Assembly (NCBI GenBank): GCA_050259135.1
Contig: JBLNAA010000160.1
Span: 1-55,227, forward strand
Source of the DNA: Methylocystaceae bacterium
GTDB taxonomy: Bacteria; Bacillota; Syntrophomonadia; Syntrophomonadales; JBLNAA01
Length of the DNA stretch: 55,227 nucleotides
Direction of reading: 5' to 3'
The translations under genes were made by a program, and so were the position numbers. Numbering within the stretch: position 1 is the stretch's first letter; each line of letters begins with the position of its first letter. Shown here piece after piece: positions 1 to 55,227 of the stretch. A model generated the notes under the pieces. That model ran no database searches. It saw nothing but the letters and a program-made list of their open reading frames with translations, and was not told the origin of the DNA.

Positions 1-56
1 CGGTCGTATTGTACATCTCCTGATACCCTAATTAACACTATGTTGTCTATTACCAA

Positions 57-1199
57 CTACCGGAGAATATTGTTAGATATAACTACCCTCTGAACCTCAC
101 TGGTCCCTTCATAGATTTCAGTAATCTTGGCATCTCTCATCATGCGTTCAACCGGAAACTCACGGGTATAACCATAACCCCCAAAAATCTGAACCGCCTG
201 ACTGGCAACCCGGTTAGCCGTTTCTGATGCCTTGAGTTTTGCCATAGCTGCTGCTACTCCAAAATCTTCACCCTGGCTTTTCAGCCATGCTGCATGGTAA
301 GTCAGCATCCGGGATGCTTTTATCTCTGTTGCCATGTCAGCAAGCTTGAACTGAATAGCCTGTAATGCTGCAATCGGCTTGCCAAACTGAACCCGCTCCT
401 TGGCGTAAGCCAGAGCCGCTTCATAAGCGCCTTGGGCTAAACCAACTGACTGGGCAGCAATACCAATTCTCCCGCCATCCAGGGTACTCATTGCAATCTT
501 AAATCCATCGCCTTCTTTACCCAGCAGATTAGCTCTGGGGATACGGCAATTCTCGAAAACCAAATCACAGTTTTGGGTGCCTTTGAGCCCCATCTTCTTT
601 TCAAATTTACCAAAGGAAAAGCCCGGGGTGTCTTTTTCCACAATAAATGCCGAGAAGGCTTTACTCCGTAATTCTTTTGCTCCAGTCCGGGCAAATACCA
701 CGTAGGTATCGGCAGCCTCAGCATTGGTGATAAAAATCTTGCGTCCGTTAAGGACGTATTCATCGCCATCAAGATCTGCCTTGCAGGTCATGCCCATCGC
801 ATCACTGCCGGCATTAGACTCAGTAAGACCAAAAGCCCCCTGTTTTGTTCCCTCAGCCAACGGTACCAAATACTTTTGTTTTTGTTCCTGATTGCCATAG
901 GCATAAATCGGCCAGGCCCCCAGACTTAGATGGGAAGAAAGGGTGTCTCCACTGGAGGCATCTACCCTGGCAATTTCCTCAACCGCGATCGCATAAGCCA
1001 GGTAATCCATACCGGCTCCGCCACAATCTTCGGGAAAAGGAATGCCGGTCAGACCGAGTTCTCCCATTTTATAAAACACATTTTTGTCGTAGTATTCCTT
1101 TTCATCACGGTCAACTACTCCGGCTGCCAGTACGGTTTCAGCAAAATCCCGTACCGTACTTCTGATCATTTCATGTTCGTCGCTCAGTCTAAAATCCAC
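57..1199 (-). CDS. Acyl-CoA dehydrogenase (short-chain/butyryl-CoA type)
   Basis: 380 aa; motifs [43 protein letters not shown] and catalytic IYEGT. Confidence 0.95.
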
Positions 1200-1248
1200 T
1201 ATTTGTCCATCTCCTTTGCCAATTCTTTATCTACTGCCACCTGACTAG

Positions 1249-1304
1249 GTCATGCTGAGTGGAGCGAGGCATCTCGAAACCGAAATCCTTCGCTCGCTCA
1301 AAAC
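1249..1304. repeat. Degenerate REP-like palindromic intergenic element
   Basis: GTCATGCTGAGTGGAGCGAGGCATCT...AATCCTTCGCTCGCTCA; imperfect inverted repeat resembling the GTCATCCTGAGC..GCGAAGGATCT / GATCCTTCGC..GCTCAGGATGAC repeat type (recalled, not searched). Confidence 0.5.
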
Positions 1305-1325
1305 AATACCGAAAGGGAGAGAGCA

Positions 1326-2036
1326 TTATAGTCCCAGATAAGCCTTCTTAACGTGCGGATTATCCAGCAAATCATGGGAGTGCCCTTCCAGTGCTACCGC
1401 TCCATTCTCCAAGACATAACCGCGTTTACTTATCTTTAAGGCTTGTTTGACATTCTGCTCTACCAACATAACCGTAGTACCGCTGGCATTAATCTGCTTA
1501 ACAATTTCAAACATAGTGCTGACCAATAAGGGGGATAAACCCAACGATGGTTCGTCAAACATCAGTACTTTGGGCATTGACATCAAGGCACGCCCGATTG
1601 CCAGCATCTGCTGTTCACCACCGCTTAAGGTGCGGCTAATTTGGCTTTTCCGTTCAGCCAGCTTGGGCAGCAAACTGAATACATAATCCAGATTAGCCGC
1701 TCTCTGTTTGCGTGTACGCGGCATTACCGAACCCACCAACAGATTTTCATGTACGGTCATTGCCGGGAAAAGCTTACGGCCCTCCGGGACCTGAATTATG
1801 CCTAATTCAGCAATCACGTGCGGGGCCAGGTTGTCTATCCTTTGGTCATCAAACCAAATCTCACCGGCGGTGGGATTTATAATCCCGGACACGGTATTAA
1901 TCAAAGTGGTTTTGCCAGCGCCATTGGCACCTACAATACTCAATATTTCCCCTTTTTCTACTTCCAGGGAGATATCTCTTAATACACTGATGTCTCCATA
2001 ACCGGCATATAGCCCTTTAATTGTTAACTGCTTCAT
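1326..2036 (-). CDS. livF: Branched-chain amino acid-type ABC transporter ATP-binding protein (LivF-like)
   Basis: Walker A GANGAGKT, LSGGEQQM, FDEPSLGL, VEQN; start set at ATG 2036 (ORF track extends to 2045). Confidence 0.9.
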   Translation of the reverse strand: MKQLTIKGLYAGYGDISVLRDISLEVEKGEILSIVGANGAGKTTLINTVSGIINPTAGEIWFDDQRIDNLAPHVIAELGIIQVPEGRKLFPAMTVHENLLVGSVMPRTRKQRAANLDYVFSLLPKLAERKSQISRTLSGGEQQMLAIGRALMSMPKVLMFDEPSLGLSPLLVSTMFEIVKQINASGTTVMLVEQNVKQALKISKRGYVLENGAVALEGHSHDLLDNPHVKKAYLGL

Positions 2037-2754
2037 ACTCATCACCTAAATATGCTTTAATCACCTCAGCGTTGGATGTAACTTCTTGAGGTGTCCCTTC
2101 AGCAATTTTTCTACCCTGATCCAGTACCACAATCCGTTCACATATAGCCATGGTTGCCTGGAGCACATGTTCAATCATCAGAATGGTGATGCCGCTGGTA
2201 TGAATTTTTTTAATAAGCTTAACTGCTTCTTCAATCTCCGTAGGGTTTAGCCCGGCTAAAACTTCATCCAATAGAAGAATTTTCGGCCCAGTAGCTAACG
2301 CTTTAGCTATCTCCAGTCTTTTGCGCTCAGCCAGGGTCAGGCTCTTGGCCAGAGTATTCTTCTTGCGGCTCATCCCCACCATTTCAAGAACATCGATCGC
2401 TATGGCTTCGGACTCTGATCTTTTAGTGGTATGAACGAATGAACCTACCATGATATTATCCAGAACCGTCATTTTGCCGAAGGGCTTTACAACCTGAAAG
2501 GTTCTGCCCACTCCCAGTTTGCAGACTTCATAAGGAGGCATACCGGTAATACTCTGCCCATTTAACACGATATTGCCTTCCGTCGGTGCGTATACCCCGG
2601 CGACCACATTAAACACTGTGGTTTTTCCGGCACCATTAGGGCCGATAACACCTATGGCTTCACCCTGGCTAACCTGAATATCAACCTTGTTTACCGCAGT
2701 CAGCCCACCAAACTTCTTGGTTAATCCCTGAATCTCCAGCAGCTTTGTCGACAT
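2017..2754 (-). CDS. livG: Branched-chain amino acid-type ABC transporter ATP-binding protein (LivG-like)
   Basis: GPNGAGKT, RTFQ, LLLDE, IEH, C-terminal VIKAYLG. Confidence 0.9.
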   Translation of the reverse strand: MSTKLLEIQGLTKKFGGLTAVNKVDIQVSQGEAIGVIGPNGAGKTTVFNVVAGVYAPTEGNIVLNGQSITGMPPYEVCKLGVGRTFQVVKPFGKMTVLDNIMVGSFVHTTKRSESEAIAIDVLEMVGMSRKKNTLAKSLTLAERKRLEIAKALATGPKILLLDEVLAGLNPTEIEEAVKLIKKIHTSGITILMIEHVLQATMAICERIVVLDQGRKIAEGTPQEVTSNAEVIKAYLGDEYEAVNN

Positions 2755-2758
2755 CAGG

Positions 2759-3760
2759 TTACACCTCCTCTTGTTCGGGAGTTCGCTTAAACCAACGGGT
2801 ATACCATTTTTCCAGAACTTCTATGATACCCCGGGGTCTATACATGATTATCAAGACTACAACCAATCCGTAAATCAGCAGGTGCAGACCCATTATCTTA
2901 TCACCCAGGAAGAAGCGAACCACTTCGCTGATTAAGGATAATGATATACCGCCGACTACCGGTCCCAGTACACTGCCGGAGCCACCTACGATGGTTAAAA
3001 ATACCATCTGATTCGACATTTCGGCGCCGGCAATCGCGGTCGGCAGTAGATAACGGATCAGCATGGCATAAAAGGCTCCGCCCAGAGCGGTGGCAAAGGC
3101 ACTGAGAGCGATAGACTTTAATTTAATGGTCCTGACATTGATACCCAGAGCCCGGGCCGCATCTTCATCCTCACGCACCGCAACCATGTAATACCCTAAT
3201 TTGGATCTCATCAGTTGTCTGGAAAACAGGACCACCAGGATAAGCATTACTAATGCTATATAGTAATAGGGAACTTTGGACATGAATTGAAAGTTTAAGA
3301 AAGAACTGCCCGCCATATTGACACTGAGACCTTCTGCGCCCCCGATTAAGATGTTCCCTATTTTTTCCGTATTCTCAATTAATACAACCAGGCCTGCCGA
3401 TAAAGCCACGGTGGAAAGGGCAAAATAGGCTCCGCGTAATTTAAATGTAGGCAATCCAATGAGGACTGCTATTCCCGTAGCCACTATACCGGCCAATATC
3501 ATTCCGATCCAGGGAGAGATATGAAAATTATTAAAGAGTATAACTGTGCCATAGGCACCTATCGCTGTATAAATACCATGACCTAACGAAAGCTGGCCTA
3601 CAAAACCCCCGACTATATTCCAGGATGCAGCCATGTAAGCCCAGAACAGGCATATGGTAAGCACATGAAGATAATAGGGTTTATGCACTGCCAGCGGTAT
3701 TAAAAAGGCAATCGCCAGAACAGCTATCAATAATACTGTGCCGTTATTAACTTTCTTCAT
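2759..3760 (-). CDS. livM: ABC transporter permease (LivM-like)
   Basis: Hydrophobic 333 aa; GQLSLGHG, LRGAYFALST, AVREDEDAARALG, VGGSGSVLGP. Confidence 0.9.
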   Translation of the reverse strand: MKKVNNGTVLLIAVLAIAFLIPLAVHKPYYLHVLTICLFWAYMAASWNIVGGFVGQLSLGHGIYTAIGAYGTVILFNNFHISPWIGMILAGIVATGIAVLIGLPTFKLRGAYFALSTVALSAGLVVLIENTEKIGNILIGGAEGLSVNMAGSSFLNFQFMSKVPYYYIALVMLILVVLFSRQLMRSKLGYYMVAVREDEDAARALGINVRTIKLKSIALSAFATALGGAFYAMLIRYLLPTAIAGAEMSNQMVFLTIVGGSGSVLGPVVGGISLSLISEVVRFFLGDKIMGLHLLIYGLVVVLIIMYRPRGIIEVLEKWYTRWFKRTPEQEEV

Positions 3761-3770
3761 TGTTTCTCAC

Positions 3771-4652
3771 CTACCATTCGTCTGCTGAGCCGAATAATCC
3801 TGAGGGTTTGACGAAAAGGATTATCAGGAATACCAGATATATGCACATCAGGGTCAAGGTTGCGGTCATGAATTGGGCTCCCAGCGATTCAATAAGGCCG
3901 ATAATGATACCGCCGACAATCGCACCCGGTATACTGCCCAACCCGCCCAGAACAACTACGATAAACGCCTTGGTCATAAAGACCTGCCCTACCGTAGGAT
4001 GAACATAGTAAAAAGGAAGCAGCGCTAACCCGGCTACCGCTAACAGGGCGGTTCCGATACCAAAAGCCAGAGCAAAATAATGGGGTACATTGATCCCCAT
4101 CAGTGATGCGGTATTACGGTCCTGTCCGATTGCCCGCAGCGAGCGTCCAAGTTCGGTATACTGCATGATCATATAGAATATACCCGCCACCACCAGGGTT
4201 ATCAGCAACGCATAGAAACGTGATGCGCTGACGGTTACACCGGCCAGGCTAATTGTCACTGAGGAAAAGGTGGTTTCCGCCATCTTGTAGTCAGCACCAA
4301 AGATCATCAGAGACAGGTTCTCTAAAACTACTGCAAAAGCTGCTGTCAAGAGCAGTATACTGGTCGGTTCGCGAACATCTTTTTCGTTATCCAGCACCGG
4401 CTTGATCATCACCCGCTGGACTGCATAACCCACAATGAACATTACCGGTCCCACCGCGAGAATCAATAAATATGGGTTAATATGGGTGAAAGACCAAAAC
4501 CAATATCCGACCAGCATGGAGAGCATCAGTAAAGCACCATGACCAAAGTTGATAATTTTCATGGTTCCAAATAGAAGGGTCAAGCCCAGAGCAATAAGAC
4601 CATAAACGCCTCCCATACTGATGCCGTTTGCTACTGCGGAGAGTAAATCCAA
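3771..4652 (-). CDS. livH: ABC transporter permease (LivH-like)
   Basis: YGLIALGLTLLFG, INFGHG, GRSLRA, VVVLGGLGSIPGA. Confidence 0.9.
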   Translation of the reverse strand: MDLLSAVANGISMGGVYGLIALGLTLLFGTMKIINFGHGALLMLSMLVGYWFWSFTHINPYLLILAVGPVMFIVGYAVQRVMIKPVLDNEKDVREPTSILLLTAAFAVVLENLSLMIFGADYKMAETTFSSVTISLAGVTVSASRFYALLITLVVAGIFYMIMQYTELGRSLRAIGQDRNTASLMGINVPHYFALAFGIGTALLAVAGLALLPFYYVHPTVGQVFMTKAFIVVVLGGLGSIPGAIVGGIIIGLIESLGAQFMTATLTLMCIYLVFLIILFVKPSGLFGSADEW

Positions 4653-4677
4653 TTTGTTACACCCCTTTTATCAATTC

Positions 4678-4712
4678 CCGGGGGCCATCCGCTGATAGCG
4701 GATGAACCCCGG
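4678..4712 (-). other. Intra-operon stem-loop downstream of the binding-protein gene (probable mRNA stabiliser)
   Basis: CCGGGG-gc-CATCCGCT-gat-AGCGGATG-aa-CCCCGG inverted repeat with no U-tract. Confidence 0.55.
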
Positions 4713-4727
4713 TACTGACATTTAGTA

Positions 4728-5990
4728 CTATTTACCGAAGCCGGGGAACGGCCATACCGGCTTAAAGCCAGGACGGGCTTCTTTTTCCGGCCATACGGTA
4801 ACCCGCTGCATTTTGCCGTCAACCTTCTGGAACTGGCTGATAATCAGCGGTTCATTGATCTGTTGTCCGGTTTGATCGAATTTAATCGGAGTTGCATACA
4901 TCTGGGTCACACCGTCACTAAGGTCCGTCGCGGCCAGAGCAGCACGCAGTTTGTCAGGTTCAGTGGAACCGGCTCTTTCCAGAGCGTCTTTGATAATGTA
5001 CATGGCGGTGTAAGCTTTAACTGCTTCAGCATTCATGCCATAGCCATATTTCTTGGTAAACTTCTCGTTAGTCTCTTTGGACATTGGACGGTTGACATCC
5101 GGTTCCCAGGTGGAGATGTCATAGAAGTTTAAGCAATTGTCACCGGTCAGCTCAAAGTACTTGGGATCCGCAAATCCGCCGCTGGTGCCGATGAAAGCCT
5201 TGGGCTGCACTTTGTGCTCGGCAAAGGTATTGGTTAAAAGGGCGGCATCAGATACATAGGAAACCATCATAATAATATCCGGGTTGGCCTTCTTGGCTTT
5301 CAGGACTACCGGGGTTAAGTCAGAAGAGTTCGAAGGATACGGCTCTTTCATTACGATCTGCAGACCGGCTTCAGGCAGATATTTCTCCCAGCCGCGGGCA
5401 GCGCCCTGACCCCAGGCCGTGTTTTCATAGATAAGGCCCACGGTTTTTACCGGGGTGTTATTCTTTTGAGCCATATCAACTATGAATTTAACCTGGTCAC
5501 GATTTCTCCAGGTGGTCTTTTCAGCCAGACGGAATACGTTTTTAAATCCGCGCTCAGTGATGGTGTCTTCGGATGGTACATCTACAAAGTAGGGAATTCC
5601 ATATCTTTCGGCAACTTCGGTCGAAGGAACCGCTACACCGCTCTGATAGCAGCCGGTTAACATCTTAACTTCTTCCTGGGTGATCAAACGCTCGGCTTCG
5701 GAGACACCGGTTGCCGGGTCACCCTTACTATCGGCATAAATCATCTTGATGGTGGCACCGCCCATAGCCTTGATACCGCCACCGGCATTAATCTCTTCAA
5801 TAGCCATGTCGCGCGCCTGCTGCCCAATCTTGCCCAGAGGAGCAGCCGACCCGGATAACGGCAGTATGGTACCGATCTTAATTTCTTCTGTTTTTTTATC
5901 ACCAGAACTACTCTTGCTTCCCCCACATCCCACTACAAAGGAAGCTACCAGGGCAAGGACCAGCAACAATACCAGGCTTTTTCTTTTCAC
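4728..5990 (-). CDS. ABC substrate-binding lipoprotein (LivK/Peripla_BP_6 family)
   Basis: Lipobox FVVGC, IKIGTILPLSG, AIEEINAGGGI; GTG 5990 follows AAGGAGG (ATG 6014 also has an SD; ORF-track start 6095 is probably too long). Confidence 0.9.
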   Translation of the reverse strand: MKRKSLVLLLVLALVASFVVGCGGSKSSSGDKKTEEIKIGTILPLSGSAAPLGKIGQQARDMAIEEINAGGGIKAMGGATIKMIYADSKGDPATGVSEAERLITQEEVKMLTGCYQSGVAVPSTEVAERYGIPYFVDVPSEDTITERGFKNVFRLAEKTTWRNRDQVKFIVDMAQKNNTPVKTVGLIYENTAWGQGAARGWEKYLPEAGLQIVMKEPYPSNSSDLTPVVLKAKKANPDIIMMVSYVSDAALLTNTFAEHKVQPKAFIGTSGGFADPKYFELTGDNCLNFYDISTWEPDVNRPMSKETNEKFTKKYGYGMNAEAVKAYTAMYIIKDALERAGSTEPDKLRAALAATDLSDGVTQMYATPIKFDQTGQQINEPLIISQFQKVDGKMQRVTVWPEKEARPGFKPVWPFPGFGK

Positions 5991-6116
5991 AAACGCGACC
6001 TCCTTAAATTCCATTTTGTCTCCTTTGAAAAATAACGGCCTCAAGTTACTAGCTAAATACCACCTTCCCCCCAATATTGTCATGCCTGCCGGCACCAGAT
6101 TACTAAATACAGCAGC

Positions 6117-7412
6117 CTAGACATAATATAGTGATCTGGCTTGATCCCGGATCTCCTGGCGAAAATCCGGATGAGCTATACTAATGAGTGCTTCCATACG
6201 CGCTTTTACGGTCATCCCTTTAAGGTGGGCGATTCCATATTCGGTAACTACATATTCAACATCATGGCGCGAGGTAGTTATTGCGGTACCCGGTTTTAAC
6301 CCGGCTACAATACGGCTGACCTTACCGTGGGCAGCAGTCGAGGGCATGGCAATAATTGACTTCCCCCCCCGCGAGCGAGCAGCACCGCGGATAAAGTCGA
6401 CCTGCCCCCCAACTCCGCTGAACTGCCGGGGGCCAAGGGTATCAGCTGCTACCTGCCCCAGTACATCCACTTCTAAGGCAGAATTTATTGATATCATGTT
6501 GTCATGGCGCATGATTACATAGGGATCGTTGGCATATTCTTCGGGGTGCATTTCAATGATGGGATTTTCGTGGACCCATTTATATAGCTTGGGAGTGCCC
6601 ATTACGAAGGTGGCAACTATTTTATCCGGGTGGATCGTCTTACGTTTGCAGTTAATAACCCCATTCTCAACCAGAGGAATAACCCCGTCGGAAAACATCT
6701 CCGTATGAATACCAAGGTCAACCTTGTCTTCCAAAAAGGTCAGTACCGCATCTGGTATGCCGCCTATCCCCATTTGCATGGTAGCGCCGTTAGGGATAAG
6801 CGATGCCACGAATCGGCCAATTTGCTTTTCTGTTTCACCAATCGGCAAGGGGTCATTAGTTATAAGGGGGCGGTCACTAGGGATAAAATAATCTATTTCA
6901 TCAACTTTGATAAATGACCTCCCATAGGTTCGAGGCATATTAGGATTAACTTCTGCCAGGACCAGGTTTGCTGCCTTTACCGCCGCCAGAGTATAATCTA
7001 CATTAATACCCAGACTTACATATCCATGGGCATCAGGAGGGCTTACCGTAACCAGAGCAACATCAACCGGTAATACCCGATTGGTAAACAAGCCAGGGGT
7101 TTCTGAAATAAAGGCAGGAGTAAAGTCCGCGCGATCTTCATAGAAGGCCTGGCGGGTATTGGGTCCCAGGAAGAATCCATTATGGCGAAAAGATTTTTCC
7201 ATTCCTGGCTGAACATAGAGAGCTTTCCCCTTGGCCACCCGATGTACAATCTCAACATTTCTCAGAGCATCAGCTCTGGCAACCATAGCCTCGACTAACG
7301 CCTGGGGCTCGCTGCAAGCATGACCTAATATTACTCGATTACCCGACTTAATACATTTCACCGCTTCTTCTGCGGATACGATTCTATGCGTATAATACTC
7401 GTACCATCCCAC
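6117..7412 (-). CDS. Acetyl-CoA hydrolase/transferase family (4-hydroxybutyrate CoA-transferase-like)
   Basis: QMGIGGIP, catalytic GIHTEMF, SINSALEVD, SGVGGQVDF, VVTEYGIA. Confidence 0.92.
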   Translation of the reverse strand: MGWYEYYTHRIVSAEEAVKCIKSGNRVILGHACSEPQALVEAMVARADALRNVEIVHRVAKGKALYVQPGMEKSFRHNGFFLGPNTRQAFYEDRADFTPAFISETPGLFTNRVLPVDVALVTVSPPDAHGYVSLGINVDYTLAAVKAANLVLAEVNPNMPRTYGRSFIKVDEIDYFIPSDRPLITNDPLPIGETEKQIGRFVASLIPNGATMQMGIGGIPDAVLTFLEDKVDLGIHTEMFSDGVIPLVENGVINCKRKTIHPDKIVATFVMGTPKLYKWVHENPIIEMHPEEYANDPYVIMRHDNMISINSALEVDVLGQVAADTLGPRQFSGVGGQVDFIRGAARSRGGKSIIAMPSTAAHGKVSRIVAGLKPGTAITTSRHDVEYVVTEYGIAHLKGMTVKARMEALISIAHPDFRQEIRDQARSLYYV

Positions 7413-7488
7413 AGCCAGCCAACACCCTTTCCCAAATTAATTTTTCTGTCAGTGATGGTTCAATTAATTGCTGTTACGTTGAATATGT

Positions 7489-7504
7489 TGCACCTTTTAT
7501 GCCA
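7489..7504 (-). promoter_or_regulatory. Sigma54 (-24/-12) promoter of the CoA-transferase/ABC/acyl-CoA dehydrogenase operon
   Basis: Minus strand TGGCATAAAAGGTGCA = GG-N10-GC, 77 bp upstream of the start codon and next to a sigma54 activator gene. Confidence 0.75.
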
Positions 7505-7579
7505 GTGCGCAGGGAAGAGGGTTAATGCCCGAAATCATGGTATTTCACTATTTATTAATGCCCTTGCCATGGTGAAAAG

Positions 7580-7688
7580 TGATGCACTTTCGGTTCAATT
7601 AGGTGAATGGTGGGAAACGCCGCGGGGCAAAATCATGGCTAATTTATTCAGTGAAACGTAAATGCATCACCGAACCTGTTTCGGTTCG
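7580..7688. promoter_or_regulatory. Candidate enhancer (UAS) sites for the adjacent sigma54 activator
   Basis: Three related 18-bp imperfect palindromes: TGATGCA-CTTT-CGGTTCA (7580-7597), TGAAACG-TAAA-TGCATCA (7652-7669), CGAACCT-GTTT-CGGTTCG (7671-7688). Confidence 0.5.
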
Positions 7689-7700
7689 GTGATGCATTTA
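7659..7700 (-). terminator. Perfect 18-bp inverted repeat just downstream of the activator gene (terminator and/or operator)
   Basis: TAAATGCATCACCGAACC-tgtttc-GGTTCGGTGATGCATTTA. Confidence 0.6.
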
Positions 7701-7721
7701 AATTTAAAATATTTTAAAAAT

Positions 7722-9446
7722 TTAATGGATAAAACTAAGGCCATAACGTGCTGCTTTTCTAACCACCGTGGTTTGACTTACATTTAGTGCACTGGCAACT
7801 TTACGAGAGCACCCATATTTTTTAATATAGCTTCTTAATATGTCACTTTCGAAATTCTCCACGGCGGTTCGAAAATCGATTTCTTCGGGATGGGTAGCTT
7901 CAGCTCCTGGTGCTTCTCCCGATTGATTATTAAGCTGATAGATCATATCCCCGGGTGCAGTAACCATTGCATTCTCTATCACATTCTTTAACTCCCGAAT
8001 ATTTCCGGGCCAGTCGAGCAGCATCAACTGGTTCATCAAAGAAGGCGATATCCTTTTTCTCAGGCCATATTTTTCATTAATTTGATTGACAAAATACTCA
8101 ACTAATACCGGAATCTCCTCCTTGCGTTCACGCAAAGGAGGGATTCTAAGCGGTACTACATTCAGTCGATAGAGCAAATCCTCGCGGAAGCCCTTATTAC
8201 GGCTCATGTCCCATAAATCCTTGTTAGTAGCTGTGATAATGCGGACATCAATCTTTATCGGCGTGGTTCCGCCAACACGGACGATCTCATTTTCCTGCAG
8301 CACCCTGAGCAGCTTTCCTTGCAAGTTGAATGACAAGTCACCGATCTCATCCAGAAACAGAGTCCCCCCGGAAGCTAATTCGAAAATGCCCCGCTTGCCT
8401 TTACGATTGGCCCCGGTGAAAGCCCCGGGCTCGTAGCCAAACAGTTCGGACTCAAGCAGGTTATCGGGGATAGCAGCACAATTAATTCTTATATAAGGCT
8501 TATCTTTACGACCGCTTTGATTGTGCAGTTCCTGGGCAATAATTTCCTTACCCACTCCTGATTCACCCAGAATCAATACGGTAGAATCAACACTGCCCAG
8601 ATGAGCTACCAAACTCATTATATTTTTCATCTTTTCGGAAGCAATAACCATTTGTCCTGAAGTCTCGCCCTGGATCTTTTTTAATTCCCGCTGATAGTGC
8701 TGAGTTAATTCCATAGCATGATCCACTTCTTGCTTTAAGCGGTCTAATTCTGTTATATCGCGGCCATTGGTAAGTATTTGGACTAATTCACCATTACTAT
8801 CAAATATCGGGTTGCCAGTAACCAGAATACATTTCCCGTCTCTGGTTCTTTGAGTAAAAGTCATCGACTTTTTGGTCTTGATCACTTCCAAAGTTGCTGA
8901 ACGGTCATAGAACCCTTCGCTGACCAATTCTGACATGGGCCGGCCTACAATTTCTTCGGACTTAATACCAGTCATTCGAGTGTATGCTTGATTGAGCCGC
9001 AGCACAATTCCTTTGGCATCACAGACAAAGTAACTGTCAAAGGAGGCTTCGATAGTCGCTTCTAATTCAGCTACCCAGTGGTAAAACTGCTCGGTAAGCT
9101 TAAGCTTGTTGACCACTCCTAAAAACTCCCGGCCATTATAAACCAGTCCGTAATTTTTGGAGCTATGGATAAACTCATCTACGGCCTCCCCGACATGAGC
9201 TACAAATAATTTCTTATCCATAACTTCGTCAATAATGAAATCCTTGGTCAACCCACGTTTCAATGCTTTCAGCAATATCCCCTGGTCCACTAAACCAATA
9301 ATTTCTCCGACTTCATCTTCTACCAATACACACTGGGCATCATTATCGCACAAGAATTCAAACACTGATGTCAACATGGACCCAGTTTGCACCATTACGA
9401 AGCCAGTTAAATTAACATCCAAGAACCTGATCGTTGCCGTTTGCAT
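7722..9446 (-). CDS. Sigma54-dependent activator (CBS-like + PAS + AAA + HTH)
   Basis: GESGVGKE, INCAAIP, ESELFGY, GAFTGA, LFLDEI, FREDLLYRL, WPGNIREL; ATG 9446 follows GGAGG. Confidence 0.93.
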   Translation of the reverse strand: MQTATIRFLDVNLTGFVMVQTGSMLTSVFEFLCDNDAQCVLVEDEVGEIIGLVDQGILLKALKRGLTKDFIIDEVMDKKLFVAHVGEAVDEFIHSSKNYGLVYNGREFLGVVNKLKLTEQFYHWVAELEATIEASFDSYFVCDAKGIVLRLNQAYTRMTGIKSEEIVGRPMSELVSEGFYDRSATLEVIKTKKSMTFTQRTRDGKCILVTGNPIFDSNGELVQILTNGRDITELDRLKQEVDHAMELTQHYQRELKKIQGETSGQMVIASEKMKNIMSLVAHLGSVDSTVLILGESGVGKEIIAQELHNQSGRKDKPYIRINCAAIPDNLLESELFGYEPGAFTGANRKGKRGIFELASGGTLFLDEIGDLSFNLQGKLLRVLQENEIVRVGGTTPIKIDVRIITATNKDLWDMSRNKGFREDLLYRLNVVPLRIPPLRERKEEIPVLVEYFVNQINEKYGLRKRISPSLMNQLMLLDWPGNIRELKNVIENAMVTAPGDMIYQLNNQSGEAPGAEATHPEEIDFRTAVENFESDILRSYIKKYGCSRKVASALNVSQTTVVRKAARYGLSFIH

Positions 9447-9897
9447 AAGGCATCCTCCAATCATATTCCTGCATTTAGAATTTTGTCTTACAGATTAAAG
9501 TAGTGGCTGTATTAGTGGGTAAAGCGGGATTAAATCTAACTATGACAAGTCAATAACGCGGTATGAAAAACGGCCTTAGTATCCAAATTCAAGCGTGCTG
9601 TTATTTAAATTAAACCTCAATATGAACTTGTTTATACATTCGTCAAATTCTGCAAATTTGTCTTTATTCCTGCTGAGCATAATCTGGATATTTTTTACCC
9701 TATAGACGAATCGCATTTGGTTTGTTATTTATCTGTAATTGCCGGGAATCACATTAATTATTGTTTGCTTGCCTGAGTTCAATCAAATCAGACAATTCAC
9801 CATTGGCTAATTTTTGATTTCCAAAATCAATTTCTTTAAGTTTACAATTAAACCATAGTTATGCAATTTTATACATTTTGTTGGGGAGGTATGAGAC

Positions 9898-10431
9898 GTG
9901 AGTAGTAAAGTACAGTACACCAAAAGCCATGATTAAAAAATTTTGCACTCCAGGTCTCCGATCAAATGGTTTATGAAGAAATCTGTATTTACGAAATGTT
10001 GGAAAGGTCTGCCCATGATCTTCCCAACCATACCGCAGTAATATGCCAGGACTATCAGGTCAGCTATCAGGAATTAATCGAAATGGTTTATCGGTTCGCC
10101 ACCTGTCTTAAGGGTTTGGGGGTGGAAACCGGCGACCGGGTGGCGGTAGTTCTCCTCAACTGTATTCAAGCAGTGGTTTCATATTATGCCATTCTGGAAC
10201 TTGGTGCCATCGCGGTTATGAACAATCCGGTTTACTCGGACAGTGAACTGCAGTACCAGTTTACTGACTCCGGTTCCAAGGTACTGATTTGTCTGGATGC
10301 CCTGCTGGAACGTATGGAATTCTGCAGGGACCAGTTGGCCAAAGAAATGGCCTACGGTAATTGAACTCAAGGATGCCCTGCCGGAAAGCAAGGTCGGCAA
10401 GCCGCTGAAGAAAGTATTGAAGGATGACTGA
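9898..10431 (+). pseudogene. Long-chain fatty acid-CoA ligase remnant (frameshifts, nonsense codon, large internal deletion)
   Basis: GGAGG + GTG 9898; KP*LKNF (usual KPWL); N-terminal GDRVAVVLLN...GAIAVMNNPVY joined directly to C-terminal FCRDQLAK, then shifted frame KWPTVIELKDALPESKVGKPLKK. Confidence 0.85.
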
Positions 10432-10499
10432 TCACCTAAAGGATCAACGGGCAGCTGCCAGCCGAATTACTTTTCAGCATAAATGTTTTACTGCTTGAT

Positions 10500-11717
10500 T
10501 TATTCTCCGCCGATTAAAAAGCCCTCTACCATTTGCCCGTAGGTTATTGGCCCGCTCCCGGCCGGGACATCGACCAGCACATTACAGCCAATCATCGATT
10601 TTACCACCGAGTTGCCCTGGGTCCCGGTCAGTCTAACCATGTTTACATCAGCTGGCGGCAGCAGCTGACCGCGAAGAAACCTCCTCTGGGGACTGGGTTT
10701 GTCAAAGCGGTCAGCCATAACCGCTTTGATGCGGGGTGGAAGTACGGTACCCCTACCCTGCAATCTACTGATTAAAGGTATGACCAGCAGCTCAAAACCA
10801 ACCAGAGCCGCCGCCGGATTCCCGGAAAGTCCAACCACAACTTTATTATTCGTGCTGGCCGCCAGCGCAGGTGAGCCCGGCTTCATCGCCACCCCGTGAA
10901 ACAGGAGGTCAGCACCCAGCTGCCGCAGTGATGTTTCAACTAAGTCGGATTCACCAACCGATACCCCGCCGGTAATCACCACCAGGTCAGTTCTGGCCAG
11001 GCCTTCGTCTATACGTGCAGCAATAGCTGCTGGATAATCCGGGACGGGGCCCAAATCAATCACCTCAGCACCCAGGTTCCGGCAGCGGGCATTAAGGCCA
11101 TATAAAGTCATGTTATATATTTTGCCAGTTTCCAACCGCTGGGTCGGGTACAGCAGTTCATCTCCGGTGCTGAGAATCCCTATTTTAACCGTACGAAAGA
11201 TTGGTACTTCTCCCCACCCCTGCCCCGCCAAAGCCGCTGCTATACCCGGGGTTATAATGCTTCCTCTGCCAGCCACCAGGTCACCCTTCATGAAATCCTC
11301 ACCGCATACAACTACATTCTCTCCCGCACCCACCGGGCATGATATTTGAATCATCCCGTTTTTGCCGGCTGCATTTTCTAGTTTAATCACCGCATCTGAT
11401 CCCGCTGGCATCTGATCACCAGTCATCACTCGGCAGCAAGCACCTCGGTATACCGCCCTCTTTACCGGATTATTACCTGCCTCCACTGCCTTCAGGATAA
11501 TGGGATAATCAGAATTGGCAGCTTTCGTATCATCTGCAATAATGGCATAACCATCCATGGCTGACCTATTGTTCGGCGGTATGCAGTATCGAGCAGCTAT
11601 ATCCTCACTTAATATGCGCTGAGCAGCATACCACAGCGGTACCATGGTTGGGCTGACCGGACTTACAGCCTCAAGCAGCAGATTCTGTGCTTCCTCCAGT
11701 GAAATATCGGTATGCAA
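10500..11717 (-). CDS. moeA: Molybdopterin molybdenumtransferase MoeA
   Basis: SAMDGYA, VMTG..P.G.DAVI, STGDEL, TGGVSVG, MKPGSP, GLSGNP. Confidence 0.92.
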   Translation of the reverse strand: MHTDISLEEAQNLLLEAVSPVSPTMVPLWYAAQRILSEDIAARYCIPPNNRSAMDGYAIIADDTKAANSDYPIILKAVEAGNNPVKRAVYRGACCRVMTGDQMPAGSDAVIKLENAAGKNGMIQISCPVGAGENVVVCGEDFMKGDLVAGRGSIITPGIAAALAGQGWGEVPIFRTVKIGILSTGDELLYPTQRLETGKIYNMTLYGLNARCRNLGAEVIDLGPVPDYPAAIAARIDEGLARTDLVVITGGVSVGESDLVETSLRQLGADLLFHGVAMKPGSPALAASTNNKVVVGLSGNPAAALVGFELLVIPLISRLQGRGTVLPPRIKAVMADRFDKPSPQRRFLRGQLLPPADVNMVRLTGTQGNSVVKSMIGCNVLVDVPAGSGPITYGQMVEGFLIGGE

Positions 11718-11729
11718 TTTATTATCCTC

Positions 11730-12752
11730 CTAAGCCCCAGTACCGAAACTACAGGCAGGGTAATGACAAACCGGGCAGTTAAGACAAAGCCCGCCCATCC
11801 CCAGCCTGGCAATCATGGCTCGATCGATCATGGTACCAGATAAGATGATGGGCAAAACCAGATCAAAAGCTGTTATCTGGCTGTACATCACACATCCGGG
11901 CAAACCCAGAACTGGCACCTCTCCCAGATAAGCCACCATCAGCATAGCCCCGGGCAGGACCGGAGCTCCGTAGGTGACAACTCGAGCACCCGTCTCCCTC
12001 AAAGCCTGGGGGGTAACATCATCGGGATCAACTGACATTCCTCCCGTGGCCAGCACCATATCTGCCCCCGCAGCTGTCAGGGTTTGAATCGCCTGCTTAA
12101 TTTGATTAATATCATCGGGTACAATTATCTGCTGAATCACCTGGCAGCCATAACTTTCGGCCTTAGCTTTGATTACCGGGCCAAACTGATCCTCAATACG
12201 GCCCCGAAATATTTCATTGCCGACAATCACAACCCCTACCCGCCGGGAAGAAAGAGATTTGACCTGGATAATCCCTGGCGCGCTGCCCAGAGCTTCAACA
12301 GCTTCAACCGTCTGCTCATCAATAACCAGGGGAACTACCCTTATCCCGGCTACCGCATCACCGGCCTTAACTGGCTTTCGGTTGTTTCTGGTCGCCACAA
12401 CCACCTGGTCGATCATATTAACCCTGAGCAGTAAATCTTCATTAACTACACAGAGACCGTCAACAGCAGCCAGCAGGCTGACTTTACCTTCCCGGGGTTC
12501 GGTGGTAACCAATCCGCTACCGGCGACTGCCCCGGCGATTCTGATGGCGGCATCATTTTCATGCACCATTCCCGGTTCCAGCTTCCAAACATAGACGTGC
12601 TCTTTGCCCAGCTTCAACAGCTTGGGAATATCTTCACGGGTTATCACATGACCCTTGGGAAAAGCTGCACCTTTGAATTCACCGGGTACGATTTTAGTTA
12701 TATCATGGCATAGAACAGTTCCTACCGCGTCTTCTACTCTGATGGTCTGCAT
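11730..12752 (-). CDS. Molybdopterin-binding (MoeA/MogA-like) protein with C-terminal Cys cluster
   Basis: AVGTVLCHDIT, GNEIFRGRIED, TGGMSVDPDD, GLPGC, CLNCPVCHYPAC; ATG 12752 follows AAGGAG. Confidence 0.85.
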   Translation of the reverse strand: MQTIRVEDAVGTVLCHDITKIVPGEFKGAAFPKGHVITREDIPKLLKLGKEHVYVWKLEPGMVHENDAAIRIAGAVAGSGLVTTEPREGKVSLLAAVDGLCVVNEDLLLRVNMIDQVVVATRNNRKPVKAGDAVAGIRVVPLVIDEQTVEAVEALGSAPGIIQVKSLSSRRVGVVIVGNEIFRGRIEDQFGPVIKAKAESYGCQVIQQIIVPDDINQIKQAIQTLTAAGADMVLATGGMSVDPDDVTPQALRETGARVVTYGAPVLPGAMLMVAYLGEVPVLGLPGCVMYSQITAFDLVLPIILSGTMIDRAMIARLGMGGLCLNCPVCHYPACSFGTGA

Positions 12753-12906
12753 ATTCGGCTCTCCTTCTCCCGCCAATAATCAGTAATCTAAATGGTTTCA
12801 ACCCAGCATCTAACCTTTAATGCCGAGGCGTACCAAGGGTACATATCCCCTCGCGCCGGGTATATAAGAATCTATAGGTTTGGCCATTTATCTATAACCT
12901 AAAATT

Positions 12907-12964
12907 TGTCCCTATGCGCATCCCACCTAAACCCCCTGGGGTTACCGGGAATCGTATAGGGACA
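12907..12964 (-). terminator. Long imperfect hairpin downstream of the oxidoreductase (terminator/stabiliser)
   Basis: TGTCCCTATGCG...CGTATAGGGACA arms with inner ACCCC/GGGGT stem; weak U-tract on the minus strand. Confidence 0.5.
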
Positions 12965-12985
12965 TTTATTCCAATGTACCGCTAA

Positions 12986-15232
12986 CTAAACCTTCTCCAC
13001 CCGGCAGGGTATCCTTCGATGCAGCGGGGTACACATTTCATCGCGGTCGGTGGTTTTAACCAGTTCATTGACGTTAACGCCATACTTTTTACCATCGTAG
13101 ATGATGCCAAAACCATGCGGAATATAGACGCAGCCGACAGCAGCACGTTCACTCACCTCGGCCTCGATTTCCACACTGGAGGCTTTGGTAATAACCCGGG
13201 CTTTTTCTCCGTCAATGATCCCCAAACGCTCAGCATCGGCAGCATTTATCAGCATAGTGCCCCAGCGATGCTTGTTATTCCATACGGGATTGCGCATAAC
13301 CGAATTGGCGTTAGTGTCCACATGCAGCCCGGAATGCAGAATCATCGGGAAATCCTTGGGCATGGCCAGAGCCTTCAGTTCGTTTTCAACGGTAACCTGC
13401 GCCAGAGGCTCACGCAGCTCCTCAATATGGACAGCAAATTTCTTATCCTCCGTCCGCAGCATATCAATGTTATCCCCCGGCATCCGGGCAATGATCGTCC
13501 CCTGATGATTCTTGGTTATAGCATTAAACATCTGAACTGTCTGAGTCCCGTCATCGGGAAATCCCGCCGCTGCCGCACCCGCCCGGAACTTGGAACTGGA
13601 GGCCTTGCCCAGCAGCATGGTAAACAGGGTGGCGTGGTTAACCGAACCCAGCGCCTTACCCAGGGTTTCGCCCACAATAAGGGGAATATTCTTCATGTTG
13701 GCAGGGGAACTGCTCAGAAAAGCAAACAGAGCCGCACTATAGGTGTCCAGTCCTTTTTCAGCTGCAGCATACAATTCGGGCGGACATTCCGGCACCAGGC
13801 CCATGGCCCGGGCCAGATCAAGGAAAATCGAGCACTTTTCGTGACTTTCATCATCCGGTTCCATTGCCAGGATTGGGGTGCGCAGCTGGAAATAGAGTTC
13901 CGGCCAGTTAAAATTGAAAAAAGTAGCATCATATGACTCATAGTAGCTGCAGGCTGGCAGCACATACTGACAGCAGCGGGCAGTTTCACTGTAAGCGGTA
14001 TCAATACATACCGAAAGGTCAAGCCTTTCCAGGGCTGCTTCATAGGCTTTGGTATCAGGAAAAGACCTGACCGGGTTGGTGGCGCTGATCAAAGCCATGC
14101 GCAGCCGCTCTGGATGGTCACCCAATATCTCTTCAGGAAAGACAGCCGGCGGGTAGTTGCCTAAAACCGGATACATATCAGTAATCACGGTGCGCCAGGT
14201 ACGCTCCTGGCGCTCATCACTGTGCGATCCCATGGGCATCAGTACCGCCGGGAAAACCTGTCCGCCAGGTACGCAGAAATGGCCGCCCAGCAACCTTAAT
14301 ATGTGAATCATATAGGTGTTGATCGTCGAATGGCGGTTCATATATATGCCCAGATCCTGGTGGATTACGGAGCGCGTACTTACCCAGCGTTGGCACAGGG
14401 TATAAACCTCGTCGTAATTTAGCTGACACACCTCTTCGATGCCGCGGCGGGCATCGAAATCCTCGAACCAGGGGCGCACTGCTTCCCAGCCATTTACATG
14501 TTCTATCATCCATTCGGTGTTTTCCCAGCCCTCACTGATAATAATACTGATCATAGCTTTCAGCAGAGTGCTGTCAGTTCCGGGACAGATGGGCAGGTGC
14601 AGGTCAGCCTTATCCGCAGTTTCTGATCGGCGGGGATCAATAACAACCAGCATGCGACTTTCATCCTTGCTGATCTCCTGCAGCTGGATACGGGTGCGTG
14701 GCTCCTGGTGGCTCAGCCAGCCATTCCAACCCCAGGCCAATACCGTTTCCGCTCTTTCCATATCCGGTGTCGAAATTATGGCCTGTCTTCCTACCAGGCG
14801 GCCCTCTACCCAAAAGGTATTGGAAAACTCCTGGGTAATGGCCGAATAAAGGTATTGTGAGCCCAGGGCCCGCATCAGCCGCACCCCGTAAACTGCCTCA
14901 AAATGTCCGCCTAACCCGCCGCCGCCCATGTAGGCGAAGCTGCGGGGCCCGTACTCAGCACGAATGGCCAGTGCTTTTTCTGCGATCTCAGCGATGGCCT
15001 GCTCCCAGGAAATGCGTACATGTTTTCCGTCCACTTTTTTCAGAGGATACTTGAGGCGGTCGGCATTATGCTGATAATGGGCAACACTTAAGCCCTTGCG
15101 GCAGCAATAGCCTTTGCTGCGTGGGTTTTCCTTGTCCCCGCGCACCTTGACAATTTTGTTTTCCTCCACCCACATCTCCAGGCCGCAATTCTGCGCGCAC
15201 AAAACACACCCGCTCTTTTTCCATTCTCCCAT
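12986..15232 (-). CDS. Molybdopterin-dependent oxidoreductase (DMSO reductase/MopB superfamily), substrate unknown
   Basis: N-terminal 4Fe-4S motif CVLCAQNC...C.KG, DRLKYPLK, ISWEQA, VIDPRRSETA, C-terminal dinucleotide-binding domain; no Tat signal. Confidence 0.88.
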   Translation of the reverse strand: MGEWKKSGCVLCAQNCGLEMWVEENKIVKVRGDKENPRSKGYCCRKGLSVAHYQHNADRLKYPLKKVDGKHVRISWEQAIAEIAEKALAIRAEYGPRSFAYMGGGGLGGHFEAVYGVRLMRALGSQYLYSAITQEFSNTFWVEGRLVGRQAIISTPDMERAETVLAWGWNGWLSHQEPRTRIQLQEISKDESRMLVVIDPRRSETADKADLHLPICPGTDSTLLKAMISIIISEGWENTEWMIEHVNGWEAVRPWFEDFDARRGIEEVCQLNYDEVYTLCQRWVSTRSVIHQDLGIYMNRHSTINTYMIHILRLLGGHFCVPGGQVFPAVLMPMGSHSDERQERTWRTVITDMYPVLGNYPPAVFPEEILGDHPERLRMALISATNPVRSFPDTKAYEAALERLDLSVCIDTAYSETARCCQYVLPACSYYESYDATFFNFNWPELYFQLRTPILAMEPDDESHEKCSIFLDLARAMGLVPECPPELYAAAEKGLDTYSAALFAFLSSSPANMKNIPLIVGETLGKALGSVNHATLFTMLLGKASSSKFRAGAAAAGFPDDGTQTVQMFNAITKNHQGTIIARMPGDNIDMLRTEDKKFAVHIEELREPLAQVTVENELKALAMPKDFPMILHSGLHVDTNANSVMRNPVWNNKHRWGTMLINAADAERLGIIDGEKARVITKASSVEIEAEVSERAAVGCVYIPHGFGIIYDGKKYGVNVNELVKTTDRDEMCTPLHRRIPCRVEKV

Positions 15233-15307
15233 CCCCGTCAGCTCCTTTCCTGGGCTTCTGCCATAGACCCGGCCAATACCTAACCCTGATTCATGGTTTT
15301 GTTTAAA

Positions 15308-15736
15308 CTAATCCTTGGCATGTATGCGTTCTAATTCCTCCAGCCTTTTTTCCCAGGCGGCCATGAACTCCTGATCCTGATCTTCTGTCATATGCAGATT
15401 AAACTCCTGGGCGATAACCATGGCTTTATTAGCTATCTGCCTCCCATTACCGGTTAAATAGACCTGAATACTGCGGCGATCACCGGGATCTTCCCTCCGT
15501 TCAACCAGTCCCTCCTTGATCAGGCGGTCAACCAATCCGGTCACTGCCGGACTGTCCAGTTGAACCGCGTTCGCAATCTCTTTAACATTGCTGCCATCGT
15601 GTTCCAGCAGACTGAACAGGACAAAAGACTGGCCCAGAGTGATTCCCAACTCGGCAAAACGATTGTTATAGTAGCGTGCAATACGTCGTGACAACGTTCC
15701 CAGCCGAAAACAGACAAAATTACTGAACTGATTCAT
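15308..15736 (-). CDS. MarR family transcriptional regulator
   Basis: 142 aa; VTGLVDRLIKEGLVERREDPGDRRS...LTGNG. Confidence 0.92.
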   Translation of the reverse strand: MNQFSNFVCFRLGTLSRRIARYYNNRFAELGITLGQSFVLFSLLEHDGSNVKEIANAVQLDSPAVTGLVDRLIKEGLVERREDPGDRRSIQVYLTGNGRQIANKAMVIAQEFNLHMTEDQDQEFMAAWEKRLEELERIHAKD

Positions 15737-15826
15737 TTTAAGAAACCTCGCTTTAGATTATATGTTAATTATTTATATAATAATTTTTTATCTTCGTAAA
15801 TACAAGATGGTCATGCATTAATACTC

Positions 15827-15876
15827 AAAAAAATGATGGCTCATTTTCCCCATCGGAGATGTCAAAGCCATCGTTT
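15827..15876 (-). terminator. Intrinsic terminator closing the leftward eCIS-linked gene run
   Basis: Minus strand AAACGATGGCT...AGCCATCATTTTTTT; hairpin followed by T7. Confidence 0.65.
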
Positions 15877-15909
15877 ATATCTTGTTTTATAAAAATCCAG
15901 TTGCTCCTA

Positions 15910-16302
15910 TTAAGGTATCTGAGTTTGAACCTGCCCGCTGAAAACAATTTGGATTACACCACCATAACTGCAGATCAGTTTAGAGCTATTATTAAGGGCT
16001 GGTTTGTTCGCAATCAAGATGGTTGGACAACCTGGAGCCCACGGTGCCGCTGTCATTGGTGTACATGGCATCGGTGTAAGTACCCCCAGGGCTGCTGCTG
16101 TTGCGGAAGCAACCGCTGGATTAGCCATGGAACTGCACATTCCAAACGGCGGTATATTTAAAAAGGATTTGTTATCCATAATAGTGGCTGCCGGCATAGT
16201 AGCATTTACCCGATCGGCTGGCAATACTACCAATGTGCTGGGGGCTAAACCAAAGCTGCACTGCATGGCCGCTCCATTGCAAACTAAAAAACCCATCCCC
16301 AT
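15910..16302 (-). CDS. DUF4280 PAAR-like spike tip protein
   Basis: VCNGAAMQCSFG, NIPPFGMCSSMANP, PMPCTP...WAPG, LICSYGGVIQI; AAGGAGG SD. Confidence 0.9.
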   Translation of the reverse strand: MGMGFLVCNGAAMQCSFGLAPSTLVVLPADRVNATMPAATIMDNKSFLNIPPFGMCSSMANPAVASATAAALGVLTPMPCTPMTAAPWAPGCPTILIANKPALNNSSKLICSYGGVIQIVFSGQVQTQIP

Positions 16303-16338
16303 GGACCTCCTTTTCCTCGAATTGCCCAGCTTCTTAAG

Positions 16339-19137
16339 CTATACTAATAAGACCCCATTCCATTTCTCAGGGGAACCATCTCTTTCAAACTCTTCACAGC
16401 GATAGAAATAGATACGGGCTATTTCATCGGCACGATTATGTTTGATAACATCGATAAACTTGCTGCGGGCGTCGTAGAAGTACCCATTCTGGAATAACTG
16501 TATACCTTCCTCGAATAATTCCCTGCTTTCTAACTTCAGATCCCGTATTTCTTCACTTTCACCTGCAAATATATCATACAAAAGTAAAGGTTCATCACGT
16601 CCCTCGGCTTGTATTCTGCCGAGACTGCGATATTCATAACGATGAGAATTTTCCATCGCTTTAAGGAAGTCTTCTGTAACTATGATCGAACAGGCCAGCT
16701 TATTGGTCAGTGATTGCAGGAACGCAGCCACATTGACATGATCTGAAATCACCGTCCCGGCCATTCGCTTTTCTTCACCGATAATTCCCAACATCAACGG
16801 TCCCTTGTGAATACCAACGCCGATGTCAATCGGTACATAACCAGCTCGTTTCCGGCCTGCATTATAATCTACCAATCGTTTGCGTAGTTCAATCGCTGCC
16901 TGCAGAGCCTGGTCAGCATGGTCAGGGAAAAGGGCCAGGAAGCCGGAACCAGTATATTTATCAATTAATCCATCATTGGAACTAATGACCGGTCCCATCC
17001 AACTCAGGTAGGACTTAATAAAATTAAAATTATCCTCTGGACTCATAGTACCGGAAAGCTGATAAAACGAATGGATATTAAGGGAAAATATACTCATGTC
17101 CTCTCTTACCTGATCCCCCAGCTGGACATCGATAATACTGCTCTTTCCTAATAAATTAAGAACTTGTTGAGGTACAAAACGGTAGTAGGCTTCACTCAGG
17201 TCAGTAATTTCTTGAATATAACTTCTGATATGATCCGCCATATCATTAACACTTGCTCCCAGGTCAGCTACTTCATCTCCCGTGTCAAGCGTAACCGCAA
17301 TATCCCAGTTACCCTGAGCTATTTCGGCTACACTGTTTCTCAACTGGCGGATTGAAAGCAGCTGGTAATAGGTGATTAACAGGAAAATGGCGATTATGGC
17401 CAGGGTGATCAGACTTATCTTTTTAGCTATATTTTTGAATAATGCCATCCTTTCCTGATTAAATCCGCTGCGATCCACACCCGATTCATAAATACCGATA
17501 ATCTTGCCCTGGGCATCAAAAATGGGGGCCATCGCAAACATCCAACTTCCATTTTCATCGTTGGCTTTATCAGTCACCATCTTTTTCGTATCCAAAACCC
17601 GTTGAAACTCGCCGGCAATCGTAATCGGGCGGTACATATTAACACTGTTATCATAATCAACAATGGCATAAAGCCGGTCATTTTCAAGCTTGTATATAGC
17701 AGTGTAAAGTCCGGCCTCATCCAGTTTGTCGTCACCATAGCTGCCTCGATGGATTTGCGCTTCAATCGTCAGGTTCCGCAGAAAACTATAGTCGGCATTC
17801 ATATAATCCTGCGGGCTGCTTATATTCTGCAGGCGTATCGGATCCAGCCGGTTTAATCCGGTACGCGTAAGCACCACCAGCTGTCGATAAACCTCTTTTT
17901 CCTCGCGATCGGCAAACTGCAGATAGGTAAACCAGGACAGAAATACCATGCCCACTATGATAACCGGAGTAAATACTACAATCTGTTTGACAATTAGAGA
18001 TACCCGGCGCTGCATTATTTCTATATACAAGTAGCGCAGCAGATATATAAATAGCCCTAGAATGGCCCAAGGCAGGCACCAAAAGAATAAGCGCTTCTGC
18101 GTAGATTTGGAAGGCTGGGTGACCGTATTTATCGTATCAGTCAATTGACCACTGGTATCTATCTCATATATTCGATCACGAAGTGCCACTGACAGGCTGC
18201 CATCTGCCCCGATTACCATGTCTTTTATTACCGATAGCACTTCATCCTTCCCCAGGTTAGCCTGAGAAAAAATGGTTTTTCCGGAACTCAGCCCACTGAT
18301 ACTCAGACAGCGAATTTCATTGGCAAAAGTATCGATAAAGTACAGCTTACCCTGTTTAAGCTTTAACTGGGTTGGAAAAGTCCGATCCGGGGTTTGGCTG
18401 GCCCAGCTAAGCCCCATTAAGCCAAAATCAGCAGGCCGTGGGTAAAGCAGCTTTGATTCTCCGTTAGCATTAATATTGAATATTTGTCCGCGTTGGGTGC
18501 AGTAGTAGATTTCTCCTGGCGTTGTCCCAGTAATATCTGCTATATAAGCATCGGAAGCAAGATAAGCAATAATATATTGATGGCGTGAATAATCCTGGAG
18601 GTTAATTGAATATAAATAAATCCGGCTGGGCTGCAGATAGTTAAAGTACAGGGAATCGTTCCTGACTTCCAGGGATTTTATATTGCCTGCCCTTAAAGGA
18701 CGTTGATTACCGCTATATTTTATCTGGTGCAGAACCCTGGACTGATTGCCATCAGCGGAAAAACGAAGAATATTTTCTCCTACTACATATATTCCTTTAC
18801 TATCCAGATCTGTACGGCACACATAAAGATTGCCCTTGCGGTCAGCCGCCAGCTCACTATATAAATACATTTTATTTTTATTACTGCCGGTGGGCTCGAT
18901 CAGGTATCGGCATTCACCCCGATTGTTAACTTTTATAATCTTTCTGCGTGCTTCCACAATCATATAAAGATTACCGTCAGCATCAGATGTAATAGATGAG
19001 AGATTTTGAACTGGCAGTCCTTTATTTAGAGGTGACTGAGACAGTAAGTCTTTATTTGCCAGCAGCAAGCAGAATAACACGACTAAGGTTCCCAGTAAAA
19101 CTAAAGGTAATACCAGTTTCCTATTCATCAATTCCAC
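16339..19137 (-). CDS. Membrane receptor with HAMP and degenerate class III adenylate/guanylate cyclase domain
   Basis: Four hydrophobic segments, beta-rich and Cache-like extracellular regions, HAMP (GDEVADLGASVNDM), YYRFVP linker, IDKY, IGVGIHKG..MLGIIGEE.R, TPR-like tail. Confidence 0.85.
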   Translation of the reverse strand: MELMNRKLVLPLVLLGTLVVLFCLLLANKDLLSQSPLNKGLPVQNLSSITSDADGNLYMIVEARRKIIKVNNRGECRYLIEPTGSNKNKMYLYSELAADRKGNLYVCRTDLDSKGIYVVGENILRFSADGNQSRVLHQIKYSGNQRPLRAGNIKSLEVRNDSLYFNYLQPSRIYLYSINLQDYSRHQYIIAYLASDAYIADITGTTPGEIYYCTQRGQIFNINANGESKLLYPRPADFGLMGLSWASQTPDRTFPTQLKLKQGKLYFIDTFANEIRCLSISGLSSGKTIFSQANLGKDEVLSVIKDMVIGADGSLSVALRDRIYEIDTSGQLTDTINTVTQPSKSTQKRLFFWCLPWAILGLFIYLLRYLYIEIMQRRVSLIVKQIVVFTPVIIVGMVFLSWFTYLQFADREEKEVYRQLVVLTRTGLNRLDPIRLQNISSPQDYMNADYSFLRNLTIEAQIHRGSYGDDKLDEAGLYTAIYKLENDRLYAIVDYDNSVNMYRPITIAGEFQRVLDTKKMVTDKANDENGSWMFAMAPIFDAQGKIIGIYESGVDRSGFNQERMALFKNIAKKISLITLAIIAIFLLITYYQLLSIRQLRNSVAEIAQGNWDIAVTLDTGDEVADLGASVNDMADHIRSYIQEITDLSEAYYRFVPQQVLNLLGKSSIIDVQLGDQVREDMSIFSLNIHSFYQLSGTMSPEDNFNFIKSYLSWMGPVISSNDGLIDKYTGSGFLALFPDHADQALQAAIELRKRLVDYNAGRKRAGYVPIDIGVGIHKGPLMLGIIGEEKRMAGTVISDHVNVAAFLQSLTNKLACSIIVTEDFLKAMENSHRYEYRSLGRIQAEGRDEPLLLYDIFAGESEEIRDLKLESRELFEEGIQLFQNGYFYDARSKFIDVIKHNRADEIARIYFYRCEEFERDGSPEKWNGVLLV

Positions 19138-19366
19138 CTCAATGTTTGGAATTCTCTCTCGTGTATCAAAGATTGGTCTTTTGCCCTGTAAGACTGTATA
19201 TAATACATTTTATCAGATTACCTAAAACATATCCTGTTTTCCCACTATTTATGCCTTTTTACCTGTTTATACGTTTATTATCAATAATTAAGCTGATACA
19301 TCTATTATTTACCACTTACCTTGTATAATAGTTATTATAAGCCGGTAGAAATAAGGAGCTGACCAG

Positions 19367-21091
19367 TTGATGGAGAAATTACTTCTTAAAATATTTGGTC
19401 CGATAATAAAGCCCATTATCTCTGAAATCAGAAACCGGATTAAACAACTAAAAAAGCTCCCTATGACCATTATCCAGAAGCTTACCCAGGTTGTCCGGGA
19501 TATCTGGGCTAAGAAAGAGCCTTCTATTGATGACTACATCAGTTTCGGCAACCGTCTGGTTGCTAAAAAGCTGCTGGTTATCATACTGCTGATAGTTCTG
19601 GTTCTAACTTTCGGGATTTATAAATTTACCCCAATAGTAAGTACCAAAATAATGGGATACAAGATTATCCACCTGATCGGAAACCAAACCATTACTTATA
19701 CCGGCAAGGTCAAGATATATAACGAGCAAAATAAATTAATCTACGAAGGTGATATGGTAAGCGGTGTATATTCCGGTTATGGCAAGCTCTACGAGAGTCA
19801 AAGCCGTCTGACCTATGAAGGCCAGTTTAAAAACGGCGTCATGAATGGAAACGGTACCATATACTATGAAAATGGCAAAAAGAAATATGAGGGCAGTATC
19901 ATTAATGGAGTCTACGATGGACTGGGAAAACTATTTAATATGAAAGGCAAGTATATTTATGTTGGGCAGTTTGTCAGCGGCTGCTATTCCGGCCAGGGAC
20001 GAGAGTACTATATTAACAAAGGTATCAAATATGAAGGCAACTTCTTAAATAACCAATATGAAGGACAAGGTAAACTTTACAGTGAAGATGAAAAGCTAAT
20101 TTACTCGGGTCAATTCACCAGCGGTATATACTCCGGCCAGGGGGTAGAATACTGGCCTAACCAGGAAATAAAATACGAGGGTGCCTTTGTCGGCGGTAAT
20201 TATGAAGGACAGGGGAAACTGTTTACCGAGCAGGGGAAATTGGAATATCAAGGGGAGTTTAAAGCCGGGATGCCCAATGGTAAGGGTGAACTGTATGATG
20301 AAAATGGCAGTGTAGTTTATAAGGGTGAATTTATTAATGGGGCTCAGGCCGGTGAAGGTGAATTGGTATCAGAAACAGGGGCTGTTATTTATAAAGGAGC
20401 ATTAGTTAATGACCTTCCCGAAGGCCCGGGAGAAGCGTATAACGACGAAGGCGCCCTGATATATAAAGGGGAGTTTAAAGCCGGCCTTTATTCCGGAGCC
20501 GGCAGCGAATTTTATCCCAATGGCAAGGCCAAATATACCGGCACTTTTTTAGCCGGAGCCTATGAGGGATCCGGTCAATTATTCACGGAAGACGGCAAGC
20601 TCACATACGAAGGCAATTTCAGCGGCGGAAGTTTTAATGGCTTGGGCACCCTCTACAACAGCAATGAGGAAGTAATATACAAAGGATATTTTAAGAATAA
20701 CCAGCCTCATTATGCCGGCTTTCTCACCCTGTCGGAGAAAAAGATCGATGAGCTCCTGGGAGCATCTGAGGCGAAAAGTGATGCTGGCACCAGTCGTTTA
20801 ATAACTTATAAAGACATGGCTATGAGTTTTGAATTGTCAGTGCGCGGTCCCAAGGAAAATCCAACCGTTAGTGTGATTACCCTCACTGGCAAGCAGCAGA
20901 TTTTGGGTATCCGGTTGGATATGAACACCGTACAGATACAAAAATCACTGGGAGCTCCTGCTAAACGGGAGACCGTTACCAAAGGTCAGAGGATATATGA
21001 TATTTGGGAGTATCAGCGAGACGGCTCCGTCTATCGATTCTTCTTCAATAATAATCTAGTCGATTATCTGGAAATCCGCTCCGCCAGTTAA
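19367..21091 (+). CDS. Membrane-anchored MORN-repeat protein
   Basis: One TM (LLVIILLIVLVLTFGIY), then 14 tandem 24-aa repeats of type YxGxGxxYxxxGxxxYxGxFxxG, then a small C-terminal domain. Confidence 0.85.
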   Translation: MMEKLLLKIFGPIIKPIISEIRNRIKQLKKLPMTIIQKLTQVVRDIWAKKEPSIDDYISFGNRLVAKKLLVIILLIVLVLTFGIYKFTPIVSTKIMGYKIIHLIGNQTITYTGKVKIYNEQNKLIYEGDMVSGVYSGYGKLYESQSRLTYEGQFKNGVMNGNGTIYYENGKKKYEGSIINGVYDGLGKLFNMKGKYIYVGQFVSGCYSGQGREYYINKGIKYEGNFLNNQYEGQGKLYSEDEKLIYSGQFTSGIYSGQGVEYWPNQEIKYEGAFVGGNYEGQGKLFTEQGKLEYQGEFKAGMPNGKGELYDENGSVVYKGEFINGAQAGEGELVSETGAVIYKGALVNDLPEGPGEAYNDEGALIYKGEFKAGLYSGAGSEFYPNGKAKYTGTFLAGAYEGSGQLFTEDGKLTYEGNFSGGSFNGLGTLYNSNEEVIYKGYFKNNQPHYAGFLTLSEKKIDELLGASEAKSDAGTSRLITYKDMAMSFELSVRGPKENPTVSVITLTGKQQILGIRLDMNTVQIQKSLGAPAKRETVTKGQRIYDIWEYQRDGSVYRFFFNNNLVDYLEIRSAS

Positions 21092-21131
21092 AGTATGTCC
21101 GCCCTGACATGTCGGCTAGATCATTATAATA

Positions 21132-22265
21132 CTACTTGCGGTATACCCGGGGTATCCGTGAGCCAAGCAAGCCAACCAGGTCGATATTGTTTGGATCAAT
21201 ACCAGATCGGCAGGCTATTTCCTCAGCATATATGGCTTGATTTCCCTGCTTGCCCAATATTACTACTTCATCCCCGACTGCTGCTCCTTCAACACTGCTG
21301 ATATCAATTAAAAAATGATCCATACATGGCTTACCAATTATTGGTGCCCTTTGCTCCCGTATTATTACTTCACCTGCCTTGAGGTGGTGCAAAAAGCTGG
21401 CATCCGCATATCCCAAAGGTACGGTAGCAATCCGAGACGGATACATGGTTTTGAAAGTCCATCCATACCCTAACCCGGAATCAATACCAACCGTTTTAAT
21501 AGCTACCACTTTGGTCTTGATCTGCATTACAGCCTGGATTTGATCATCGATAAACTCATTACCACAGGGAAGACCATAGAGTACTATACCCAGCCGCACC
21601 ATATCATATTCAGCATCGGGCAGACGAATTACTGCCGGACTGCTGCTGGCATGGATCAAGGGAAGATAGACACCCTTTTGCTTGAGCTGGATTAGAAACT
21701 CATTAAAAACCCGTACTTGACCTCTGGCATCATTCAAATTACCACCATACATCGTGTTGATATGAGTATATATACCCTGCAGTTCGAGGTTACTCATTTT
21801 CATAATTTCATCGATAAGGTAAAGCCCTTCGCCCGTTGTTACTCCGTAGCTTCCCATTCCAATGTCAATTCTCAGGTGTACCTTTAACTTTTGCATTCGA
21901 ACACAGGCTCGGTTGTTTAAGGCTAATGTCATTTCAACACTGTTCAGGGTAGGGGTTAGATTTTGTTCGAACAGATAATCAAATTCCGACTCAGCAACCG
22001 AGCCCAGTATCAGGATGGGTACTCCTATACCATTGTGCCTTAATTCCAAGGCTTCACCTACAGTAGCAACCGCCAGGGCATCAATCCCATATTCAATTAG
22101 AACTCGGCTGATTTCTACCGCTCCGTGACCATAAGCATCAGCTTTAACCACAGCAATGATTTTGGTTTTGTTTTTCAGTTGCCCGCGTACCATCTCCAGA
22201 TTATGATGCAAGGCAGCCAGGTCTATTTCTACCCAGCTAAGATTACTCCGTTTCCGATAAGTCAT
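21132..22265 (-). CDS. Alanine racemase-family PLP enzyme (atypical active site)
   Basis: WVEIDL, AVVKADAYGHG, MVRLGI.LYG, GYG, PLGYAD, CMD. Confidence 0.9.
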   Translation of the reverse strand: MTYRKRSNLSWVEIDLAALHHNLEMVRGQLKNKTKIIAVVKADAYGHGAVEISRVLIEYGIDALAVATVGEALELRHNGIGVPILILGSVAESEFDYLFEQNLTPTLNSVEMTLALNNRACVRMQKLKVHLRIDIGMGSYGVTTGEGLYLIDEIMKMSNLELQGIYTHINTMYGGNLNDARGQVRVFNEFLIQLKQKGVYLPLIHASSSPAVIRLPDAEYDMVRLGIVLYGLPCGNEFIDDQIQAVMQIKTKVVAIKTVGIDSGLGYGWTFKTMYPSRIATVPLGYADASFLHHLKAGEVIIREQRAPIIGKPCMDHFLIDISSVEGAAVGDEVVILGKQGNQAIYAEEIACRSGIDPNNIDLVGLLGSRIPRVYRK

Positions 22266-22279
22266 AATTCTTTTACCTT

Positions 22280-22990
22280 TTATGTAAGTCTTTTCTTTAA
22301 CCCGTAACTAATAAGTGTCTGCTCAATCCCTCGCTCGATATCAAATCCACAGTATCCCTTTGCCAGTAAGTACTGCTGCAGTTCAATATTTGTTGGCTGA
22401 CACTTTACCACTGTATCTAGGTCAATGTTGACGGTCTCCTCCAAGTCACGCAGGAGGATAAAGCGAAGTTTACCCCCATACTTAACCAGGATCCGGCTTA
22501 TATACAGCTTCAGCCGTAGACTGTTACACAAGGCCGGGTAATTGTCGGGGGCAACAGTAGACAATATATAGCGGTAACCACCTTGTTTAAGGGTCAGTTT
22601 AATTAATTCCTGATACAGGCTGCTTTGCCATCCCTGGCCTCTAAAGTCAGGGTGAACTATGCCTACTTCCAGATGGGCAACCCGGTGCAGATCCGCTGCT
22701 GATATTCCTGAATCCAGTCCCAGATTGGCCGCTGACTTACCGGGATAACATGCAGCAGCATAACCGATCAGCTCATTCTCAGAATTAAATGCCCCCAGAC
22801 TAATACCCCGTTGATCCAGCAGCCCGTTAACTTCATCCCGGTCAAGGGGATAAAAACTATCGCGGTCATTGATCCCGGTTACTACCAAATCCTGCAAGCT
22901 TATAATCTTATCAATATCCAAGCTGTTAAGCCTTCTCATCCTGCCATCAGGACGGGTTAGATCTGCGATCCAGGTCGGTTCTGTAATCAT
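22280..22990 (-). CDS. GNAT family acetyltransferase
   Basis: Acetyl-CoA motif VHPDFRGQG, TVAPDNYPAL, KYGGKLR; start uncertain (ATG 22990 avoids the overlap given by 23056). Confidence 0.75.
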   Translation of the reverse strand: MITEPTWIADLTRPDGRMRRLNSLDIDKIISLQDLVVTGINDRDSFYPLDRDEVNGLLDQRGISLGAFNSENELIGYAAACYPGKSAANLGLDSGISAADLHRVAHLEVGIVHPDFRGQGWQSSLYQELIKLTLKQGGYRYILSTVAPDNYPALCNSLRLKLYISRILVKYGGKLRFILLRDLEETVNIDLDTVVKCQPTNIELQQYLLAKGYCGFDIERGIEQTLISYGLKKRLT

Positions 22991-22997
22991 GTCAGGC

Positions 22998-25409
22998 CTA
23001 ACCAGGAAGGTTAACCCCCGTACTACTTCCGGCTGCCCGATGAGAAAGCACTGCAAATATCAGCAGTAAGCTCAGGCCGGCTGCAGCTATCAAGCCCACG
23101 CTGCGTAAGTCACCAAAAACCGCCAGGGCTCCGAAAACAAATGGCCCTAGAACCTGTCCCAGGCGGCGTACGGTGCTGTAATAACTCAAAGCTTTACTTT
23201 CACCGACCATTCTGCTCGCAGATAAAGATAAGAAGTAGTTATTCTGAGCCACAATACCAAAGCTGTCCGCCAGGCCCATAATAAGGATTACCATTATGGC
23301 CATCAGTACCCCTCCCTGCCAGGCAAACATCCCCATGGCTGCCACGGTTAATAAGGCTGCCAGCAGAGATGCAGCCCAATCGTTCATTCTGTGCTGAACG
23401 AAACCACCTAACCAGGGTCCCAGGTAAACGATACATAGACCGTAGATTAAAAATCCTCGCCCGATATCTGAAGTTGAAAGCCCGACACTGGCGCCATACA
23501 AGGGGAAGAAGTAGTCCATAAACATACTGCACACCGCCAGGGGGATGGTAATCAGAAGGAAGAAGCAGATAACACTTGGATTTAAGAGGAAGGTGGATGT
23601 CTTTCCTTCCCGGGATTCGGAGGTGGTTAATCCTGGCTCGTTTACCCCTTTCCCCACAAAACGGAAAACAAAGAAGACGACTATCAAGAGCCCAATCAAG
23701 GCAATAAAGAACACGCGTGAATAACCAATACGGTCAGCCAACATGGCCCCTATAGCAATACCACAGTTAAACCCCGCATAGATACCGGCATTATAGCCAG
23801 ATAAGCCCTGGGTTTTCTCTTCCTGGTTGCTGGATGAGGTACTTAACCAGCGCATTGCCATCCAGGAAAATCCGTAACCGATACCAGTAATTGCCCGAGC
23901 CAGAACAAATGCCAGTCCATCCCAGGCTAAACCTGAAAGCAAAAGCCCTATGCCCATAAAAACCAATCCGGTATAGAATGGGAAGCGCCAGCCGCGCCGG
24001 TCAATTATGTAACCGGTCACAATTATGGCTAAGCCTACACAAAGCAGCTCGGCTGAAATCGGTAATCCCAAAACCACTTGCTGGGGCAGCCCCCATAATG
24101 GCTGGTGCAGGTCCTTCATAATCAAAGGTATATACGATGCGGCCATACTGGAGGCTATGAAATAGAAAAAGGCCAAAGGACGTATCATTTCTATATCCAT
24201 TGATCGATTGTTTAACCGTTGGACTGCCGATTTAACCTGATCGGCCATCCGTTTAACTTCCTGTTTGATATAAAGCAGCAGGAAGAGGGTTATTTCAACC
24301 ATAAAGAAAAAAGCAATAATCAGAACGGTTAACGCGTCCAGAGCAATAGCCAGTGATTTCTCTTTGATATAATTCTGGGACAAACTGATGTTAATGCTGG
24401 CAGCCTGGCTGCCTTTTATCTGGCTCGCTGCCTGACTGCTCAAGGGAATACTATAATAGTAAGCGGAGTCCCGAGTCAGGTTTTTGCCGTTATCCTGATG
24501 ATTGGTGCTATAAAGTGCTTTCCCCTGATGATCAGTAATAGTAATACTGTCTATTTGCGGAACCGATTTGATAACAGTCTGCATCCATTCTTCGATTCCA
24601 TATAGTTCATTATAGGCAACCCCCCTGGAGACCACGGAGTTAATATCACGTTGGATTATATTAGCGGTAACCGCTGTATTCTCACGGGCCATTTCATAAT
24701 ATACATTTCGGTACATGAAGTAGTTTAGTCCGGCATAAGTTATTTGGGCCAGAGTTAATATGGATAATACAACCACCAGAAAGGTCTTCTTTTTAAGTTC
24801 GCCTGAATTATCCAGGAAGTCGATACGGGTGAAACATAAAAACAGGATTAAGGCTGCTAATGCAGCAATTATATCCAAATACTGAAGGCTTTTGGCCTTG
24901 GGCAGTGCAACCTGAGACTCAATTACCTTCTGATTAAATACCAAATCAATGCAACCTGCTAAATTATGTTCACGGTTTAACAGTGGTAAAAAGGTATGAT
25001 AATTTCCCTCGAAGGCAACGGCCTGATATTCGCTCTTGGCCAGACTTTTCATATTCAGCTTCTCAAGCAGTTCCGGCGGCAGATTCTCATCCTTAGCCTT
25101 GCCCTGCTGATCATAGAGAACTTGCCCATTTGTAGCGATAACTCTAACCTTATCAATACCTGCTGAATTGTCTTTGATGTCAGACAGAATCTTCTCCATG
25201 CCGTTAAAATTATCCAGTGGTTTACCATACTTTAAAGCGTATTCAATGTTTCTAACCCCATCACCGCCGACCACAGCATAACTGGATACCAATGAATCCG
25301 TATAACTGCTCCTAAACGCAGATATGTTAAGTGCCCCGGTAAATCCCAAAACCAGAATCAGCAGCATCATAACTACCCCGAGCAGCAGTGCACCCTTTTT
25401 AAATGACAT
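22998..25409 (-). CDS. MFS transporter fused to an N-terminal double extracytoplasmic sensor-like region
   Basis: C-terminal ~400 aa with MFS motifs [29 protein letters not shown]; N-terminal ~380 aa TM-domain-TM-TM-domain-TM. Confidence 0.82.
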
Positions 25410-25471
25410 TGCTCTTCTCCCCCGGATCCTAAATTTCTCTGACTCTAACCTGAGAGCTCTCAGGAAATCAC

Positions 25472-26620
25472 TTACTTGATTGACTGATATATCTCATCTG
25501 CCACCAGGAGAATCTCAAACGGAGGTTTATAATCTATTTTCCTGGCAACTTCCAGGTTTAAGGCAATATGAGGTACATTTTCATACACCTGCAGAAGTTT
25601 TCGAGATGAGGTTCCTTTTAGAATTTTAATCATATTATTAGCCCCGAACTCTCCTACCCCACTGAAGTCAGCCCGGGCTACGCTCATCAAGGCACCGGCG
25701 GTAACCTCTTCGGTTCCCAACTGAGAAAAAACCGGAATCTTCTTTTCATAAAATGGCTGCAACAATTCAGGTAACCGAGCCGGGTCGATGGGGGCCATGG
25801 TCAAATACATGGCGTCCACCTCTTGTGCCAATTGACGATGAAGTGCCAGCAGATCACGATAATATCTTTCCTCATCCGCTTTGTTTACCGGTTCCACAAT
25901 CTGCATCGACTTCACCTCAAATCCCTGTTCCTTGGCCAACTCCTCGGCATCATCAACCGCGGCATATACTCGGCCCAGAGGTGAATTGGCATAAACCATT
26001 CCCATCCGTTTAAAATGAAAGAGGTCATAGAAAACCGTCATTTGGCGTTTATATACTCGGGCATCCATGTGCGCCCAGATATGATCACTGCCGGAATCAT
26101 TTTCTGATTGTATGATGCCGGAGCGAACTGCATTACTGGTTGAAAATACCATTACCGGCACGGTGTGCTGGTCATTAGCTAACAGCTTTCCCGCTGAAGT
26201 TCCCATGCATATAACCAGGTCAATATCCCTTTGCTGGGCCAGGCGGGTTATTATGCCCTGTTTCTCGGGTTCACTCATCTCACTCAGGGTGTAATGACCG
26301 TCTTTAACAAACTCAAGATATGGTGAGATATCCCTGGTTGAAAGCCATTCCCACATGGCGGTGGTATCCAACTGCCCTTCCTGGTACGGTAAACCCTGGG
26401 TACTGGTAATCCATCCTGCTTTTTGCAGTCCTTGAATCAAACCATAAAGAGTTCCCGAGTAATTAATCCAGGGTTCCGTCTCACAATAAGCGATCCGATA
26501 TTTATGCGCCAGTTCACTTTCTTGGTTGGAAACCCCATTGACGGCTACCAGTGGTTGGGGTATCACTAATATGGATAATGCGAGAATTAAGCAGGCACCT
26601 ATTCTCAATAATCTTTTCAT
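25472..26620 (-). CDS. Orphan ABC-type substrate-binding protein (ABC_sub_bind-like)
   Basis: Signal peptide; [47 protein letters not shown]; ATG 26620 follows GGAGGGAG. Confidence 0.8.
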
Positions 26621-26634
26621 GATCTCCCTCCGGT

Positions 26635-28194
26635 TCAGGCTTTCTTGTAGGCCCACCAGCGTATCCGGGCCTTGGCGGCTGTAGTAGTTTGACAGCGAAT
26701 ACCGATACGGAAAGTGCCCCTATCCGGATACAGTACGCTTCCAATCGCCATACGCGGCACCAGTGATTCATAATTGCTCTTCTGGAAAACCTCATAAGCT
26801 CCATAGAAGATCTGTTCACTGTGCCCGGTTACCCGATGGTCTTCCTCTTTACTTTTCTCTTCTATTCCGGCTTCAATATAAACGGGTCCATTCCCGAGTC
26901 CATGCTCAATCTCCTCGGAAAAATAGCTCTTACCCGCTTTGGGATTGGCCTCCATATCAATTTCCACCACCCCGGTACTGATTAGGGTGGTTCCCAAGCG
27001 GGGCCTGGGTATCCCCAGGTTAAAATCAAGCTGATTATTTTCCGGATGATATCTGACATCCAGACGTGGTGTTTCCTCAGCATCCATTAAGTAAGCTGAA
27101 GCTTTAGTCTGGTACGGTCCCTGTGATTTGTCGGCCCCCAAAATGCCGAGGTTAAACAAATCAGACTGATTATAGGCATATTCATTAAAAGGAACCGGTT
27201 CCACCTTTTCAATCATAAAACTGGGTCCAATCTGGGTTAGACTGATACGAGCGAGATATATAGCCTGATCTTCCTGGTCCAGATACTGATCCAGGCTCAA
27301 ATTAAGGTAATCATTAAGGATTCTTTCCCGAACGGGTTCAGCAACTATTTGCAGCACCTGGCTGCAATCAACTTCCGGCTCGACTAGCTTTTCGCCCATT
27401 TGAATGCGCATTTGGCGGTTTTTAACCTGCACATTATCAACCAAGCCGGCAGTAGTACCAGCTCGGAATGAATATTTAACCTGGTAAGAACATTCCTGTT
27501 CCTGCTCCGGTTCCAGGAAAGTAATCTTGCCCCCTTCTTTACCGTCAGCACCATAAATAAACTCTCCGCTCAATTCGTATTCAATTTTAAGCCGCGGTAC
27601 CTGCAGCGTCTTCTCCACCATTAAGATAACCTCAAAAATGTCACCCGGATTCACATAGCGGGGGCACTTCTGCCAGATACGCAGCTGTTCATCGCTGTAC
27701 AGGAGACTGGTATCCTCCCGCAAACGTGAGAAACCAAAGGTTGCTGGATCAGGAGCCTCCTCGCGGATAAAAAGATGATAACTTTCCTGAATACGATTAT
27801 ATTCACCGACTTCCTCCGGTCGGGTGGAAGACCCGGCTACTGAATATACGGGCTCCTTGCCTTTTTCGTCATAGGCAATGCACAGATAAATGTTTTTGGC
27901 ATAATCATTACTGACAAAGCCATCAATCATGGATAATTTCTGGGTAACCGGTGAAGCCACAACAATTTCCCTGCCGAAGTAGTCAAGGGCCATACCTGTC
28001 TCAACCGAGATGGTCTTATCATCAACTGCTACAACACGCAAGCCGCATACCACACCAGCACCATTTAGCAACCGATTTATCATCCGGCGTTTATCATTAA
28101 AATACTTTTGCTCGGATTCAAAGTCTCTTACCGTGAGCAATTTACCATAAAAATAACGATTCCTTTCATGGGGATAATACCTGGGGTTTTTCAC
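26635..28194 (-). CDS. eCIS tail fibre / distal baseplate-associated protein
   Basis: N-terminal ERNRYFYGKLLTVRDFESEQKYF...GVVCGLRV...GMALDYFGREI; GTG 28194 follows AAAGGAGG (in-frame TTG at 28293 also possible). Confidence 0.7.
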   Translation of the reverse strand: MKNPRYYPHERNRYFYGKLLTVRDFESEQKYFNDKRRMINRLLNGAGVVCGLRVVAVDDKTISVETGMALDYFGREIVVASPVTQKLSMIDGFVSNDYAKNIYLCIAYDEKGKEPVYSVAGSSTRPEEVGEYNRIQESYHLFIREEAPDPATFGFSRLREDTSLLYSDEQLRIWQKCPRYVNPGDIFEVILMVEKTLQVPRLKIEYELSGEFIYGADGKEGGKITFLEPEQEQECSYQVKYSFRAGTTAGLVDNVQVKNRQMRIQMGEKLVEPEVDCSQVLQIVAEPVRERILNDYLNLSLDQYLDQEDQAIYLARISLTQIGPSFMIEKVEPVPFNEYAYNQSDLFNLGILGADKSQGPYQTKASAYLMDAEETPRLDVRYHPENNQLDFNLGIPRPRLGTTLISTGVVEIDMEANPKAGKSYFSEEIEHGLGNGPVYIEAGIEEKSKEEDHRVTGHSEQIFYGAYEVFQKSNYESLVPRMAIGSVLYPDRGTFRIGIRCQTTTAAKARIRWWAYKKA

Positions 28195-28328
28195 TTCACC
28201 CTCCTCCTTTCTGATAAGCCGCCCGTATAATTGAGTCCCCGGAAACTGTATCCTAAAGCGCCAGATTACCACTTTCCCTGTATCATTCACCAACCTCTGC
28301 TCCCCTTTAAAGCAGAACCTGTAAACAG

Positions 28329-30419
28329 CTATTTTAAATGAGCGTCAAGTTCCATACGGCTGTGCGTATCAAAACGGTTGTCCCGCCCCCGATCAACAAT
28401 AACTGAACTAAACGGCATGGAAGATTTATTATCCAATCTCAATAGTGACAGCTCTGACAGATAGGTGTTGATACCTAAATAAGAATGCATATCCATGTAC
28501 ATCCAGGGCTGCAATACTACGAGATTAGCTTCCGTAAAAGCCGGCTTTTCTTCATCAATAATTTTCTGCAAAGTAGCTAACTGAGCCGAAGTTGGTACCT
28601 TATCCTGTTTCACTAATATGGTAAACCCATAAGGGTTCTGACCATAAAGTTGGGACATAATATCCTTAATTTCCTGTATCTCCTGCAGATATTTGTACTG
28701 GAAATGCTCAACGATAAAAGGTCTCTCTCCGGTATAGATAGCGATAATCTCTTCCATACCTTGGCGGGTACCCCGCATTTTATAAAGCGAAGGTGCCGCC
28801 ATCAGCAAGCAACGAATTTGTTGTTCACTCCAGTTCTCATCCACCCTTAAATCCAGCCAGCTGGCCAACCAGTTTAAAAAGGGTCCAGAAGCTGCTTCCG
28901 GGTCAAATATTTTGCTTACCTGATCTATCTGTTCTTCCATCCCCTGCAGGAAAGTATCAAATAATGATAAGAAGCGTTCCAGGAAATCACGGCTGGTTTT
29001 ATCCTCCTGATAAACAGCCGGCAAATAACTTAACAGCGACATACGCGGGAAATATATTCTAACCTTCTTTAAGACAGGCGTTCTGCTTTCACTGCCAATC
29101 AGTTCGACCTTTACCCACAGATAGCGTCCCCGGGCACTCGGTAACAGCATGTCCTGCGGATTAATCAGTTCCTGGATCCAAAGAGGCTCCAATAATCCCA
29201 GTTTTTCATGCAGCGGCAGACTCTGATCTGCTAAACACGCTTCGATATTTATTAGTTGGTCATCGATGACCACTTCTTGGTTATCATTGCTGAAATAACT
29301 AAGCCTGATCTGGGTATCATCCGGAATGTCAGCATCCAGGTTAATCCGATGCCACTCCATTTCCGGTACGGTGCTGTCCATCACCGGAAAAACGTAAACT
29401 CCGTGGGGTCGCTCGGTATGGTCAAATCGAATTCCCTCCTGCCGCTCCAGAATACTGAGTAAGCAGCGGTAGCGATCCCAGATATATATCTGGTTATTTT
29501 GGTCTACCCATAGTTGGTCGATGTTTCCGTGGTAAGCGGCTAGAGCCGCGGTTTCCTGTCTGGTAAATCCAATCCTCAAAACTCGCTTACTGTCTTCAGT
29601 ATCTGAATGATAACTGACAGCTGTATAGACATTGCCGTCATTATCAACACCCAATCCAGTAGCTTGAGACGGCAGGGAAAGACTGTCTTCATCAATCAGA
29701 TTGCCGTCGGGTGTGAAAATCCATAGTTGGCCGGTTAAGCTGTCCATAACATAAAGCTTCCCTTCCCGGCCTGAGGAAGCCACTACCCGATCGCTCCTCA
29801 CCGGCGATATCGGCTTTGACAGGTGAAAGCCCGACGGTACAGGTAATCTGCGTACCTGCCCATCAAAGGTAACTTTAAGTATTTCCAGCGGAATTTCACC
29901 GGTTACATTAGATTGCTCCCTGTAATTAACCAGTGAATATTCCGGCACCGTGATCACAAACAGCTGTTCTGTCTCATTCGCTGCCATGGTCAGGGGGTCA
30001 CCGCCATAGAATTCACGGTTAATCCAAAGAATCTGCCCATTAGATGCCGATATGGCAATAATTGCCGCCCGACTGTAATCCAACACAAATAGTGTATTAG
30101 CGGCAAATTGCATACACGTATCGGAGCTGAATAACCCATGTCCTTCTTTTAATAAAAGGGTGGTTTGGTGATTAAGAAAATCATAAAGCCATAGGTTGGT
30201 GGCCTGATCCAGCAGGAACAACAGTCCGAATGGCCCGCTGCACAGACTGGTAATCGGTTCCGTTATACCCGAATCAGACTGCAAAATAGTACGGTATAAA
30301 CAGTATTTTTGGTCCGTCATCAGACTGACCCCCTGCTCACTGAGCATAAGGTTGTCATTATGGCCGCGATCCCAATCAGATTTTTTATTCAGCGCCAAAA
30401 AACTAAATTTACCGTACAT
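28329..30419 (-). CDS. Phage tail protein (P2 gpI-like) with N-terminal beta-propeller-like region
   Basis: C-terminal YLPAVYQED...FLERFLSLF...FLNWLASWL...YKMRGT; N-terminal NHL-like repeats (LYVMDS, GLGVDNDGNVY). Confidence 0.75.
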   Translation of the reverse strand: MYGKFSFLALNKKSDWDRGHNDNLMLSEQGVSLMTDQKYCLYRTILQSDSGITEPITSLCSGPFGLLFLLDQATNLWLYDFLNHQTTLLLKEGHGLFSSDTCMQFAANTLFVLDYSRAAIIAISASNGQILWINREFYGGDPLTMAANETEQLFVITVPEYSLVNYREQSNVTGEIPLEILKVTFDGQVRRLPVPSGFHLSKPISPVRSDRVVASSGREGKLYVMDSLTGQLWIFTPDGNLIDEDSLSLPSQATGLGVDNDGNVYTAVSYHSDTEDSKRVLRIGFTRQETAALAAYHGNIDQLWVDQNNQIYIWDRYRCLLSILERQEGIRFDHTERPHGVYVFPVMDSTVPEMEWHRINLDADIPDDTQIRLSYFSNDNQEVVIDDQLINIEACLADQSLPLHEKLGLLEPLWIQELINPQDMLLPSARGRYLWVKVELIGSESRTPVLKKVRIYFPRMSLLSYLPAVYQEDKTSRDFLERFLSLFDTFLQGMEEQIDQVSKIFDPEAASGPFLNWLASWLDLRVDENWSEQQIRCLLMAAPSLYKMRGTRQGMEEIIAIYTGERPFIVEHFQYKYLQEIQEIKDIMSQLYGQNPYGFTILVKQDKVPTSAQLATLQKIIDEEKPAFTEANLVVLQPWMYMDMHSYLGINTYLSELSLLRLDNKSSMPFSSVIVDRGRDNRFDTHSRMELDAHLK

Positions 30420-30451
30420 CTAAGTCAATCACACCTCTCAAGGACAGTTAC

Positions 30452-32677
30452 CTAGAGATCTTTGCGGTTGATTATCTCGATTTCATGGTCACCCGGATAG
30501 ACTAATCCACAGGGAGGAAGTTCAACATCTCCACTGAGTTCCCGACGTATCCCACTGCCTTCGGCAATCAGCCACAACTCTTTTACATACTCCACTCCCG
30601 GAATATTATTAATAACTTCATAAATGTCGCCCCGGTAAACAGTGCGGCCAAAGGGCCAGCCTCGGCTCCAATCATCCCGATCCAGGGGCTGTAAAAATCG
30701 GTTAAGTTCTTGAACAATTTTTCTCTGTCCCCTGACGGTTCCTGAGGCTACCACCACTACCGCAGACACACTCACCCGGACATAGTCGGGATCTACAACA
30801 TGAACTTCGGTAGTCAAAAGCCGATGGCGATTCAGATGCCTTAGAACAGTTTCCCGGAACCCGGTGCTGGGGAGTGGCGTCAGGTTTTCACTGTATGGCA
30901 TTACGGCCACTGTTACCTGTGCTTCTGCGGTCCGGTCAGGGTAATTTTTCAAACCTGGTTTATAAAGCGGAACTGCTTTAACCCGTGCTACCCTAAGTCC
31001 AGGAGTCTGCAAGGCCAGTATTTCAAAATCATCAGCCGTGACTGCCCGATGTGGGCTTTGCCGTTCGGCTTTAAGCCGCTGCTTGGCCTCAGCTATAGTT
31101 TCCCGGGCGGTTCCTCCATAAGCTGGCCGGCGATTGCCCACACCAAGAGAAGCCAGTTCAGCTTCGTCGCTAATCAGCTTATTTATTTCGTGTTCTTTAA
31201 CATTGCCCCTGAGGCCTCCGCCAATTTTATAGCCCAATACTAGAAGATTGGGTTCGTCGGCCCGGTCCGGAATTATTCCATTCTCATTGTTGCCAAAGCA
31301 AATCAGACTCTGTTCGGCATCTACAATATAGTGGCGATCAAATGAACTTGACGCTGTGAAGTCATCCACAGCTTTCCAGTCCTGCCACAGTATTTCTCCG
31401 CAAACCGGTGACCTCTTGCCCACTTGCAGAATCAAATCCGACTCTAATAAGGGGGATCCAGGTAAATCAAAAGACTGCCCTGGCAGACCATTACTTTGCC
31501 CTAACCAGCGTTGTTCTTTAAACCCGGGCTGGTAAGATATAAGACGAATATTATTGCTCCCCGCCGGAGGTATCATTCCTTTATGATTATCACCGAATTG
31601 AATTATTAACTCCTGATTACCGTTTGGTTTAAGCAGAAATACCCTATCATCAGCATTACTTTGTGAAAAATCAATGACCTCATCCCAGAAAACCCAATTT
31701 CCACTGGTATTCCTTACCTGCAGCTCGTTATTACCATAAACCGCCAAACTGCTGTCTGCCTTAAACTGCATATTCATCAGACCACTGCTGGAAAACTCCT
31801 TAACCTCACTTAATGTAGCCTGTTGTTTGACCGGAACCGTATTAAAGCAGATGTCTTCAATCCGAGGTGACAATTCTAATACATCATCTTCCAAACAACA
31901 GCTGAGCCAAAACCGCTGCTGGTCAGCTGCTGGACCAATCGCGGCGGCCTCCATCGCATCAGGAATGACAAATTTAATCCGCCCACTGCGATTAAAGTGC
32001 AGGCTTTCATCCAGCATAATATTCAGGGGTTTCCAGCCATTCCAGCCATAATAGCTCCAACTGATACGAGCCGGGGGAACAAAGTCATTTTCCTGGTCCT
32101 TCGTCGGACCTGGTTTGATCGGATAGCTTTCAAACAAATGAATCGCCAGGCATAACTCAAGGCCGGTCGGCAGTGCCTGATCCAGCCCGATTAGCAGCCG
32201 GTTGCCTTTTTGGGCATTACGGCCAAAAGCATAATAAAATAAGCCGCCAGTCTCGTTGAAGGAGGTAAAATCACGGTAGTCCTTTTCGGAATATACTAAA
32301 ACCCTATCTATATGATAAGGAAGCAGCGTAAGTGACTCAGTAGTTTCAAATATCTGATCACTAGCCGCTAATTGACTACCCGTCGGCAAGGACATCATTC
32401 TATGTACATCGCTGAAGGTAACATCGGTTCTTGCTGATTCTGTACCACCCGGCTTTATACCTAAAAGTTTAAGAAACTTCAGTTCATTCCGATCTGTAAT
32501 TTGATTGAGATAATACTGCTGCATCTCCGTAAGCCAGGCTAACATTTCGATTAATGTAATCCCCGGGTCATGATAGTTTTCGTCAGTCCACCCAGAAAAT
32601 AACTGGGGAATCATTTTTCTGGCGTCTTCAACTATATCCTGGAAGTACAGATCATCCAGTTCTGGCAGCGGCAACAT
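30452..32677 (-). CDS. Baseplate J/gp47-like wedge protein
   Basis: LPELDD, WTDENYHDPGITLIEMLAW, SNGLPGQ, FGNNENGIIP, GGGLRGNV, RAVTADDFE, GWPFGR. Confidence 0.88.
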   Translation of the reverse strand: MLPLPELDDLYFQDIVEDARKMIPQLFSGWTDENYHDPGITLIEMLAWLTEMQQYYLNQITDRNELKFLKLLGIKPGGTESARTDVTFSDVHRMMSLPTGSQLAASDQIFETTESLTLLPYHIDRVLVYSEKDYRDFTSFNETGGLFYYAFGRNAQKGNRLLIGLDQALPTGLELCLAIHLFESYPIKPGPTKDQENDFVPPARISWSYYGWNGWKPLNIMLDESLHFNRSGRIKFVIPDAMEAAAIGPAADQQRFWLSCCLEDDVLELSPRIEDICFNTVPVKQQATLSEVKEFSSSGLMNMQFKADSSLAVYGNNELQVRNTSGNWVFWDEVIDFSQSNADDRVFLLKPNGNQELIIQFGDNHKGMIPPAGSNNIRLISYQPGFKEQRWLGQSNGLPGQSFDLPGSPLLESDLILQVGKRSPVCGEILWQDWKAVDDFTASSSFDRHYIVDAEQSLICFGNNENGIIPDRADEPNLLVLGYKIGGGLRGNVKEHEINKLISDEAELASLGVGNRRPAYGGTARETIAEAKQRLKAERQSPHRAVTADDFEILALQTPGLRVARVKAVPLYKPGLKNYPDRTAEAQVTVAVMPYSENLTPLPSTGFRETVLRHLNRHRLLTTEVHVVDPDYVRVSVSAVVVVASGTVRGQRKIVQELNRFLQPLDRDDWSRGWPFGRTVYRGDIYEVINNIPGVEYVKELWLIAEGSGIRRELSGDVELPPCGLVYPGDHEIEIINRKDL

Positions 32678-32698
32678 TAAGCTTACCTCCTGACCACT

Positions 32699-35600
32699 TT
32701 AGCTCCGGACTTTAACCTTAACCTGATGCTCGCCGTTTAATACATAACCATGCGCAATAAAATTCAATTGATTGGGATCAATTTCAATACGTTCCCCGTT
32801 AACCAGCTTGTGAACCGTCATTGAGATATTCTCGATATAATTAACCTCACTAATCGATTTTAATAAAGTGTACATAACCGAAATATGTGGGTATTCCCCT
32901 ATATTCCAACCTCGATCAGAGGATTGCGGCTGCAGGAACTCGCGTATCTTGGTTAGTGCTTTGGTCTCCACCGAAACCATGTTGTCAATATTGTTGGTAA
33001 CTAATACAGCAATTGCAGATATTTCAAGATACAGCGGCTCAATAACTTGAAATTTTCCAGGGTGCAGAAGGTTACCGCTGGTTCTCTGGTAAAGATATCG
33101 CTCAACCTCCTGTTTGAGAGCAGGGAAAGTCAATGAAGCTGTAATACCGCCACGAGGCAGCACTACCAGGGTAATACAGCCGCTTTCTCTCTCCCCATGC
33201 CAATTAGTGTTGGGCAAACACTTAACCCGGGCCACGTTTCTGGATACCTCGCGAGCCATTATCTCAAAGTCTTCAGCAGTAACCGCCCGGCCATAATTTT
33301 TCAAGGTCTGGGGGCCACGGCGCATGGCTTCATCTATACTCTCTCGGTCGCTTCCGCCGCAGGCTGCCTGGGGGTTAAATACCCCATCAATGTAAGGAAG
33401 GGAGTCACGCAGCAGATTAATTTCCTGAGCGGCTATATTGCCCTGGTTACCACCGCCGACCCAGTACCTCACCTCGATATTGTTGTTATTATCCCGAGGT
33501 GGAATTTTGCCATGCTGGTTATCACCAAAACTAATCCTCCCCGAAGAACGATCCATGGTATAATGACGCGCACCAACTGCCGAAAGGCTAAGATCCTCCA
33601 CCCGTTCCCACTTAACCCATAATTCCAGGAGATTGCCCCAATCGTCACGAAGTTCTCGCTTTATTAAATTCTTATCAGACAAGAGGGCTTGTTTTTCCCA
33701 TTCATCAAGGGATTTTGCTTCCTCCACCCATACCTCTTCTGTAACTACTGGTGTACGAGGCAGGTCAAAGCCGAAATAAGCTTCACCACCCGGGTTAGAC
33801 AACATTACACTAGCCGCGTTTTCCTGCTGGACAACCTGAGTAGTATTCATATATAAGCCTTTAACCATCGGCAGGACTGGCCGGTTTTCCACACGGCCAA
33901 ATTTGCTGTCATAATTTACTACCCGCATCCAGTACAAGCTGCGGCCAAAAATAGTCATTCGCGTAAAGTCAGGGGGTCCGCCAAAAACCAGAAGCCCGCT
34001 GCTGCTCAGGTTGTTAGTTTTATCTAAGGCTTCGAGCTTTGACCATTTAGCCGTAAAGGTACTCTGACTCGAATATTCCCAGTCGAGGGCCGGGCTGTCG
34101 TCCGGATCATAAGATCGCTCCCGCAGGGAGAAAAACATACTTATCGGGCCTTTGAGCGGGGGCTGTTCAAACCCCAAATAGGTTGCCGGACAAGGTAAAT
34201 CAAGTTCCTTTAACGGTTGAGCTGGATTAACCTTATTTTCCTTAAGCTCCTGATACAGATCATGGTACTCAAGATTGTTTAAGCTTATAAAAGAGGTTGG
34301 TCTAATGCTCTCATTTGTATAACGGTAACTCATCTGCACTTTTTCCATCCGGGGAACCTGATACACCCCATTGGGTGCATAAAGATTGTAAATGCTTAAC
34401 ACCCGGGCTCTTATCCAATAGTTCATCTGATCGTTCACCATACCGAGCCGCATATCTTCGGGGCATCTAAAACTGATGGTCTTACCCCGTTCAGAAGGCT
34501 GCAGGAATATATCTTCATATTGAGAGTCTTTAAAGAGGCGCATCCATCCATTGCCGTTCCAATATTCCCACACTACTCGCTGGATACGAATGTTCGGCTT
34601 TTCCGGTTCTACCAGGGCTGATCTTTTCATAATCATCTTCCACTCAATAGCTGGAGTACTGCCATTACTCAGCATGTGTGGCTCATGGGTTAATTTGAAA
34701 GATATACTTATGTCGGCTTTCTTTTTAGAGAACGCTTCCTCACTGGCCAGGTAAAACGTATCATAAAGGCCGAAAAACTCACCCATCGGATAACAATCTT
34801 CCACATTTAGGGGTATATCATTGTAAAACATCAGCTCTGGAACCAGGCTGGATTCATCATCTTCTGCCAGAGTTGCCGCTTTAATGTTAACTGCATCAAT
34901 CTCAATGTTGGATAAGGCCTTGATTTTCCCTGGCTGTACCCGGCAGCAAAGCCAGCGACTATTAACACCATTCACCTTGGTAAAATCAATAAGCCCGAGC
35001 TCATGCTTATGCAAAATAATTCGGTTAGACTTCACCGCCGCTTCAGTAAAAGGCTGCCAGCCTGTGCCATTGTAATATGACCATTCAGTATACTCAGGAT
35101 TTGCCAGTAATTCACTGTTCTCTAGTTCCTGGAATTGCTGTCGGGAATTGATGACTTCCAATTCCAGGCTGGCTCTCCCCCGAATATTAAGTAAGTCAGC
35201 TTCACCCAAATAAAAACTGTGCTGTTGAAGATTCGCTCCGTTAAAGCTGTCCATTAGTGAAAACTCCTGACCAGAAGCATCCGGATTATCGATGAGGCTG
35301 GCTGCCGGCAGTTCCACTACCCGATCATATTCACCGCTGCTGTTAAATATCGCGATGGGTACCGCTGGACTCACTAACAGATTGCTTTGGGTTTCGAATA
35401 CCAGCTGCTCCCCAGCTTTGGTATTAGCCAGTGCCTGGGTTCCGGCTGGTACCAGAACAGATTCGCCATCCTGTGAACTCAGTCTAAAAGTGAGGAAGGA
35501 AACCGCCGGGCAGGCTGGAAGCAAACTTATATCCATCATATTAAGAAAGGCGGCCAGATTCCGGCGAGGAACCTGGTTAAACCGCTTAATTGTCCCATCC

Positions 35601-35746
35601 AACATCCGGCTGAATATGAGGAATAAGGCTGTGCCCGCATCCGGATCTTCCGGAGAAAAGCGCCACTCCGGAGTATAAAAAGGCAGCATTGCCTTTAATT
35701 CCTGTATAATTGCTCTGCTATCACGTTGATCCAGGGGTGGAAGCAT
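32699..35746 (-). CDS. Baseplate J/gp47-like large wedge protein
   Basis: PPLDQR, YTPEW, DAGTAL, VPAGTQ, FETQ, FGDNQHGKIPP, GGGNQGN, RAVTAEDFE. Confidence 0.88.
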   Translation of the reverse strand: MLPPLDQRDSRAIIQELKAMLPFYTPEWRFSPEDPDAGTALFLIFSRMLDGTIKRFNQVPRRNLAAFLNMMDISLLPACPAVSFLTFRLSSQDGESVLVPAGTQALANTKAGEQLVFETQSNLLVSPAVPIAIFNSSGEYDRVVELPAASLIDNPDASGQEFSLMDSFNGANLQQHSFYLGEADLLNIRGRASLELEVINSRQQFQELENSELLANPEYTEWSYYNGTGWQPFTEAAVKSNRIILHKHELGLIDFTKVNGVNSRWLCCRVQPGKIKALSNIEIDAVNIKAATLAEDDESSLVPELMFYNDIPLNVEDCYPMGEFFGLYDTFYLASEEAFSKKKADISISFKLTHEPHMLSNGSTPAIEWKMIMKRSALVEPEKPNIRIQRVVWEYWNGNGWMRLFKDSQYEDIFLQPSERGKTISFRCPEDMRLGMVNDQMNYWIRARVLSIYNLYAPNGVYQVPRMEKVQMSYRYTNESIRPTSFISLNNLEYHDLYQELKENKVNPAQPLKELDLPCPATYLGFEQPPLKGPISMFFSLRERSYDPDDSPALDWEYSSQSTFTAKWSKLEALDKTNNLSSSGLLVFGGPPDFTRMTIFGRSLYWMRVVNYDSKFGRVENRPVLPMVKGLYMNTTQVVQQENAASVMLSNPGGEAYFGFDLPRTPVVTEEVWVEEAKSLDEWEKQALLSDKNLIKRELRDDWGNLLELWVKWERVEDLSLSAVGARHYTMDRSSGRISFGDNQHGKIPPRDNNNNIEVRYWVGGGNQGNIAAQEINLLRDSLPYIDGVFNPQAACGGSDRESIDEAMRRGPQTLKNYGRAVTAEDFEIMAREVSRNVARVKCLPNTNWHGERESGCITLVVLPRGGITASLTFPALKQEVERYLYQRTSGNLLHPGKFQVIEPLYLEISAIAVLVTNNIDNMVSVETKALTKIREFLQPQSSDRGWNIGEYPHISVMYTLLKSISEVNYIENISMTVHKLVNGERIEIDPNQLNFIAHGYVLNGEHQVKVKVRS

Positions 35747-35785
35747 ATTCTCCCTCCGTCAAAAAAGCCATACTGGCTGGAATTT

Positions 35786-36181
35786 TTACCGGGTACCTTC
35801 GTTGATGTAGAAGGGATAAACTAAATTAAACAGGTTATTGGTTGATCTTACGGCGTATTTGATATTAATCCATAACTGTCCGGAGTTGGTGTCAGCCTCA
35901 ACCTGTACCTCAACCTTAGTCACTCGAGGTTCCCAGGCCAGGATGGCATTTTTTAAGTCAGCTTCAATTACTCCCAGGGTAGTGGGGTCGGTCAGGCCAA
36001 AAACGAAGTCATTAAGTCCACTGCCGAAATCAGGCCGCATAACTCTTTCTCCGCGGTAGGTCATAATGATAATCCGAATAGCTTCGGCAATATCATCTTC
36101 GCCTTCAGACATCTTAATGCGCCCGGTTACCGGATCAACCTGAACCGGGAACTTCCAGCCGCGTCCTAAAAAGTTACTCAT
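35786..36181 (-). CDS. GPW/gp25 baseplate protein
   Basis: FLGRGWKFP, IIIMTYRGERVMRPDFG, WEPRV, NLVYPFY. Confidence 0.93.
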   Translation of the reverse strand: MSNFLGRGWKFPVQVDPVTGRIKMSEGEDDIAEAIRIIIMTYRGERVMRPDFGSGLNDFVFGLTDPTTLGVIEADLKNAILAWEPRVTKVEVQVEADTNSGQLWINIKYAVRSTNNLFNLVYPFYINEGTR

Positions 36182-36205
36182 CCCTATCCCCCTAAGCCAC
36201 TGGCA

Positions 36206-36958
36206 CTAGTTGATCTTGACCATAGCACCTTTGATATTCACCATGCCCCCAGCCTTAACATCCAAGGTGGCATTGGCATTCAGCTTTAAAGCCGTAGTTG
36301 CCTGAATATCAATCTGGTTGGCTGATATCTTTAGATTGCCGGCAGGTGCATTGATCGATATATTACTGCCATTTATCTCAATAACGCAGGAATTCACTTT
36401 AAGCGTTACCTTGCTGCCAGCCTTTAATTCAATACTGTTAGCCCCATTATCGATGGTTAACGTATTTTGGGCATTGTCGTCCTTAACTTCAATCTTTTTA
36501 TTAGCATCATCCAATACCAGCTTCTTACCTTTGGGAGTATGAAGTTCGATACTTTCTTTACCCTGGGTGTCATTCAAGATCACTTCATGTCCTATTCGGG
36601 TCTTAAATTTACGGATGTTTACTTTACCGTCAGCAATGGCATTGGCCTCCGGAATCTTATCCTTACCATTCCACAAGGCTCCAATAACGATAGGCTCCTC
36701 CACATTACCATGCTGAAAGGCCAGTAATACTTCATCATTAACCTCGGGCAAAAAGAATATCCCCCGTTCGGGGCCGGCCATGGGGGTAGCAACTCGAATC
36801 CAGTCGCTCTCCTGTGCAGTATCCCACAGCACATACTTCACCTTTATCCGACCCTTTTTATCCGGGTCATTAATATTAGTTACAATTCCTACGGTTACGC
36901 CGGTAACTTTAGCACTATTAAGATCGCTGGGGGTTGGCAGTGAATAAACAATATTCAA
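36206..36958 (-). CDS. Baseplate assembly protein V / VgrG gp5-like spike
   Basis: GIVTNINDPDKKGRIKV, WIRVATPMAG, FLPEVNDEVL, VIGALWN, then beta-helix repeats ending GAMVKIN. Confidence 0.9.
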   Translation of the reverse strand: MNIVYSLPTPSDLNSAKVTGVTVGIVTNINDPDKKGRIKVKYVLWDTAQESDWIRVATPMAGPERGIFFLPEVNDEVLLAFQHGNVEEPIVIGALWNGKDKIPEANAIADGKVNIRKFKTRIGHEVILNDTQGKESIELHTPKGKKLVLDDANKKIEVKDDNAQNTLTIDNGANSIELKAGSKVTLKVNSCVIEINGSNISINAPAGNLKISANQIDIQATTALKLNANATLDVKAGGMVNIKGAMVKIN

Positions 36959-38046
36959 ATGGCGTTACCTCCAATCGATATGGTGGTGGTGTACCCGGAT
37001 TCATCAATACAATGTCGGGCCGACAAAACATAATACTGCTGACTGAGCTCTGAGCCCAATCCCGACAATTGTATGAATTTGCCTGCCCTTATCTCGGGCA
37101 TACCAATACAAGTCGCTTCACCGCTAACCAATTTCATGGCACTTCTGTCCTTAATTGCTTTAGCCTCGATCTCCAACTGATTTTGCGTCCGGGCTTCCGA
37201 AAAATAGTTATCTTCCACCTTGCCCAGCAGCTTATTTAACAGGGCAGTCCCGTCATCACCTGAGCCAATCTTACTGATTGATCCAGAAACTCCTAACAGA
37301 GCCGCTTTAGTTTGGGGATCCCAGCTCCTCACCTTCACAGTTCCGGTTTGATCACTGATGTCATCTTCCAGGTACAAACTCAGCAGGGTCTGCCCCCAGA
37401 CCAGGGTAACGGATGACGAGCCCGCACTCGGAGGTTTACGAAAATGTGCTTGATCGCCGCTGACAAAGAACTCATAACCGTTTCTCTCGGCCAGCCAGCG
37501 GAGAAACTGATAATTACTTACCGCCACCTGCTGGAGTGTGGTGTAGACTATGCTGGTGCTGTCCACTTTGGCGGTAAGTCCACCTTCACTTATTAATTGG
37601 GAGGCTACATCACTGTCTTTTACATCCTTGAAAACCCGTGATTTAACCCCTTTCATCAACTTAAACGATTTGTCCATCCCGGAAACCACTACTGTAGTTT
37701 CCTCTTCCGGGGTCAATTCATAGCGTAATGAAGTAATATAACCCTTAAATACCGTTTCGAGAACATCAACATATCCGGGTTTTATCTCTATTTCTTTGCC
37801 GATAGCGATATTAGCCAATTGAAATTGTTTAATTAACGGACTAAACGCATTGACCACCCTGAAGCTGAACGAATCGGCTTTATCTAAACTGTTTTCTATG
37901 GTCAGGTTGTGAATTATTAAATGAGATTCTTTAAGGTCCTGGCCATCAATCAGTATCTGAAAAGCAGGGGCCACGAATTCTTTATACTTGGTGGTCAAAT
38001 CTGAAACTGCATAAGTTCTGTTGTCAAGTATGGTTAAATCGGACAT
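36955..38046 (-). CDS. Phage late control D / VgrG gp27-like hub
   Basis: GYVDVLETVFKGYI, VSGMD, SNYQFLRWLAERNGY, VRSWDP, GMPEIRAG; 4-bp overlap with the spike gene. Confidence 0.87.
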   Translation of the reverse strand: MSDLTILDNRTYAVSDLTTKYKEFVAPAFQILIDGQDLKESHLIIHNLTIENSLDKADSFSFRVVNAFSPLIKQFQLANIAIGKEIEIKPGYVDVLETVFKGYITSLRYELTPEEETTVVVSGMDKSFKLMKGVKSRVFKDVKDSDVASQLISEGGLTAKVDSTSIVYTTLQQVAVSNYQFLRWLAERNGYEFFVSGDQAHFRKPPSAGSSSVTLVWGQTLLSLYLEDDISDQTGTVKVRSWDPQTKAALLGVSGSISKIGSGDDGTALLNKLLGKVEDNYFSEARTQNQLEIEAKAIKDRSAMKLVSGEATCIGMPEIRAGKFIQLSGLGSELSQQYYVLSARHCIDESGYTTTISIGGNAI

Positions 38047-38050
38047 AATT

Positions 38051-38671
38051 CTACTCCAAGGGAGGGATAATTATCTTACTGCCAGCCTGTACCAGCCTGG
38101 GATTGGCGATGCCGTTAGCCCTGGCAATTTCCCTCCATCGTCCCGGATCTTCATACTCTCGCGCCGCTAACATCCAGAGCTGTTCTCCCTGTTTTAAAAC
38201 CTTCTGTTTGGTACGGTCGGATGACTGCCGCGGTGTTTGCTGCAGTTGTTCCTTAACACTCTGCCATTCCCGCATCTGCACATTTAAAACTGCTCTTACC
38301 GGGATTCCGGAATCTAAGAACATAGTAAATCTCTGAGTGATTTTTTCCATAACCCCTCGAAAAACTACTGAACCCCAGATAAATCTGCATATGGGGGGTA
38401 CATGCTTATCGCTGTCAACCTCAAGTAATCCATATACTTTTTTGGTGTAATTTCTCACATCACTCTGTTTTTCAAAAGTATCAAAAAATAATTCCATAGC
38501 CAGAGTATCAGAATCACCGCTGATAAATTGGGGAACCGTTGAGGATAAGCCTGGCATGGTATGAAACGCATATTTATTTTCTTTGGCTATCGTGTATTCG
38601 TTCGGATTAAATAACACTTCGATTGATTCGTTAGTACTTTCCACTAATATGGTGGCTTTCTTAAGCGGCAT
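38051..38671 (-). CDS. CIS tube initiator with C-terminal LysM (Afp7/Pvc7-like)
   Basis: VLFNPNEY, LFFDT, PPICRFIWG, FLDSGIPVRA, LWMLAAREY..PGRWREIARANGI.NP. Confidence 0.88.
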   Translation of the reverse strand: MPLKKATILVESTNESIEVLFNPNEYTIAKENKYAFHTMPGLSSTVPQFISGDSDTLAMELFFDTFEKQSDVRNYTKKVYGLLEVDSDKHVPPICRFIWGSVVFRGVMEKITQRFTMFLDSGIPVRAVLNVQMREWQSVKEQLQQTPRQSSDRTKQKVLKQGEQLWMLAAREYEDPGRWREIARANGIANPRLVQAGSKIIIPPLE

Positions 38672-38699
38672 TAGGGGAAATCACTCCTTTTCCACTATC

Positions 38700-41600
38700 T
38701 TAGAAGCCCCGGCATTGCCGATCTCTTTTCATCCGTTGTTCAATTTCACGGTAAACACGATCAGCAATTTTTCTTATTTCGGTAGAACTAAACTCAACAT
38801 TCCTCGCCTCGGGCAGCTGCATCATATACTCGGTATTTATCACTGGATTTTGCCTGTCCCTGTCATTGGATTTAGCCTCTGCCGGGATTGTCCTTTCCCG
38901 CCGGTAATCAAAGCTAATCCCGGTACCCAGGGTTGAGTATGATAGTGATCTTTTATCAATATCTTTGATACCACGATGTCTTATGATATCTTGATCAGCA
39001 TTTTGGAAAAGCCGACCATGGTTTTGTCTCTCAGTTTGGGAGGTCAATACCCCGTTATGTTTTCTGTTTATCCCGCTCTCTCTATTTGGGCTGGTTCTAA
39101 GGCTTGTCCGGCGTAACACCTTTTCGTTAAACCGATTACCATAAGCACCATGGTCAATCCTCGGGGAAGCCACTATATTGGCGGCTGCTGGACTAACCTG
39201 ACTGCTAAAACCAGCTGGCACATCTGACATTAGCTGCCCGGCCGATAATAATACCCGATCGATACCTGCCCGGATACCCGGAAAAGGTTCATCCTGGTTA
39301 TACTCTGCCGGTGTTTGAGACCTTAATGTAACAGGTTCCTGTATTAACGTAGTTAATATAGGTCTGCCCACACCCAAATTACAGTTGAAATCCCTGATTC
39401 CCCAGCTCCCTGAATGATTTCGCTTCAACTGTCTATGGTTAGCGGAGACCACCATTCCTTTAGGGTTTTTAGTACCTATCATTGTTGTGAGAACCGTTAT
39501 CCCCAAATTAAAGCCCGGGATTGTTTTTGGGTGCAGCAGACGTTTGGTCAGACTGCTGACTTTCCGAACAGGTTCTGCTTGACTTAAAATCAAATTATCT
39601 GCTGAATACTGGATTCCCTTCAGCGTCGATGGGGCTTCCCTCTTACCTGTATCACCAGGCATAGTACGCAATCCTACAGATAAATCCGGCAGCCAACCGG
39701 CAAGCTTCTTACCTGTTCGCTGATCCAGCATAAAGGTTTTCTTGTTGACTATTCCACACAAGTCAGACAGCGGGCGTGTCGGCCACCTGTCAACCGATGG
39801 CCTGGCTGCACTGTATCTGCCCTCAGGCAAATATGGAGAAATACTTTGGCCCTTAGTTTTCTCCTTCCGTCTAATCACCGCTGCGGTAGATTGAGAACCC
39901 GATACAGGCTGCGGGTTTCTTACCGGAACCACCCTCTGATTGAACTGGTTTGGATGATTTCTATTGCGGAAATACCAAACATTGTTAGGCCATTGTACTG
40001 TCAGCCTGGCCGGATTAACACTGGCTGAAGCTCTTGGCGACAGGGTTATACCCGATCTTTGATAAACTCTTGATCCGGGTGCACCCCTTTGATACCAGGA
40101 AGCTCTTGCCCGTTGAACTAATCCCCGTTTCTGAACAGATGCCAGTGGTATATCTATGTTTAGTTTTCGTTTATGTCCTAATTCAGGAGCTAAACTTTGT
40201 TGTTGAATATAACCATCTGACGGTTTTGTTAGATCCTGTTGGGGATAAGCCTTCGCCATCGGTTTATATTCTTGCTGATTATATATTTCTATTTCCGGTT
40301 GTCCTAAGGGCTGGTTTTTTATCCAATAAGGTTTTTTGGCCATCTTTAAATCATAAGGGACTGCTTTGGGTTCTTCGGATATATTTGCTGCGCTAACCGC
40401 CTGTGTATTAGCAAATAAGCCAATTCTTATGAGTTTATGTCTATCAGCTATAGAACCAATAGCTAATGGTATCCATAATGGGTTATGGGATTGGGCTTCA
40501 AATTGGAATACATCAGCAGCAAAAACATTTGACATAAAATTCTTCGGATACTTGGGGGCAGGGTGTATGGTCATATTCTTAACCACTGGCCGGAAAGAAG
40601 GCTGTACATTGATACCCGGCTGTTCAGCACCCTTGAATACTGGTGTACGCCGCTTCTTGGTCAAAACCCCAGCCAGTCCTTGTCCGTGCCACCGGATTCC
40701 AGCTGTAAAATTATATAACCAGGGTGCTGCAGCCGAACCTGAAAGCAAATTTTCTTTTCCCTGACTGGCTGATAGGTTGCCTGATAGTGTATTTCCATTC
40801 CTCCTGATTATTGATTGACGGATCCATTCAGTTGGCACCGTAGCCGCACCCTGATGGTCACCGTTTTTATTACGGTTAAACCCAGTGCCGCCAATTACTG
40901 CTCTTATTTCAGTCGAGGATGGTTGTCGATAGTATAGATTGGCAGGTATTACATCCGCCCCCTGCAATTTACCGGCAAGTAATTGATGAATGCTATCATT
41001 TCGGTCACGGCTGACCGACAACCCGGCAGGGGGTATATGCTTATCCAGTATAGTTACCGAATGCCTGATTATTGATGATGCCTTTCCGGTTATTAATTGT
41101 TCGGCTGCATATATACGGTCAGCTACTGACCACGGCGAAACAGGTTTTCCAGCATTGGCTCCTGGCAGAACATTTCTTAGGATGGTATCAGGCACATTCC
41201 AATTATTGAATTTATAATATTCTGCTACTGCTTGGTTATAATCGGAACTACTACTTTTTTCGGGTGTTATTATACCGGTATCTTTACCGGGTATGGCCAA
41301 TCTTTTCCGTTGTAGGGGAACCGGCTTAATGGTGATACCGTGATTTATCTTATAAGTAAAGGTTGAATCCGGTTTACTGGAATGATACCTTTCCGCGTCC
41401 GTTGCGGCAATTATTCCTGTAGTCTGGGCCCGCCGAGAAATTATCCCCAAAATACCATTACCTGCAGGTGCCAGTCCGTACCCGTTCGGTTCGCGTTGTC
41501 CCGATCTTAGTCCAAAATCTACAGGTATAATGTGGGTTGAATCAGCATCACCTGGTAATTTAACCACTGGTACCTTACGGGTATTTTTCTGCTGTAAGCG

Positions 41601-42128
41601 ATCTAAAATCCACGGTTCTGTAAGCAGGATCATCCTGTTTTCAGGCGGTAAATAAACCTGCTCGGTGGAACGATGCCCAGTGTATAAAAAAGTCTTATTA
41701 CCGGTAACGTTATGGCGTGTGGATTCGTTTAAGTAATATTTGACCGATGAATCTTTGGTATTACTAATTTTGTTTTTCTTATTTGTTGATTGTTGTTCAA
41801 ACAAAAACAGCCGCAGTGCTTTCTCCAATGAGGACGAGAAGAACTGTGCCCCCTGGCTGCCAGTTAAGAATACTGAATGACGAAAAAGCCGCCCCCCGAT
41901 TTTCTGGTGGTCAGCCCCCTTGTTTTCCAGTATCAGTTTAAGGTTAACCATTAGCGAATCAGACGCAGAATATTTATCAGCATTACTTCCCTGCCGCCAG
42001 ATAAAAGAAACCGATCGAAAAGGATATACCCCGGTCTGCAGGTATTTATTCTTGATCCGTTCGGCAAATGTCTGCTTCTGATTGCTATTATTGGTCCTTA
42101 CTATTTTTTGTTTTTGCGGCAACAGCAT
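38700..42128 (-). CDS. Large basic, probably disordered protein; tape-measure-like by position
   Basis: 1142-aa open frame between tube and LysM genes; only recognisable part is the C-terminal helix IRKIADRVYREIEQRMKRDRQCRG. Confidence 0.6.
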   Translation of the reverse strand: MLLPQKQKIVRTNNSNQKQTFAERIKNKYLQTGVYPFRSVSFIWRQGSNADKYSASDSLMVNLKLILENKGADHQKIGGRLFRHSVFLTGSQGAQFFSSSLEKALRLFLFEQQSTNKKNKISNTKDSSVKYYLNESTRHNVTGNKTFLYTGHRSTEQVYLPPENRMILLTEPWILDRLQQKNTRKVPVVKLPGDADSTHIIPVDFGLRSGQREPNGYGLAPAGNGILGIISRRAQTTGIIAATDAERYHSSKPDSTFTYKINHGITIKPVPLQRKRLAIPGKDTGIITPEKSSSSDYNQAVAEYYKFNNWNVPDTILRNVLPGANAGKPVSPWSVADRIYAAEQLITGKASSIIRHSVTILDKHIPPAGLSVSRDRNDSIHQLLAGKLQGADVIPANLYYRQPSSTEIRAVIGGTGFNRNKNGDHQGAATVPTEWIRQSIIRRNGNTLSGNLSASQGKENLLSGSAAAPWLYNFTAGIRWHGQGLAGVLTKKRRTPVFKGAEQPGINVQPSFRPVVKNMTIHPAPKYPKNFMSNVFAADVFQFEAQSHNPLWIPLAIGSIADRHKLIRIGLFANTQAVSAANISEEPKAVPYDLKMAKKPYWIKNQPLGQPEIEIYNQQEYKPMAKAYPQQDLTKPSDGYIQQQSLAPELGHKRKLNIDIPLASVQKRGLVQRARASWYQRGAPGSRVYQRSGITLSPRASASVNPARLTVQWPNNVWYFRNRNHPNQFNQRVVPVRNPQPVSGSQSTAAVIRRKEKTKGQSISPYLPEGRYSAARPSVDRWPTRPLSDLCGIVNKKTFMLDQRTGKKLAGWLPDLSVGLRTMPGDTGKREAPSTLKGIQYSADNLILSQAEPVRKVSSLTKRLLHPKTIPGFNLGITVLTTMIGTKNPKGMVVSANHRQLKRNHSGSWGIRDFNCNLGVGRPILTTLIQEPVTLRSQTPAEYNQDEPFPGIRAGIDRVLLSAGQLMSDVPAGFSSQVSPAAANIVASPRIDHGAYGNRFNEKVLRRTSLRTSPNRESGINRKHNGVLTSQTERQNHGRLFQNADQDIIRHRGIKDIDKRSLSYSTLGTGISFDYRRERTIPAEAKSNDRDRQNPVINTEYMMQLPEARNVEFSSTEIRKIADRVYREIEQRMKRDRQCRGF

Positions 42129-42182
42129 CTTAGATTCCCCCAGAGGAAGCCATGATCTGAACCAGTGTCTCAGCCGCCGCCA

Positions 42183-42632
42183 TTATGATTTTTTAACCGT
42201 TAATCCCTGATGAACAATTTCCAGGGATTCGATGGCCACCTCAATGGCATCGGCTTTTAGCTGTGGCCCCACCCATTTAACCGGATAAGACTGCAAAAAA
42301 TTCCAGCGGTACTTTTCTTTCCCACTGGCATCAAGCAGGATAATGGAACCGTTTTTACGCTGAAACTTACCCTTGATAGTCGCTTCATACCAGTTCCAGA
42401 GCTCAGAACCGTTGGTAAATCCACGTCTTAAAACCAGAGGTGGGTACTTACGTATCGTCACAAAGTGGTGTTCGTAATCATTGACCCCGCCCTCGCGGAT
42501 AACCTGATACTCCGTCTCGGCTTCCAGTCCTGAGACTTCTGAAAAATCCGCAACGAGAAGCCCATCAAGCTCAACCTTAAAGCGAAATGCTACCCCGGGG
42601 TCTTTTCCAGATCTCGACACCTTATTGGTCAC
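42183..42632 (-). CDS. Tail tube protein 2 (T4 gp19-like)
   Basis: DP..AFRFKVELDG, FSEVSGL, IREGGVN, LVLRRG, YPVKWVGP.L, IESLEIVHQG. Confidence 0.92.
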   Translation of the reverse strand: MTNKVSRSGKDPGVAFRFKVELDGLLVADFSEVSGLEAETEYQVIREGGVNDYEHHFVTIRKYPPLVLRRGFTNGSELWNWYEATIKGKFQRKNGSIILLDASGKEKYRWNFLQSYPVKWVGPQLKADAIEVAIESLEIVHQGLTVKKS

Positions 42633-42832
42633 CTCTTGTTAAAAACATCAAACATATTTTCTGGTTCATCATTGAGCTGACGATTAATACGAGAAATCTC
42701 TTCACACCAGCGACGGCGGTCACGGTGCTCCATATTCATAATTTGGTCATGGGGCCAGTGAAAGTAATAAGCTATAAAGGCAACTTCCTGCCAAATACGC
42801 TCTACCGGATAGCGTTTCATTCCACTGGTCAT
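42629..42832 (-). CDS. Small eCIS protein (DUF6760-like); probable frameshift extension of the upstream chaperone
   Basis: EVAFIAYYFHWPHDQIMNMEHRDRRRWCEEISRIN. Confidence 0.82.
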   Translation of the reverse strand: MTSGMKRYPVERIWQEVAFIAYYFHWPHDQIMNMEHRDRRRWCEEISRINRQLNDEPENMFDVFNKR

Positions 42833-43257
42833 CTGATAAAATTTACTTCCGCCTCGAACTCATGCTCACATTTGGGGCAAACCACCCTGATATTGGGGGT
42901 TTCCATCTCATTAATGCGCTGGTAGAAATCCTGTAGATAAGCCATATCGGCGGTAAACAATTTTTCAATGGTTTTAGTATCTATAGCTCTGAGATCACCC
43001 AATTTGGTAACCACCCGCGATAAAACTATAATCGAGAGATAACCCGGATTTTGCTGAACACGGGGATCGCGTAAAGGTAATACTTCATCAGCTGCTGTAG
43101 CCAGACGCATTACCCCTTTACGATGCAGGTTACCCTGTTCGTCGATATAACCTTTGGGTAATTCAAATTCAAATTCAGTTTCAAAGGACACTGTATTATC
43201 CCCCGTTCGGGCCGCCTCTTCAGCGGCTTTTTGATTTACACCTTTTTTGGCTGCCAT
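42829..43257 (-). CDS. Tail assembly chaperone-like protein with C-terminal CxxC
   Basis: TEFEFELPKGYID..G.LHRKGVMRLATAADE, DPRV..NP.Y, LFTADMAYLQDFYQRIN, CPKC. Confidence 0.82.
   Translation of the reverse strand: MAAKKGVNQKAAEEAARTGDNTVSFETEFEFELPKGYIDEQGNLHRKGVMRLATAADEVLPLRDPRVQQNPGYLSIIVLSRVVTKLGDLRAIDTKTIEKLFTADMAYLQDFYQRINEMETPNIRVVCPKCEHEFEAEVNFIR
42838..42844 (-). other. Candidate -1 programmed frameshift site A AAU UUU
   Basis: GTA AAT TTT ATC AGA TGA; the -1 frame reads TAT CAG ATG ACC into the next ORF. Confidence 0.65.
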
Positions 43258-43284
43258 TTAAATACAACTCGTTTCTGATTAGGA

Positions 43285-43320
43285 GGGAAAGGCGGATATA
43301 AATATATATCCACCTTTCTC
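43285..43320 (-). other. Stem-loop after the sheath + tube-1 genes
   Basis: Minus strand GAGAAAGGTGGATATA-tatt-TATATCCGCCTTTCCC with no following U-tract. Confidence 0.6.
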
Positions 43321-43335
43321 GCCGTAATATTTTAG

Positions 43336-43773
43336 CTATTTAGATCTAAGGAAACCTTCATAAGCCAATTCCAGAGTTTCAATCAGAACTGATGATTCAC
43401 TGGCATTGAAATTAGAAGACACGTATTTGCAGGGCCAGGCATCATAGAAAGTCCATACCGCCAATTCAGCCTGCTGATCATCAACCGCCTTTATGGTTAC
43501 ATCCTTGCGTTCAACCGTTCCGGTGTTACCTGGCTCACCCTTAAACCATTCGTAAAGTTCCATATTATCGGTTACACCCTGTTTCAGTGTAACGGTAGGA
43601 TTGTGCAGCAGACCCGGAAGCTTCCAATAACCCGCATTCATGTCGCCGCTGCGGAATTCTATAACATCGTAGGAGGCTTCGATGCCTACAACCTCCGTAA
43701 AATATGCTTCGGTAATTCCATCTATTTCGATAGAAAAGCGATAACTCCTAAAGGGATCAACGCGATCAGCCAT
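43336..43773 (-). CDS. Tail tube protein 1 (T4 gp19-like, major tube)
   Basis: DPFRSYRFSIEIDG, KLPGL, VTLKQG, AWPCKY, IETLELAYEG. Confidence 0.92.
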   Translation of the reverse strand: MADRVDPFRSYRFSIEIDGITEAYFTEVVGIEASYDVIEFRSGDMNAGYWKLPGLLHNPTVTLKQGVTDNMELYEWFKGEPGNTGTVERKDVTIKAVDDQQAELAVWTFYDAWPCKYVSSNFNASESSVLIETLELAYEGFLRSK

Positions 43774-43794
43774 TTTTTACTCTCCTTTCAACCT

Positions 43795-45522
43795 CTATTC
43801 GCTATCAGCAGTCTTTTGAGTGATTCTGAAGATGACAAACTCGGCCGGTTTGACGGGGGCAACACCGATAACACATATCAGGCGGCCATTATCAATGTCG
43901 TCCTGGGTCATGGTGGTACGGTCTACCCTGACAAAGAATGCTTCGTCCGGGGTACCGCCCATGAGTGCGCCACCTCTCCAGACACCCAGCAGGAAGCTGT
44001 AGATAGTGCGCTGAACCCTGGCCCATAGTCTCTCATCATTTGGCTCAAACACAACCCAGTTACTGCCGTTCTTAATTGACTGCTCCAGGAAGATGAACAG
44101 CCTTCTCACGTTGATGTACTTCCAAATCGCATTGGAACTGCAAGTCCGGGCACCCCAAACCCTTATTCCCTGACCAGTAAAAGAGCGGATCAAGTTAACA
44201 CCCTTGGGATTTAAGATGTCCTGTTCCCCTTTATTGTACTGGCAATCGAGTCCTACGCATGCCCGAACCACTTCATTGGCTGGTGCTTTAAATACTCCGC
44301 GGGTATTGTCTGAACGTGCATAAATACCAATGATGGAACCGGAAGGCGGAATAAATATATTACGTTTATCCAGGGGATCGAATACCTGCAGCCAGGGATG
44401 ATAGAGGGCTGCATAATCAGAGTCAAATATATTGCGGTGTTTCTGAACATCAGCTACACTTTTTAATTCCCGGGGAATATCAAGAACCGCAAAACGGCTG
44501 GTCAGGTTTTCGCAGTGAGCTACCAGAGCTAACTGGACATTGGGATCGGTCACACCGGGAACCGCCATGATGCTGACCTCATCATTATCGATAAAAGCCT
44601 TGATACCAGTGCGCTTGCCTGGACCGCGATCTTCACCCATAAAGTCAGCGGCGGAAAGAGCGCCCAAAGAACCATCGCTGCCGCCGACAAGGGCCATCCA
44701 GAATTCTTCTTCACCTGCTTTATCACCAGCGATAATATCAAAAGGAACCCCAACTGGTGCAGCCGGATTATGCTCCACTTTGATCAGAGCTGAACGGGTT
44801 AATCTCTTCTCTATATAGTTAGCTGCTGCGGCATTTAATGACAGGTTTTCATAAGTTTCCGAATCACTGCCATAAAACACCTGCATGCTGAATTCTGAGG
44901 TATAAAGCAGTTTGGTGGGAAGCAGTTGCTTATCAACAACATTTCCCTGCAGAGGATCTTCTAACTCAATGACATTATCCTGAGATTTAACCACATGGGT
45001 ATAAGATCTGCTCTTACCATTGTCAAATACGACTACATCACCGACATTAAACCCGGCGCTGTTTTTAACCCGATAAGTTTTCTCTCCAAGCACTTCCAAA
45101 ATTGGAGTTTTGGCTTTGCTGGCGGGAGTAAATAATATCCTGACTTTATCTCCCCACATACCTGGATTGCGGGCCCAAATCCTTAGAATCTGTGCATCCT
45201 GGTTTTCCTCAGTAAAATTACAGGCTGCTTTAGCATCGGGTGGAATGACCCGCATTACATAGCAGCGTGATCCGCCGTTAATAAAGAAATGTTCGACTGC
45301 ATAAGCCAGATAGCGGTAATCAGCAAAAGCATTTTCAGACAAATAACTACCAAAAATTCTTAAGAAATCGCCAAAATTGGTAACCAATTCGGGCAACCCT
45401 TCAACCGGTCCCTTCTCTGCCAGACCGAGGAACCCGGCGGTACTGGTGCTGACGCCCTCCATTGGTTTGCCACCACTTTCAAACTCCTCAACATAAACCC
45501 CTGGTGATAAATACTCCGGCAT
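43795..45522 (-). CDS. Contractile tail sheath protein
   Basis: YLSPGVYVEE, FFINGG, AALYHPW, PPSG, GVFKAPAN, VWGART, YINVRR, VFEPN, APVKPAEFVIFR. Confidence 0.96.
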   Translation of the reverse strand: MPEYLSPGVYVEEFESGGKPMEGVSTSTAGFLGLAEKGPVEGLPELVTNFGDFLRIFGSYLSENAFADYRYLAYAVEHFFINGGSRCYVMRVIPPDAKAACNFTEENQDAQILRIWARNPGMWGDKVRILFTPASKAKTPILEVLGEKTYRVKNSAGFNVGDVVVFDNGKSRSYTHVVKSQDNVIELEDPLQGNVVDKQLLPTKLLYTSEFSMQVFYGSDSETYENLSLNAAAANYIEKRLTRSALIKVEHNPAAPVGVPFDIIAGDKAGEEEFWMALVGGSDGSLGALSAADFMGEDRGPGKRTGIKAFIDNDEVSIMAVPGVTDPNVQLALVAHCENLTSRFAVLDIPRELKSVADVQKHRNIFDSDYAALYHPWLQVFDPLDKRNIFIPPSGSIIGIYARSDNTRGVFKAPANEVVRACVGLDCQYNKGEQDILNPKGVNLIRSFTGQGIRVWGARTCSSNAIWKYINVRRLFIFLEQSIKNGSNWVVFEPNDERLWARVQRTIYSFLLGVWRGGALMGGTPDEAFFVRVDRTTMTQDDIDNGRLICVIGVAPVKPAEFVIFRITQKTADSE

Positions 45523-45528
45523 TCATTT

Positions 45529-45596
45529 CCGGTTGCTGAGTTGTTACACAGTTGTCCTTACACCTGTATAACCCAGAAACCAGGCCCCTCCCTTCC
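45529..45596 (-). promoter_or_regulatory. Sheath translation initiation region: distal SD plus 55-nt intervening hairpin
   Basis: GGAAGGGAGGGG (45596-45585), hairpin 45583-45529, then AAATGA-ATG. Confidence 0.55.
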
Positions 45597-46330
45597 AAAT
45601 TAGAATGACTATACTATCAGTTAAGCTTCTAAATAGCCGTTCTGGTATACGAATCTCATTCACCAAAAACAGAAATCTTAACTGATTTTCTTATTGTAAG
45701 AATCCAGCTTATCACTGCTCTCGGCGAGTATGCAGATAATCAGAGCGGAGTTAACATGTCCTAAAACTGCTGTCAACTCACCTCCTTAAATCTACTTGCT
45801 CCGGTGGTCTGGCAAATTCAGAAGCTTTACTCCCCAGTTACGAAATATATATAAATGTATATTAATAACTCCGGTTAACAATTAGTTAAATTATTAAGTT
45901 AAATGAATGATGAGACATTACTTTAACCAAAAGGTCGTCGATAATCATGTAAAACAGTTTATCGCAAATTATGGCCCTTTCCATAAATCAAGGCCCGCCT
46001 CCATCCATATATATGGAGTATTGATTATTACCGCCCTCTACAGCAGAATATATGCCCGTTACTCATCAATTAATCTTAATACCCTATAATTTTTATAAAT
46101 GGTATTATCTGTACCACTTTTTCTTGTATGTTATCACATATATTGTTAGATTGAATATATTAAAGAATATCTAAATTCGTGTATTTCTATGGAAGATTCT
46201 CCTATAAAGAAATTTACTTCTTTAATTTTGTATTAGAATCAACACAGTAATTCATAAATTGTTATTAATAAATATTCACCTCGGAAGATACAGCCTTAAA
46301 CTGATTATCTTTGCTCTCAAAGGAGTTCAT

Positions 46331-47425
46331 ATGCGTATAAGATGGATAGATATGATTCTGCTGGCTGCACTGGTACTTGTGGTTAACGCTCCGCTGTCAG
46401 GATGCTTAAACCGCGTAAGCAGCAACAGAGATATTAAAGTGATGATTCCTTCAACCTCAATTGTCTTTGCTGATGCCGAGTGGGAAAGCATAAAGATGCA
46501 TAGTCGGATTGCTGGATATATCATTGAGCATGGTTATGGTTATACTCCCAGGTATTTAACTGGAGAAAACCTGCCGCTTTTTAAAGCCCTCAATCAGGGT
46601 GATGTTGATATTATGATGGAAGTCTGGACGCTGGATTACCCAGTATTATGGAAGCAATTATTGAAGGACGGTAAAGTAAAGGCTTTGGCCACTAATTATA
46701 TCGGCACTCAGGGCTGGTACATTCCTGCTTACCTGGCAGAAGGAGATAAAGAACGCGGAATCGAACCGCAGATACCTAATATTAAAAGCGTTTTCGATCT
46801 GCCAGCTTATCAAAAGTATTTCAAATTATCCGCATCCAGCAGCATGGGAATCATTTATAACGCCCCTCGGGGTTGGCCAGCTGAAGAAACTAATAAGAAA
46901 AAGTTTAATAATTATTTTCTCTTTACATCATTTACCCTGCTGCCCGGTGATTCTGAAGCCGCCTTGGCCGCAAGCCTGGATAAGGCTTATGCCCGGGGAA
47001 ATGCCTGGCTTGGTTATGCTCGTGACCCCAGTATGGTAACTGCCGGCCATAAAATGCTGATGCTCCGCGAGGAGCCTTATAATGAAGAAATCTGGAATGC
47101 TGACCGAATGTGCGCCTACCCGGATTGCGACGTGGTTATCGCAGCGAACTCCGGCATGAATAAGAAAGCCCCGGAAGTTTTAGATTTTCTGCAAAATTAC
47201 CAAACGACCCGGAATCAAAATGAGGAAATACTCCTCTGTTTAAATAAAGCCAACGGTAACCGGGAACAAGCTGCCCGTGAATGGTTATTGAAAAACCCCG
47301 ACGTGTGGGGGCAGTGGGTACCTGAAGCTATTGCCAAAAAAGTCTGGGCTGACCTTAACCCGGCACCGGTTAATAAAAAACCTGGTTTATCCCAAAGGCT
47401 GCTTAAACTATTTAAAATCAAATAG
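46331..47425 (+). CDS. Glycine betaine/choline-type substrate-binding lipoprotein (ProX/OpuAC-like), orphan
   Basis: Lipobox LSGC, FADAEWES, IIEHGYGY, GDVDIMMEVW, QGWYIP; ATG 46331 follows AAAGGAG. Confidence 0.85.
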   Translation: MRIRWIDMILLAALVLVVNAPLSGCLNRVSSNRDIKVMIPSTSIVFADAEWESIKMHSRIAGYIIEHGYGYTPRYLTGENLPLFKALNQGDVDIMMEVWTLDYPVLWKQLLKDGKVKALATNYIGTQGWYIPAYLAEGDKERGIEPQIPNIKSVFDLPAYQKYFKLSASSSMGIIYNAPRGWPAEETNKKKFNNYFLFTSFTLLPGDSEAALAASLDKAYARGNAWLGYARDPSMVTAGHKMLMLREEPYNEEIWNADRMCAYPDCDVVIAANSGMNKKAPEVLDFLQNYQTTRNQNEEILLCLNKANGNREQAAREWLLKNPDVWGQWVPEAIAKKVWADLNPAPVNKKPGLSQRLLKLFKIK

Positions 47426-47484
47426 TTCTTGATAGCTCCAATTATAGGAATTTAGGTACTTTCTCATTTGTATTAGGGGAAAGC

Positions 47485-49662
47485 TTGGGGGTGATGTTTG
47501 TGTCAGATCGTATTGCAACTCAACAGCAAAGAGAAACCCTGCCATCCAGCAGTAAACAGCAACCGGTCAGCAAGTCCATAATGAAACGAAAAGTTTTATT
47601 TCCGGCTGAAGAACATCAGGCAATGGATCAGGCCAGCTTATATCGTACCATTACCAACCCTTTAGCTGCCGACCCTGCCAATATACAAAGATTGCAGGGC
47701 ATACTGGGGAACCAGACGGTAAGCGGATTAATTCAAGCTAAACTTACCGTAGGCCCGGTTCAGGATCGTTATGAACAGGAAGCTGACCGGGTAGCGGAGC
47801 AAATAGTAAGCCGGCCGCAGTCCTCACAGCCATCCGGGGGATATACATCTGCATCTCAGCCTTTAACTGAAACAGATGGCGGATTTGTTGCTTCACCTGT
47901 CATTGAAAGCCGTCTAACTGCCCGCCAGGGTATGGGACAGCCACTTCCCAGTGCAATACAATCCTTGATGGAATCTCAATTTTCTGCCGACTTAAGTCAG
48001 GTACGTATTCATACTGATTCAGAAGCAGGCCGTATCAACCAGGAATTAGAAGCCGAGGCGTTTACCCATGGTAATGATATATATATGGCTGAGGGACGCT
48101 ATTCCCCCCACTCGTCATCCGGGCAGCGCTTACTGGCCCATGAGCTAACCCATGTCATCCAGCAGGGAGGAACATCCGGACCCCAGACACCGTCAGCCAT
48201 ACAGCGCTGGCCCTGGTCCAAGAAAAAGAAAGAAGAAGCACCTCCTGCCGGAGCGGCAGCAGCCAAGGCTCCGGCCGCACCGCCCAGCCAGATTCCAATT
48301 GGTCTGGGCCAGGCCTCTTACATGAAATGGCTGCAAACCCATCCCGGTTTGTTATCAGATAAAGAAAGAAGCGCGCTGGGAATAAAAATGCCCGCGGCTA
48401 TGCATATGTCTGATCAACAAATGGCGAGCTTTGATCAGCAGCAGCAGAATGCACGCCGCAAAGAGCTAAATGCCTTGGCCCCGGCCGTTGGCCCCGGGGG
48501 TGAACATTCACAGGATGAGGCCGGCGATGTAGCGAGCATGGTGGAAGATCCCCGTTTTAAAGCCCGTTATGAAGTAGACCGCGGTTCTGACCACGGTAAC
48601 TTTTTGGCCCGTAAACTGAAACGGGGAAAAGAGGTAGCCGGTGCTAAATTCAAAGAAATCAAGAGTTATCTGCCTGGACAGCATTCCGTAGTCCCGGGCG
48701 AGGACTTTGCCCAGCAGTCGGAGACCAAAGGCGAAAAGGCCAAACGGATTGCAAAAACAGCTGCTGTCATGGGTGGTAAAAAACTGCTCGGTTCTATACC
48801 CCTGTTAGGTACTGGTATGAATGTCGCGGCTGCGGTCAAAGAAGGGCAGCGCCAAAAGACGGCGGAAAAAGTAAGTGATACGGCTGATCAAAGCCCACAA
48901 GCCGATACCATGAACAGGCCTTTCCTGTCCAGCATGTCGGAGGGGCTGGCTACCGATCATTACAACAAGAAAGCTGACCGGGCTTTTGATGCCGCGGTCG
49001 GTGCCGTTAATGATGCGGTAACTATTACCGGTGCGGTTCTATCAGGCGGCGCCTCACTGGGAGTAACTGAAGGTGCCAATGCCGTGTTCAAGGAAGCGGT
49101 AAAACCTGTCATCAAGGCTGGTATGTACGGCGCCAAAGCCGGTTGGAAACTTGGTAAAACGATTGCCGGTGCCACCATGGATGATCGTCAGTACCGCATG
49201 GAAGCCAGCAGTGCCAGATCCGATCAAGGCAAAGGAAGCGCCGTAGGTAAGCTGGCTGCTGAGGACCCGGATTTTGCCCAGGCCATGCTCAAACATCTGG
49301 CTCCCGGTCAGATGTCGGTCGGGCATGAACTTTATACAAATAATCGAATACAGGAACCCCAGGGTGACCATACCCTAAAACCAAGTGCAGTAGCCAGGTT
49401 AGGCCGCCAGGAGAAGTCCCGGCTGCGGGAAAGAGAACGCATGGGAGCTGATGCCGGTTGGACCCTCGAAGGTGAAAATCAGCAGGCTGAGACCGCTAAA
49501 CGGGCAGCAAAATCTGCAGCTAAAGGGCCAGCAGCGGTGGATCCCAGAATACCGGCGGCTCCTGCACTACCAGCCCGTCCTCCACAGGCTGCCGGTCCCA
49601 AAAGAGAGAACCTGCTCGGCAGACTATTGAAATCAGAAGAAGAACAGTGGTATGAGACCTAG
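47485..49662 (+). CDS. DUF4157 (eCIS core domain) protein with long C-terminal extension; candidate cargo/effector
   Basis: LGNQ, IQAKLTVG..DRYEQEADRVA, GQPLP, VRIHTD, AFTHGNDIY, LLAHELTHVIQQ; start uncertain (47485/47494/47500). Confidence 0.88.
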   Translation: MGVMFVSDRIATQQQRETLPSSSKQQPVSKSIMKRKVLFPAEEHQAMDQASLYRTITNPLAADPANIQRLQGILGNQTVSGLIQAKLTVGPVQDRYEQEADRVAEQIVSRPQSSQPSGGYTSASQPLTETDGGFVASPVIESRLTARQGMGQPLPSAIQSLMESQFSADLSQVRIHTDSEAGRINQELEAEAFTHGNDIYMAEGRYSPHSSSGQRLLAHELTHVIQQGGTSGPQTPSAIQRWPWSKKKKEEAPPAGAAAAKAPAAPPSQIPIGLGQASYMKWLQTHPGLLSDKERSALGIKMPAAMHMSDQQMASFDQQQQNARRKELNALAPAVGPGGEHSQDEAGDVASMVEDPRFKARYEVDRGSDHGNFLARKLKRGKEVAGAKFKEIKSYLPGQHSVVPGEDFAQQSETKGEKAKRIAKTAAVMGGKKLLGSIPLLGTGMNVAAAVKEGQRQKTAEKVSDTADQSPQADTMNRPFLSSMSEGLATDHYNKKADRAFDAAVGAVNDAVTITGAVLSGGASLGVTEGANAVFKEAVKPVIKAGMYGAKAGWKLGKTIAGATMDDRQYRMEASSARSDQGKGSAVGKLAAEDPDFAQAMLKHLAPGQMSVGHELYTNNRIQEPQGDHTLKPSAVARLGRQEKSRLRERERMGADAGWTLEGENQQAETAKRAAKSAAKGPAAVDPRIPAAPALPARPPQAAGPKRENLLGRLLKSEEEQWYET

Positions 49663-49685
49663 AAATTGCAGGCTGGTGATCACCC

Positions 49686-51908
49686 ATGCAAAATAGAATT
49701 GGCTATCATAATGCAAATATAACAATCTACCCGAACAGTTGGGAGCATTTAAGCGATGAATTACAGCTGCTGGACTTACGAATTAAGCTTCGCTTAGAAC
49801 AGCAGCGGCTGCGGCAGAGCCATGACGGCAATAACCAGTTTAAGGGGCTGGTAATTTCGGAACAGGAAGTGGCTGCTCTCCTGTCGGAACAGATTATGGA
49901 CGAGGTGCGTGAACCCGGCATGCAAAACCTGCTGCAAGCTATAGAGAGAATGCAGGAATATTTACATGCCAGAACCCAGCTTAGCTTAAACCACGGTGTT
50001 CATCTTCCGCTCGAATACTTGACCTGGGCCTTCGACCTCAGCCCATTTGAAAAAGAATGTGTCGTGTTAGCTCTAGCCAATGAGATTGAACGTAAGTATG
50101 AGAAGTTGTTTGGCTTCTTACAAGATGATATAAACTGCAAATATCCCACAATTGATCTCGCCCTGCAGTTGCTTTGCCAGGATGAAGAGGAGCGTCAGTC
50201 CGCTTACCGTTCCCTGACTATGAATTCTCCATTGTTTAAGTATCTGATCGAAGTAGATGATTCCGCCCGGGGTCTGCGGCTCGCCCATCCCTTGAAGCTA
50301 AATCGGCGTATAGTAGAACTATTTCGTCAGCGAATCGCTGTCGATCCTGAACTAACCTTCTTTATCGATTTCTACAACCCTTATGATGAGCTGGAACCGC
50401 TGCGCCTCGATCAGGATATTCAGGAACATCTGCGGCTCTGGCTGCAAATGCAGATTGAAGACGAGAATAATACTCGCAAACCGTTAGTGATATTGTCCGG
50501 CCCCACCGGCAGCGGCAAACGGTTTCAGATCAGACACCTGTGCCAATTTTTTGACACCTCACTCTTTGTTATCGACCTGGCTCGTCTGCCAGCCGACGAA
50601 CTGCAATTTGAAAAAATTCTTCATGATGTAGTGCGGGAAGCTTTGTTGTTCAGCGCTCTTCCCTGCTTTCAGGGGTTAGAAAATATCCTGCCTGACAACG
50701 GCACCCTGGAAAATATAAACCCGGAAGAGAAGCGAACCCGTTGGAACCTGCTGCTGCAAGCTCTGGAGGATTTGCCCGGACCGATATTCATGAAAACGGA
50801 AAAGTCCTGGCAGTTGGCTGAAATGGAACGGTTATATACGATTCTGGCAGTTGAGCTTAAGGTACCGAGTGAATTAATCCGCAAAGAGCTGTGGGAAGCA
50901 TTTTCTCAGAGTTATGCTTTTAAACAGCTTCCGAATTGGGGAGAAATAGCCAGCAAGTTTCGTTTTACCCCGGGGCAGGTTAAAAATGCCTTGCTTAAAG
51001 CCCGAGAGGCCTCTTATGGGCGGGGGAATTTGATGGCAATTGAGGACCTGTACCAGGCCTGCTTTAGTCAGGGTCGGCATTATCTGGGCCGGATAGCCAC
51101 CAAAGTTAATCCCCGCTATACCTGGGATGATATTATCCTGCCGCGGGATACGGTGGAAATGCTTAAAAATGCCTGTAACCAGATGAAAAATCGTTATATC
51201 GTCTACGGACAATGGGGGTTTGAACACCGCCTGGCCTATGGCCGAGGTCTCAGCATGTTATTTTCCGGCTTGCCCGGTACCGGTAAAACCATGGCGGCTC
51301 AGGTAATAGCCCATGAGCTTAATCTGGAGTTATACCGGATTGACCTGGCTCAGGTGGTCAGCAAGTATATTGGTGAAACCGAGAAGAACCTGAGCCGTAT
51401 TTTTAAAGAAGCTGAATCCAGCAACTCCATTTTGTTTTTTGATGAAGCCGACGCCTTGTTCGGCAAGCGGTCCGAAGTAAAAGATGCCCACGATCGCTAT
51501 TCCAACATTGAAATAGCCTACTTGCTCCAAAAGATTGAGGAATATGACGGCATCTCCATCCTGGCCACCAATCTGGCGAAGAACCTGGATGATGCCTTTG
51601 TCCGCCGCATTACCTTTATAGTGGAGTTTCCTTTTCCTGATGCAGATTACCGCCAGCGGATATGGCATTCCATGATCCCGCCGCAAACGCCAGTACATGA
51701 GAACGTAGACTTTGGTTTCCTGGCCCGCCGCTTTGAAATTGCCGGCGGCAATATTAAAAATATCGTCCTGGCAGCAGCCTTCCTGGCTGCCCAGAATGAT
51801 GAAGAAGTTACCATGCAGCACTTTTTACGGGCTGTCAAATATGAGTACCAGAAAATAGGTCGGGTTCTGTTGCGCGAAGATCTGGGTGAATACTATGGTG
51901 AAGTATAG
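49686..51908 (+). CDS. eCIS AAA+ ATPase (Afp15/Pvc15-like)
   Basis: Degenerate first module SGPTGSGKR; intact GLPGTGKT, VVSKYIGETEKNL, FFDEADALFGKR, DAHDRY, LATN, AFVRR. Confidence 0.93.
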   Translation: MQNRIGYHNANITIYPNSWEHLSDELQLLDLRIKLRLEQQRLRQSHDGNNQFKGLVISEQEVAALLSEQIMDEVREPGMQNLLQAIERMQEYLHARTQLSLNHGVHLPLEYLTWAFDLSPFEKECVVLALANEIERKYEKLFGFLQDDINCKYPTIDLALQLLCQDEEERQSAYRSLTMNSPLFKYLIEVDDSARGLRLAHPLKLNRRIVELFRQRIAVDPELTFFIDFYNPYDELEPLRLDQDIQEHLRLWLQMQIEDENNTRKPLVILSGPTGSGKRFQIRHLCQFFDTSLFVIDLARLPADELQFEKILHDVVREALLFSALPCFQGLENILPDNGTLENINPEEKRTRWNLLLQALEDLPGPIFMKTEKSWQLAEMERLYTILAVELKVPSELIRKELWEAFSQSYAFKQLPNWGEIASKFRFTPGQVKNALLKAREASYGRGNLMAIEDLYQACFSQGRHYLGRIATKVNPRYTWDDIILPRDTVEMLKNACNQMKNRYIVYGQWGFEHRLAYGRGLSMLFSGLPGTGKTMAAQVIAHELNLELYRIDLAQVVSKYIGETEKNLSRIFKEAESSNSILFFDEADALFGKRSEVKDAHDRYSNIEIAYLLQKIEEYDGISILATNLAKNLDDAFVRRITFIVEFPFPDADYRQRIWHSMIPPQTPVHENVDFGFLARRFEIAGGNIKNIVLAAAFLAAQNDEEVTMQHFLRAVKYEYQKIGRVLLREDLGEYYGEV

Positions 51909-51949
51909 CCGTAAAATGGTCAGGAGATCAGTGACAGGGGGATTTTGAG

Positions 51950-52456
51950 TTGGGTGCTTATACCGCAATTGCCGATGCCGGGGCCACCATCATTGAGATA
52001 CTGCGAGACAGTTTGTGTCCGGAACCAATTGCTTCTCCGGACTTAATCGGCCTGTGCTCACCGGCCGAAACCGGTGATCTCCAGCTGGGATTATATCTGT
52101 ACTCGGTCAAGCAGAACCGCGAGTACCGAATGGATGGTATAGTCTTAACCCTCTACTACCTGTTGACCGCCTACTCCAGTGCCGATATCCAACAGCGGGC
52201 CTATGATGAAGACTATATTCTGGGTGCAGCTATCCAGGCTCTGAATGAGAATGGAACCATAAACAGTGCTTATCTGCAGGGTTCATTGGGGAGCAATGGA
52301 GAGGATATCAGAAACGATCTCTTCTACGTATCACCGGAAGATATTCAAAAGATCTGGATATTCCCAAACATACCTTATCGCACTTCAGTTGCAATCATGG
52401 TCTATCCTATCATTATTGATAATGGTGGTTTTGCCGCGGGTCCCCGGGTACGGTAA
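51950..52456 (+). CDS. DUF4255/Pvc16-like cap (sheath terminator) protein
   Basis: AIADAG.TI...L, LGLYLY, LYYLLTAY, LGAAIQAL, IW.FPNIPYRTSV; TTG follows GGGGG. Confidence 0.78.
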   Translation: MGAYTAIADAGATIIEILRDSLCPEPIASPDLIGLCSPAETGDLQLGLYLYSVKQNREYRMDGIVLTLYYLLTAYSSADIQQRAYDEDYILGAAIQALNENGTINSAYLQGSLGSNGEDIRNDLFYVSPEDIQKIWIFPNIPYRTSVAIMVYPIIIDNGGFAAGPRVR

Positions 52457-52476
52457 GCCGGGAGTGAGGAGATAAT

Positions 52477-53277
52477 ATGCAGGAATATATGACCAGCACC
52501 ATAAAACTAGGGCACAAGGTGTCATTCGTGCTCTGGCTGATCGATCAATTTAGTTCATTGGGATGCAACGAAGAGGTTGCTGTTTTCTTGAACGGTGCAC
52601 CAGCTAATTTTCAGCGCAAAGCTGGAGGTTACCTGGTATTTACTGACTTGGAAGAAGATCAATATCAGGTTGCTGTCAGCTCCCCGTATTATTTGACCGA
52701 ACATCTGGTAGTCAAGCCTTCCGGCCTGGATCGTGCTGACCCAACCGTCTATATACCCTTGAAGCCCGCTCCCGCTTATCGATTTAACCCTGGTACAACC
52801 TTAATCAGGGCTTCACTGGTCACACGACAAAATGAACCTCTTGCTGCCGCTATTACCGCTACTATTATTAGCGATATCTGCGCTCGGGCCAGATTGGGCC
52901 GTCAAGGGGCCAAATCCGGAACTGTCGAGCTGCCCCTGGTCGATGTAACCGGGCGGCTGGCACCCGGCGACCTCTTGTTAATCCGCTCTCTGGATAGTAA
53001 AGACGGAGAAATATGTGAGATAAGTTCGATGGGGTCCGGTGAAGGAGTCTACTCCCTGAAGAATCCGCTGTCAATGGATCATAACCGGGGTGACCTGCTG
53101 ATGCCGGTTGTTGCGAGCTGCAGTGATAGCCGCGGGGAAGCAGTTCTGGCTCTTCGCCAGCTTCGGCAAAAGGAGTGTCGGGTACAGGTAGAGGTCGGTA
53201 CCGGGAAATCCAAGTCGGTACAGGAGGTTCAAATAACCAACGGACAAGTACACCAGCTGGGTAAAATCACGGTTTAA
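52477..53277 (+). CDS. eCIS-associated beta-rich hypothetical protein
   Basis: 266 aa; GYLVFTDL, LKPAPAYRFNPGTTLIR; co-oriented directly after Pvc16-like gene, with GAGGAG SD. Confidence 0.6.
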   Translation: MQEYMTSTIKLGHKVSFVLWLIDQFSSLGCNEEVAVFLNGAPANFQRKAGGYLVFTDLEEDQYQVAVSSPYYLTEHLVVKPSGLDRADPTVYIPLKPAPAYRFNPGTTLIRASLVTRQNEPLAAAITATIISDICARARLGRQGAKSGTVELPLVDVTGRLAPGDLLLIRSLDSKDGEICEISSMGSGEGVYSLKNPLSMDHNRGDLLMPVVASCSDSRGEAVLALRQLRQKECRVQVEVGTGKSKSVQEVQITNGQVHQLGKITV

Positions 53278-53305
53278 CCTCTACCCTGCCAACATTTAGG
53301 GCAAA

Positions 53306-54160
53306 CTACTTTTCTTTAAACGGTGGTTCTGTCTGCCAGGGGTAAAAGTCAGGCATATCAGTATGCGGGCTCATAGTATAATTGGGCCTGCGTTTTTCCA
53401 GGAAGGCATTAATACCTTCCCTCGAGTCCGCCCGTTGGCCCAGCCAATGGAAACCTTTTGATTCTAGACGATGGGCTTCTATAGGATGATCAGCTCCCAG
53501 CATCGTCCACAGCAGCTGCCGGGTAAGTGCCACCGATACCGGAGCGCTGTTCTGGGCAATTTCCAAAGCAATTGCCCGGGCGGCAGGCAGCACCTCTTCC
53601 GGGGGCACCACTTTACTCACCAGGCCTTTATCAAAGGCTTCCTGCGCCGAAAATACCCGGCCGGTCATCGCCCATTCCAGTGCCTGGCTGATACCAACTA
53701 TCCGGGGCAAAATCCAGGAGCTGCAGGCATCAAGCAGAACCCCGCGGCGGACAAACACGATACCCAGCTTGGCATTATCGGCGACGATACGGATATCCAT
53801 GGGTAGGGTCATGGTTAACCCGATCCCGACTGCCGCGCCATTAATAGCTGCGATAATCGGCTTCTTTAGCTGATAAATCCGCAGGGCTATCAAACCACCG
53901 CCATCACGGTGTTCATCCTCAGCAATCGCTGTGTAATCAAAGGCCTTTCCGCCCAGATCCATTCCTGCACAAAAGGCTCTGCCTGCCCCGGTAACAATTA
54001 TGGCTCTGACATTATCATCAGCATCAGCCCGATCCAAAGCATCGATCATTTCGGGGCACATGACCTCATCGGTATAGGCGTTCATCCGTTCAGGCCGGTT
54101 CAAGGTAATGGTTAATATGTGATCTTCATCAACTTCATACTTAATCTGCTGATAATTCAT
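53306..54160 (-). CDS. Enoyl-CoA hydratase/isomerase family protein
   Basis: ITLNRPERMNA, TGAGRAFCAGMDL, KPIIAAINGAAVG, EGINAFLEKR; ATG 54160 follows GGAGGAG. Confidence 0.93.
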   Translation of the reverse strand: MNYQQIKYEVDEDHILTITLNRPERMNAYTDEVMCPEMIDALDRADADDNVRAIIVTGAGRAFCAGMDLGGKAFDYTAIAEDEHRDGGGLIALRIYQLKKPIIAAINGAAVGIGLTMTLPMDIRIVADNAKLGIVFVRRGVLLDACSSWILPRIVGISQALEWAMTGRVFSAQEAFDKGLVSKVVPPEEVLPAARAIALEIAQNSAPVSVALTRQLLWTMLGADHPIEAHRLESKGFHWLGQRADSREGINAFLEKRRPNYTMSPHTDMPDFYPWQTEPPFKEK

Positions 54161-54273
54161 AAAAACTCCTCCACTATCTCGCTGGAATAAAGCCACTTTT
54201 CTTTTTACTGTATCACGAAGGCAGGCTCGCTTCTATCTGTCTTTAGAATTAAAGCTCCCTTTTCATTTCTCAA

Positions 54274-54585
54274 TTAGAAGTACCACCATTTCCCACTTTT
54301 CATACTGCATTGGAATTGAGCAAATTCCTCACTTATAGGATTTTGATAATATCTTTTAACTGTATCAAAATCACCAATCTCCATTAACAAGGAAGCAGCC
54401 TGGGCCAGGGGGTCTTCATCAAAGCTTATCGGCGTGGATCTTAGAAAATCATGAAGCCTGGTTTGACCTATAATCCGCTCGGCTTCTTGATTTCTCTTGA
54501 AGAAATGGGTAACCAGCTTTTGCCGGATGACGGCAACCCGTTCCTTAATGTCCTGTTCGGAGATTATTAAACTCTCATTATTCAT
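54274..54585 (-). CDS. Hypothetical protein
   Basis: 103-aa open frame with AGGGA upstream; no motif recognised. Confidence 0.5.
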   Translation of the reverse strand: MNNESLIISEQDIKERVAVIRQKLVTHFFKRNQEAERIIGQTRLHDFLRSTPISFDEDPLAQAASLLMEIGDFDTVKRYYQNPISEEFAQFQCSMKSGKWWYF

Positions 54586-54914
54586 TCCCTAACCACCTTT
54601 CTATCTTTTGGCTTTGACAGCACTTTAGCGTAAACTGACCCATCATACGTTAATACTGTATGGTTCACTTCCAGGGGTTTAATACTAATTTTTCCCAAAC
54701 AAAAAGACGACCCGCCGCTCACCTCGGTTAAGGGCTGACGAGCTGCCATCATTATCTTTTTATTATGCGAATGGATTATCATTCTGACAGTCAATGTAAG
54801 CAGATTATAGTGTAAACTTTTATACAGTAACCCCTTAAGTCACCATTTCCAGATTGATACAAATATCAGCGGTTTTAATTTACAATGATAATTAACATAG
54901 GAGGTTAATGAGAA

Positions 54915-55103
54915 ATGAATCTAAAAGAAGCATTAGAAATTGCCGTTAAAGACGAAGCCAAGGCCATTAAATTTTATAAGGGCCTGGCCGCAGATGCCGA
55001 CGACCCGGAAACCAGAATCATGCTGGAACAAATTGCCTACGAAGAGGAAGGTCATTTGAAGAGACTTGGTGAAAGATTAAAAGCCATTAAGCTAGTGGGT
55101 TAG
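54915..55103 (+). CDS. Small rubrerythrin/ferritin-like protein
   Basis: AGGAGG SD; EALEIAVKDEAKAIKFY...IAYEEEGH (ExxH half-site). Confidence 0.8.
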   Translation: MNLKEALEIAVKDEAKAIKFYKGLAADADDPETRIMLEQIAYEEEGHLKRLGERLKAIKLVG

Positions 55104-55227
55104 TAAATGTGATTATGTAATCTTTCAGCGGGATCATACTTTTCTAACCAGCACGATCCCACCAGCAGTTAGATTTTAATCGGCTGCACCATGGCTTCCG
55201 GTCAGACCGCTGGCAATCAGTATAACC

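Follow-up and report, generated by a model that had tools for sequence, protein, structure and literature searches.

Does a gene annotated as a cyclase and lying near a contractile injection system (CIS) still make a cyclic nucleotide and, if not, what might it do there? The window, which is the whole stretch of 55,227 nucleotides analysed here, carries such a gene at 16339..19137 on the minus strand. Its frame is open from a GTG throughout 932 codons, as the original prediction held. The database copy (P0002) has 929 residues and is 100% identical to the 932-residue product, which points to the ATG at codon 4 as the probable annotated start. Residue numbers below follow the 932-residue frame from the GTG, as they did in that prediction.

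In our best explanation, which we hold as a whole to be probable, the product is a four-pass membrane receptor made of a propeller, a Cache-like domain, a HAMP domain, a linker helix, a cyclase domain and a three-helix tail. The AlphaFold model places an extracytoplasmic beta-propeller (residues ~40-340; 18118..19020, minus strand) between TM1 (2-27) and TM2 (343-374) with pLDDT mostly >85. Its Foldseek matches are virginiamycin B lyase and NHL propellers, and the Pfam matches to SGL and DUF5074 are both sub-threshold. In the TM3-TM4 interval, the model shows a second extracytoplasmic domain of helix plus sheet that is Cache/PAS-like (residues ~433-555; 17473..17841, minus strand), where sCache_3_3 scores 16.9-20 bits, below its cut-off of 28.8.

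The HAMP domain (residues 589-638; 17224..17373, minus strand), claimed earlier from the sequence, follows the last TM helix with model helices at 556-607 and 622-654, and PF00672 places it above the cut-off (36.5 versus 25 bits). Next comes a linker helix (641-677; 17107..17217, minus strand), the 'cyclase transducer element', which is the best-conserved part of the protein. It leads into a degenerate class III cyclase homology domain (678-849; 16591..17106, minus strand) that PF00211 matches with 39.9 bits against a cut-off of 21.9, and with 44 bits in a six-frame search. NCBIfam has no family for the 932-residue protein and gives only sub-threshold matches in the HAMP region. The current genome annotation names these proteins 'adenylate/guanylate cyclase'.

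Six positions (687, 727, 731, 795, 802 and 806), which form the established catalytic set of class III cyclases, were paired by alignment to the solved cyclases Cya2 (6fht/2w01, E 9e-16) and OaPAC (5x4t, E 3.6e-14). The three replacements reported originally all align under Asp, Asp and Arg of these enzymes. On the minus strand, Asn687 (17077-17079) stands for the first metal-binding Asp ('ifslnihsf' versus 'iltsdlrgf'/'vffsdivsf'), Ser731 (16945-16947) for the second ('idkytgsg' versus 'idkfmgdg'/'vtkfigdc') and Phe806 (16720-16722) for the transition-state Arg of N-x-x-x-R ('vnvaafl' versus 'vnvaarl'). Ser731 sits 44 residues past Asn687, the canonical Asp-Asp spacing that had been noted. 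The other three positions on the same strand are kept, including the Lys of IDKY and the Asn that were said to remain: the substrate-specifying pair (Lys plus Asp/Thr) is present as Lys727 (16957..16959) and Thr795 (16753..16755), matching Lys/Thr of OaPAC, and Asn802 (16732..16734) is the transition-state Asn.

The cyclase fold itself is kept. The modelled domain has a pLDDT of 89 and matches CyaB (3r5g; VIA Z 20.7, rmsd 2.5, 185 residues) and Cya2 (2w01; Z 20.6) in a fold search that bears on the cyclase domain and barely covers the C-terminal tail. Since neither a metal-binding Asp nor the transition-state Arg is left, the homodimer should, by its sequence, make neither cAMP nor cGMP, and the annotated name is probably misleading. 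Heterodimeric mammalian cyclases have a non-catalytic pseudo-site that likewise keeps the fold without the full catalytic set, but in a homodimer of the present domain the two symmetric sites would be equally dead. The replacement pattern is not chance, because it is found again in every close orthologue while the genome's only other cyclase domain, in a 631-residue CHASE2 cyclase on contig C21, has all six residues.

All 80 species-level genome loci carry the degenerate form and none the intact one. Position 731 is Ala in 74, Pro in 4, Ser in 1 and Gly in 1 of these loci, and Asp in none. Asn occupies position 687 in 73/80 and Lys position 727 in 74/80; position 795 is Asn in 65 loci (Thr in the window's copy), position 802 is Asn in 55, and position 806 holds eleven different residues, Arg in 4 cases. 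Among 120 relatives, 79 are degenerate and 41 intact, and one branch separates the two sets by one change (bootstrap/SH-aLRT 100/100). By the best explanation, again with the confidence given to it as a whole, the dead form would go back to a single loss in an intact receptor-cyclase with the same domain layout.

The reading frame is intact at every locus examined, and for the 13 pairs (of 22) that allowed dS to be computed, dN/dS of the dead domain lies at 0.012-0.127. Mean pairwise identity within the dead clade is 0.66 for the linker, 0.59 for the tail, 0.53 for the cyclase domain and 0.32 for the propeller. The loss of the catalytic residues is old and conserved, not decay, and the domain is under strong purifying selection. 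'Pseudo-enzyme', the category given at the outset, is the right one: the 80/80 loci, the tree and dN/dS show replacements that are genuine, old, shared and maintained by purifying selection. The orthologue alignment suggested with it shows the loss to be conserved.

Could the enzyme nevertheless work with non-canonical residues, the adjoining cNMP-binding-domain protein being the receptor of its product? Such a protein lies directly downstream of the gene in 63/80 loci, for which reason cyclic-nucleotide signalling could still play a part. Its phosphate-binding Arg is, however, replaced in 63/63, Ala at 731 (74/80) and the eleven residues at 806 misfit a conserved alternative catalytic set, and PF00211 falls from 72-78 bits in the intact forms to 36-48 bits in the dead ones. 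We thus consider retained catalysis very improbable. The window genome has two cNMP-binding proteins, and the window's 803-residue MFS fusion has no detectable relation to the TLC/HEAT/cNMP protein of Paenibacillaceae (BLASTP E 0.62).

Another reading is that the dead site still takes up ATP or some other nucleotide, does not turn it over and signals by its occupancy, which would make the protein an energy or nucleotide sensor for the CIS and not a pure protein-contact module. Asn802 is kept in 55/80 loci beside Lys727 (74/80) and Asn687 (73/80), 45 positions are common to the dead clade and its active relatives, as is the beta1-alpha1 loop motif, and the fold matches 6yii of P. aeruginosa, by its entry title a 'class III adenylyl cyclase-like ATP-binding protein' (Z 15.2, rmsd 3.1, 183 residues). 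As Lys727 and Asn687 have stayed conserved after the loss, a ligand, perhaps a nucleotide, may still bind. However, nucleotide binding in the class III cyclase family normally requires metals and both metal ligands are gone here; moreover, position 795 is Asn in 65/80 loci, though Thr here, and position 806 is unconstrained. We regard the occupancy signal as unlikely; it is compatible with the best explanation, not exclusive of it.

What ties the gene to the CIS begins with its neighbours. Only 36 nt downstream, across a gap that has a strong ribosome-binding site but lacks any terminator-like site, lies a gene for a DUF4280 protein, a PAAR-like spike tip (15910..16302, minus strand; PF14107, 122.8 bits), the sole PAAR-like gene found within the window. 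On the other side, a divergently transcribed gene (19367..21091, plus strand; PF02493) encodes a MORN-repeat membrane protein with an N-terminal ~66 residues, one TM and then the repeats. By profile matches, the CIS structural operon spans 25472..45522 on the minus strand with sheath, two tube genes, a 1142-residue ORF, tube-LysM, GPD, spike OB, gp25, two Baseplate_J, CIS12-like and CIS13-like genes. An eCIS_core protein, an AAA+ ATPase (Pvc15-like) and a Pvc16-like gene follow at 47485..52456 on the plus strand, likewise by profile matches. We also considered the cyclase-like protein as an injected effector or toxin and rejected it, a four-pass membrane receptor of 932 residues being implausible as tube cargo; the known cyclase toxins are of another class.

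The same company is kept elsewhere. Within the 10-kb flanks of the 80 loci, DUF4280 occurs in 75, MORN in 76, the CIS13-like gene in 53, the CIS12-like gene in 49 and eCIS_core in 28, and at three loci (L044, L009 and L014) the gene directly adjoins AAA/Pvc16/sheath. Among 121 genomes of the order, 14 carry the gene and all 14 have a sheath, and none of the 103 sheath-less genomes carries it, although these genomes are related and the counts (14/14, 0/103) overstate independence. The gene belongs with the CIS, as had been supposed from this single copy.

Still, the gene is absent from 4 of the 18 genomes with a sheath, which makes it dispensable for this CIS lineage; one of the four (G011, 100% complete) has the CIS and no cyclase domain of any kind. 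That these four manage without it would suit a decaying gene or a functionless chance neighbour. The intact frames and the low dN/dS speak against this, as does the retention of the gene with the same neighbours from Syntrophomonadaceae to Paenibacillaceae, and the idea is hardly credible.

The intact relatives offer a natural contrast. Receptor-type class III adenylyl cyclases with HAMP (~921-945 residues), found on Brevinematales-type metagenome contigs and in genomes G002 and G005, have the same length and domain order, with 29-32% identity across the whole protein and 45-47% in its final 293 residues. Unlike the pseudo-cyclase, they keep D-K-D-T-N-R and score 72-78 bits with PF00211, and they lie amid housekeeping genes and not beside a CIS. 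The Brevinematales-type loci have a conserved upstream ORF of ~980 residues, and 27 proteins of the window, searched against ten such loci, gave only one weak AAA match. In G005, the dead copy sits beside MORN and DUF4280 on the sheath contig while the intact paralogue is unlinked. One diverged degenerate copy, on contig C6 of G002, has no CIS gene in the 14 kb around it.

These paralogues raise the prospect of a regulatory heterodimer, in which the dead domain joins an intact cyclase domain (that of the CHASE2 cyclase of C21 or of an intact paralogue) to adjust its cAMP output, in the manner of the unlike halves of mammalian cyclases. G002 and G005 each encode this architecture in both an intact and a dead form, and the window genome has one intact cyclase besides its two cNMP-binding proteins. 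But the dead domain lacks the Asp pair and the Arg, so from the aligned residues neither composite site would be complete. In the window genome, no intact cyclase shares the receptor's architecture, the distribution of the gene tracks the CIS sheath, and in G011 the CIS is present although no cyclase domain is. Such a pairing is accordingly improbable.

If catalysis was given up, the protein may act through its surface, and the C-terminal tail is the candidate. This tail (residues 850-932; 16342..16590, minus strand) is modelled with confidence as helices 862-883, 887-900 and 905-920 and a strand at 929-931. Over residues 847-932, where three helices and a short strand are predicted, there are no Pfam matches at E<=5, TPR families included, and the 'TPR-like' character first ascribed to the tail is at most putative. 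Of the 17 positions conserved in the dead clade only, 11 fall inside the tail, at residues 883-930. These clade-specific residues would fit a new contact surface. Active cyclases of this subfamily have an equally long tail, so what is CIS-specific is its set of conserved residues and not the presence of a tail.

Together, these data make it fairly likely, as far as sequence can tell, that a signal-transducing pseudo-cyclase has been recruited as a membrane sensor or adaptor of the Firmicutes CIS, one that probably senses or docks rather than makes cAMP. The dead form would be kept as a CIS accessory gene together with the DUF4280 spike-tip gene and the MORN membrane protein. Its ectodomains would sense an envelope or external cue, and HAMP and the linker helix would shift the pseudo-cyclase dimer as in the active enzyme. 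The readout would come by protein contacts, chiefly on the clade-specific tail surface, with no nucleotide product, and through these contacts the injection system may be gated at the membrane as it docks, assembles or fires.

We know of no link between non-catalytic cyclase-fold proteins and injection systems. No title or abstract that we found in the literature connects a cyclase or pseudo-cyclase to a CIS. The word 'cyclase' is absent from the main text of PMC8213781 and PMC8651086, whose supplements with the eCIS domain tables were outside the search, and in PMC8894135 it refers to two-hybrid plasmids only. The eCIS regulators named in passages of Geller et al. 2021 (PMC8213781), GerE/LuxR, BTAD and RfaH, are like the pseudo-cyclase in being conserved non-structural genes beside eCIS operons. 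They are DNA-binding transcription factors, however, whereas the pseudo-cyclase has no DNA-binding domain.

The closest parallel in role may be CisA of Streptomyces coelicolor, a membrane protein in CIS clusters that is required for CIS firing, according to the portions of PMC12237407 that describe it. Both have an extracytoplasmic sensor-like domain, and the cytoplasmic part of CisA is proposed there to contact the baseplate. As described in those portions, CisA differs in that it crosses the membrane once, its cytoplasmic N-terminus is unstructured and its C-terminal domain solute-binding-like, and it has neither HAMP nor the cyclase fold (PMC12237407). The suggested likeness is drawn from the published architecture and concerns role only, not ancestry; we claim no homology.

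A bolder and doubtful extension makes one unit of the pseudo-cyclase, the DUF4280 spike tip and the MORN membrane protein: a station at the membrane for docking and triggering. With it, a phage-tail-like particle of single-membrane Firmicutes would become a device for injection or cell lysis that is anchored to the cell and gated by a signal, the HAMP-driven cyclase-dimer switch being reused as a mechanical or allosteric trigger in place of a catalytic one. The cNMP-binding domain of Paenibacillaceae, without its phosphate-binding Arg, could then be the matching dead receiver.

The control of Gram-positive CIS and their membrane contact are largely unknown, and the one described adaptor, CisA, is Streptomyces-specific. 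The receptor family described here is widespread and strongly conserved, in at least 80 species from Syntrophomonadaceae to Paenibacillus and Cohnella. It provides a clean natural bacterial cyclase pseudo-enzyme, with an intact sister lineage at hand for comparison. Genetically tied to the CIS and apparently derived from a signalling enzyme that no longer catalyses, the family offers a testable candidate sensor or adaptor of the Firmicutes CIS in culturable hosts.

The pseudo-cyclase ORF (16339..19137, minus strand) has 932 open codons and begins with GTG; residues are numbered here in this 932-aa frame, as in the original prediction. Because the identical database protein P0002 is 929 aa long, annotation probably starts the protein at the ATG of codon 4. 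Pfam assigns residues 589–638 to HAMP (36.5 bits) and residues 678–849 to the class III cyclase family PF00211 (39.9 bits versus a cut-off of 21.9).

A full-length AlphaFold model, built with 87 relatives as input (mean pLDDT 85.4), lays out the receptor as TM1 (2–27), a beta-propeller (~40–340), TM2 (343–374), TM3 continuing as a long helix (381–430), a Cache-like domain of helix and sheet (433–555), TM4 with the HAMP helices (556–654), the cyclase domain (676–856), three tail helices (862–883, 887–900 and 905–920) and a short terminal strand (929–931). The propeller and the Cache-like domain would lie outside the cell and the HAMP, the cyclase domain and the tail inside, because the N-terminus is positively charged.

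HMMER alignments to the solved cyclases Cya2 (6fht/2w01, E 9e-16) and OaPAC (5x4t, E 3.6e-14) bear out the original prediction that three catalytic residues are replaced, and the codon positions it assigned to them are exact. Asn687 aligns with the first metal Asp, Ser731, 44 residues further on, with the second, and Phe806 with the Arg of N-x-x-x-R; these positions belong to the established catalytic set of class III cyclases. Lys727, Thr795, which pairs with the OaPAC Thr, and Asn802 are retained.

The fold of the cyclase domain is predicted to be intact. A model of residues 636–932 has a pLDDT of 89 and a pTM of 0.85, and its cyclase domain matches CyaB (Z 20.7, rmsd 2.5 over 185 residues) and Cya2 (Z 20.6). 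Elsewhere in the 2.38-Mb genome there is a single cyclase domain, that of a 631-aa CHASE2 cyclase on contig C21, and all six residues are present in it. That the dead domain works as the regulatory half of a heterodimer with an intact cyclase is improbable.

The loss of the catalytic residues is ancient, single and maintained. With residues 640–932 as the query, 204 proteins match at E<=0.001, and among the best 120 of them, aligned as distinct rows, the Asp/Asp/Arg set is missing from 79 and present in 41. Apart from two partials (551 and 582 aa), every degenerate row is a protein of ~900–990 aa with the same architecture, and the named sources are Syntrophomonadaceae, Pelotomaculum, Tumebacillaceae, Paenibacillus and Cohnella. 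Ten ~921-aa proteins, from Brevinematales/Brevinematia where named, make up the intact rows together with shorter or multi-domain cyclases.

In an unrooted maximum-likelihood tree of the cyclase domain and tail, a single branch divides the degenerate from the intact proteins (support 100/100 and 100% of 200 bootstrap trees), and one change suffices. Intact sites being the rule in this family, we take the change for a loss. A profile search of 1.84 billion representatives reveals a very large parent subfamily, with 9,588 members at E<=1e-30, and 45 of the 156 cyclase domains in the best 150 proteins of that search are degenerate. Four of its proteins (P0123–P0126) carry two or three tandem cyclase domains of the same subfamily, at least one of them degenerate at the six catalytic positions, and are possibly internal pseudo-heterodimers in the style of the mammalian enzyme.

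None of 80 species-representative genome loci is intact, many of them being closely related Paenibacillaceae. Position 687 is Asn in 73 and position 727 Lys in 74, while position 731 is Ala in 74 and Asp in none, and position 806 holds 11 different residues. The conserved Lys727 and Asn687 would suit a sensor that still binds nucleotide, for which PDB 6yii is a precedent by its title; we regard this reading as rather unlikely, though the least so of the alternatives.

The folded but degenerate domain is under purifying selection, with a dN/dS of 0.012–0.127 (Nei–Gojobori) in the 13 of 22 orthologue pairs with computable dS, dS being saturated in the rest. A decaying gene fits these values poorly and is hardly credible.

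In 63 of the 80 loci, all outside the window, a 165-aa GNAT comes after the pseudo-cyclase, and next a ~1064-aa protein (L016:13199-16393; also, for example, loci L007, L022 and L045) that combines a TLC/MFS-like membrane domain with HEAT repeats and a cNMP_binding domain. The phosphate-binding-cassette Arg of the latter is replaced in 63/63 (Ser in 59, Ala in 4) and the Glu is retained in 31. Thus the dead cyclase sits beside a cNMP receiver that is probably dead too. Residual non-canonical catalysis by the degenerate domain is very improbable, as it accords poorly with the replaced Arg of that receiver, the prevalent Ala731 and the variety at 806.

The association of the gene with the contractile injection system (CIS), with its spike tip and with a MORN-repeat membrane protein is tight. 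The CIS locus in the window is complete and comprises sheath, two tube genes, tube-LysM, GPD, spike OB-fold, gp25, two Baseplate_J, CIS12-like, CIS13-like, eCIS_core, AAA+ and Pvc16-like genes. DUF4280, the only PAAR-like gene in the window, sits outside the main operon: 36 nt separate it from the pseudo-cyclase upstream, its ribosome-binding site is strong, and the gap has no terminator-like site. The MORN gene is divergent from the pseudo-cyclase.

Searching the 80 loci by tblastn with the window proteins (flanks <=10 kb, so that the figures for CIS genes farther away are minima), we find MORN in 76, DUF4280 in 75, CIS13-like in 53, CIS12-like in 49, the two Baseplate_J in 37 and 32, eCIS_core in 28, and sheath, tube and AAA in 3 each. 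The window's downstream MarR and molybdopterin-enzyme genes match in none. The sequence upstream is <1.3 kb long in two of the five loci lacking DUF4280 (L005 and L056). In L044, L009 and L014 the pseudo-cyclase gene immediately adjoins AAA, Pvc16_N, sheath or tube genes.

Among 121 sampled genomes of the window's order, mutually related so that co-occurrences are not independent events, the gene is found in 14 (E<=1e-50) and the sheath in 18 (E<=1e-40). Each of the 14 with the gene also has the sheath, and the gene occurs in 0 of the 103 sheath-less ones. The gene is a frequent CIS accessory and not an obligatory part, because four sheath-bearing genomes have no pseudo-cyclase-type domain; DUF4280 is still present in two of these. 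In G039, a relative with the pseudo-cyclase, the sheath matches in two pieces with one in-frame TGA (C75:25726-27410), which may be a broken gene or a sequencing error.

The distal baseplate genes of the window (26635-28293 and 28329-30419, minus strand) match NCBIfam CIS13 and CIS12 below the cut-offs (112 and 241 bits), and in the CIS12-like protein an NHL repeat is weakly matched as well. No window gene matches a tail-fibre family, several ORFs having no Pfam match at all.

Two genes that overlap by 59 nt lie in the interval from the CIS operon to an alanine racemase gene (21132-22265, minus strand): one encodes an 803-aa protein in which an N-terminal half, weakly Cache-like, is fused to an MFS transporter (22998-25409, minus strand), the other a 258-aa GNAT (22280-23056, minus strand). 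The fusion has no detectable relation to the Paenibacillaceae TLC/HEAT/cNMP protein. The racemase, within or beside the CIS accessory region here, is placed likewise in five of the 80 loci (L003, L004, L009, L047 and L075). In the Peptococcaceae-type locus L014 (4949-6844), the eCIS_core gene is adjoined by a Na/sulfate-symporter-like protein that carries a cNMP_binding domain at its N-terminus.

The intact orthologues retrieve ten metagenome loci, four with the whole gene, and none of the ten matches DUF4280, MORN or a CIS structural protein; the sole match is a weak AAA in a distant locus. Their neighbours are housekeeping genes and, in five loci (L083:7023-9968, L084, L085, L086 and L088), a conserved ~980-aa ORF before the intact gene, 61–64% identical across loci and without a Pfam family, which may partner the active receptor-cyclase.

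Of the 16 copies in the 14 gene-bearing genomes of the order, 14 are degenerate and two intact, and both intact ones are second copies (G002 and G005) with no CIS genes in 17–20 kb around them. The degenerate copy of G005 adjoins MORN and DUF4280 with the sheath on the same contig; the diverged degenerate copy of G002 has no CIS genes in 14 kb around it. The simplest history is that a receptor-cyclase was duplicated, after which catalysis was lost and the gene recruited to the CIS locus, in either order.

Among the papers listed in our searches, no title or abstract connects a cyclase or pseudo-cyclase with CIS. The main text of an eCIS survey (PMC8213781) names GerE, BTAD and RfaH as regulators and has zero mentions of cyclase; supplementary domain tables may list the family without remark. 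NCBIfam has no model for the family and public databases name its proteins adenylate/guanylate cyclase. We rate the receptor as both a pseudo-enzyme of bacteria and a membrane accessory of the CIS, each a known kind.

Its nearest functional parallel is Streptomyces CisA, a membrane protein required for CIS contraction, whose extracytoplasmic domain is sensor-like and whose cytoplasmic portion is predicted to contact the baseplate (PMC12237407). The two share no evident architecture.

The conservation of the tail is clade-specific. When 79 dead domains are compared with 41 intact ones, 17 positions prove to be conserved (>=85%) solely among the dead, and the tail accounts for 11 of these (Q883, G885, Y888, D889, R891, I898, R902, F911, Y912, E916 and L930); intact-only positions include F685, E696, R806 and K812. 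A tail of equal length occurs also in active relatives. It has no Pfam match at E<=5, and the fold search barely sampled it, so the original label 'TPR-like' is putative. Mean identity in the dead clade is 0.66 for the linker helix, 0.59 for the tail and 0.53 for the cyclase domain, and lower for HAMP (0.49), the Cache-like domain (0.43) and the propeller (0.32).

Judging from its residues, a homodimer of the pseudo-cyclase would make no cNMP. Because conservation is highest in the linker, the relay from HAMP through the linker to the domain would still move. Its output would be a protein contact, most likely via the tail, and this contact may gate how the CIS docks, assembles or fires at the membrane.

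Follow-up and report, generated by a model that had tools for sequence, protein, structure and literature searches.

A conserved slip site suggests that the tail assembly chaperone and DUF6760 reading frames of eCIS loci form one recoded gene

We analysed a window of 55,227 nt (contig JBLNAA010000160.1, the whole stretch of DNA considered here) that contains a phage tail-like gene cluster on the minus strand and a divergent group of genes on the plus strand. The genes that surround the region of interest are as follows.

47485..52456, plus strand: eCIS_core (DUF4157) protein, WHD+AAA ATPase (Pvc15-like) and Pvc16_N protein, divergent
43795..45522, minus strand: tail sheath protein (Phage_sheath_1 and Phage_sheath_1C)
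43336..43773, minus strand: tail tube protein 1, the gene immediately before the chaperone (Phage_T4_gp19, E 1.5e-38)
42183..42632, minus strand: tail tube protein 2 (Cis5-like), the gene immediately after DUF6760 (Phage_T4_gp19, E 2.8e-40)
38700..42128, minus strand: ORF of 1142 aa in the tape-measure position, flanked by tube 2 and the LysM tube initiator
38051-38671, minus strand: CIS_tube+LysM tube initiator (family match)
36955-38046, minus strand: gpD-like baseplate hub (family match)

The gene order is P2-like and runs sheath, tube, chaperone, DUF6760, tube, long ORF, LysM initiator, gpD hub, gpV, gp25, Baseplate_J and Tail_P2_I. No head, capsid or packaging genes were found in the window, the remainder of which consists of housekeeping genes. 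The cluster is an eCIS: it combines sheath, tube, baseplate and spike with a Pvc15-type ATPase, a Pvc16 cap and eCIS_core, and it is the presence of the eCIS_core, AAA ATPase and Pvc16 genes that distinguishes it from a prophage. The 1142-aa ORF matched no family and showed no tape-measure signature when compared with Pfam, PHROG and NCBIfam, and tblastn detected no match to it across 95 fetched loci. Weak resemblance to the ORF that occupies the same position in the closest relative (locus L001, 77% identical) was confined to residues 12-68.

The chaperone and DUF6760 reading frames lie between the two tube genes. The features of their junction, including those that we propose for the recoded product, are listed below.

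43257-42829, minus strand: tail assembly chaperone, short form, 142 aa (putative TAC-N, the 'G' or 'E' equivalent; from the ORF listing)
42852..42855, minus strand: SD-like GAGG that ends 7 nt before the heptamer and may act as a stimulator (from the sequence)
42838..42844, minus strand: slippery heptamer A_AAT_TTT in the chaperone phase, proposed site of the -1 shift (from the sequence)
42629..42838, minus strand: -1 frame segment read after the proposed slip, YQ plus 67 DUF6760 residues (putative TAC-C, the 'T' or E' equivalent)
42629..42832, minus strand: DUF6760 ORF, 67 aa (PF20546, E 8.3e-18)
join(43257..42838, 42838..42629), minus strand: proposed long product, 209 aa

The 3' end of the chaperone gene reads gag gcg gaa gta aat ttt atc aga TGA, with the TGA at 42831-42829. 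The initial annotation had noted an in-phase A AAU UUU at 42844-42838, two codons before the stop, and this is exact: two sense codons separate the heptamer from the TGA, and the heptamer codons AAT and TTT would occupy the P site and the A site, respectively. Its further statement that the -1 frame is open into a DUF6760-like ORF, giving a 209-aa fusion beside the 142-aa product, agrees with the sequence as well; the predicted fusion comprises 140 + 2 + 67 = 209 aa (...EAEVNF-YQ-MTSGMKRYP). The GAGG that it placed 7 nt upstream of the heptamer is found at 42855-42852. The DUF6760 ATG (42832-42830) overlaps the chaperone stop as ATGA and is thereby in the -1 frame. As had also been noted, the small ORF lacks a strong SD: the range 5-10 nt upstream of this ATG contains no SD-like motif, and the nearest G-rich element in the window sequence, GGAAG, ends 13 nt upstream. 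A second ATG follows 12 nt 3' of the overlap ATG, and because of these two codons independent or coupled initiation is possible at the window locus. Since an ATGA overlap always yields a -1 frame, the placement of the DUF6760 ORF is uninformative when taken alone. A heptamer near the end of some gene is likewise expected now and then by chance because 91 of the 18587 codons in window ORFs of at least 120 aa carry one in phase. The heptamer at the junction rises above chance because it is conserved in relatives.

Relatives were collected by a locus scan with a profile search built from 11 sequences. The comparison set consisted of the window and 80 further loci (81 in total), these being the 80 best-ranked among 570 confirmed matches; as best-ranked matches that come mostly from Bacillota, the 80 loci are related to each other. 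DUF6760 was in the -1 frame after the chaperone at 81/81 loci, and the same relation held at each of 11 additional plasmid loci in which DUF6760 is present. An in-phase X_XXY_YYZ heptamer was present in the overlap at 71 of the 81 loci, compared with 7/81 and 1/81 for the other two phases, and a canonical heptamer was absent at 10/81. The background elsewhere in the chaperone genes was 67 heptamers in 7792 codon positions. The initial annotation had suggested such a scan of chaperone/DUF6760 junctions over many loci and had held that a lack of slippery-site conservation would count against its reading; the scan returned both the -1 relation and an in-phase conserved slip site. At minimum, an in-phase X_XXX tetramer was found at every junction (81/81).

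The slip site is conserved in kind rather than as a fixed string. Heptamer types vary between clades, T_TTT_TTG/A and A_AAT_TTT being the common ones, and 79 of the 81 junction strings were distinct. When the chaperones were clustered at 80% identity, every member had the heptamer in 30 of 39 clusters. Among 13 aligned loci of the window type, 12 contain the block GTAAATTTT and the remaining one has ATAAATTTT. In L001, GTA AAT TTT is retained and ATA replaces the ATG of the window. Motifs of the H_HH.U_UU.Y class, to which A_AA.U_UU.U belongs, are described as being among the most efficient slip motifs in E. coli (PMC4066793). At two loci (L047 and L053) the first heptamer is probably not the working one, and both have a second, better placed heptamer.

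Codon usage around the junction is constrained. The Phe codon at the slip site (alignment column 140) was TTT in 70 of 72 loci, and its codon identity of 0.998 exceeded that of every other column in the set of 120 (mean 0.42); the Phe at column 134, in contrast, was encoded by TTC 26 times and by TTT 25 times. The Glu codon at column 135 was GAG in 43/45. A GGAG, GAGG or AGGA ended 3-14 nt before the heptamer at 40 of 71 loci, compared with 477 of 4513 control windows; the upstream element is also a conserved feature. It was separated from the heptamer by 10 nt at 30 loci and by 7 nt at 3. We did not find a conserved RNA structure downstream: the mean z-score was -0.66, with z < -2 at 13/81 loci and +0.33 in the window, RNAalifold over 13 loci gave 0 predicted pairs, and an Rfam search matched no family. 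By eye, a few clostridial loci have a GCCGG...CCGGC hairpin 6 nt 3' of the heptamer, which the window does not have.

We then considered where translation of DUF6760 could start by itself. We looked for ATG, GTG or TTG in the interval from the preceding -1-frame stop to the conserved YP with which the domain begins. At 48 of the 81 loci there was none, and at 18 more the sole start lay at least 43 nt inside the chaperone gene. A start near the overlap was available at the other 15/81. A canonical start codon directly over the chaperone stop (the -1 codon) occurred at only 7/81 loci, and the ATG of the window is thus unusual in the family. The control genes had an available start in nearly all cases (tube-1, 79/79; tube-2, 59/60).

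The 142-aa protein matched phrog_508, 'tail assembly chaperone' (E 2.8e-6), and its homologues are named 'phage tail assembly protein' or 'FluMu gp41' in the source records. A CPxC motif is located immediately N-terminal to the slip site. A Pfam search with this protein gave no family above the cut-off, and across the chaperone family Pfam matches were few and weak (Gp41_Mu, 4/30, best E 0.0081; Phage_TAC_7, 1/30, best E 0.015). By hhalign, similarity of the chaperone to P2 gpE was nil (probability 0.2%) and similarity to Mu gp41 was weak (2.2%). No match to the 142-aa protein was obtained by tblastn against 50,697 phage records or in a search of PDB sequences. For DUF6760, PF06528 (Phage_P2_GpE) matched 14 of 29 sequences, with a best E of 0.0072 and bit scores below the 23-bit cut-off, and hhalign of the DUF6760 alignment with P2 E' gave a probability of 58.6% (E 9.5e-5) with an FHW motif in common. 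The ESM Atlas, which we used only for leads, linked the 142-aa protein to T4_baseplate/Phage_TAC_7 clusters (score 0.76) and DUF6760 to Gp51_C clusters (score 0.90).

The family is large, with 7709 homologue clusters at 90% identity. Among 26 long chaperone-family representatives scanned, one (P0269, a single record that may reflect a sequencing error) is an in-frame fusion of the chaperone N-domain with DUF6760, and the others are mostly chimeras or have unrelated extensions. P0015, which had been a candidate for a fused form, was rejected as it is a tandem duplication of the chaperone. A search of weak power for long proteins bearing DUF6760 found none.

The closest known counterpart is gpE/gpE+E' of P2, encoded in the FETUD operon. 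Both systems have, in the same order, a sheath, a tube, a chaperone with a -1 extension, a tape-measure position and a gpD-like hub, and in both only a few codons separate the slip from the stop codon that ends the short form. The P2 record annotates the -1 shift on ggT TTT TTG, six codons upstream of the E stop, where there is also a GTGA overlap, and many eCIS relatives share the identical T_TTT_TTG. The name given by PGAP to the upstream gene, 'phage tail assembly protein', is the same. The E' extension is 57 aa long, compared with about 60-69 aa in eCIS, and an FHW...E...W motif is common to both. The differences are that the window has A_AAT_TTT, located one codon earlier; that the eCIS N-terminal protein carries the CPxC motif and has no detectable similarity to gpE; that a second tube gene lies between the eCIS chaperone pair and the long ORF; and that the eCIS element has the AAA ATPase, Pvc16 and eCIS_core genes and no capsid genes.

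The likeness to lambda gpG/gpGT is one of logic, not of compared sequences: a short and a long chaperone are made from one start, with a -1 slip. In lambda, this slip occurs near the end of the short ORF on the heptamer G_GGA_AAG, and the genes lie between those for the tube and the tape measure; the lambda tail differs in being non-contractile. Among the eCIS loci, a form of this heptamer occurs only as G_GGA_AAT or G_GGA_AAC, in the two haloarchaeal loci. The initial annotation had described DUF6760 as the 'T' part of an eCIS G/GT pair. The frameshifted pair in this description is supported, but the pair is closer to P2 E/E+E' than to lambda G/GT because DUF6760 resembles P2 E'. Conservation of the chaperone frameshift was shown by Xu et al, as described in PMC10274946, and according to the same source some T4-like phages differ by carrying separate short and long genes with no frameshift. 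In the T4 gp51 type the long form is a fused gene, and in this respect P0269 provides an eCIS parallel. The SD-like element is reminiscent of E. coli dnaX, in which a stimulator of this kind has a comparable spacing, about 10 nt upstream of the heptamer; the eCIS element lies at about 10 nt in 30/71 loci and at 7 nt in the window type. Unlike dnaX, the eCIS loci have no conserved downstream hairpin, and the frameshift product is extended rather than truncated. We found no earlier report of a frameshift in an eCIS chaperone, and the initial annotation was not aware of one either; the mechanism is known from phages.

Four observations from the comparison, namely the -1 relation, the conservation of the slip site, the relatives that lack a start and the constraint on synonymous sites, argue that the chaperone and the DUF6760 ORF are a single gene with recoding of the P2 E/E+E' (lambda G/GT) type, a reading that is based on sequence and to which we assign a probability of about 0.8. 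DUF6760 would then most likely be the frameshifted tail of the chaperone and not a gene of its own. Most ribosomes would stop at the TGA and produce the 142-aa chaperone. A minority would slip by -1 on A_AAU_UUU, with tRNA-Asn moving from AAU to AAA and tRNA-Phe from UUU to UUU, perhaps assisted by the GAGG 7 nt upstream. The slipped ribosomes would continue in the -1 frame to yield the 209-aa protein, whose C-terminal DUF6760 domain would be the counterpart of P2 E' or lambda T. The overlap ATG may also give rise to some free DUF6760. In lambda and P2, the short and long forms act together and neither stays in the finished particle. By analogy, we infer that the same applies to the eCIS pair, that the N-domain recruits tube subunits and that the DUF6760 domain holds a tape-measure-like protein encoded two genes downstream, which would point to the giant 1142-aa ORF as the putative client of the chaperone pair and as a likely tape-measure-like protein.

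More distant lineages use G_GGG_GAR, and the mechanism there is ambiguous. The junction CTG GGG GAR NNN stop is found in Actinomycetota, Pseudomonadota, Cyanobacteria and several archaea. G_GGG lies 10 nt before the stop in 9 of 11 distant plasmid loci, and the -1 codon over the stop at these 11 loci is ATG in 4, GTG in 3, ATA in 3 and CTA in 1. For the family, though not for the window, there is a real chance, somewhat short of even, that the G-run is a Shine-Dalgarno sequence driving initiation at the AUG, GUG or AUA over the stop and that initiation has replaced the frameshift. Sharma et al ascribed the signal of G_GG.G constructs to SD-driven initiation at a -1 frame AUA 7 nt downstream (PMC4066793), and the T4-like phages mentioned above obtain both chaperone forms without frameshifting (PMC10274946). 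Some loci with a G-run (L064 and L095), however, lack any start, the codon over the stop being GTA or CTA. Moreover, G_GGG can serve in phase as a slip tetramer in the P site, and the data fit either mechanism.

For the window, initiation in its own right would make DUF6760 a separate small gene, translated by termination-reinitiation at the ATGA, with the heptamer a relic or a coincidence and no fusion product of any consequence. We consider this unlikely. The window does have the ATG at 42832-42830 and the second ATG 12 nt downstream, starts near the overlap exist at 15/81 loci, and ATG or GTG stands over the stop at 7 of the 11 distant plasmid loci, but only 7/81 loci have a start over the stop, L001 has ATA in this place, and the window ATG has no SD at a working distance. 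P2 has GTGA at the same place yet is annotated with a -1 frameshift, and because of this overlap at the end of E the ATG of the window is no argument against slippage. RefSeq gives DUF6760 as a separate CDS in 9/9 plasmid loci with an annotated small ORF (7 as 'DUF6760' and 2 as 'hypothetical protein'); this proves nothing because PGAP likewise splits P2 E and E' into two CDSs, in 8/8 cases among the matches listed. A separate gene also leaves unexplained the near-invariant TTT (70/72), the GTAAATTTT block and the upstream GAGG.

It is very improbable that DUF6760, instead of being a chaperone domain, is a free structural component of the particle such as an equivalent of the Cis6/Afp6 spike plug. 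Its small size and its location next to tube genes would suit such a role, Cis6 is described as the small spike-plug protein of other CISs (PMC8894136), and the account of the Halogeometricum CIS in PMC11566945 reports no cis6 or cis14 homologue for a cluster that has an annotated DUF6760 gene. A spike plug, however, accounts for neither the absent starts nor the slip site, a phmmer search with DUF6760 against all PDB chains gave a best E of 1.3 to an unrelated protein, and such similarity as the family shows is weak and to P2 E', with an Atlas lead to T4 Gp51_C. Slippage of RNA polymerase on the T-run, by which some mRNAs would encode the fusion in one frame, is hardly credible: runs of six or seven T are common among the relatives, but transcriptional slippage requires longer homopolymer runs, the longest run in the AAATTTT of the window is four, and the phase preference (71/81 vs 7 and 1) points to tRNA re-pairing.

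The recoded-gene reading can be extended, tentatively and with less than even odds, to the proposal that DUF6760 is the universal TAC-C of a very large CIS superfamily in Bacteria and Archaea, the client being a hypervariable giant ORF. The N-domain would be attached to it in three ways: by a heptamer slip with an SD-like stimulator in Bacillota, including the window; by a near-stop G_GGG_GAR, acting as a one-tRNA slip or as an SD that feeds AUA, AUG or GUG, in Actinomycetota, Pseudomonadota, Cyanobacteria and methanogens; and by outright gene fusion (P0269). If this is true, a stoichiometry set by recoding would be tied to the loading of tape-measure-like cargo, such as the Streptomyces Tme effectors. 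The recoded-gene reading by itself would assign a role to DUF6760, a Pfam domain of unknown function, and under it the chaperone frameshift of long-tailed phages would have been kept in domesticated injection systems, archaeal ones included. The annotation of DUF6760 as a stand-alone CDS, at times truncated or with an ATA start, would be mistaken, and many records would need correction. An eCIS cluster that is rebuilt or re-coded for protein delivery would lose the long form of the chaperone on codon optimisation, since neither the slip site nor the GAGG would survive it.

The junction between the tail chaperone gene and the DUF6760 gene was re-read together with the neighboring candidate client:

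43257-42829, minus strand: chaperone ORF, 142 aa, with the 3′ end gag gcg gaa gta aat ttt atc aga TGA
42855-42852, minus strand: SD-like GAGG, its last base 7 nt 5′ of the heptamer
42844-42838, minus strand: heptamer A_AAT_TTT, in phase (P site AAT, A site TTT)
42832-42629, minus strand: DUF6760 ORF, 67 aa, its ATG within the ATGA overlap with the chaperone stop
38700-42128, minus strand: 1142-aa ORF, candidate client in the tape-measure position, basic and of low complexity

The initial annotation had described this arrangement and proposed a −1 frameshift joining the two genes; on re-reading the minus-strand sequence and ORFs, every element of its description was correct. The DUF6760 ORF is in the −1 frame because its start ATG sits in the ATGA overlap, and the predicted slip product is 209 aa long (140 + 2 + 67). 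In isolation the junction proves little, since heptamers occur by chance (in phase at 91 of 18,587 codons of long ORFs in the window) and every ATGA overlap creates a −1 relation.

The 67-aa ORF is DUF6760 (PF20546, E 8.3e-18). A Pfam search matched no family to the 142-aa chaperone; it matches phrog_508, "tail assembly chaperone" (E 2.8e-6), and its homologues are named "phage tail assembly protein" or "FluMu gp41" in databases. Near the pair lie genes for a sheath, a tube, a second tube, the 1142-aa ORF without a family, a CIS_tube+LysM initiator and a gpD hub, and the cluster also encodes gpV, gp25, two Baseplate_J proteins and Tail_P2_I. Its opposite strand carries the genes of an eCIS_core protein, a WHD+AAA ATPase and a Pvc16_N protein, and the remainder of the window has housekeeping genes. 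The cluster is a chromosomal eCIS whose genes are ordered as in the P2 tail operon. A gene for an OpuAC-type substrate-binding protein (46259-47425, plus strand) lies between its two divergent halves. In the chaperone itself, C127, P128 and C130 (42868-42879, minus strand), just 5′ of the slip site, are invariant or nearly so across the 30 aligned homologues; two cysteines could supply no more than half of a zinc ribbon, and weak matches to zinc-ribbon families occur for some homologues.

At E ≤ 0.001 the chaperone family comprises 7709 clusters, and at the 50% identity level it has 1218 representatives. We compared the window with the best 80 of 570 confirmed loci, one genome per species (n = 81). 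These are the closest relatives and phylogenetically clumped, mainly Paenibacillaceae and Clostridia, and also include Methanosarcinales, Methanoregula, ANME-2 and a Hydrothermarchaeota MAG. DUF6760 was directly 3′ of the chaperone and in the −1 frame in all 81 loci. The two frames are open together over no more than 20 codons (1045 codon positions in total); there, an in-phase X_XXY_YYZ occurred in 71/81 loci, against 7/81 and 1/81 for the other two phases and a background of 67/7792 codon positions in the remaining chaperone gene sequence. A slippery heptamer in the −1 relation is conserved at most of these junctions. The first heptamer was T_TTT_TTG in 32 loci, T_TTT_TTA in 17, A_AAT_TTT in 14 and another type in 8, and all ten heptamer-less loci retain an in-phase T_TTT or G_GGG tetramer at the same place. 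Although the loci are kin, 79 of the 81 junction strings are distinct. When chaperones were clustered at 80% identity, the heptamer was present in all members of 30/39 clusters, and at 70% in all members of 9/15.

We then asked if DUF6760 has a start codon of its own. Its conserved domain begins with YP, 5–20 nt past the chaperone stop. No ATG, GTG or TTG was found between the preceding −1-frame stop and YP in 48/81 loci; in a further 18 such a codon occurred only at least 43 nt upstream, within the CPxC region, and 15 loci, including the window, have one near the overlap. The same test found a start in 79/79 tube-1, 59/60 tube-2 and 74/81 chaperone genes. The −1 codon over the chaperone stop was GTA in 29 loci, ATA in 28, CTA in 10, CTG in 4, ATG in 4, TTA in 3, TTG in 2 and GTG in 1, a canonical start in 7/81. 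In L001, which at 77% identity is the nearest to the window among the fetched loci, the junction is gta aat ttt ccc aga TAA, and ATA replaces the ATG of the window. Judged by its codons, DUF6760 would usually be unable to start independently. RefSeq gives the Nostoc DUF6760 CDS (L081 2860-3030) an ATA start and begins the Rhodococcus CDS (L082 2926-3069) past the conserved YP; in each case the annotation seems to work around an absent start codon.

The 81 chaperone genes were aligned by codon, and codon usage was scored as the frequency of the same codon among pairs sharing an amino acid. Mean codon identity was 42% over 120 columns. The slip-site Phe (column 140) reached 0.998, the highest of all columns, with TTT in 70/72, and the preceding codon 0.92; these column values are the fair measure because the last base is fixed by definition in heptamer-bearing loci. 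A second conserved Phe (column 134) is TTC in 26 and TTT in 25. The Ser ahead of T_TTT_TTG is TCT, a codon that elsewhere encodes 29/288 Ser. This pattern indicates that the slip site is under selection at the nucleotide level, beyond that on the protein alone.

The GAGG that the initial annotation had pointed out belongs to a conserved feature: an SD-like tetramer ends 3–14 nt 5′ of the heptamer in 40/71 loci versus 477/4513 control windows. Element and heptamer are 10 nt apart in 30 loci and, as in the window, 7 nt apart in 3; the Glu codon providing the element is GAG in 43/45. We detected no conserved structure in the 60 nt 3′ of the site (mean z −0.66; 13/81 below −2; window +0.33), no RNAalifold pairs among 13 A_AAT_TTT loci, in which the sole invariant block is GTAAATTTT, and no matching family in Rfam. 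By eye, one clostridial subgroup (L068, L072, L073, L075 and L080) has a possible GCCGG(A)...(T)CCGGC hairpin ~6 nt past the heptamer, a distance typical of frameshift stimulators; the window lacks it. The A_AA.U_UU.U heptamer belongs to the class H_HH.U_UU.Y, listed by Sharma et al among the most efficient in E. coli (PMC4066793).

Phage P2 offers a proven case: its record has entries for E, for E+E′ ("-1 frameshift; essential tail protein") and for the site of the shift, where the sequence is ggT TTT TTG, six codons 5′ of the E stop; at that stop there is a GTGA overlap. Phage_P2_GpE of Pfam was matched by 14/29 DUF6760 sequences (best E 0.0072, below the cut-off), and when the DUF6760 alignment was compared with translated P2 E′ in hhalign, the probability was 58.6% (E 9.5e-5) over a common FHW...E...W stretch. 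The N-terminal proteins showed no likeness detectable by hhalign (P2 gpE probability 0.2%, Mu gp41 2.2%); Gp41_Mu of Pfam matches 4/30 chaperone sequences. In the ESM Atlas, T4 gp51-type clusters appeared for both proteins, as leads only. PGAP labels E. coli P2 E/E′ as "phage tail assembly protein" and "GpE family phage tail protein" in all 8 records listed of 1586 matching, and the eCIS pair as "phage tail assembly protein" and "DUF6760 family protein", never annotating slippage.

The comparison shows how one start could serve two ends: a ribosome that terminates would make the 142-aa form, and one that slips by −1 on A_AAU_UUU would make the 209-aa form ending in DUF6760. In lambda and P2, the long form links the chaperone to the tape-measure protein and the short form coats the latter during tube polymerization. 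By analogy, the 209-aa form would tie the chaperone to a tape-measure-like protein, which the 142-aa form would coat while the tube polymerizes. The 1142-aa ORF matched no Pfam, PHROG or NCBIfam family, and tblastn found no match in the 95 fetched loci, though a long ORF occupies the same place there; only residues 12–68 are weakly like the L001 counterpart (E 7e-4). It could be a tape-measure-like protein that evolves fast, or a cargo, and large "tape-measure-related effectors" are described at this position in the Streptomyces CIS (PMC11126660). Frame, slip site, scarce starts and codon constraint in the 81 loci support the proposed frameshift, and we put the probability that it operates in the window locus at roughly 0.8. 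The openly readable full-text papers searched contained no statement of frameshifted eCIS or CIS chaperone genes, nowhere called DUF6760 a frameshift extension and did not use the term "DUF6760". Term searches for "frameshift" and "tail assembly" returned nothing from the searchable text of two eCIS censuses (PMC6899500, PMC8213781) or the Halogeometricum CIS paper (PMC11566945). The chief value of the finding lies in annotation and engineering.

More distant relatives were sampled in 14 plasmid loci (Nostoc, Rhodococcus, Streptomyces, Paraburkholderia, Burkholderia, Rhizobium, Halogeometricum, Haloferax, Paenibacillus, Pseudanabaena, Deinococcus and Treponema). DUF6760 was present in 11/14 and in the −1 frame in 11/11; the chaperone homologues of L088 (Pseudanabaena), L092 (Deinococcus) and L093 (Treponema) had no DUF6760 match downstream. 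L092 does have a 61-aa ORF that overlaps by 4 nt and could be a diverged counterpart. Nine of the 11 junctions read (C/A)(T/C)G GGG GAx NNN stop and two, both haloarchaeal, G_GGA_AAT or G_GGA_AAC; the −1 codon over the stop was ATG in 4, GTG in 3, ATA in 3 and CTA in 1. G GGG GAR NNN stop replaces the heptamer in L081-L087, L090, L094 and L095 and in L046, L052, L063, L064, L066, L070 and L074. These junctions come from Actinomycetota, Pseudomonadota, Cyanobacteria and several archaea, and the codon overlying the stop is frequently ATA, ATG or GTG. The signal of G_GG.G constructs has been ascribed to SD-driven initiation at a −1 AUA (PMC4066793). Either a one-tRNA slip on G_GGG or SD-driven initiation would fit the G-run lineages, the two being indistinguishable here.

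Among the family representatives, P0015 and P0122-P0128 (210–417 aa) have two or three stretches matching the chaperone domain; P0015, the one whose sequence was read, is a tandem duplication of the chaperone. In the metagenomic representative P0269 (167 aa), the chaperone N-domain, lacking the CPxC end, is naturally fused in frame to DUF6760.

What the first reader, a model, noticed from the sequence alone, without database searches (positions are those of the whole stretch)
45520..45596. Sheath gene SD is 62 nt from the ATG and bridged by a 55-nt hairpin
Seen (minus strand): GGAAGGGAGGGG-C-[CTGGTT T CTGGG TTATACAG GTGT AAGG ACAA CTGTGTAA CAA CTCAG C AACCGG]-AAATGA-ATG. The bracket folds into one long stem (6+5+8+3 bp, with G-U pairs). 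Looping it out leaves 7 nt between SD and ATG. Only a weak GGA lies next to the ATG, and an in-frame TGA directly precedes it, so there is no upstream start. Known: hairpin-bridged SDs are described for T4 genes 25 and 38. Inference: translation of the first structural gene depends on RNA folding and could act as a switch; the AAGGA apex might be a CsrA-type site (speculative).
Basis: partly seen in the sequence, partly recalled or inferred. Interest (0 to 1): 0.7.

Follow-up and report, generated by a model that had tools for sequence, protein, structure and literature searches.

The report
Hairpin-bridged ribosome site on injection-system sheath gene
The sheath gene of a phage-tail-like injection system has its strong ribosome-binding sequence about 60 bases before the start codon, and a conserved RNA hairpin folds that gap to a normal distance, a rare layout known from two phage T4 genes and kept here across many Gram-positive bacteria.

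Summary
On the minus strand, GGAAGGGAGGGG (45596-45585) is followed by C, a 55-nt hairpin (45583-45529), AAATGA, and the sheath ATG (45522). The gene is the sheath of an extracellular contractile injection system (eCIS).

Comparison settles most of it. Of 84 non-identical orthologous leaders from Syntrophomonas, Paenibacillus, Brevibacillus, Cohnella and Lachnospiraceae relatives:
- 74 have their strongest SD 33-77 nt before the ATG, with the spacer predicted to fold as one hairpin of 23-70 nt. That leaves 6-13 nt (mode 9).
- 10 have no hairpin, and their SD sits 5-10 nt from the ATG. They fall in four separate places on the sheath tree.

The basal stem covaries (95% of cells paired, 9 of 10 pairs with compensatory changes). 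The proximal SD is weak. More distant sheath genes have ordinary SDs. The element is single-copy in its genome, so it is not a MITE, and it matches no Rfam family.

Best reading: a split ribosome-binding site of the T4 gene 25/38 type. Nothing supports a switch, and the CsrA apex idea is not supported. Translation dependence is inferred, not shown. I class it as a new member of a known kind, unusually widespread and with unusually long hairpins.

The parts
45585..45596 (-). Distal Shine-Dalgarno GGAAGGGAGGGG. It is the strongest anti-SD match in the last 120 nt before the sheath ATG.
   Evidence: sequence; the 10-nt window GAAGGGAGGG gives -15.8 kcal/mol duplex with a recalled anti-SD motif. 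An equivalent SD lies 33-77 nt (GGAGG core to ATG) before the start in 74 of 84 orthologous leaders.
45529..45583 (-). 55-nt hairpin (22 pairs, apical loop AAGG) that fills the spacer between SD and start codon.
   Evidence: -24.1 kcal/mol for the spacer, z -4.5 against mononucleotide shuffles. The basal stem CUGGUU/AACCGG aligns with the covarying stem of the family.
45523..45528 (-). Unpaired 6-nt spacer AAATGA between hairpin and ATG. It contains an in-frame TGA and an out-of-frame ATG (45526-45524).
   Evidence: In relatives the 3' unpaired tail is 5-10 nt.
45520..45522 (-). Start codon of the sheath gene.
   Evidence: conserved N-terminus M[PA]EYLSPGVY. An in-frame stop directly upstream excludes a longer form.
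43795..45522 (-). eCIS tail sheath gene (575 aa), first gene of the minus-strand structural operon.
   Evidence: Pfam Phage_sheath_1 and Phage_sheath_1C. Downstream lie tube, LysM-tube, GPD, base_V, gp25, Baseplate_J x2 and Tail_P2_I. On the plus strand lie eCIS_core, an AAA ATPase and Pvc16.
45597..45787 (-). Upstream leader, poorly conserved even among close relatives. It holds a long hairpin (arms 45616-45628 / 45674-45686) and a second, perfect SD AAGGAGGTGA (45778-45787) before a 32-codon TTG frame (45678-45776).
   Evidence: (I10). An RNA-library contig of a relative lies on 45553-45641 and 45723-45782.

Best explanation
This is a split (hairpin-bridged) ribosome-binding site on the mRNA of the eCIS sheath gene. 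The 30S subunit pairs with the long, strong SD at 45596-45585. The 55 nt that follow fold into a hairpin that stays outside the mRNA channel. Only 1 nt before it and 6 nt after it (9 nt counted from the GGAGG core) then separate the SD from the AUG at 45522, and initiation proceeds as on a normal site. Translation of the most abundant particle protein therefore requires the hairpin to be folded.

Shown here: the sequence layout, the predicted fold, its conservation and covariation, the weak proximal SD, and natural hairpin-less variants with normal spacing.

Inferred: that ribosomes use the distal SD, and that unfolding lowers translation.
For: (1) Layout in the window.

(2) Distal SD in relatives: in 74 of 84 non-identical orthologous leaders (sheath 65-91% identical), the strongest anti-SD match of the last 120 nt lies far upstream. 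The spacer folds as a single hairpin of 23-70 nt, leaving 1-4 nt on the 5' side and 5-10 nt on the 3' side.

(3) Spacing: GGAGG core to AUG is 33-77 nt raw but 6-13 nt once the hairpin is subtracted (9 nt in 38 of 74). The 10 leaders without a hairpin have 5-10 nt.

(4) Independent losses: those 10 sit in four separate places inside the hairpin-bearing clade of a FastTree sheath tree (support values not examined).

(5) Covariation:
- On 23 short-hairpin leaders, 9 of 9 RNAalifold pairs show compensatory changes.
- 91.7% of cells pair, against 72.4% in shuffles and 23-53% with slid partners.
- On 62 distinct model-aligned leaders, 95.2% pair, with 86 double-change cells against 17.8 in shuffles (that alignment is fitted to the model).

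(6) Fold energy: median z -3.5, and 57 of 74 below -2, against dinucleotide shuffles.

(7) Proximal SD: median -5.5 kcal/mol in hairpin leaders (-3.5 in the window) against -11.6 in hairpin-less leaders. Most other genes of the cluster have ordinary SDs 5-10 nt from their starts.

(8) Specificity: the covariance model hits only sheath leaders, 67 matches at E<=1 in 454,750 bases of 100 loci. In the window's own genome its best hit is this site.

(9) Independence from operon position: the unit is kept whether the sheath is first in its operon (window) or third (Paenibacillus L031).

(10) Precedent: T4 genes 38 and 25, where a hairpin cuts the spacing from 22 to 5 nt and from 27 to 11 nt, and where destabilising mutations lower translation (PMC3014915, passages read).
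Against: - No experiment. Nothing here shows that ribosomes use the distal SD.
- The transcript start is unknown. No sigma-70-like promoter was found on the minus strand in 45300-46300. The only RNA evidence is contigs of a relative in one metatranscriptome, which cannot show ends and may include DNA.
- Geometry alone is a weak statistic: 2978 of 7400 shuffled spacers also give one helix with at most 12 unpaired nt.
- In a -150..+30 context the basal stem has predicted probability below 0.2 in 10 of 74 leaders (L004 and a closely related Paenibacillus group), and several of that group have z near 0.
- With the hairpin, the spacing (mode 9, plus the width of a helix end) is longer than in hairpin-less relatives (mode 6).
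- The basal stem is more conserved in sequence (CYGGUUUC / GRAAYCRG) than pairing alone needs, which hints at a further constraint.
- The leaders are related, so the counts are not independent.
Confidence: 0.75

Rival explanations
1. The distal SD is a STAB-SD-type 5' stabiliser. A 30S subunit parked on it, together with the hairpin, blocks 5'-to-3' decay (RNase J1), while initiation at the AUG uses no SD or only the weak GGA. In this reading the element sets mRNA half-life, not initiation geometry.
For: - The SD is unusually long (GAAAGGAGG-like, median -15.3 kcal/mol over a 10-nt window), like the cry3A STAB-SD that binds 16S rRNA without directing initiation (PMC4113751, passages read).
- The leader is long, and in Paenibacillus it is intercistronic, where a processed 5' end would need protection.
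- A second perfect SD lies further upstream in the window (45778-45787).
Against: - STAB-SD genes keep a separate working RBS at the start codon. Here the proximal SD is weak in 69 of 74 hairpin leaders (weaker than -8 kcal/mol).
- A stabiliser need not sit at a fixed folded distance from the AUG, yet hairpin-subtracted spacing is held to 6-13 nt while raw distance ranges 33-77 nt.
- When the hairpin is lost, the SD ends up at canonical spacing, in four separate places on the tree.
- The two roles do not exclude each other.
Confidence: 0.1
2. The hairpin is an operator for a trans-acting factor: a translational repressor or activator, an eCIS protein acting autogenously, CsrA, or RNase III. 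The factor controls sheath synthesis, and the bridging geometry is secondary.
For: - The base of the stem is conserved in sequence across leaders whose flanks cannot be aligned.
- The window's apex carries AAGGA, and the genome has a csrA gene.
- The element has persisted across distant hosts.
Against: - Loops and upper stems differ in sequence and length (23-70 nt) even between close relatives.
- Unpaired GGA inside the hairpin occurs in 13 of 74 leaders against 31% of shuffles.
- Short hairpins of 9-10 pairs are poor RNase III substrates (recalled knowledge).
- The stem positions covary rather than stay fixed.
- Four lineages dispense with the hairpin altogether.
- No candidate binding protein was identified.
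Confidence: 0.1
3. The hairpin is a chance or neutral feature, for instance the remnant of a mobile insertion or a DNA-level inverted repeat serving as an operator. Translation starts by some other route.
For: - The single-sequence z is only -2.2.
- Random spacers often fold end to end.
Against: - The element is single-copy in the genome.
- Compensatory changes occur at 9 of 10 stem pairs.
- Arm-to-arm distance is variable, which does not fit a dimeric DNA-binding site.
- The element is conserved where flanking non-coding DNA is not.
Confidence: 0.03

Closest known systems
Split ('accommodated') translation initiation regions of phage T4 genes 38 and 25 (Nivinskas et al. 1999; Malys and Nivinskas 2009, as summarised in PMC3014915)
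   Same: - The SD lies too far from the AUG, and an intervening hairpin brings it to a working distance.
- The stem is conserved in a clade of relatives, and more distant relatives lack the arrangement.
- The genes concerned are structural genes of a contractile tail.
   Different: - The T4 gaps are 22 and 27 nt. Here the gap is 64 nt from the GGAGG core (33-77 nt in relatives), with hairpins up to 70 nt.
- The host is a Gram-positive bacterium with a long SD, not a coliphage.
- The gene is an eCIS sheath. There is no sequence relation to the T4 sites.
- The T4 cases are proven by mutation and probing. This one is not.
STAB-SD of Bacillus thuringiensis cry3A (Agaisse and Lereclus 1996, as summarised in PMC4113751)
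   Same: A long GAAAGGAGG-type SD sits far upstream of the start codon in a Gram-positive leader.
   Different: STAB-SD does not direct initiation and sits near a processed 5' end, with a separate RBS at the gene. Here no good proximal RBS exists, and the folded distance to the AUG is conserved.
Hairpin-bridged SDs on capsid and sheath genes of an AR9-like giant phage
   Same: A strong SD lies 56-61 nt before the AUG of an abundant virion protein, including a sheath, with a conserved hairpin in between. The host type is Gram-positive.
   Different: A different genome and a different, unrelated element. I did not re-test that note.

Membership tests
Split / hairpin-bridged ribosome-binding site (T4 gene 25/38 type) | SD separated from the start codon by more than canonical spacing | tested here: met
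   64 nt from the GGAGG core to the ATG in the window, and 33-77 nt in 74 relatives.
Split / hairpin-bridged ribosome-binding site (T4 gene 25/38 type) | Intervening sequence forms a stable hairpin that restores a working distance | tested here: met
   Prediction only. One hairpin in 74 of 74 distal-SD leaders, leaving 6-13 nt. Median z -3.5.
Split / hairpin-bridged ribosome-binding site (T4 gene 25/38 type) | No competent SD next to the start codon | tested here: met
   Proximal best duplex -3.5 kcal/mol in the window. Median -5.5 in hairpin leaders against -11.6 in hairpin-less leaders. 5 of 74 reach -8 or stronger.
Split / hairpin-bridged ribosome-binding site (T4 gene 25/38 type) | Stem maintained by compensatory change in relatives | tested here: met
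   9 of 10 pairs show double changes. 91.7% (A2) and 95.2% (A4) of cells pair, and slid controls give 23-62%.
Split / hairpin-bridged ribosome-binding site (T4 gene 25/38 type) | Destabilising the stem or the distal SD lowers translation, and compensatory changes restore it | not testable with these tools
   Needs reporter fusions or toeprinting.
Split / hairpin-bridged ribosome-binding site (T4 gene 25/38 type) | The mRNA includes the distal SD | tested here: inconclusive
   One RNA-library contig of a relative lies on 45553-45641 and 45723-45782. Contigs show no ends and may be DNA. No promoter was predicted on the minus strand.
STAB-SD 5' stabiliser | The SD-like sequence does not direct initiation, and the gene has its own RBS | tested here: not met
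   No competent proximal SD. Folded spacing of the distal SD is conserved.
STAB-SD 5' stabiliser | Removing it shortens mRNA half-life | not testable with these tools
   Needs decay measurements.
CsrA binding site | Conserved GGA in the hairpin loop | tested here: not met
   The apex AAGGA is absent from L004, L011 and L016. Unpaired GGA occurs in 13 of 74 hairpins against 31% of shuffles.
MITE / dispersed repeat | Several copies in the genome | tested here: not met
   BLAST of the 86 nt finds only itself plus a 14-nt chance match. The covariance model finds no second convincing copy (the runner-up, L097, is not followed by a gene start).
Rfam families | Match to a curated RNA family | tested here: not met
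   The window at 44800-46400 gave only snoRNA noise at E above 4. Eight orthologous loci gave 0 matches at E<=1.
Extracellular contractile injection system (Afp/PVC-like) | Sheath, tube, baseplate and spike genes together with an AAA ATPase, Pvc16 and an eCIS core domain protein | tested here: met
   Pfam hits on 18 of 22 proteins scanned, 13 of them to the named eCIS families.

The most novel reading that the evidence does not exclude
The hairpin is more than a passive bridge. It would be a conserved, folding-dependent ON element of Gram-positive eCIS clusters, whose sequence-conserved basal stem next to the SD is read by the ribosome platform or by a trans-acting factor. Sheath synthesis, and so particle production, would then be gated after transcription. 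That would make it a new class of cis-regulatory RNA specific to contractile injection systems.
Probability: 0.15. Interest if true: 0.75.

Novelty: new member of a known kind. Interest (0 to 1): 0.58.

Why it matters
Few natural split ribosome-binding sites are known. The textbook cases are two T4 genes.

This family offers more than 70 natural variants of one such site. Their hairpins run from 23 to 70 nt, their stems covary, and four lineages have deleted the hairpin and moved the SD back. That amounts to a ready-made mutational series for asking how a 30S subunit accommodates a large structure between SD and start codon.

There is also a practical side. eCIS particles are being engineered as protein-delivery devices. 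Expressing Gram-positive clusters in another host, or annotating their starts and RBS strengths, will go wrong if the sheath leader is treated as having no SD.

Tried and rejected
- MITE or repeat: rejected, single copy. The heptamer TGGTTTC is not enriched in the window, 12 found against 8.1 expected.
- Rfam: nothing.
- Conserved small ORF served by the distal SD: rejected. Only 20 of 74 leaders have ATG/GTG/TTG 4-12 nt after the core, and the frames they open are of unrelated length.
- Apparent conserved micro-ORF upstream in Paenibacillus: this turned out to be the C-terminus of the preceding 267-aa gene.
- CsrA apex: rejected on conservation.
- Terminator or attenuator: there is no U-tract after the hairpin, and the scan found none on the minus strand.
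- Geometry-only shuffle test: not discriminating, since 40% of shuffles pass.
- Genome-wide scan for the same layout: 32 starts pass the geometry and 8 remain after removing those with a start codon right behind the SD. The sheath leader ranks first, and the other 7 were not checked one by one.
- RNA evidence: one metatranscriptome run held 4% of the sampled words. Its contigs are 85-95% alike, so they come from a relative. They show no transcript ends and no parts without cover that can be interpreted.
- Of 11 more distant loci fetched, L100-L103 gave no frame passing my N-terminal motif filter and were not examined.
- Literature searches found no description of this leader: eCIS with 'Shine-Dalgarno', contractile injection system with untranslated region, sheath and stem-loop, and eCIS with Paenibacillus, sheath and promoter. 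These cover open-access full text only, and supplements were not read.

Full report
**What is there.** On the minus strand the sequence reads GGAAGGGAGGGG (45596-45585), C, a 55-nt stretch (45583-45529), AAATGA, then ATG at 45522-45520. An in-frame TGA directly precedes the ATG. The 575-codon frame 43795..45522 is a tail sheath by Pfam (Phage_sheath_1 and Phage_sheath_1C).

The surrounding genes make this an extracellular contractile injection system (eCIS, Afp/PVC-like):
- Downstream on the same strand: two gp19-type tube proteins, a LysM-tube protein, GPD, base_V, gp25, two Baseplate_J proteins and Tail_P2_I.
- On the plus strand, beyond an OpuAC gene: an eCIS_core protein, an AAA ATPase with a winged-helix domain, Pvc16 and a 266-aa protein.

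RNAfold folds the 55 nt into one hairpin of 22 pairs. The 86-nt stretch has MFE -26.2 kcal/mol and z -2.22. The hairpin survives in a 241-nt context.

**Is it more than chance?** On one sequence the answer would be 'perhaps'. The relatives settle it.

Sheath orthologues came from two sources:
- 10 of 60 related genomes.
- 80 loci kept from 577 confirmed hits in a species-level genome collection: Syntrophomonas, Paenibacillus, Brevibacillus, Cohnella, Lachnospiraceae, Oscillospiraceae and others, 65-88% identical in protein.

All share the start M[PA][ED]YLSPGVY. That gave 89 leaders, of which 84 differ in their last 90 nt.

In 74 of the 84, the strongest match to the anti-SD in the last 120 nt lies far upstream. 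In the other 10 it lies right before the ATG (the L044 site was set by hand). In all 74, the sequence between SD and ATG folds as one hairpin of 23-70 nt, leaving 1-4 nt unpaired before it and 5-10 nt after it.

Counted from the GGAGG core, the raw distance is 33-77 nt. With the hairpin subtracted it is 6-13 nt (9 nt in 38 of 74). The hairpin-less leaders have 5-10 nt.

Fold energies are well below dinucleotide shuffles: median z -3.5, and 57 of 74 below -2. The end-to-end geometry alone is not rare in shuffles (2978 of 7400), so I do not lean on it.

**Covariation.**
- On an alignment of the 23 leaders with short hairpins, RNAalifold predicts a 9-pair stem, and every pair has compensatory changes.
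- For a 10-pair stem, 91.7% of cells pair against 72.4% in column shuffles and 23-53% when partners are slid. There are 56 double-change cells against 15.4.
- A covariance model built from this alignment found 67 matches at E<=1 in 454,750 bases of 100 loci. Every one ends at the sheath ATG.
- On that model-fitted alignment (62 distinct rows), 95.2% of cells pair, with 86 double-change cells against 17.8.

Upstream of the SD, even the closest relatives (82-91% protein identity) can hardly be aligned. The SD-hairpin unit is therefore under selection.

**Phylogenetic pattern.**
- On a FastTree tree of 89 sheath proteins rooted with four distant sheaths, the hairpin-less leaders fall in four separate places inside the hairpin-bearing clade: L063/L073; L086; L049/L052; and L059/61/62/64/66 (support not examined; L011 was left out because its sheath frame is interrupted).
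- More distant sheath genes from the same phylum (36-60% identity; L013, two each in L098 and L099, L104, L105) have ordinary SDs and no hairpin.
- L106 (75% identity) and L108 (59%) have the hairpin. L100-L103 were not examined.

This picture is one gain, long maintenance with free change of hairpin length, and several clean losses that put the SD back at normal spacing. It matches what is reported for the T4 gene 25 site, which is present in close T-even phages and absent in distant ones (PMC3014915, passages).

**What it is not.**
- Not a repeat: one copy in the 2.38-Mb genome.
- Not a known RNA family.
- Not a terminator: no U-tract follows.
- Not the RBS of a conserved small frame: a start codon follows the SD in only 20 of 74 leaders.
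- Not a conserved CsrA loop site, although a csrA gene exists.
- Not tied to the 5' end of the operon. In Paenibacillus L031, homologues of the window's Pvc16 gene and 266-aa gene precede the sheath on the same strand, so the leader there is intercistronic.

**How it most likely works.** The proximal SD is weak: -3.5 kcal/mol in the window, and a median of -5.5 against -11.6 in hairpin-less relatives. Most other genes of the cluster have ordinary SDs. I therefore read the element as a split ribosome-binding site. The 30S subunit binds the long distal SD, the hairpin loops out, and the AUG is placed in the P site.

This is an inference from layout and comparison. The precedent is experimental: for T4 genes 38 and 25, mutations that destabilise the intervening structure lower initiation.

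The main rival is a STAB-SD-like stabiliser. It does not explain the conserved folded spacing or the missing proximal SD, though a stabilising side effect of so strong an SD is plausible.

A protein operator cannot be excluded. The base of the stem is more conserved in sequence than pairing requires.

**Evidence that cuts the other way.**
- In 10 of 74 leaders the stem is predicted at below 0.2 probability in a longer context, and a closely related Paenibacillus group has weak z-scores.
- The transcript start is unknown.
- The only RNA data are contigs of a relative.

**Comparison and novelty.** The mechanism is of a known kind. The instance is new as far as three full-text searches show. It differs in scale: hairpins up to 70 nt, dozens of covarying natural variants, and a spread across several classes of Gram-positive bacteria along with a mobile gene cluster.

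I did not test that note. It suggests the layout may recur on abundant structural genes in Gram-positive hosts.

Noticed in passing
window 43287-43318 (minus strand): A 14-pair hairpin (GAAAGGTGGATATA / TATATCCGCCTTTC, loop TATT) lies in the 78-nt gap after the first tube gene. No U-tract follows it. Its 5' arm contains an SD-like GAAAGGTGG. The next gene (142 aa, start 43257) has no SD nearby. The hairpin could mark a decay barrier or partial terminator that separates sheath and tube from the rest of the operon.
   Followed up: no
window 45678-45787 (minus strand): A second, perfect SD AAGGAGGTGA (45778-45787) precedes a TTG-started 32-codon frame (45678-45776). The stop of that frame lies in the 5' arm of a long leader hairpin (arms 45674-45686 / 45616-45628). 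L004 and L005 have a similar GGAGGTGA followed by frames of only 7 and 4 codons, so the peptide is not conserved.
   Followed up: partly
window 51950-53277 (+) versus L031 52-1374: The Pvc16-like gene and a 266-aa gene of no Pfam family lie in the divergent plus-strand operon here. In Paenibacillus L031 they sit directly upstream of the sheath on the same strand. The proteins are 36% and 32% identical to the window's.
   Followed up: partly
window 46259-47425 (+): A glycine-betaine-type substrate-binding protein gene (OpuAC) sits between the sheath leader and the eCIS_core/ATPase/Pvc16 genes. It looks like a passenger inside the eCIS locus.
   Followed up: no
window 38700-42128 (minus strand): A 1142-aa protein with no Pfam match occupies the position where tape-measure-like proteins usually lie.
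   Followed up: no
L011 (G039:C75), sheath gene: The orthologous sheath frame is interrupted by one TGA: 326 aa, then a second piece. The SD-hairpin leader is nonetheless intact.
   Followed up: no
L097 1480-1600 (G000:C103): The runner-up hit of the covariance model lies about 190 nt before a 347-aa gene. It contains a stretch resembling a T-box motif (recalled consensus; not tested against Rfam).
   Followed up: no
L027-L035 and relatives, about 40-60 nt before the SD: Paenibacillus leaders share a perfect 12-bp palindrome TGGACACGTCCA next to a TATACAAAAT-like box upstream of the SD. This may be an operator and promoter inside the operon.
   Followed up: no
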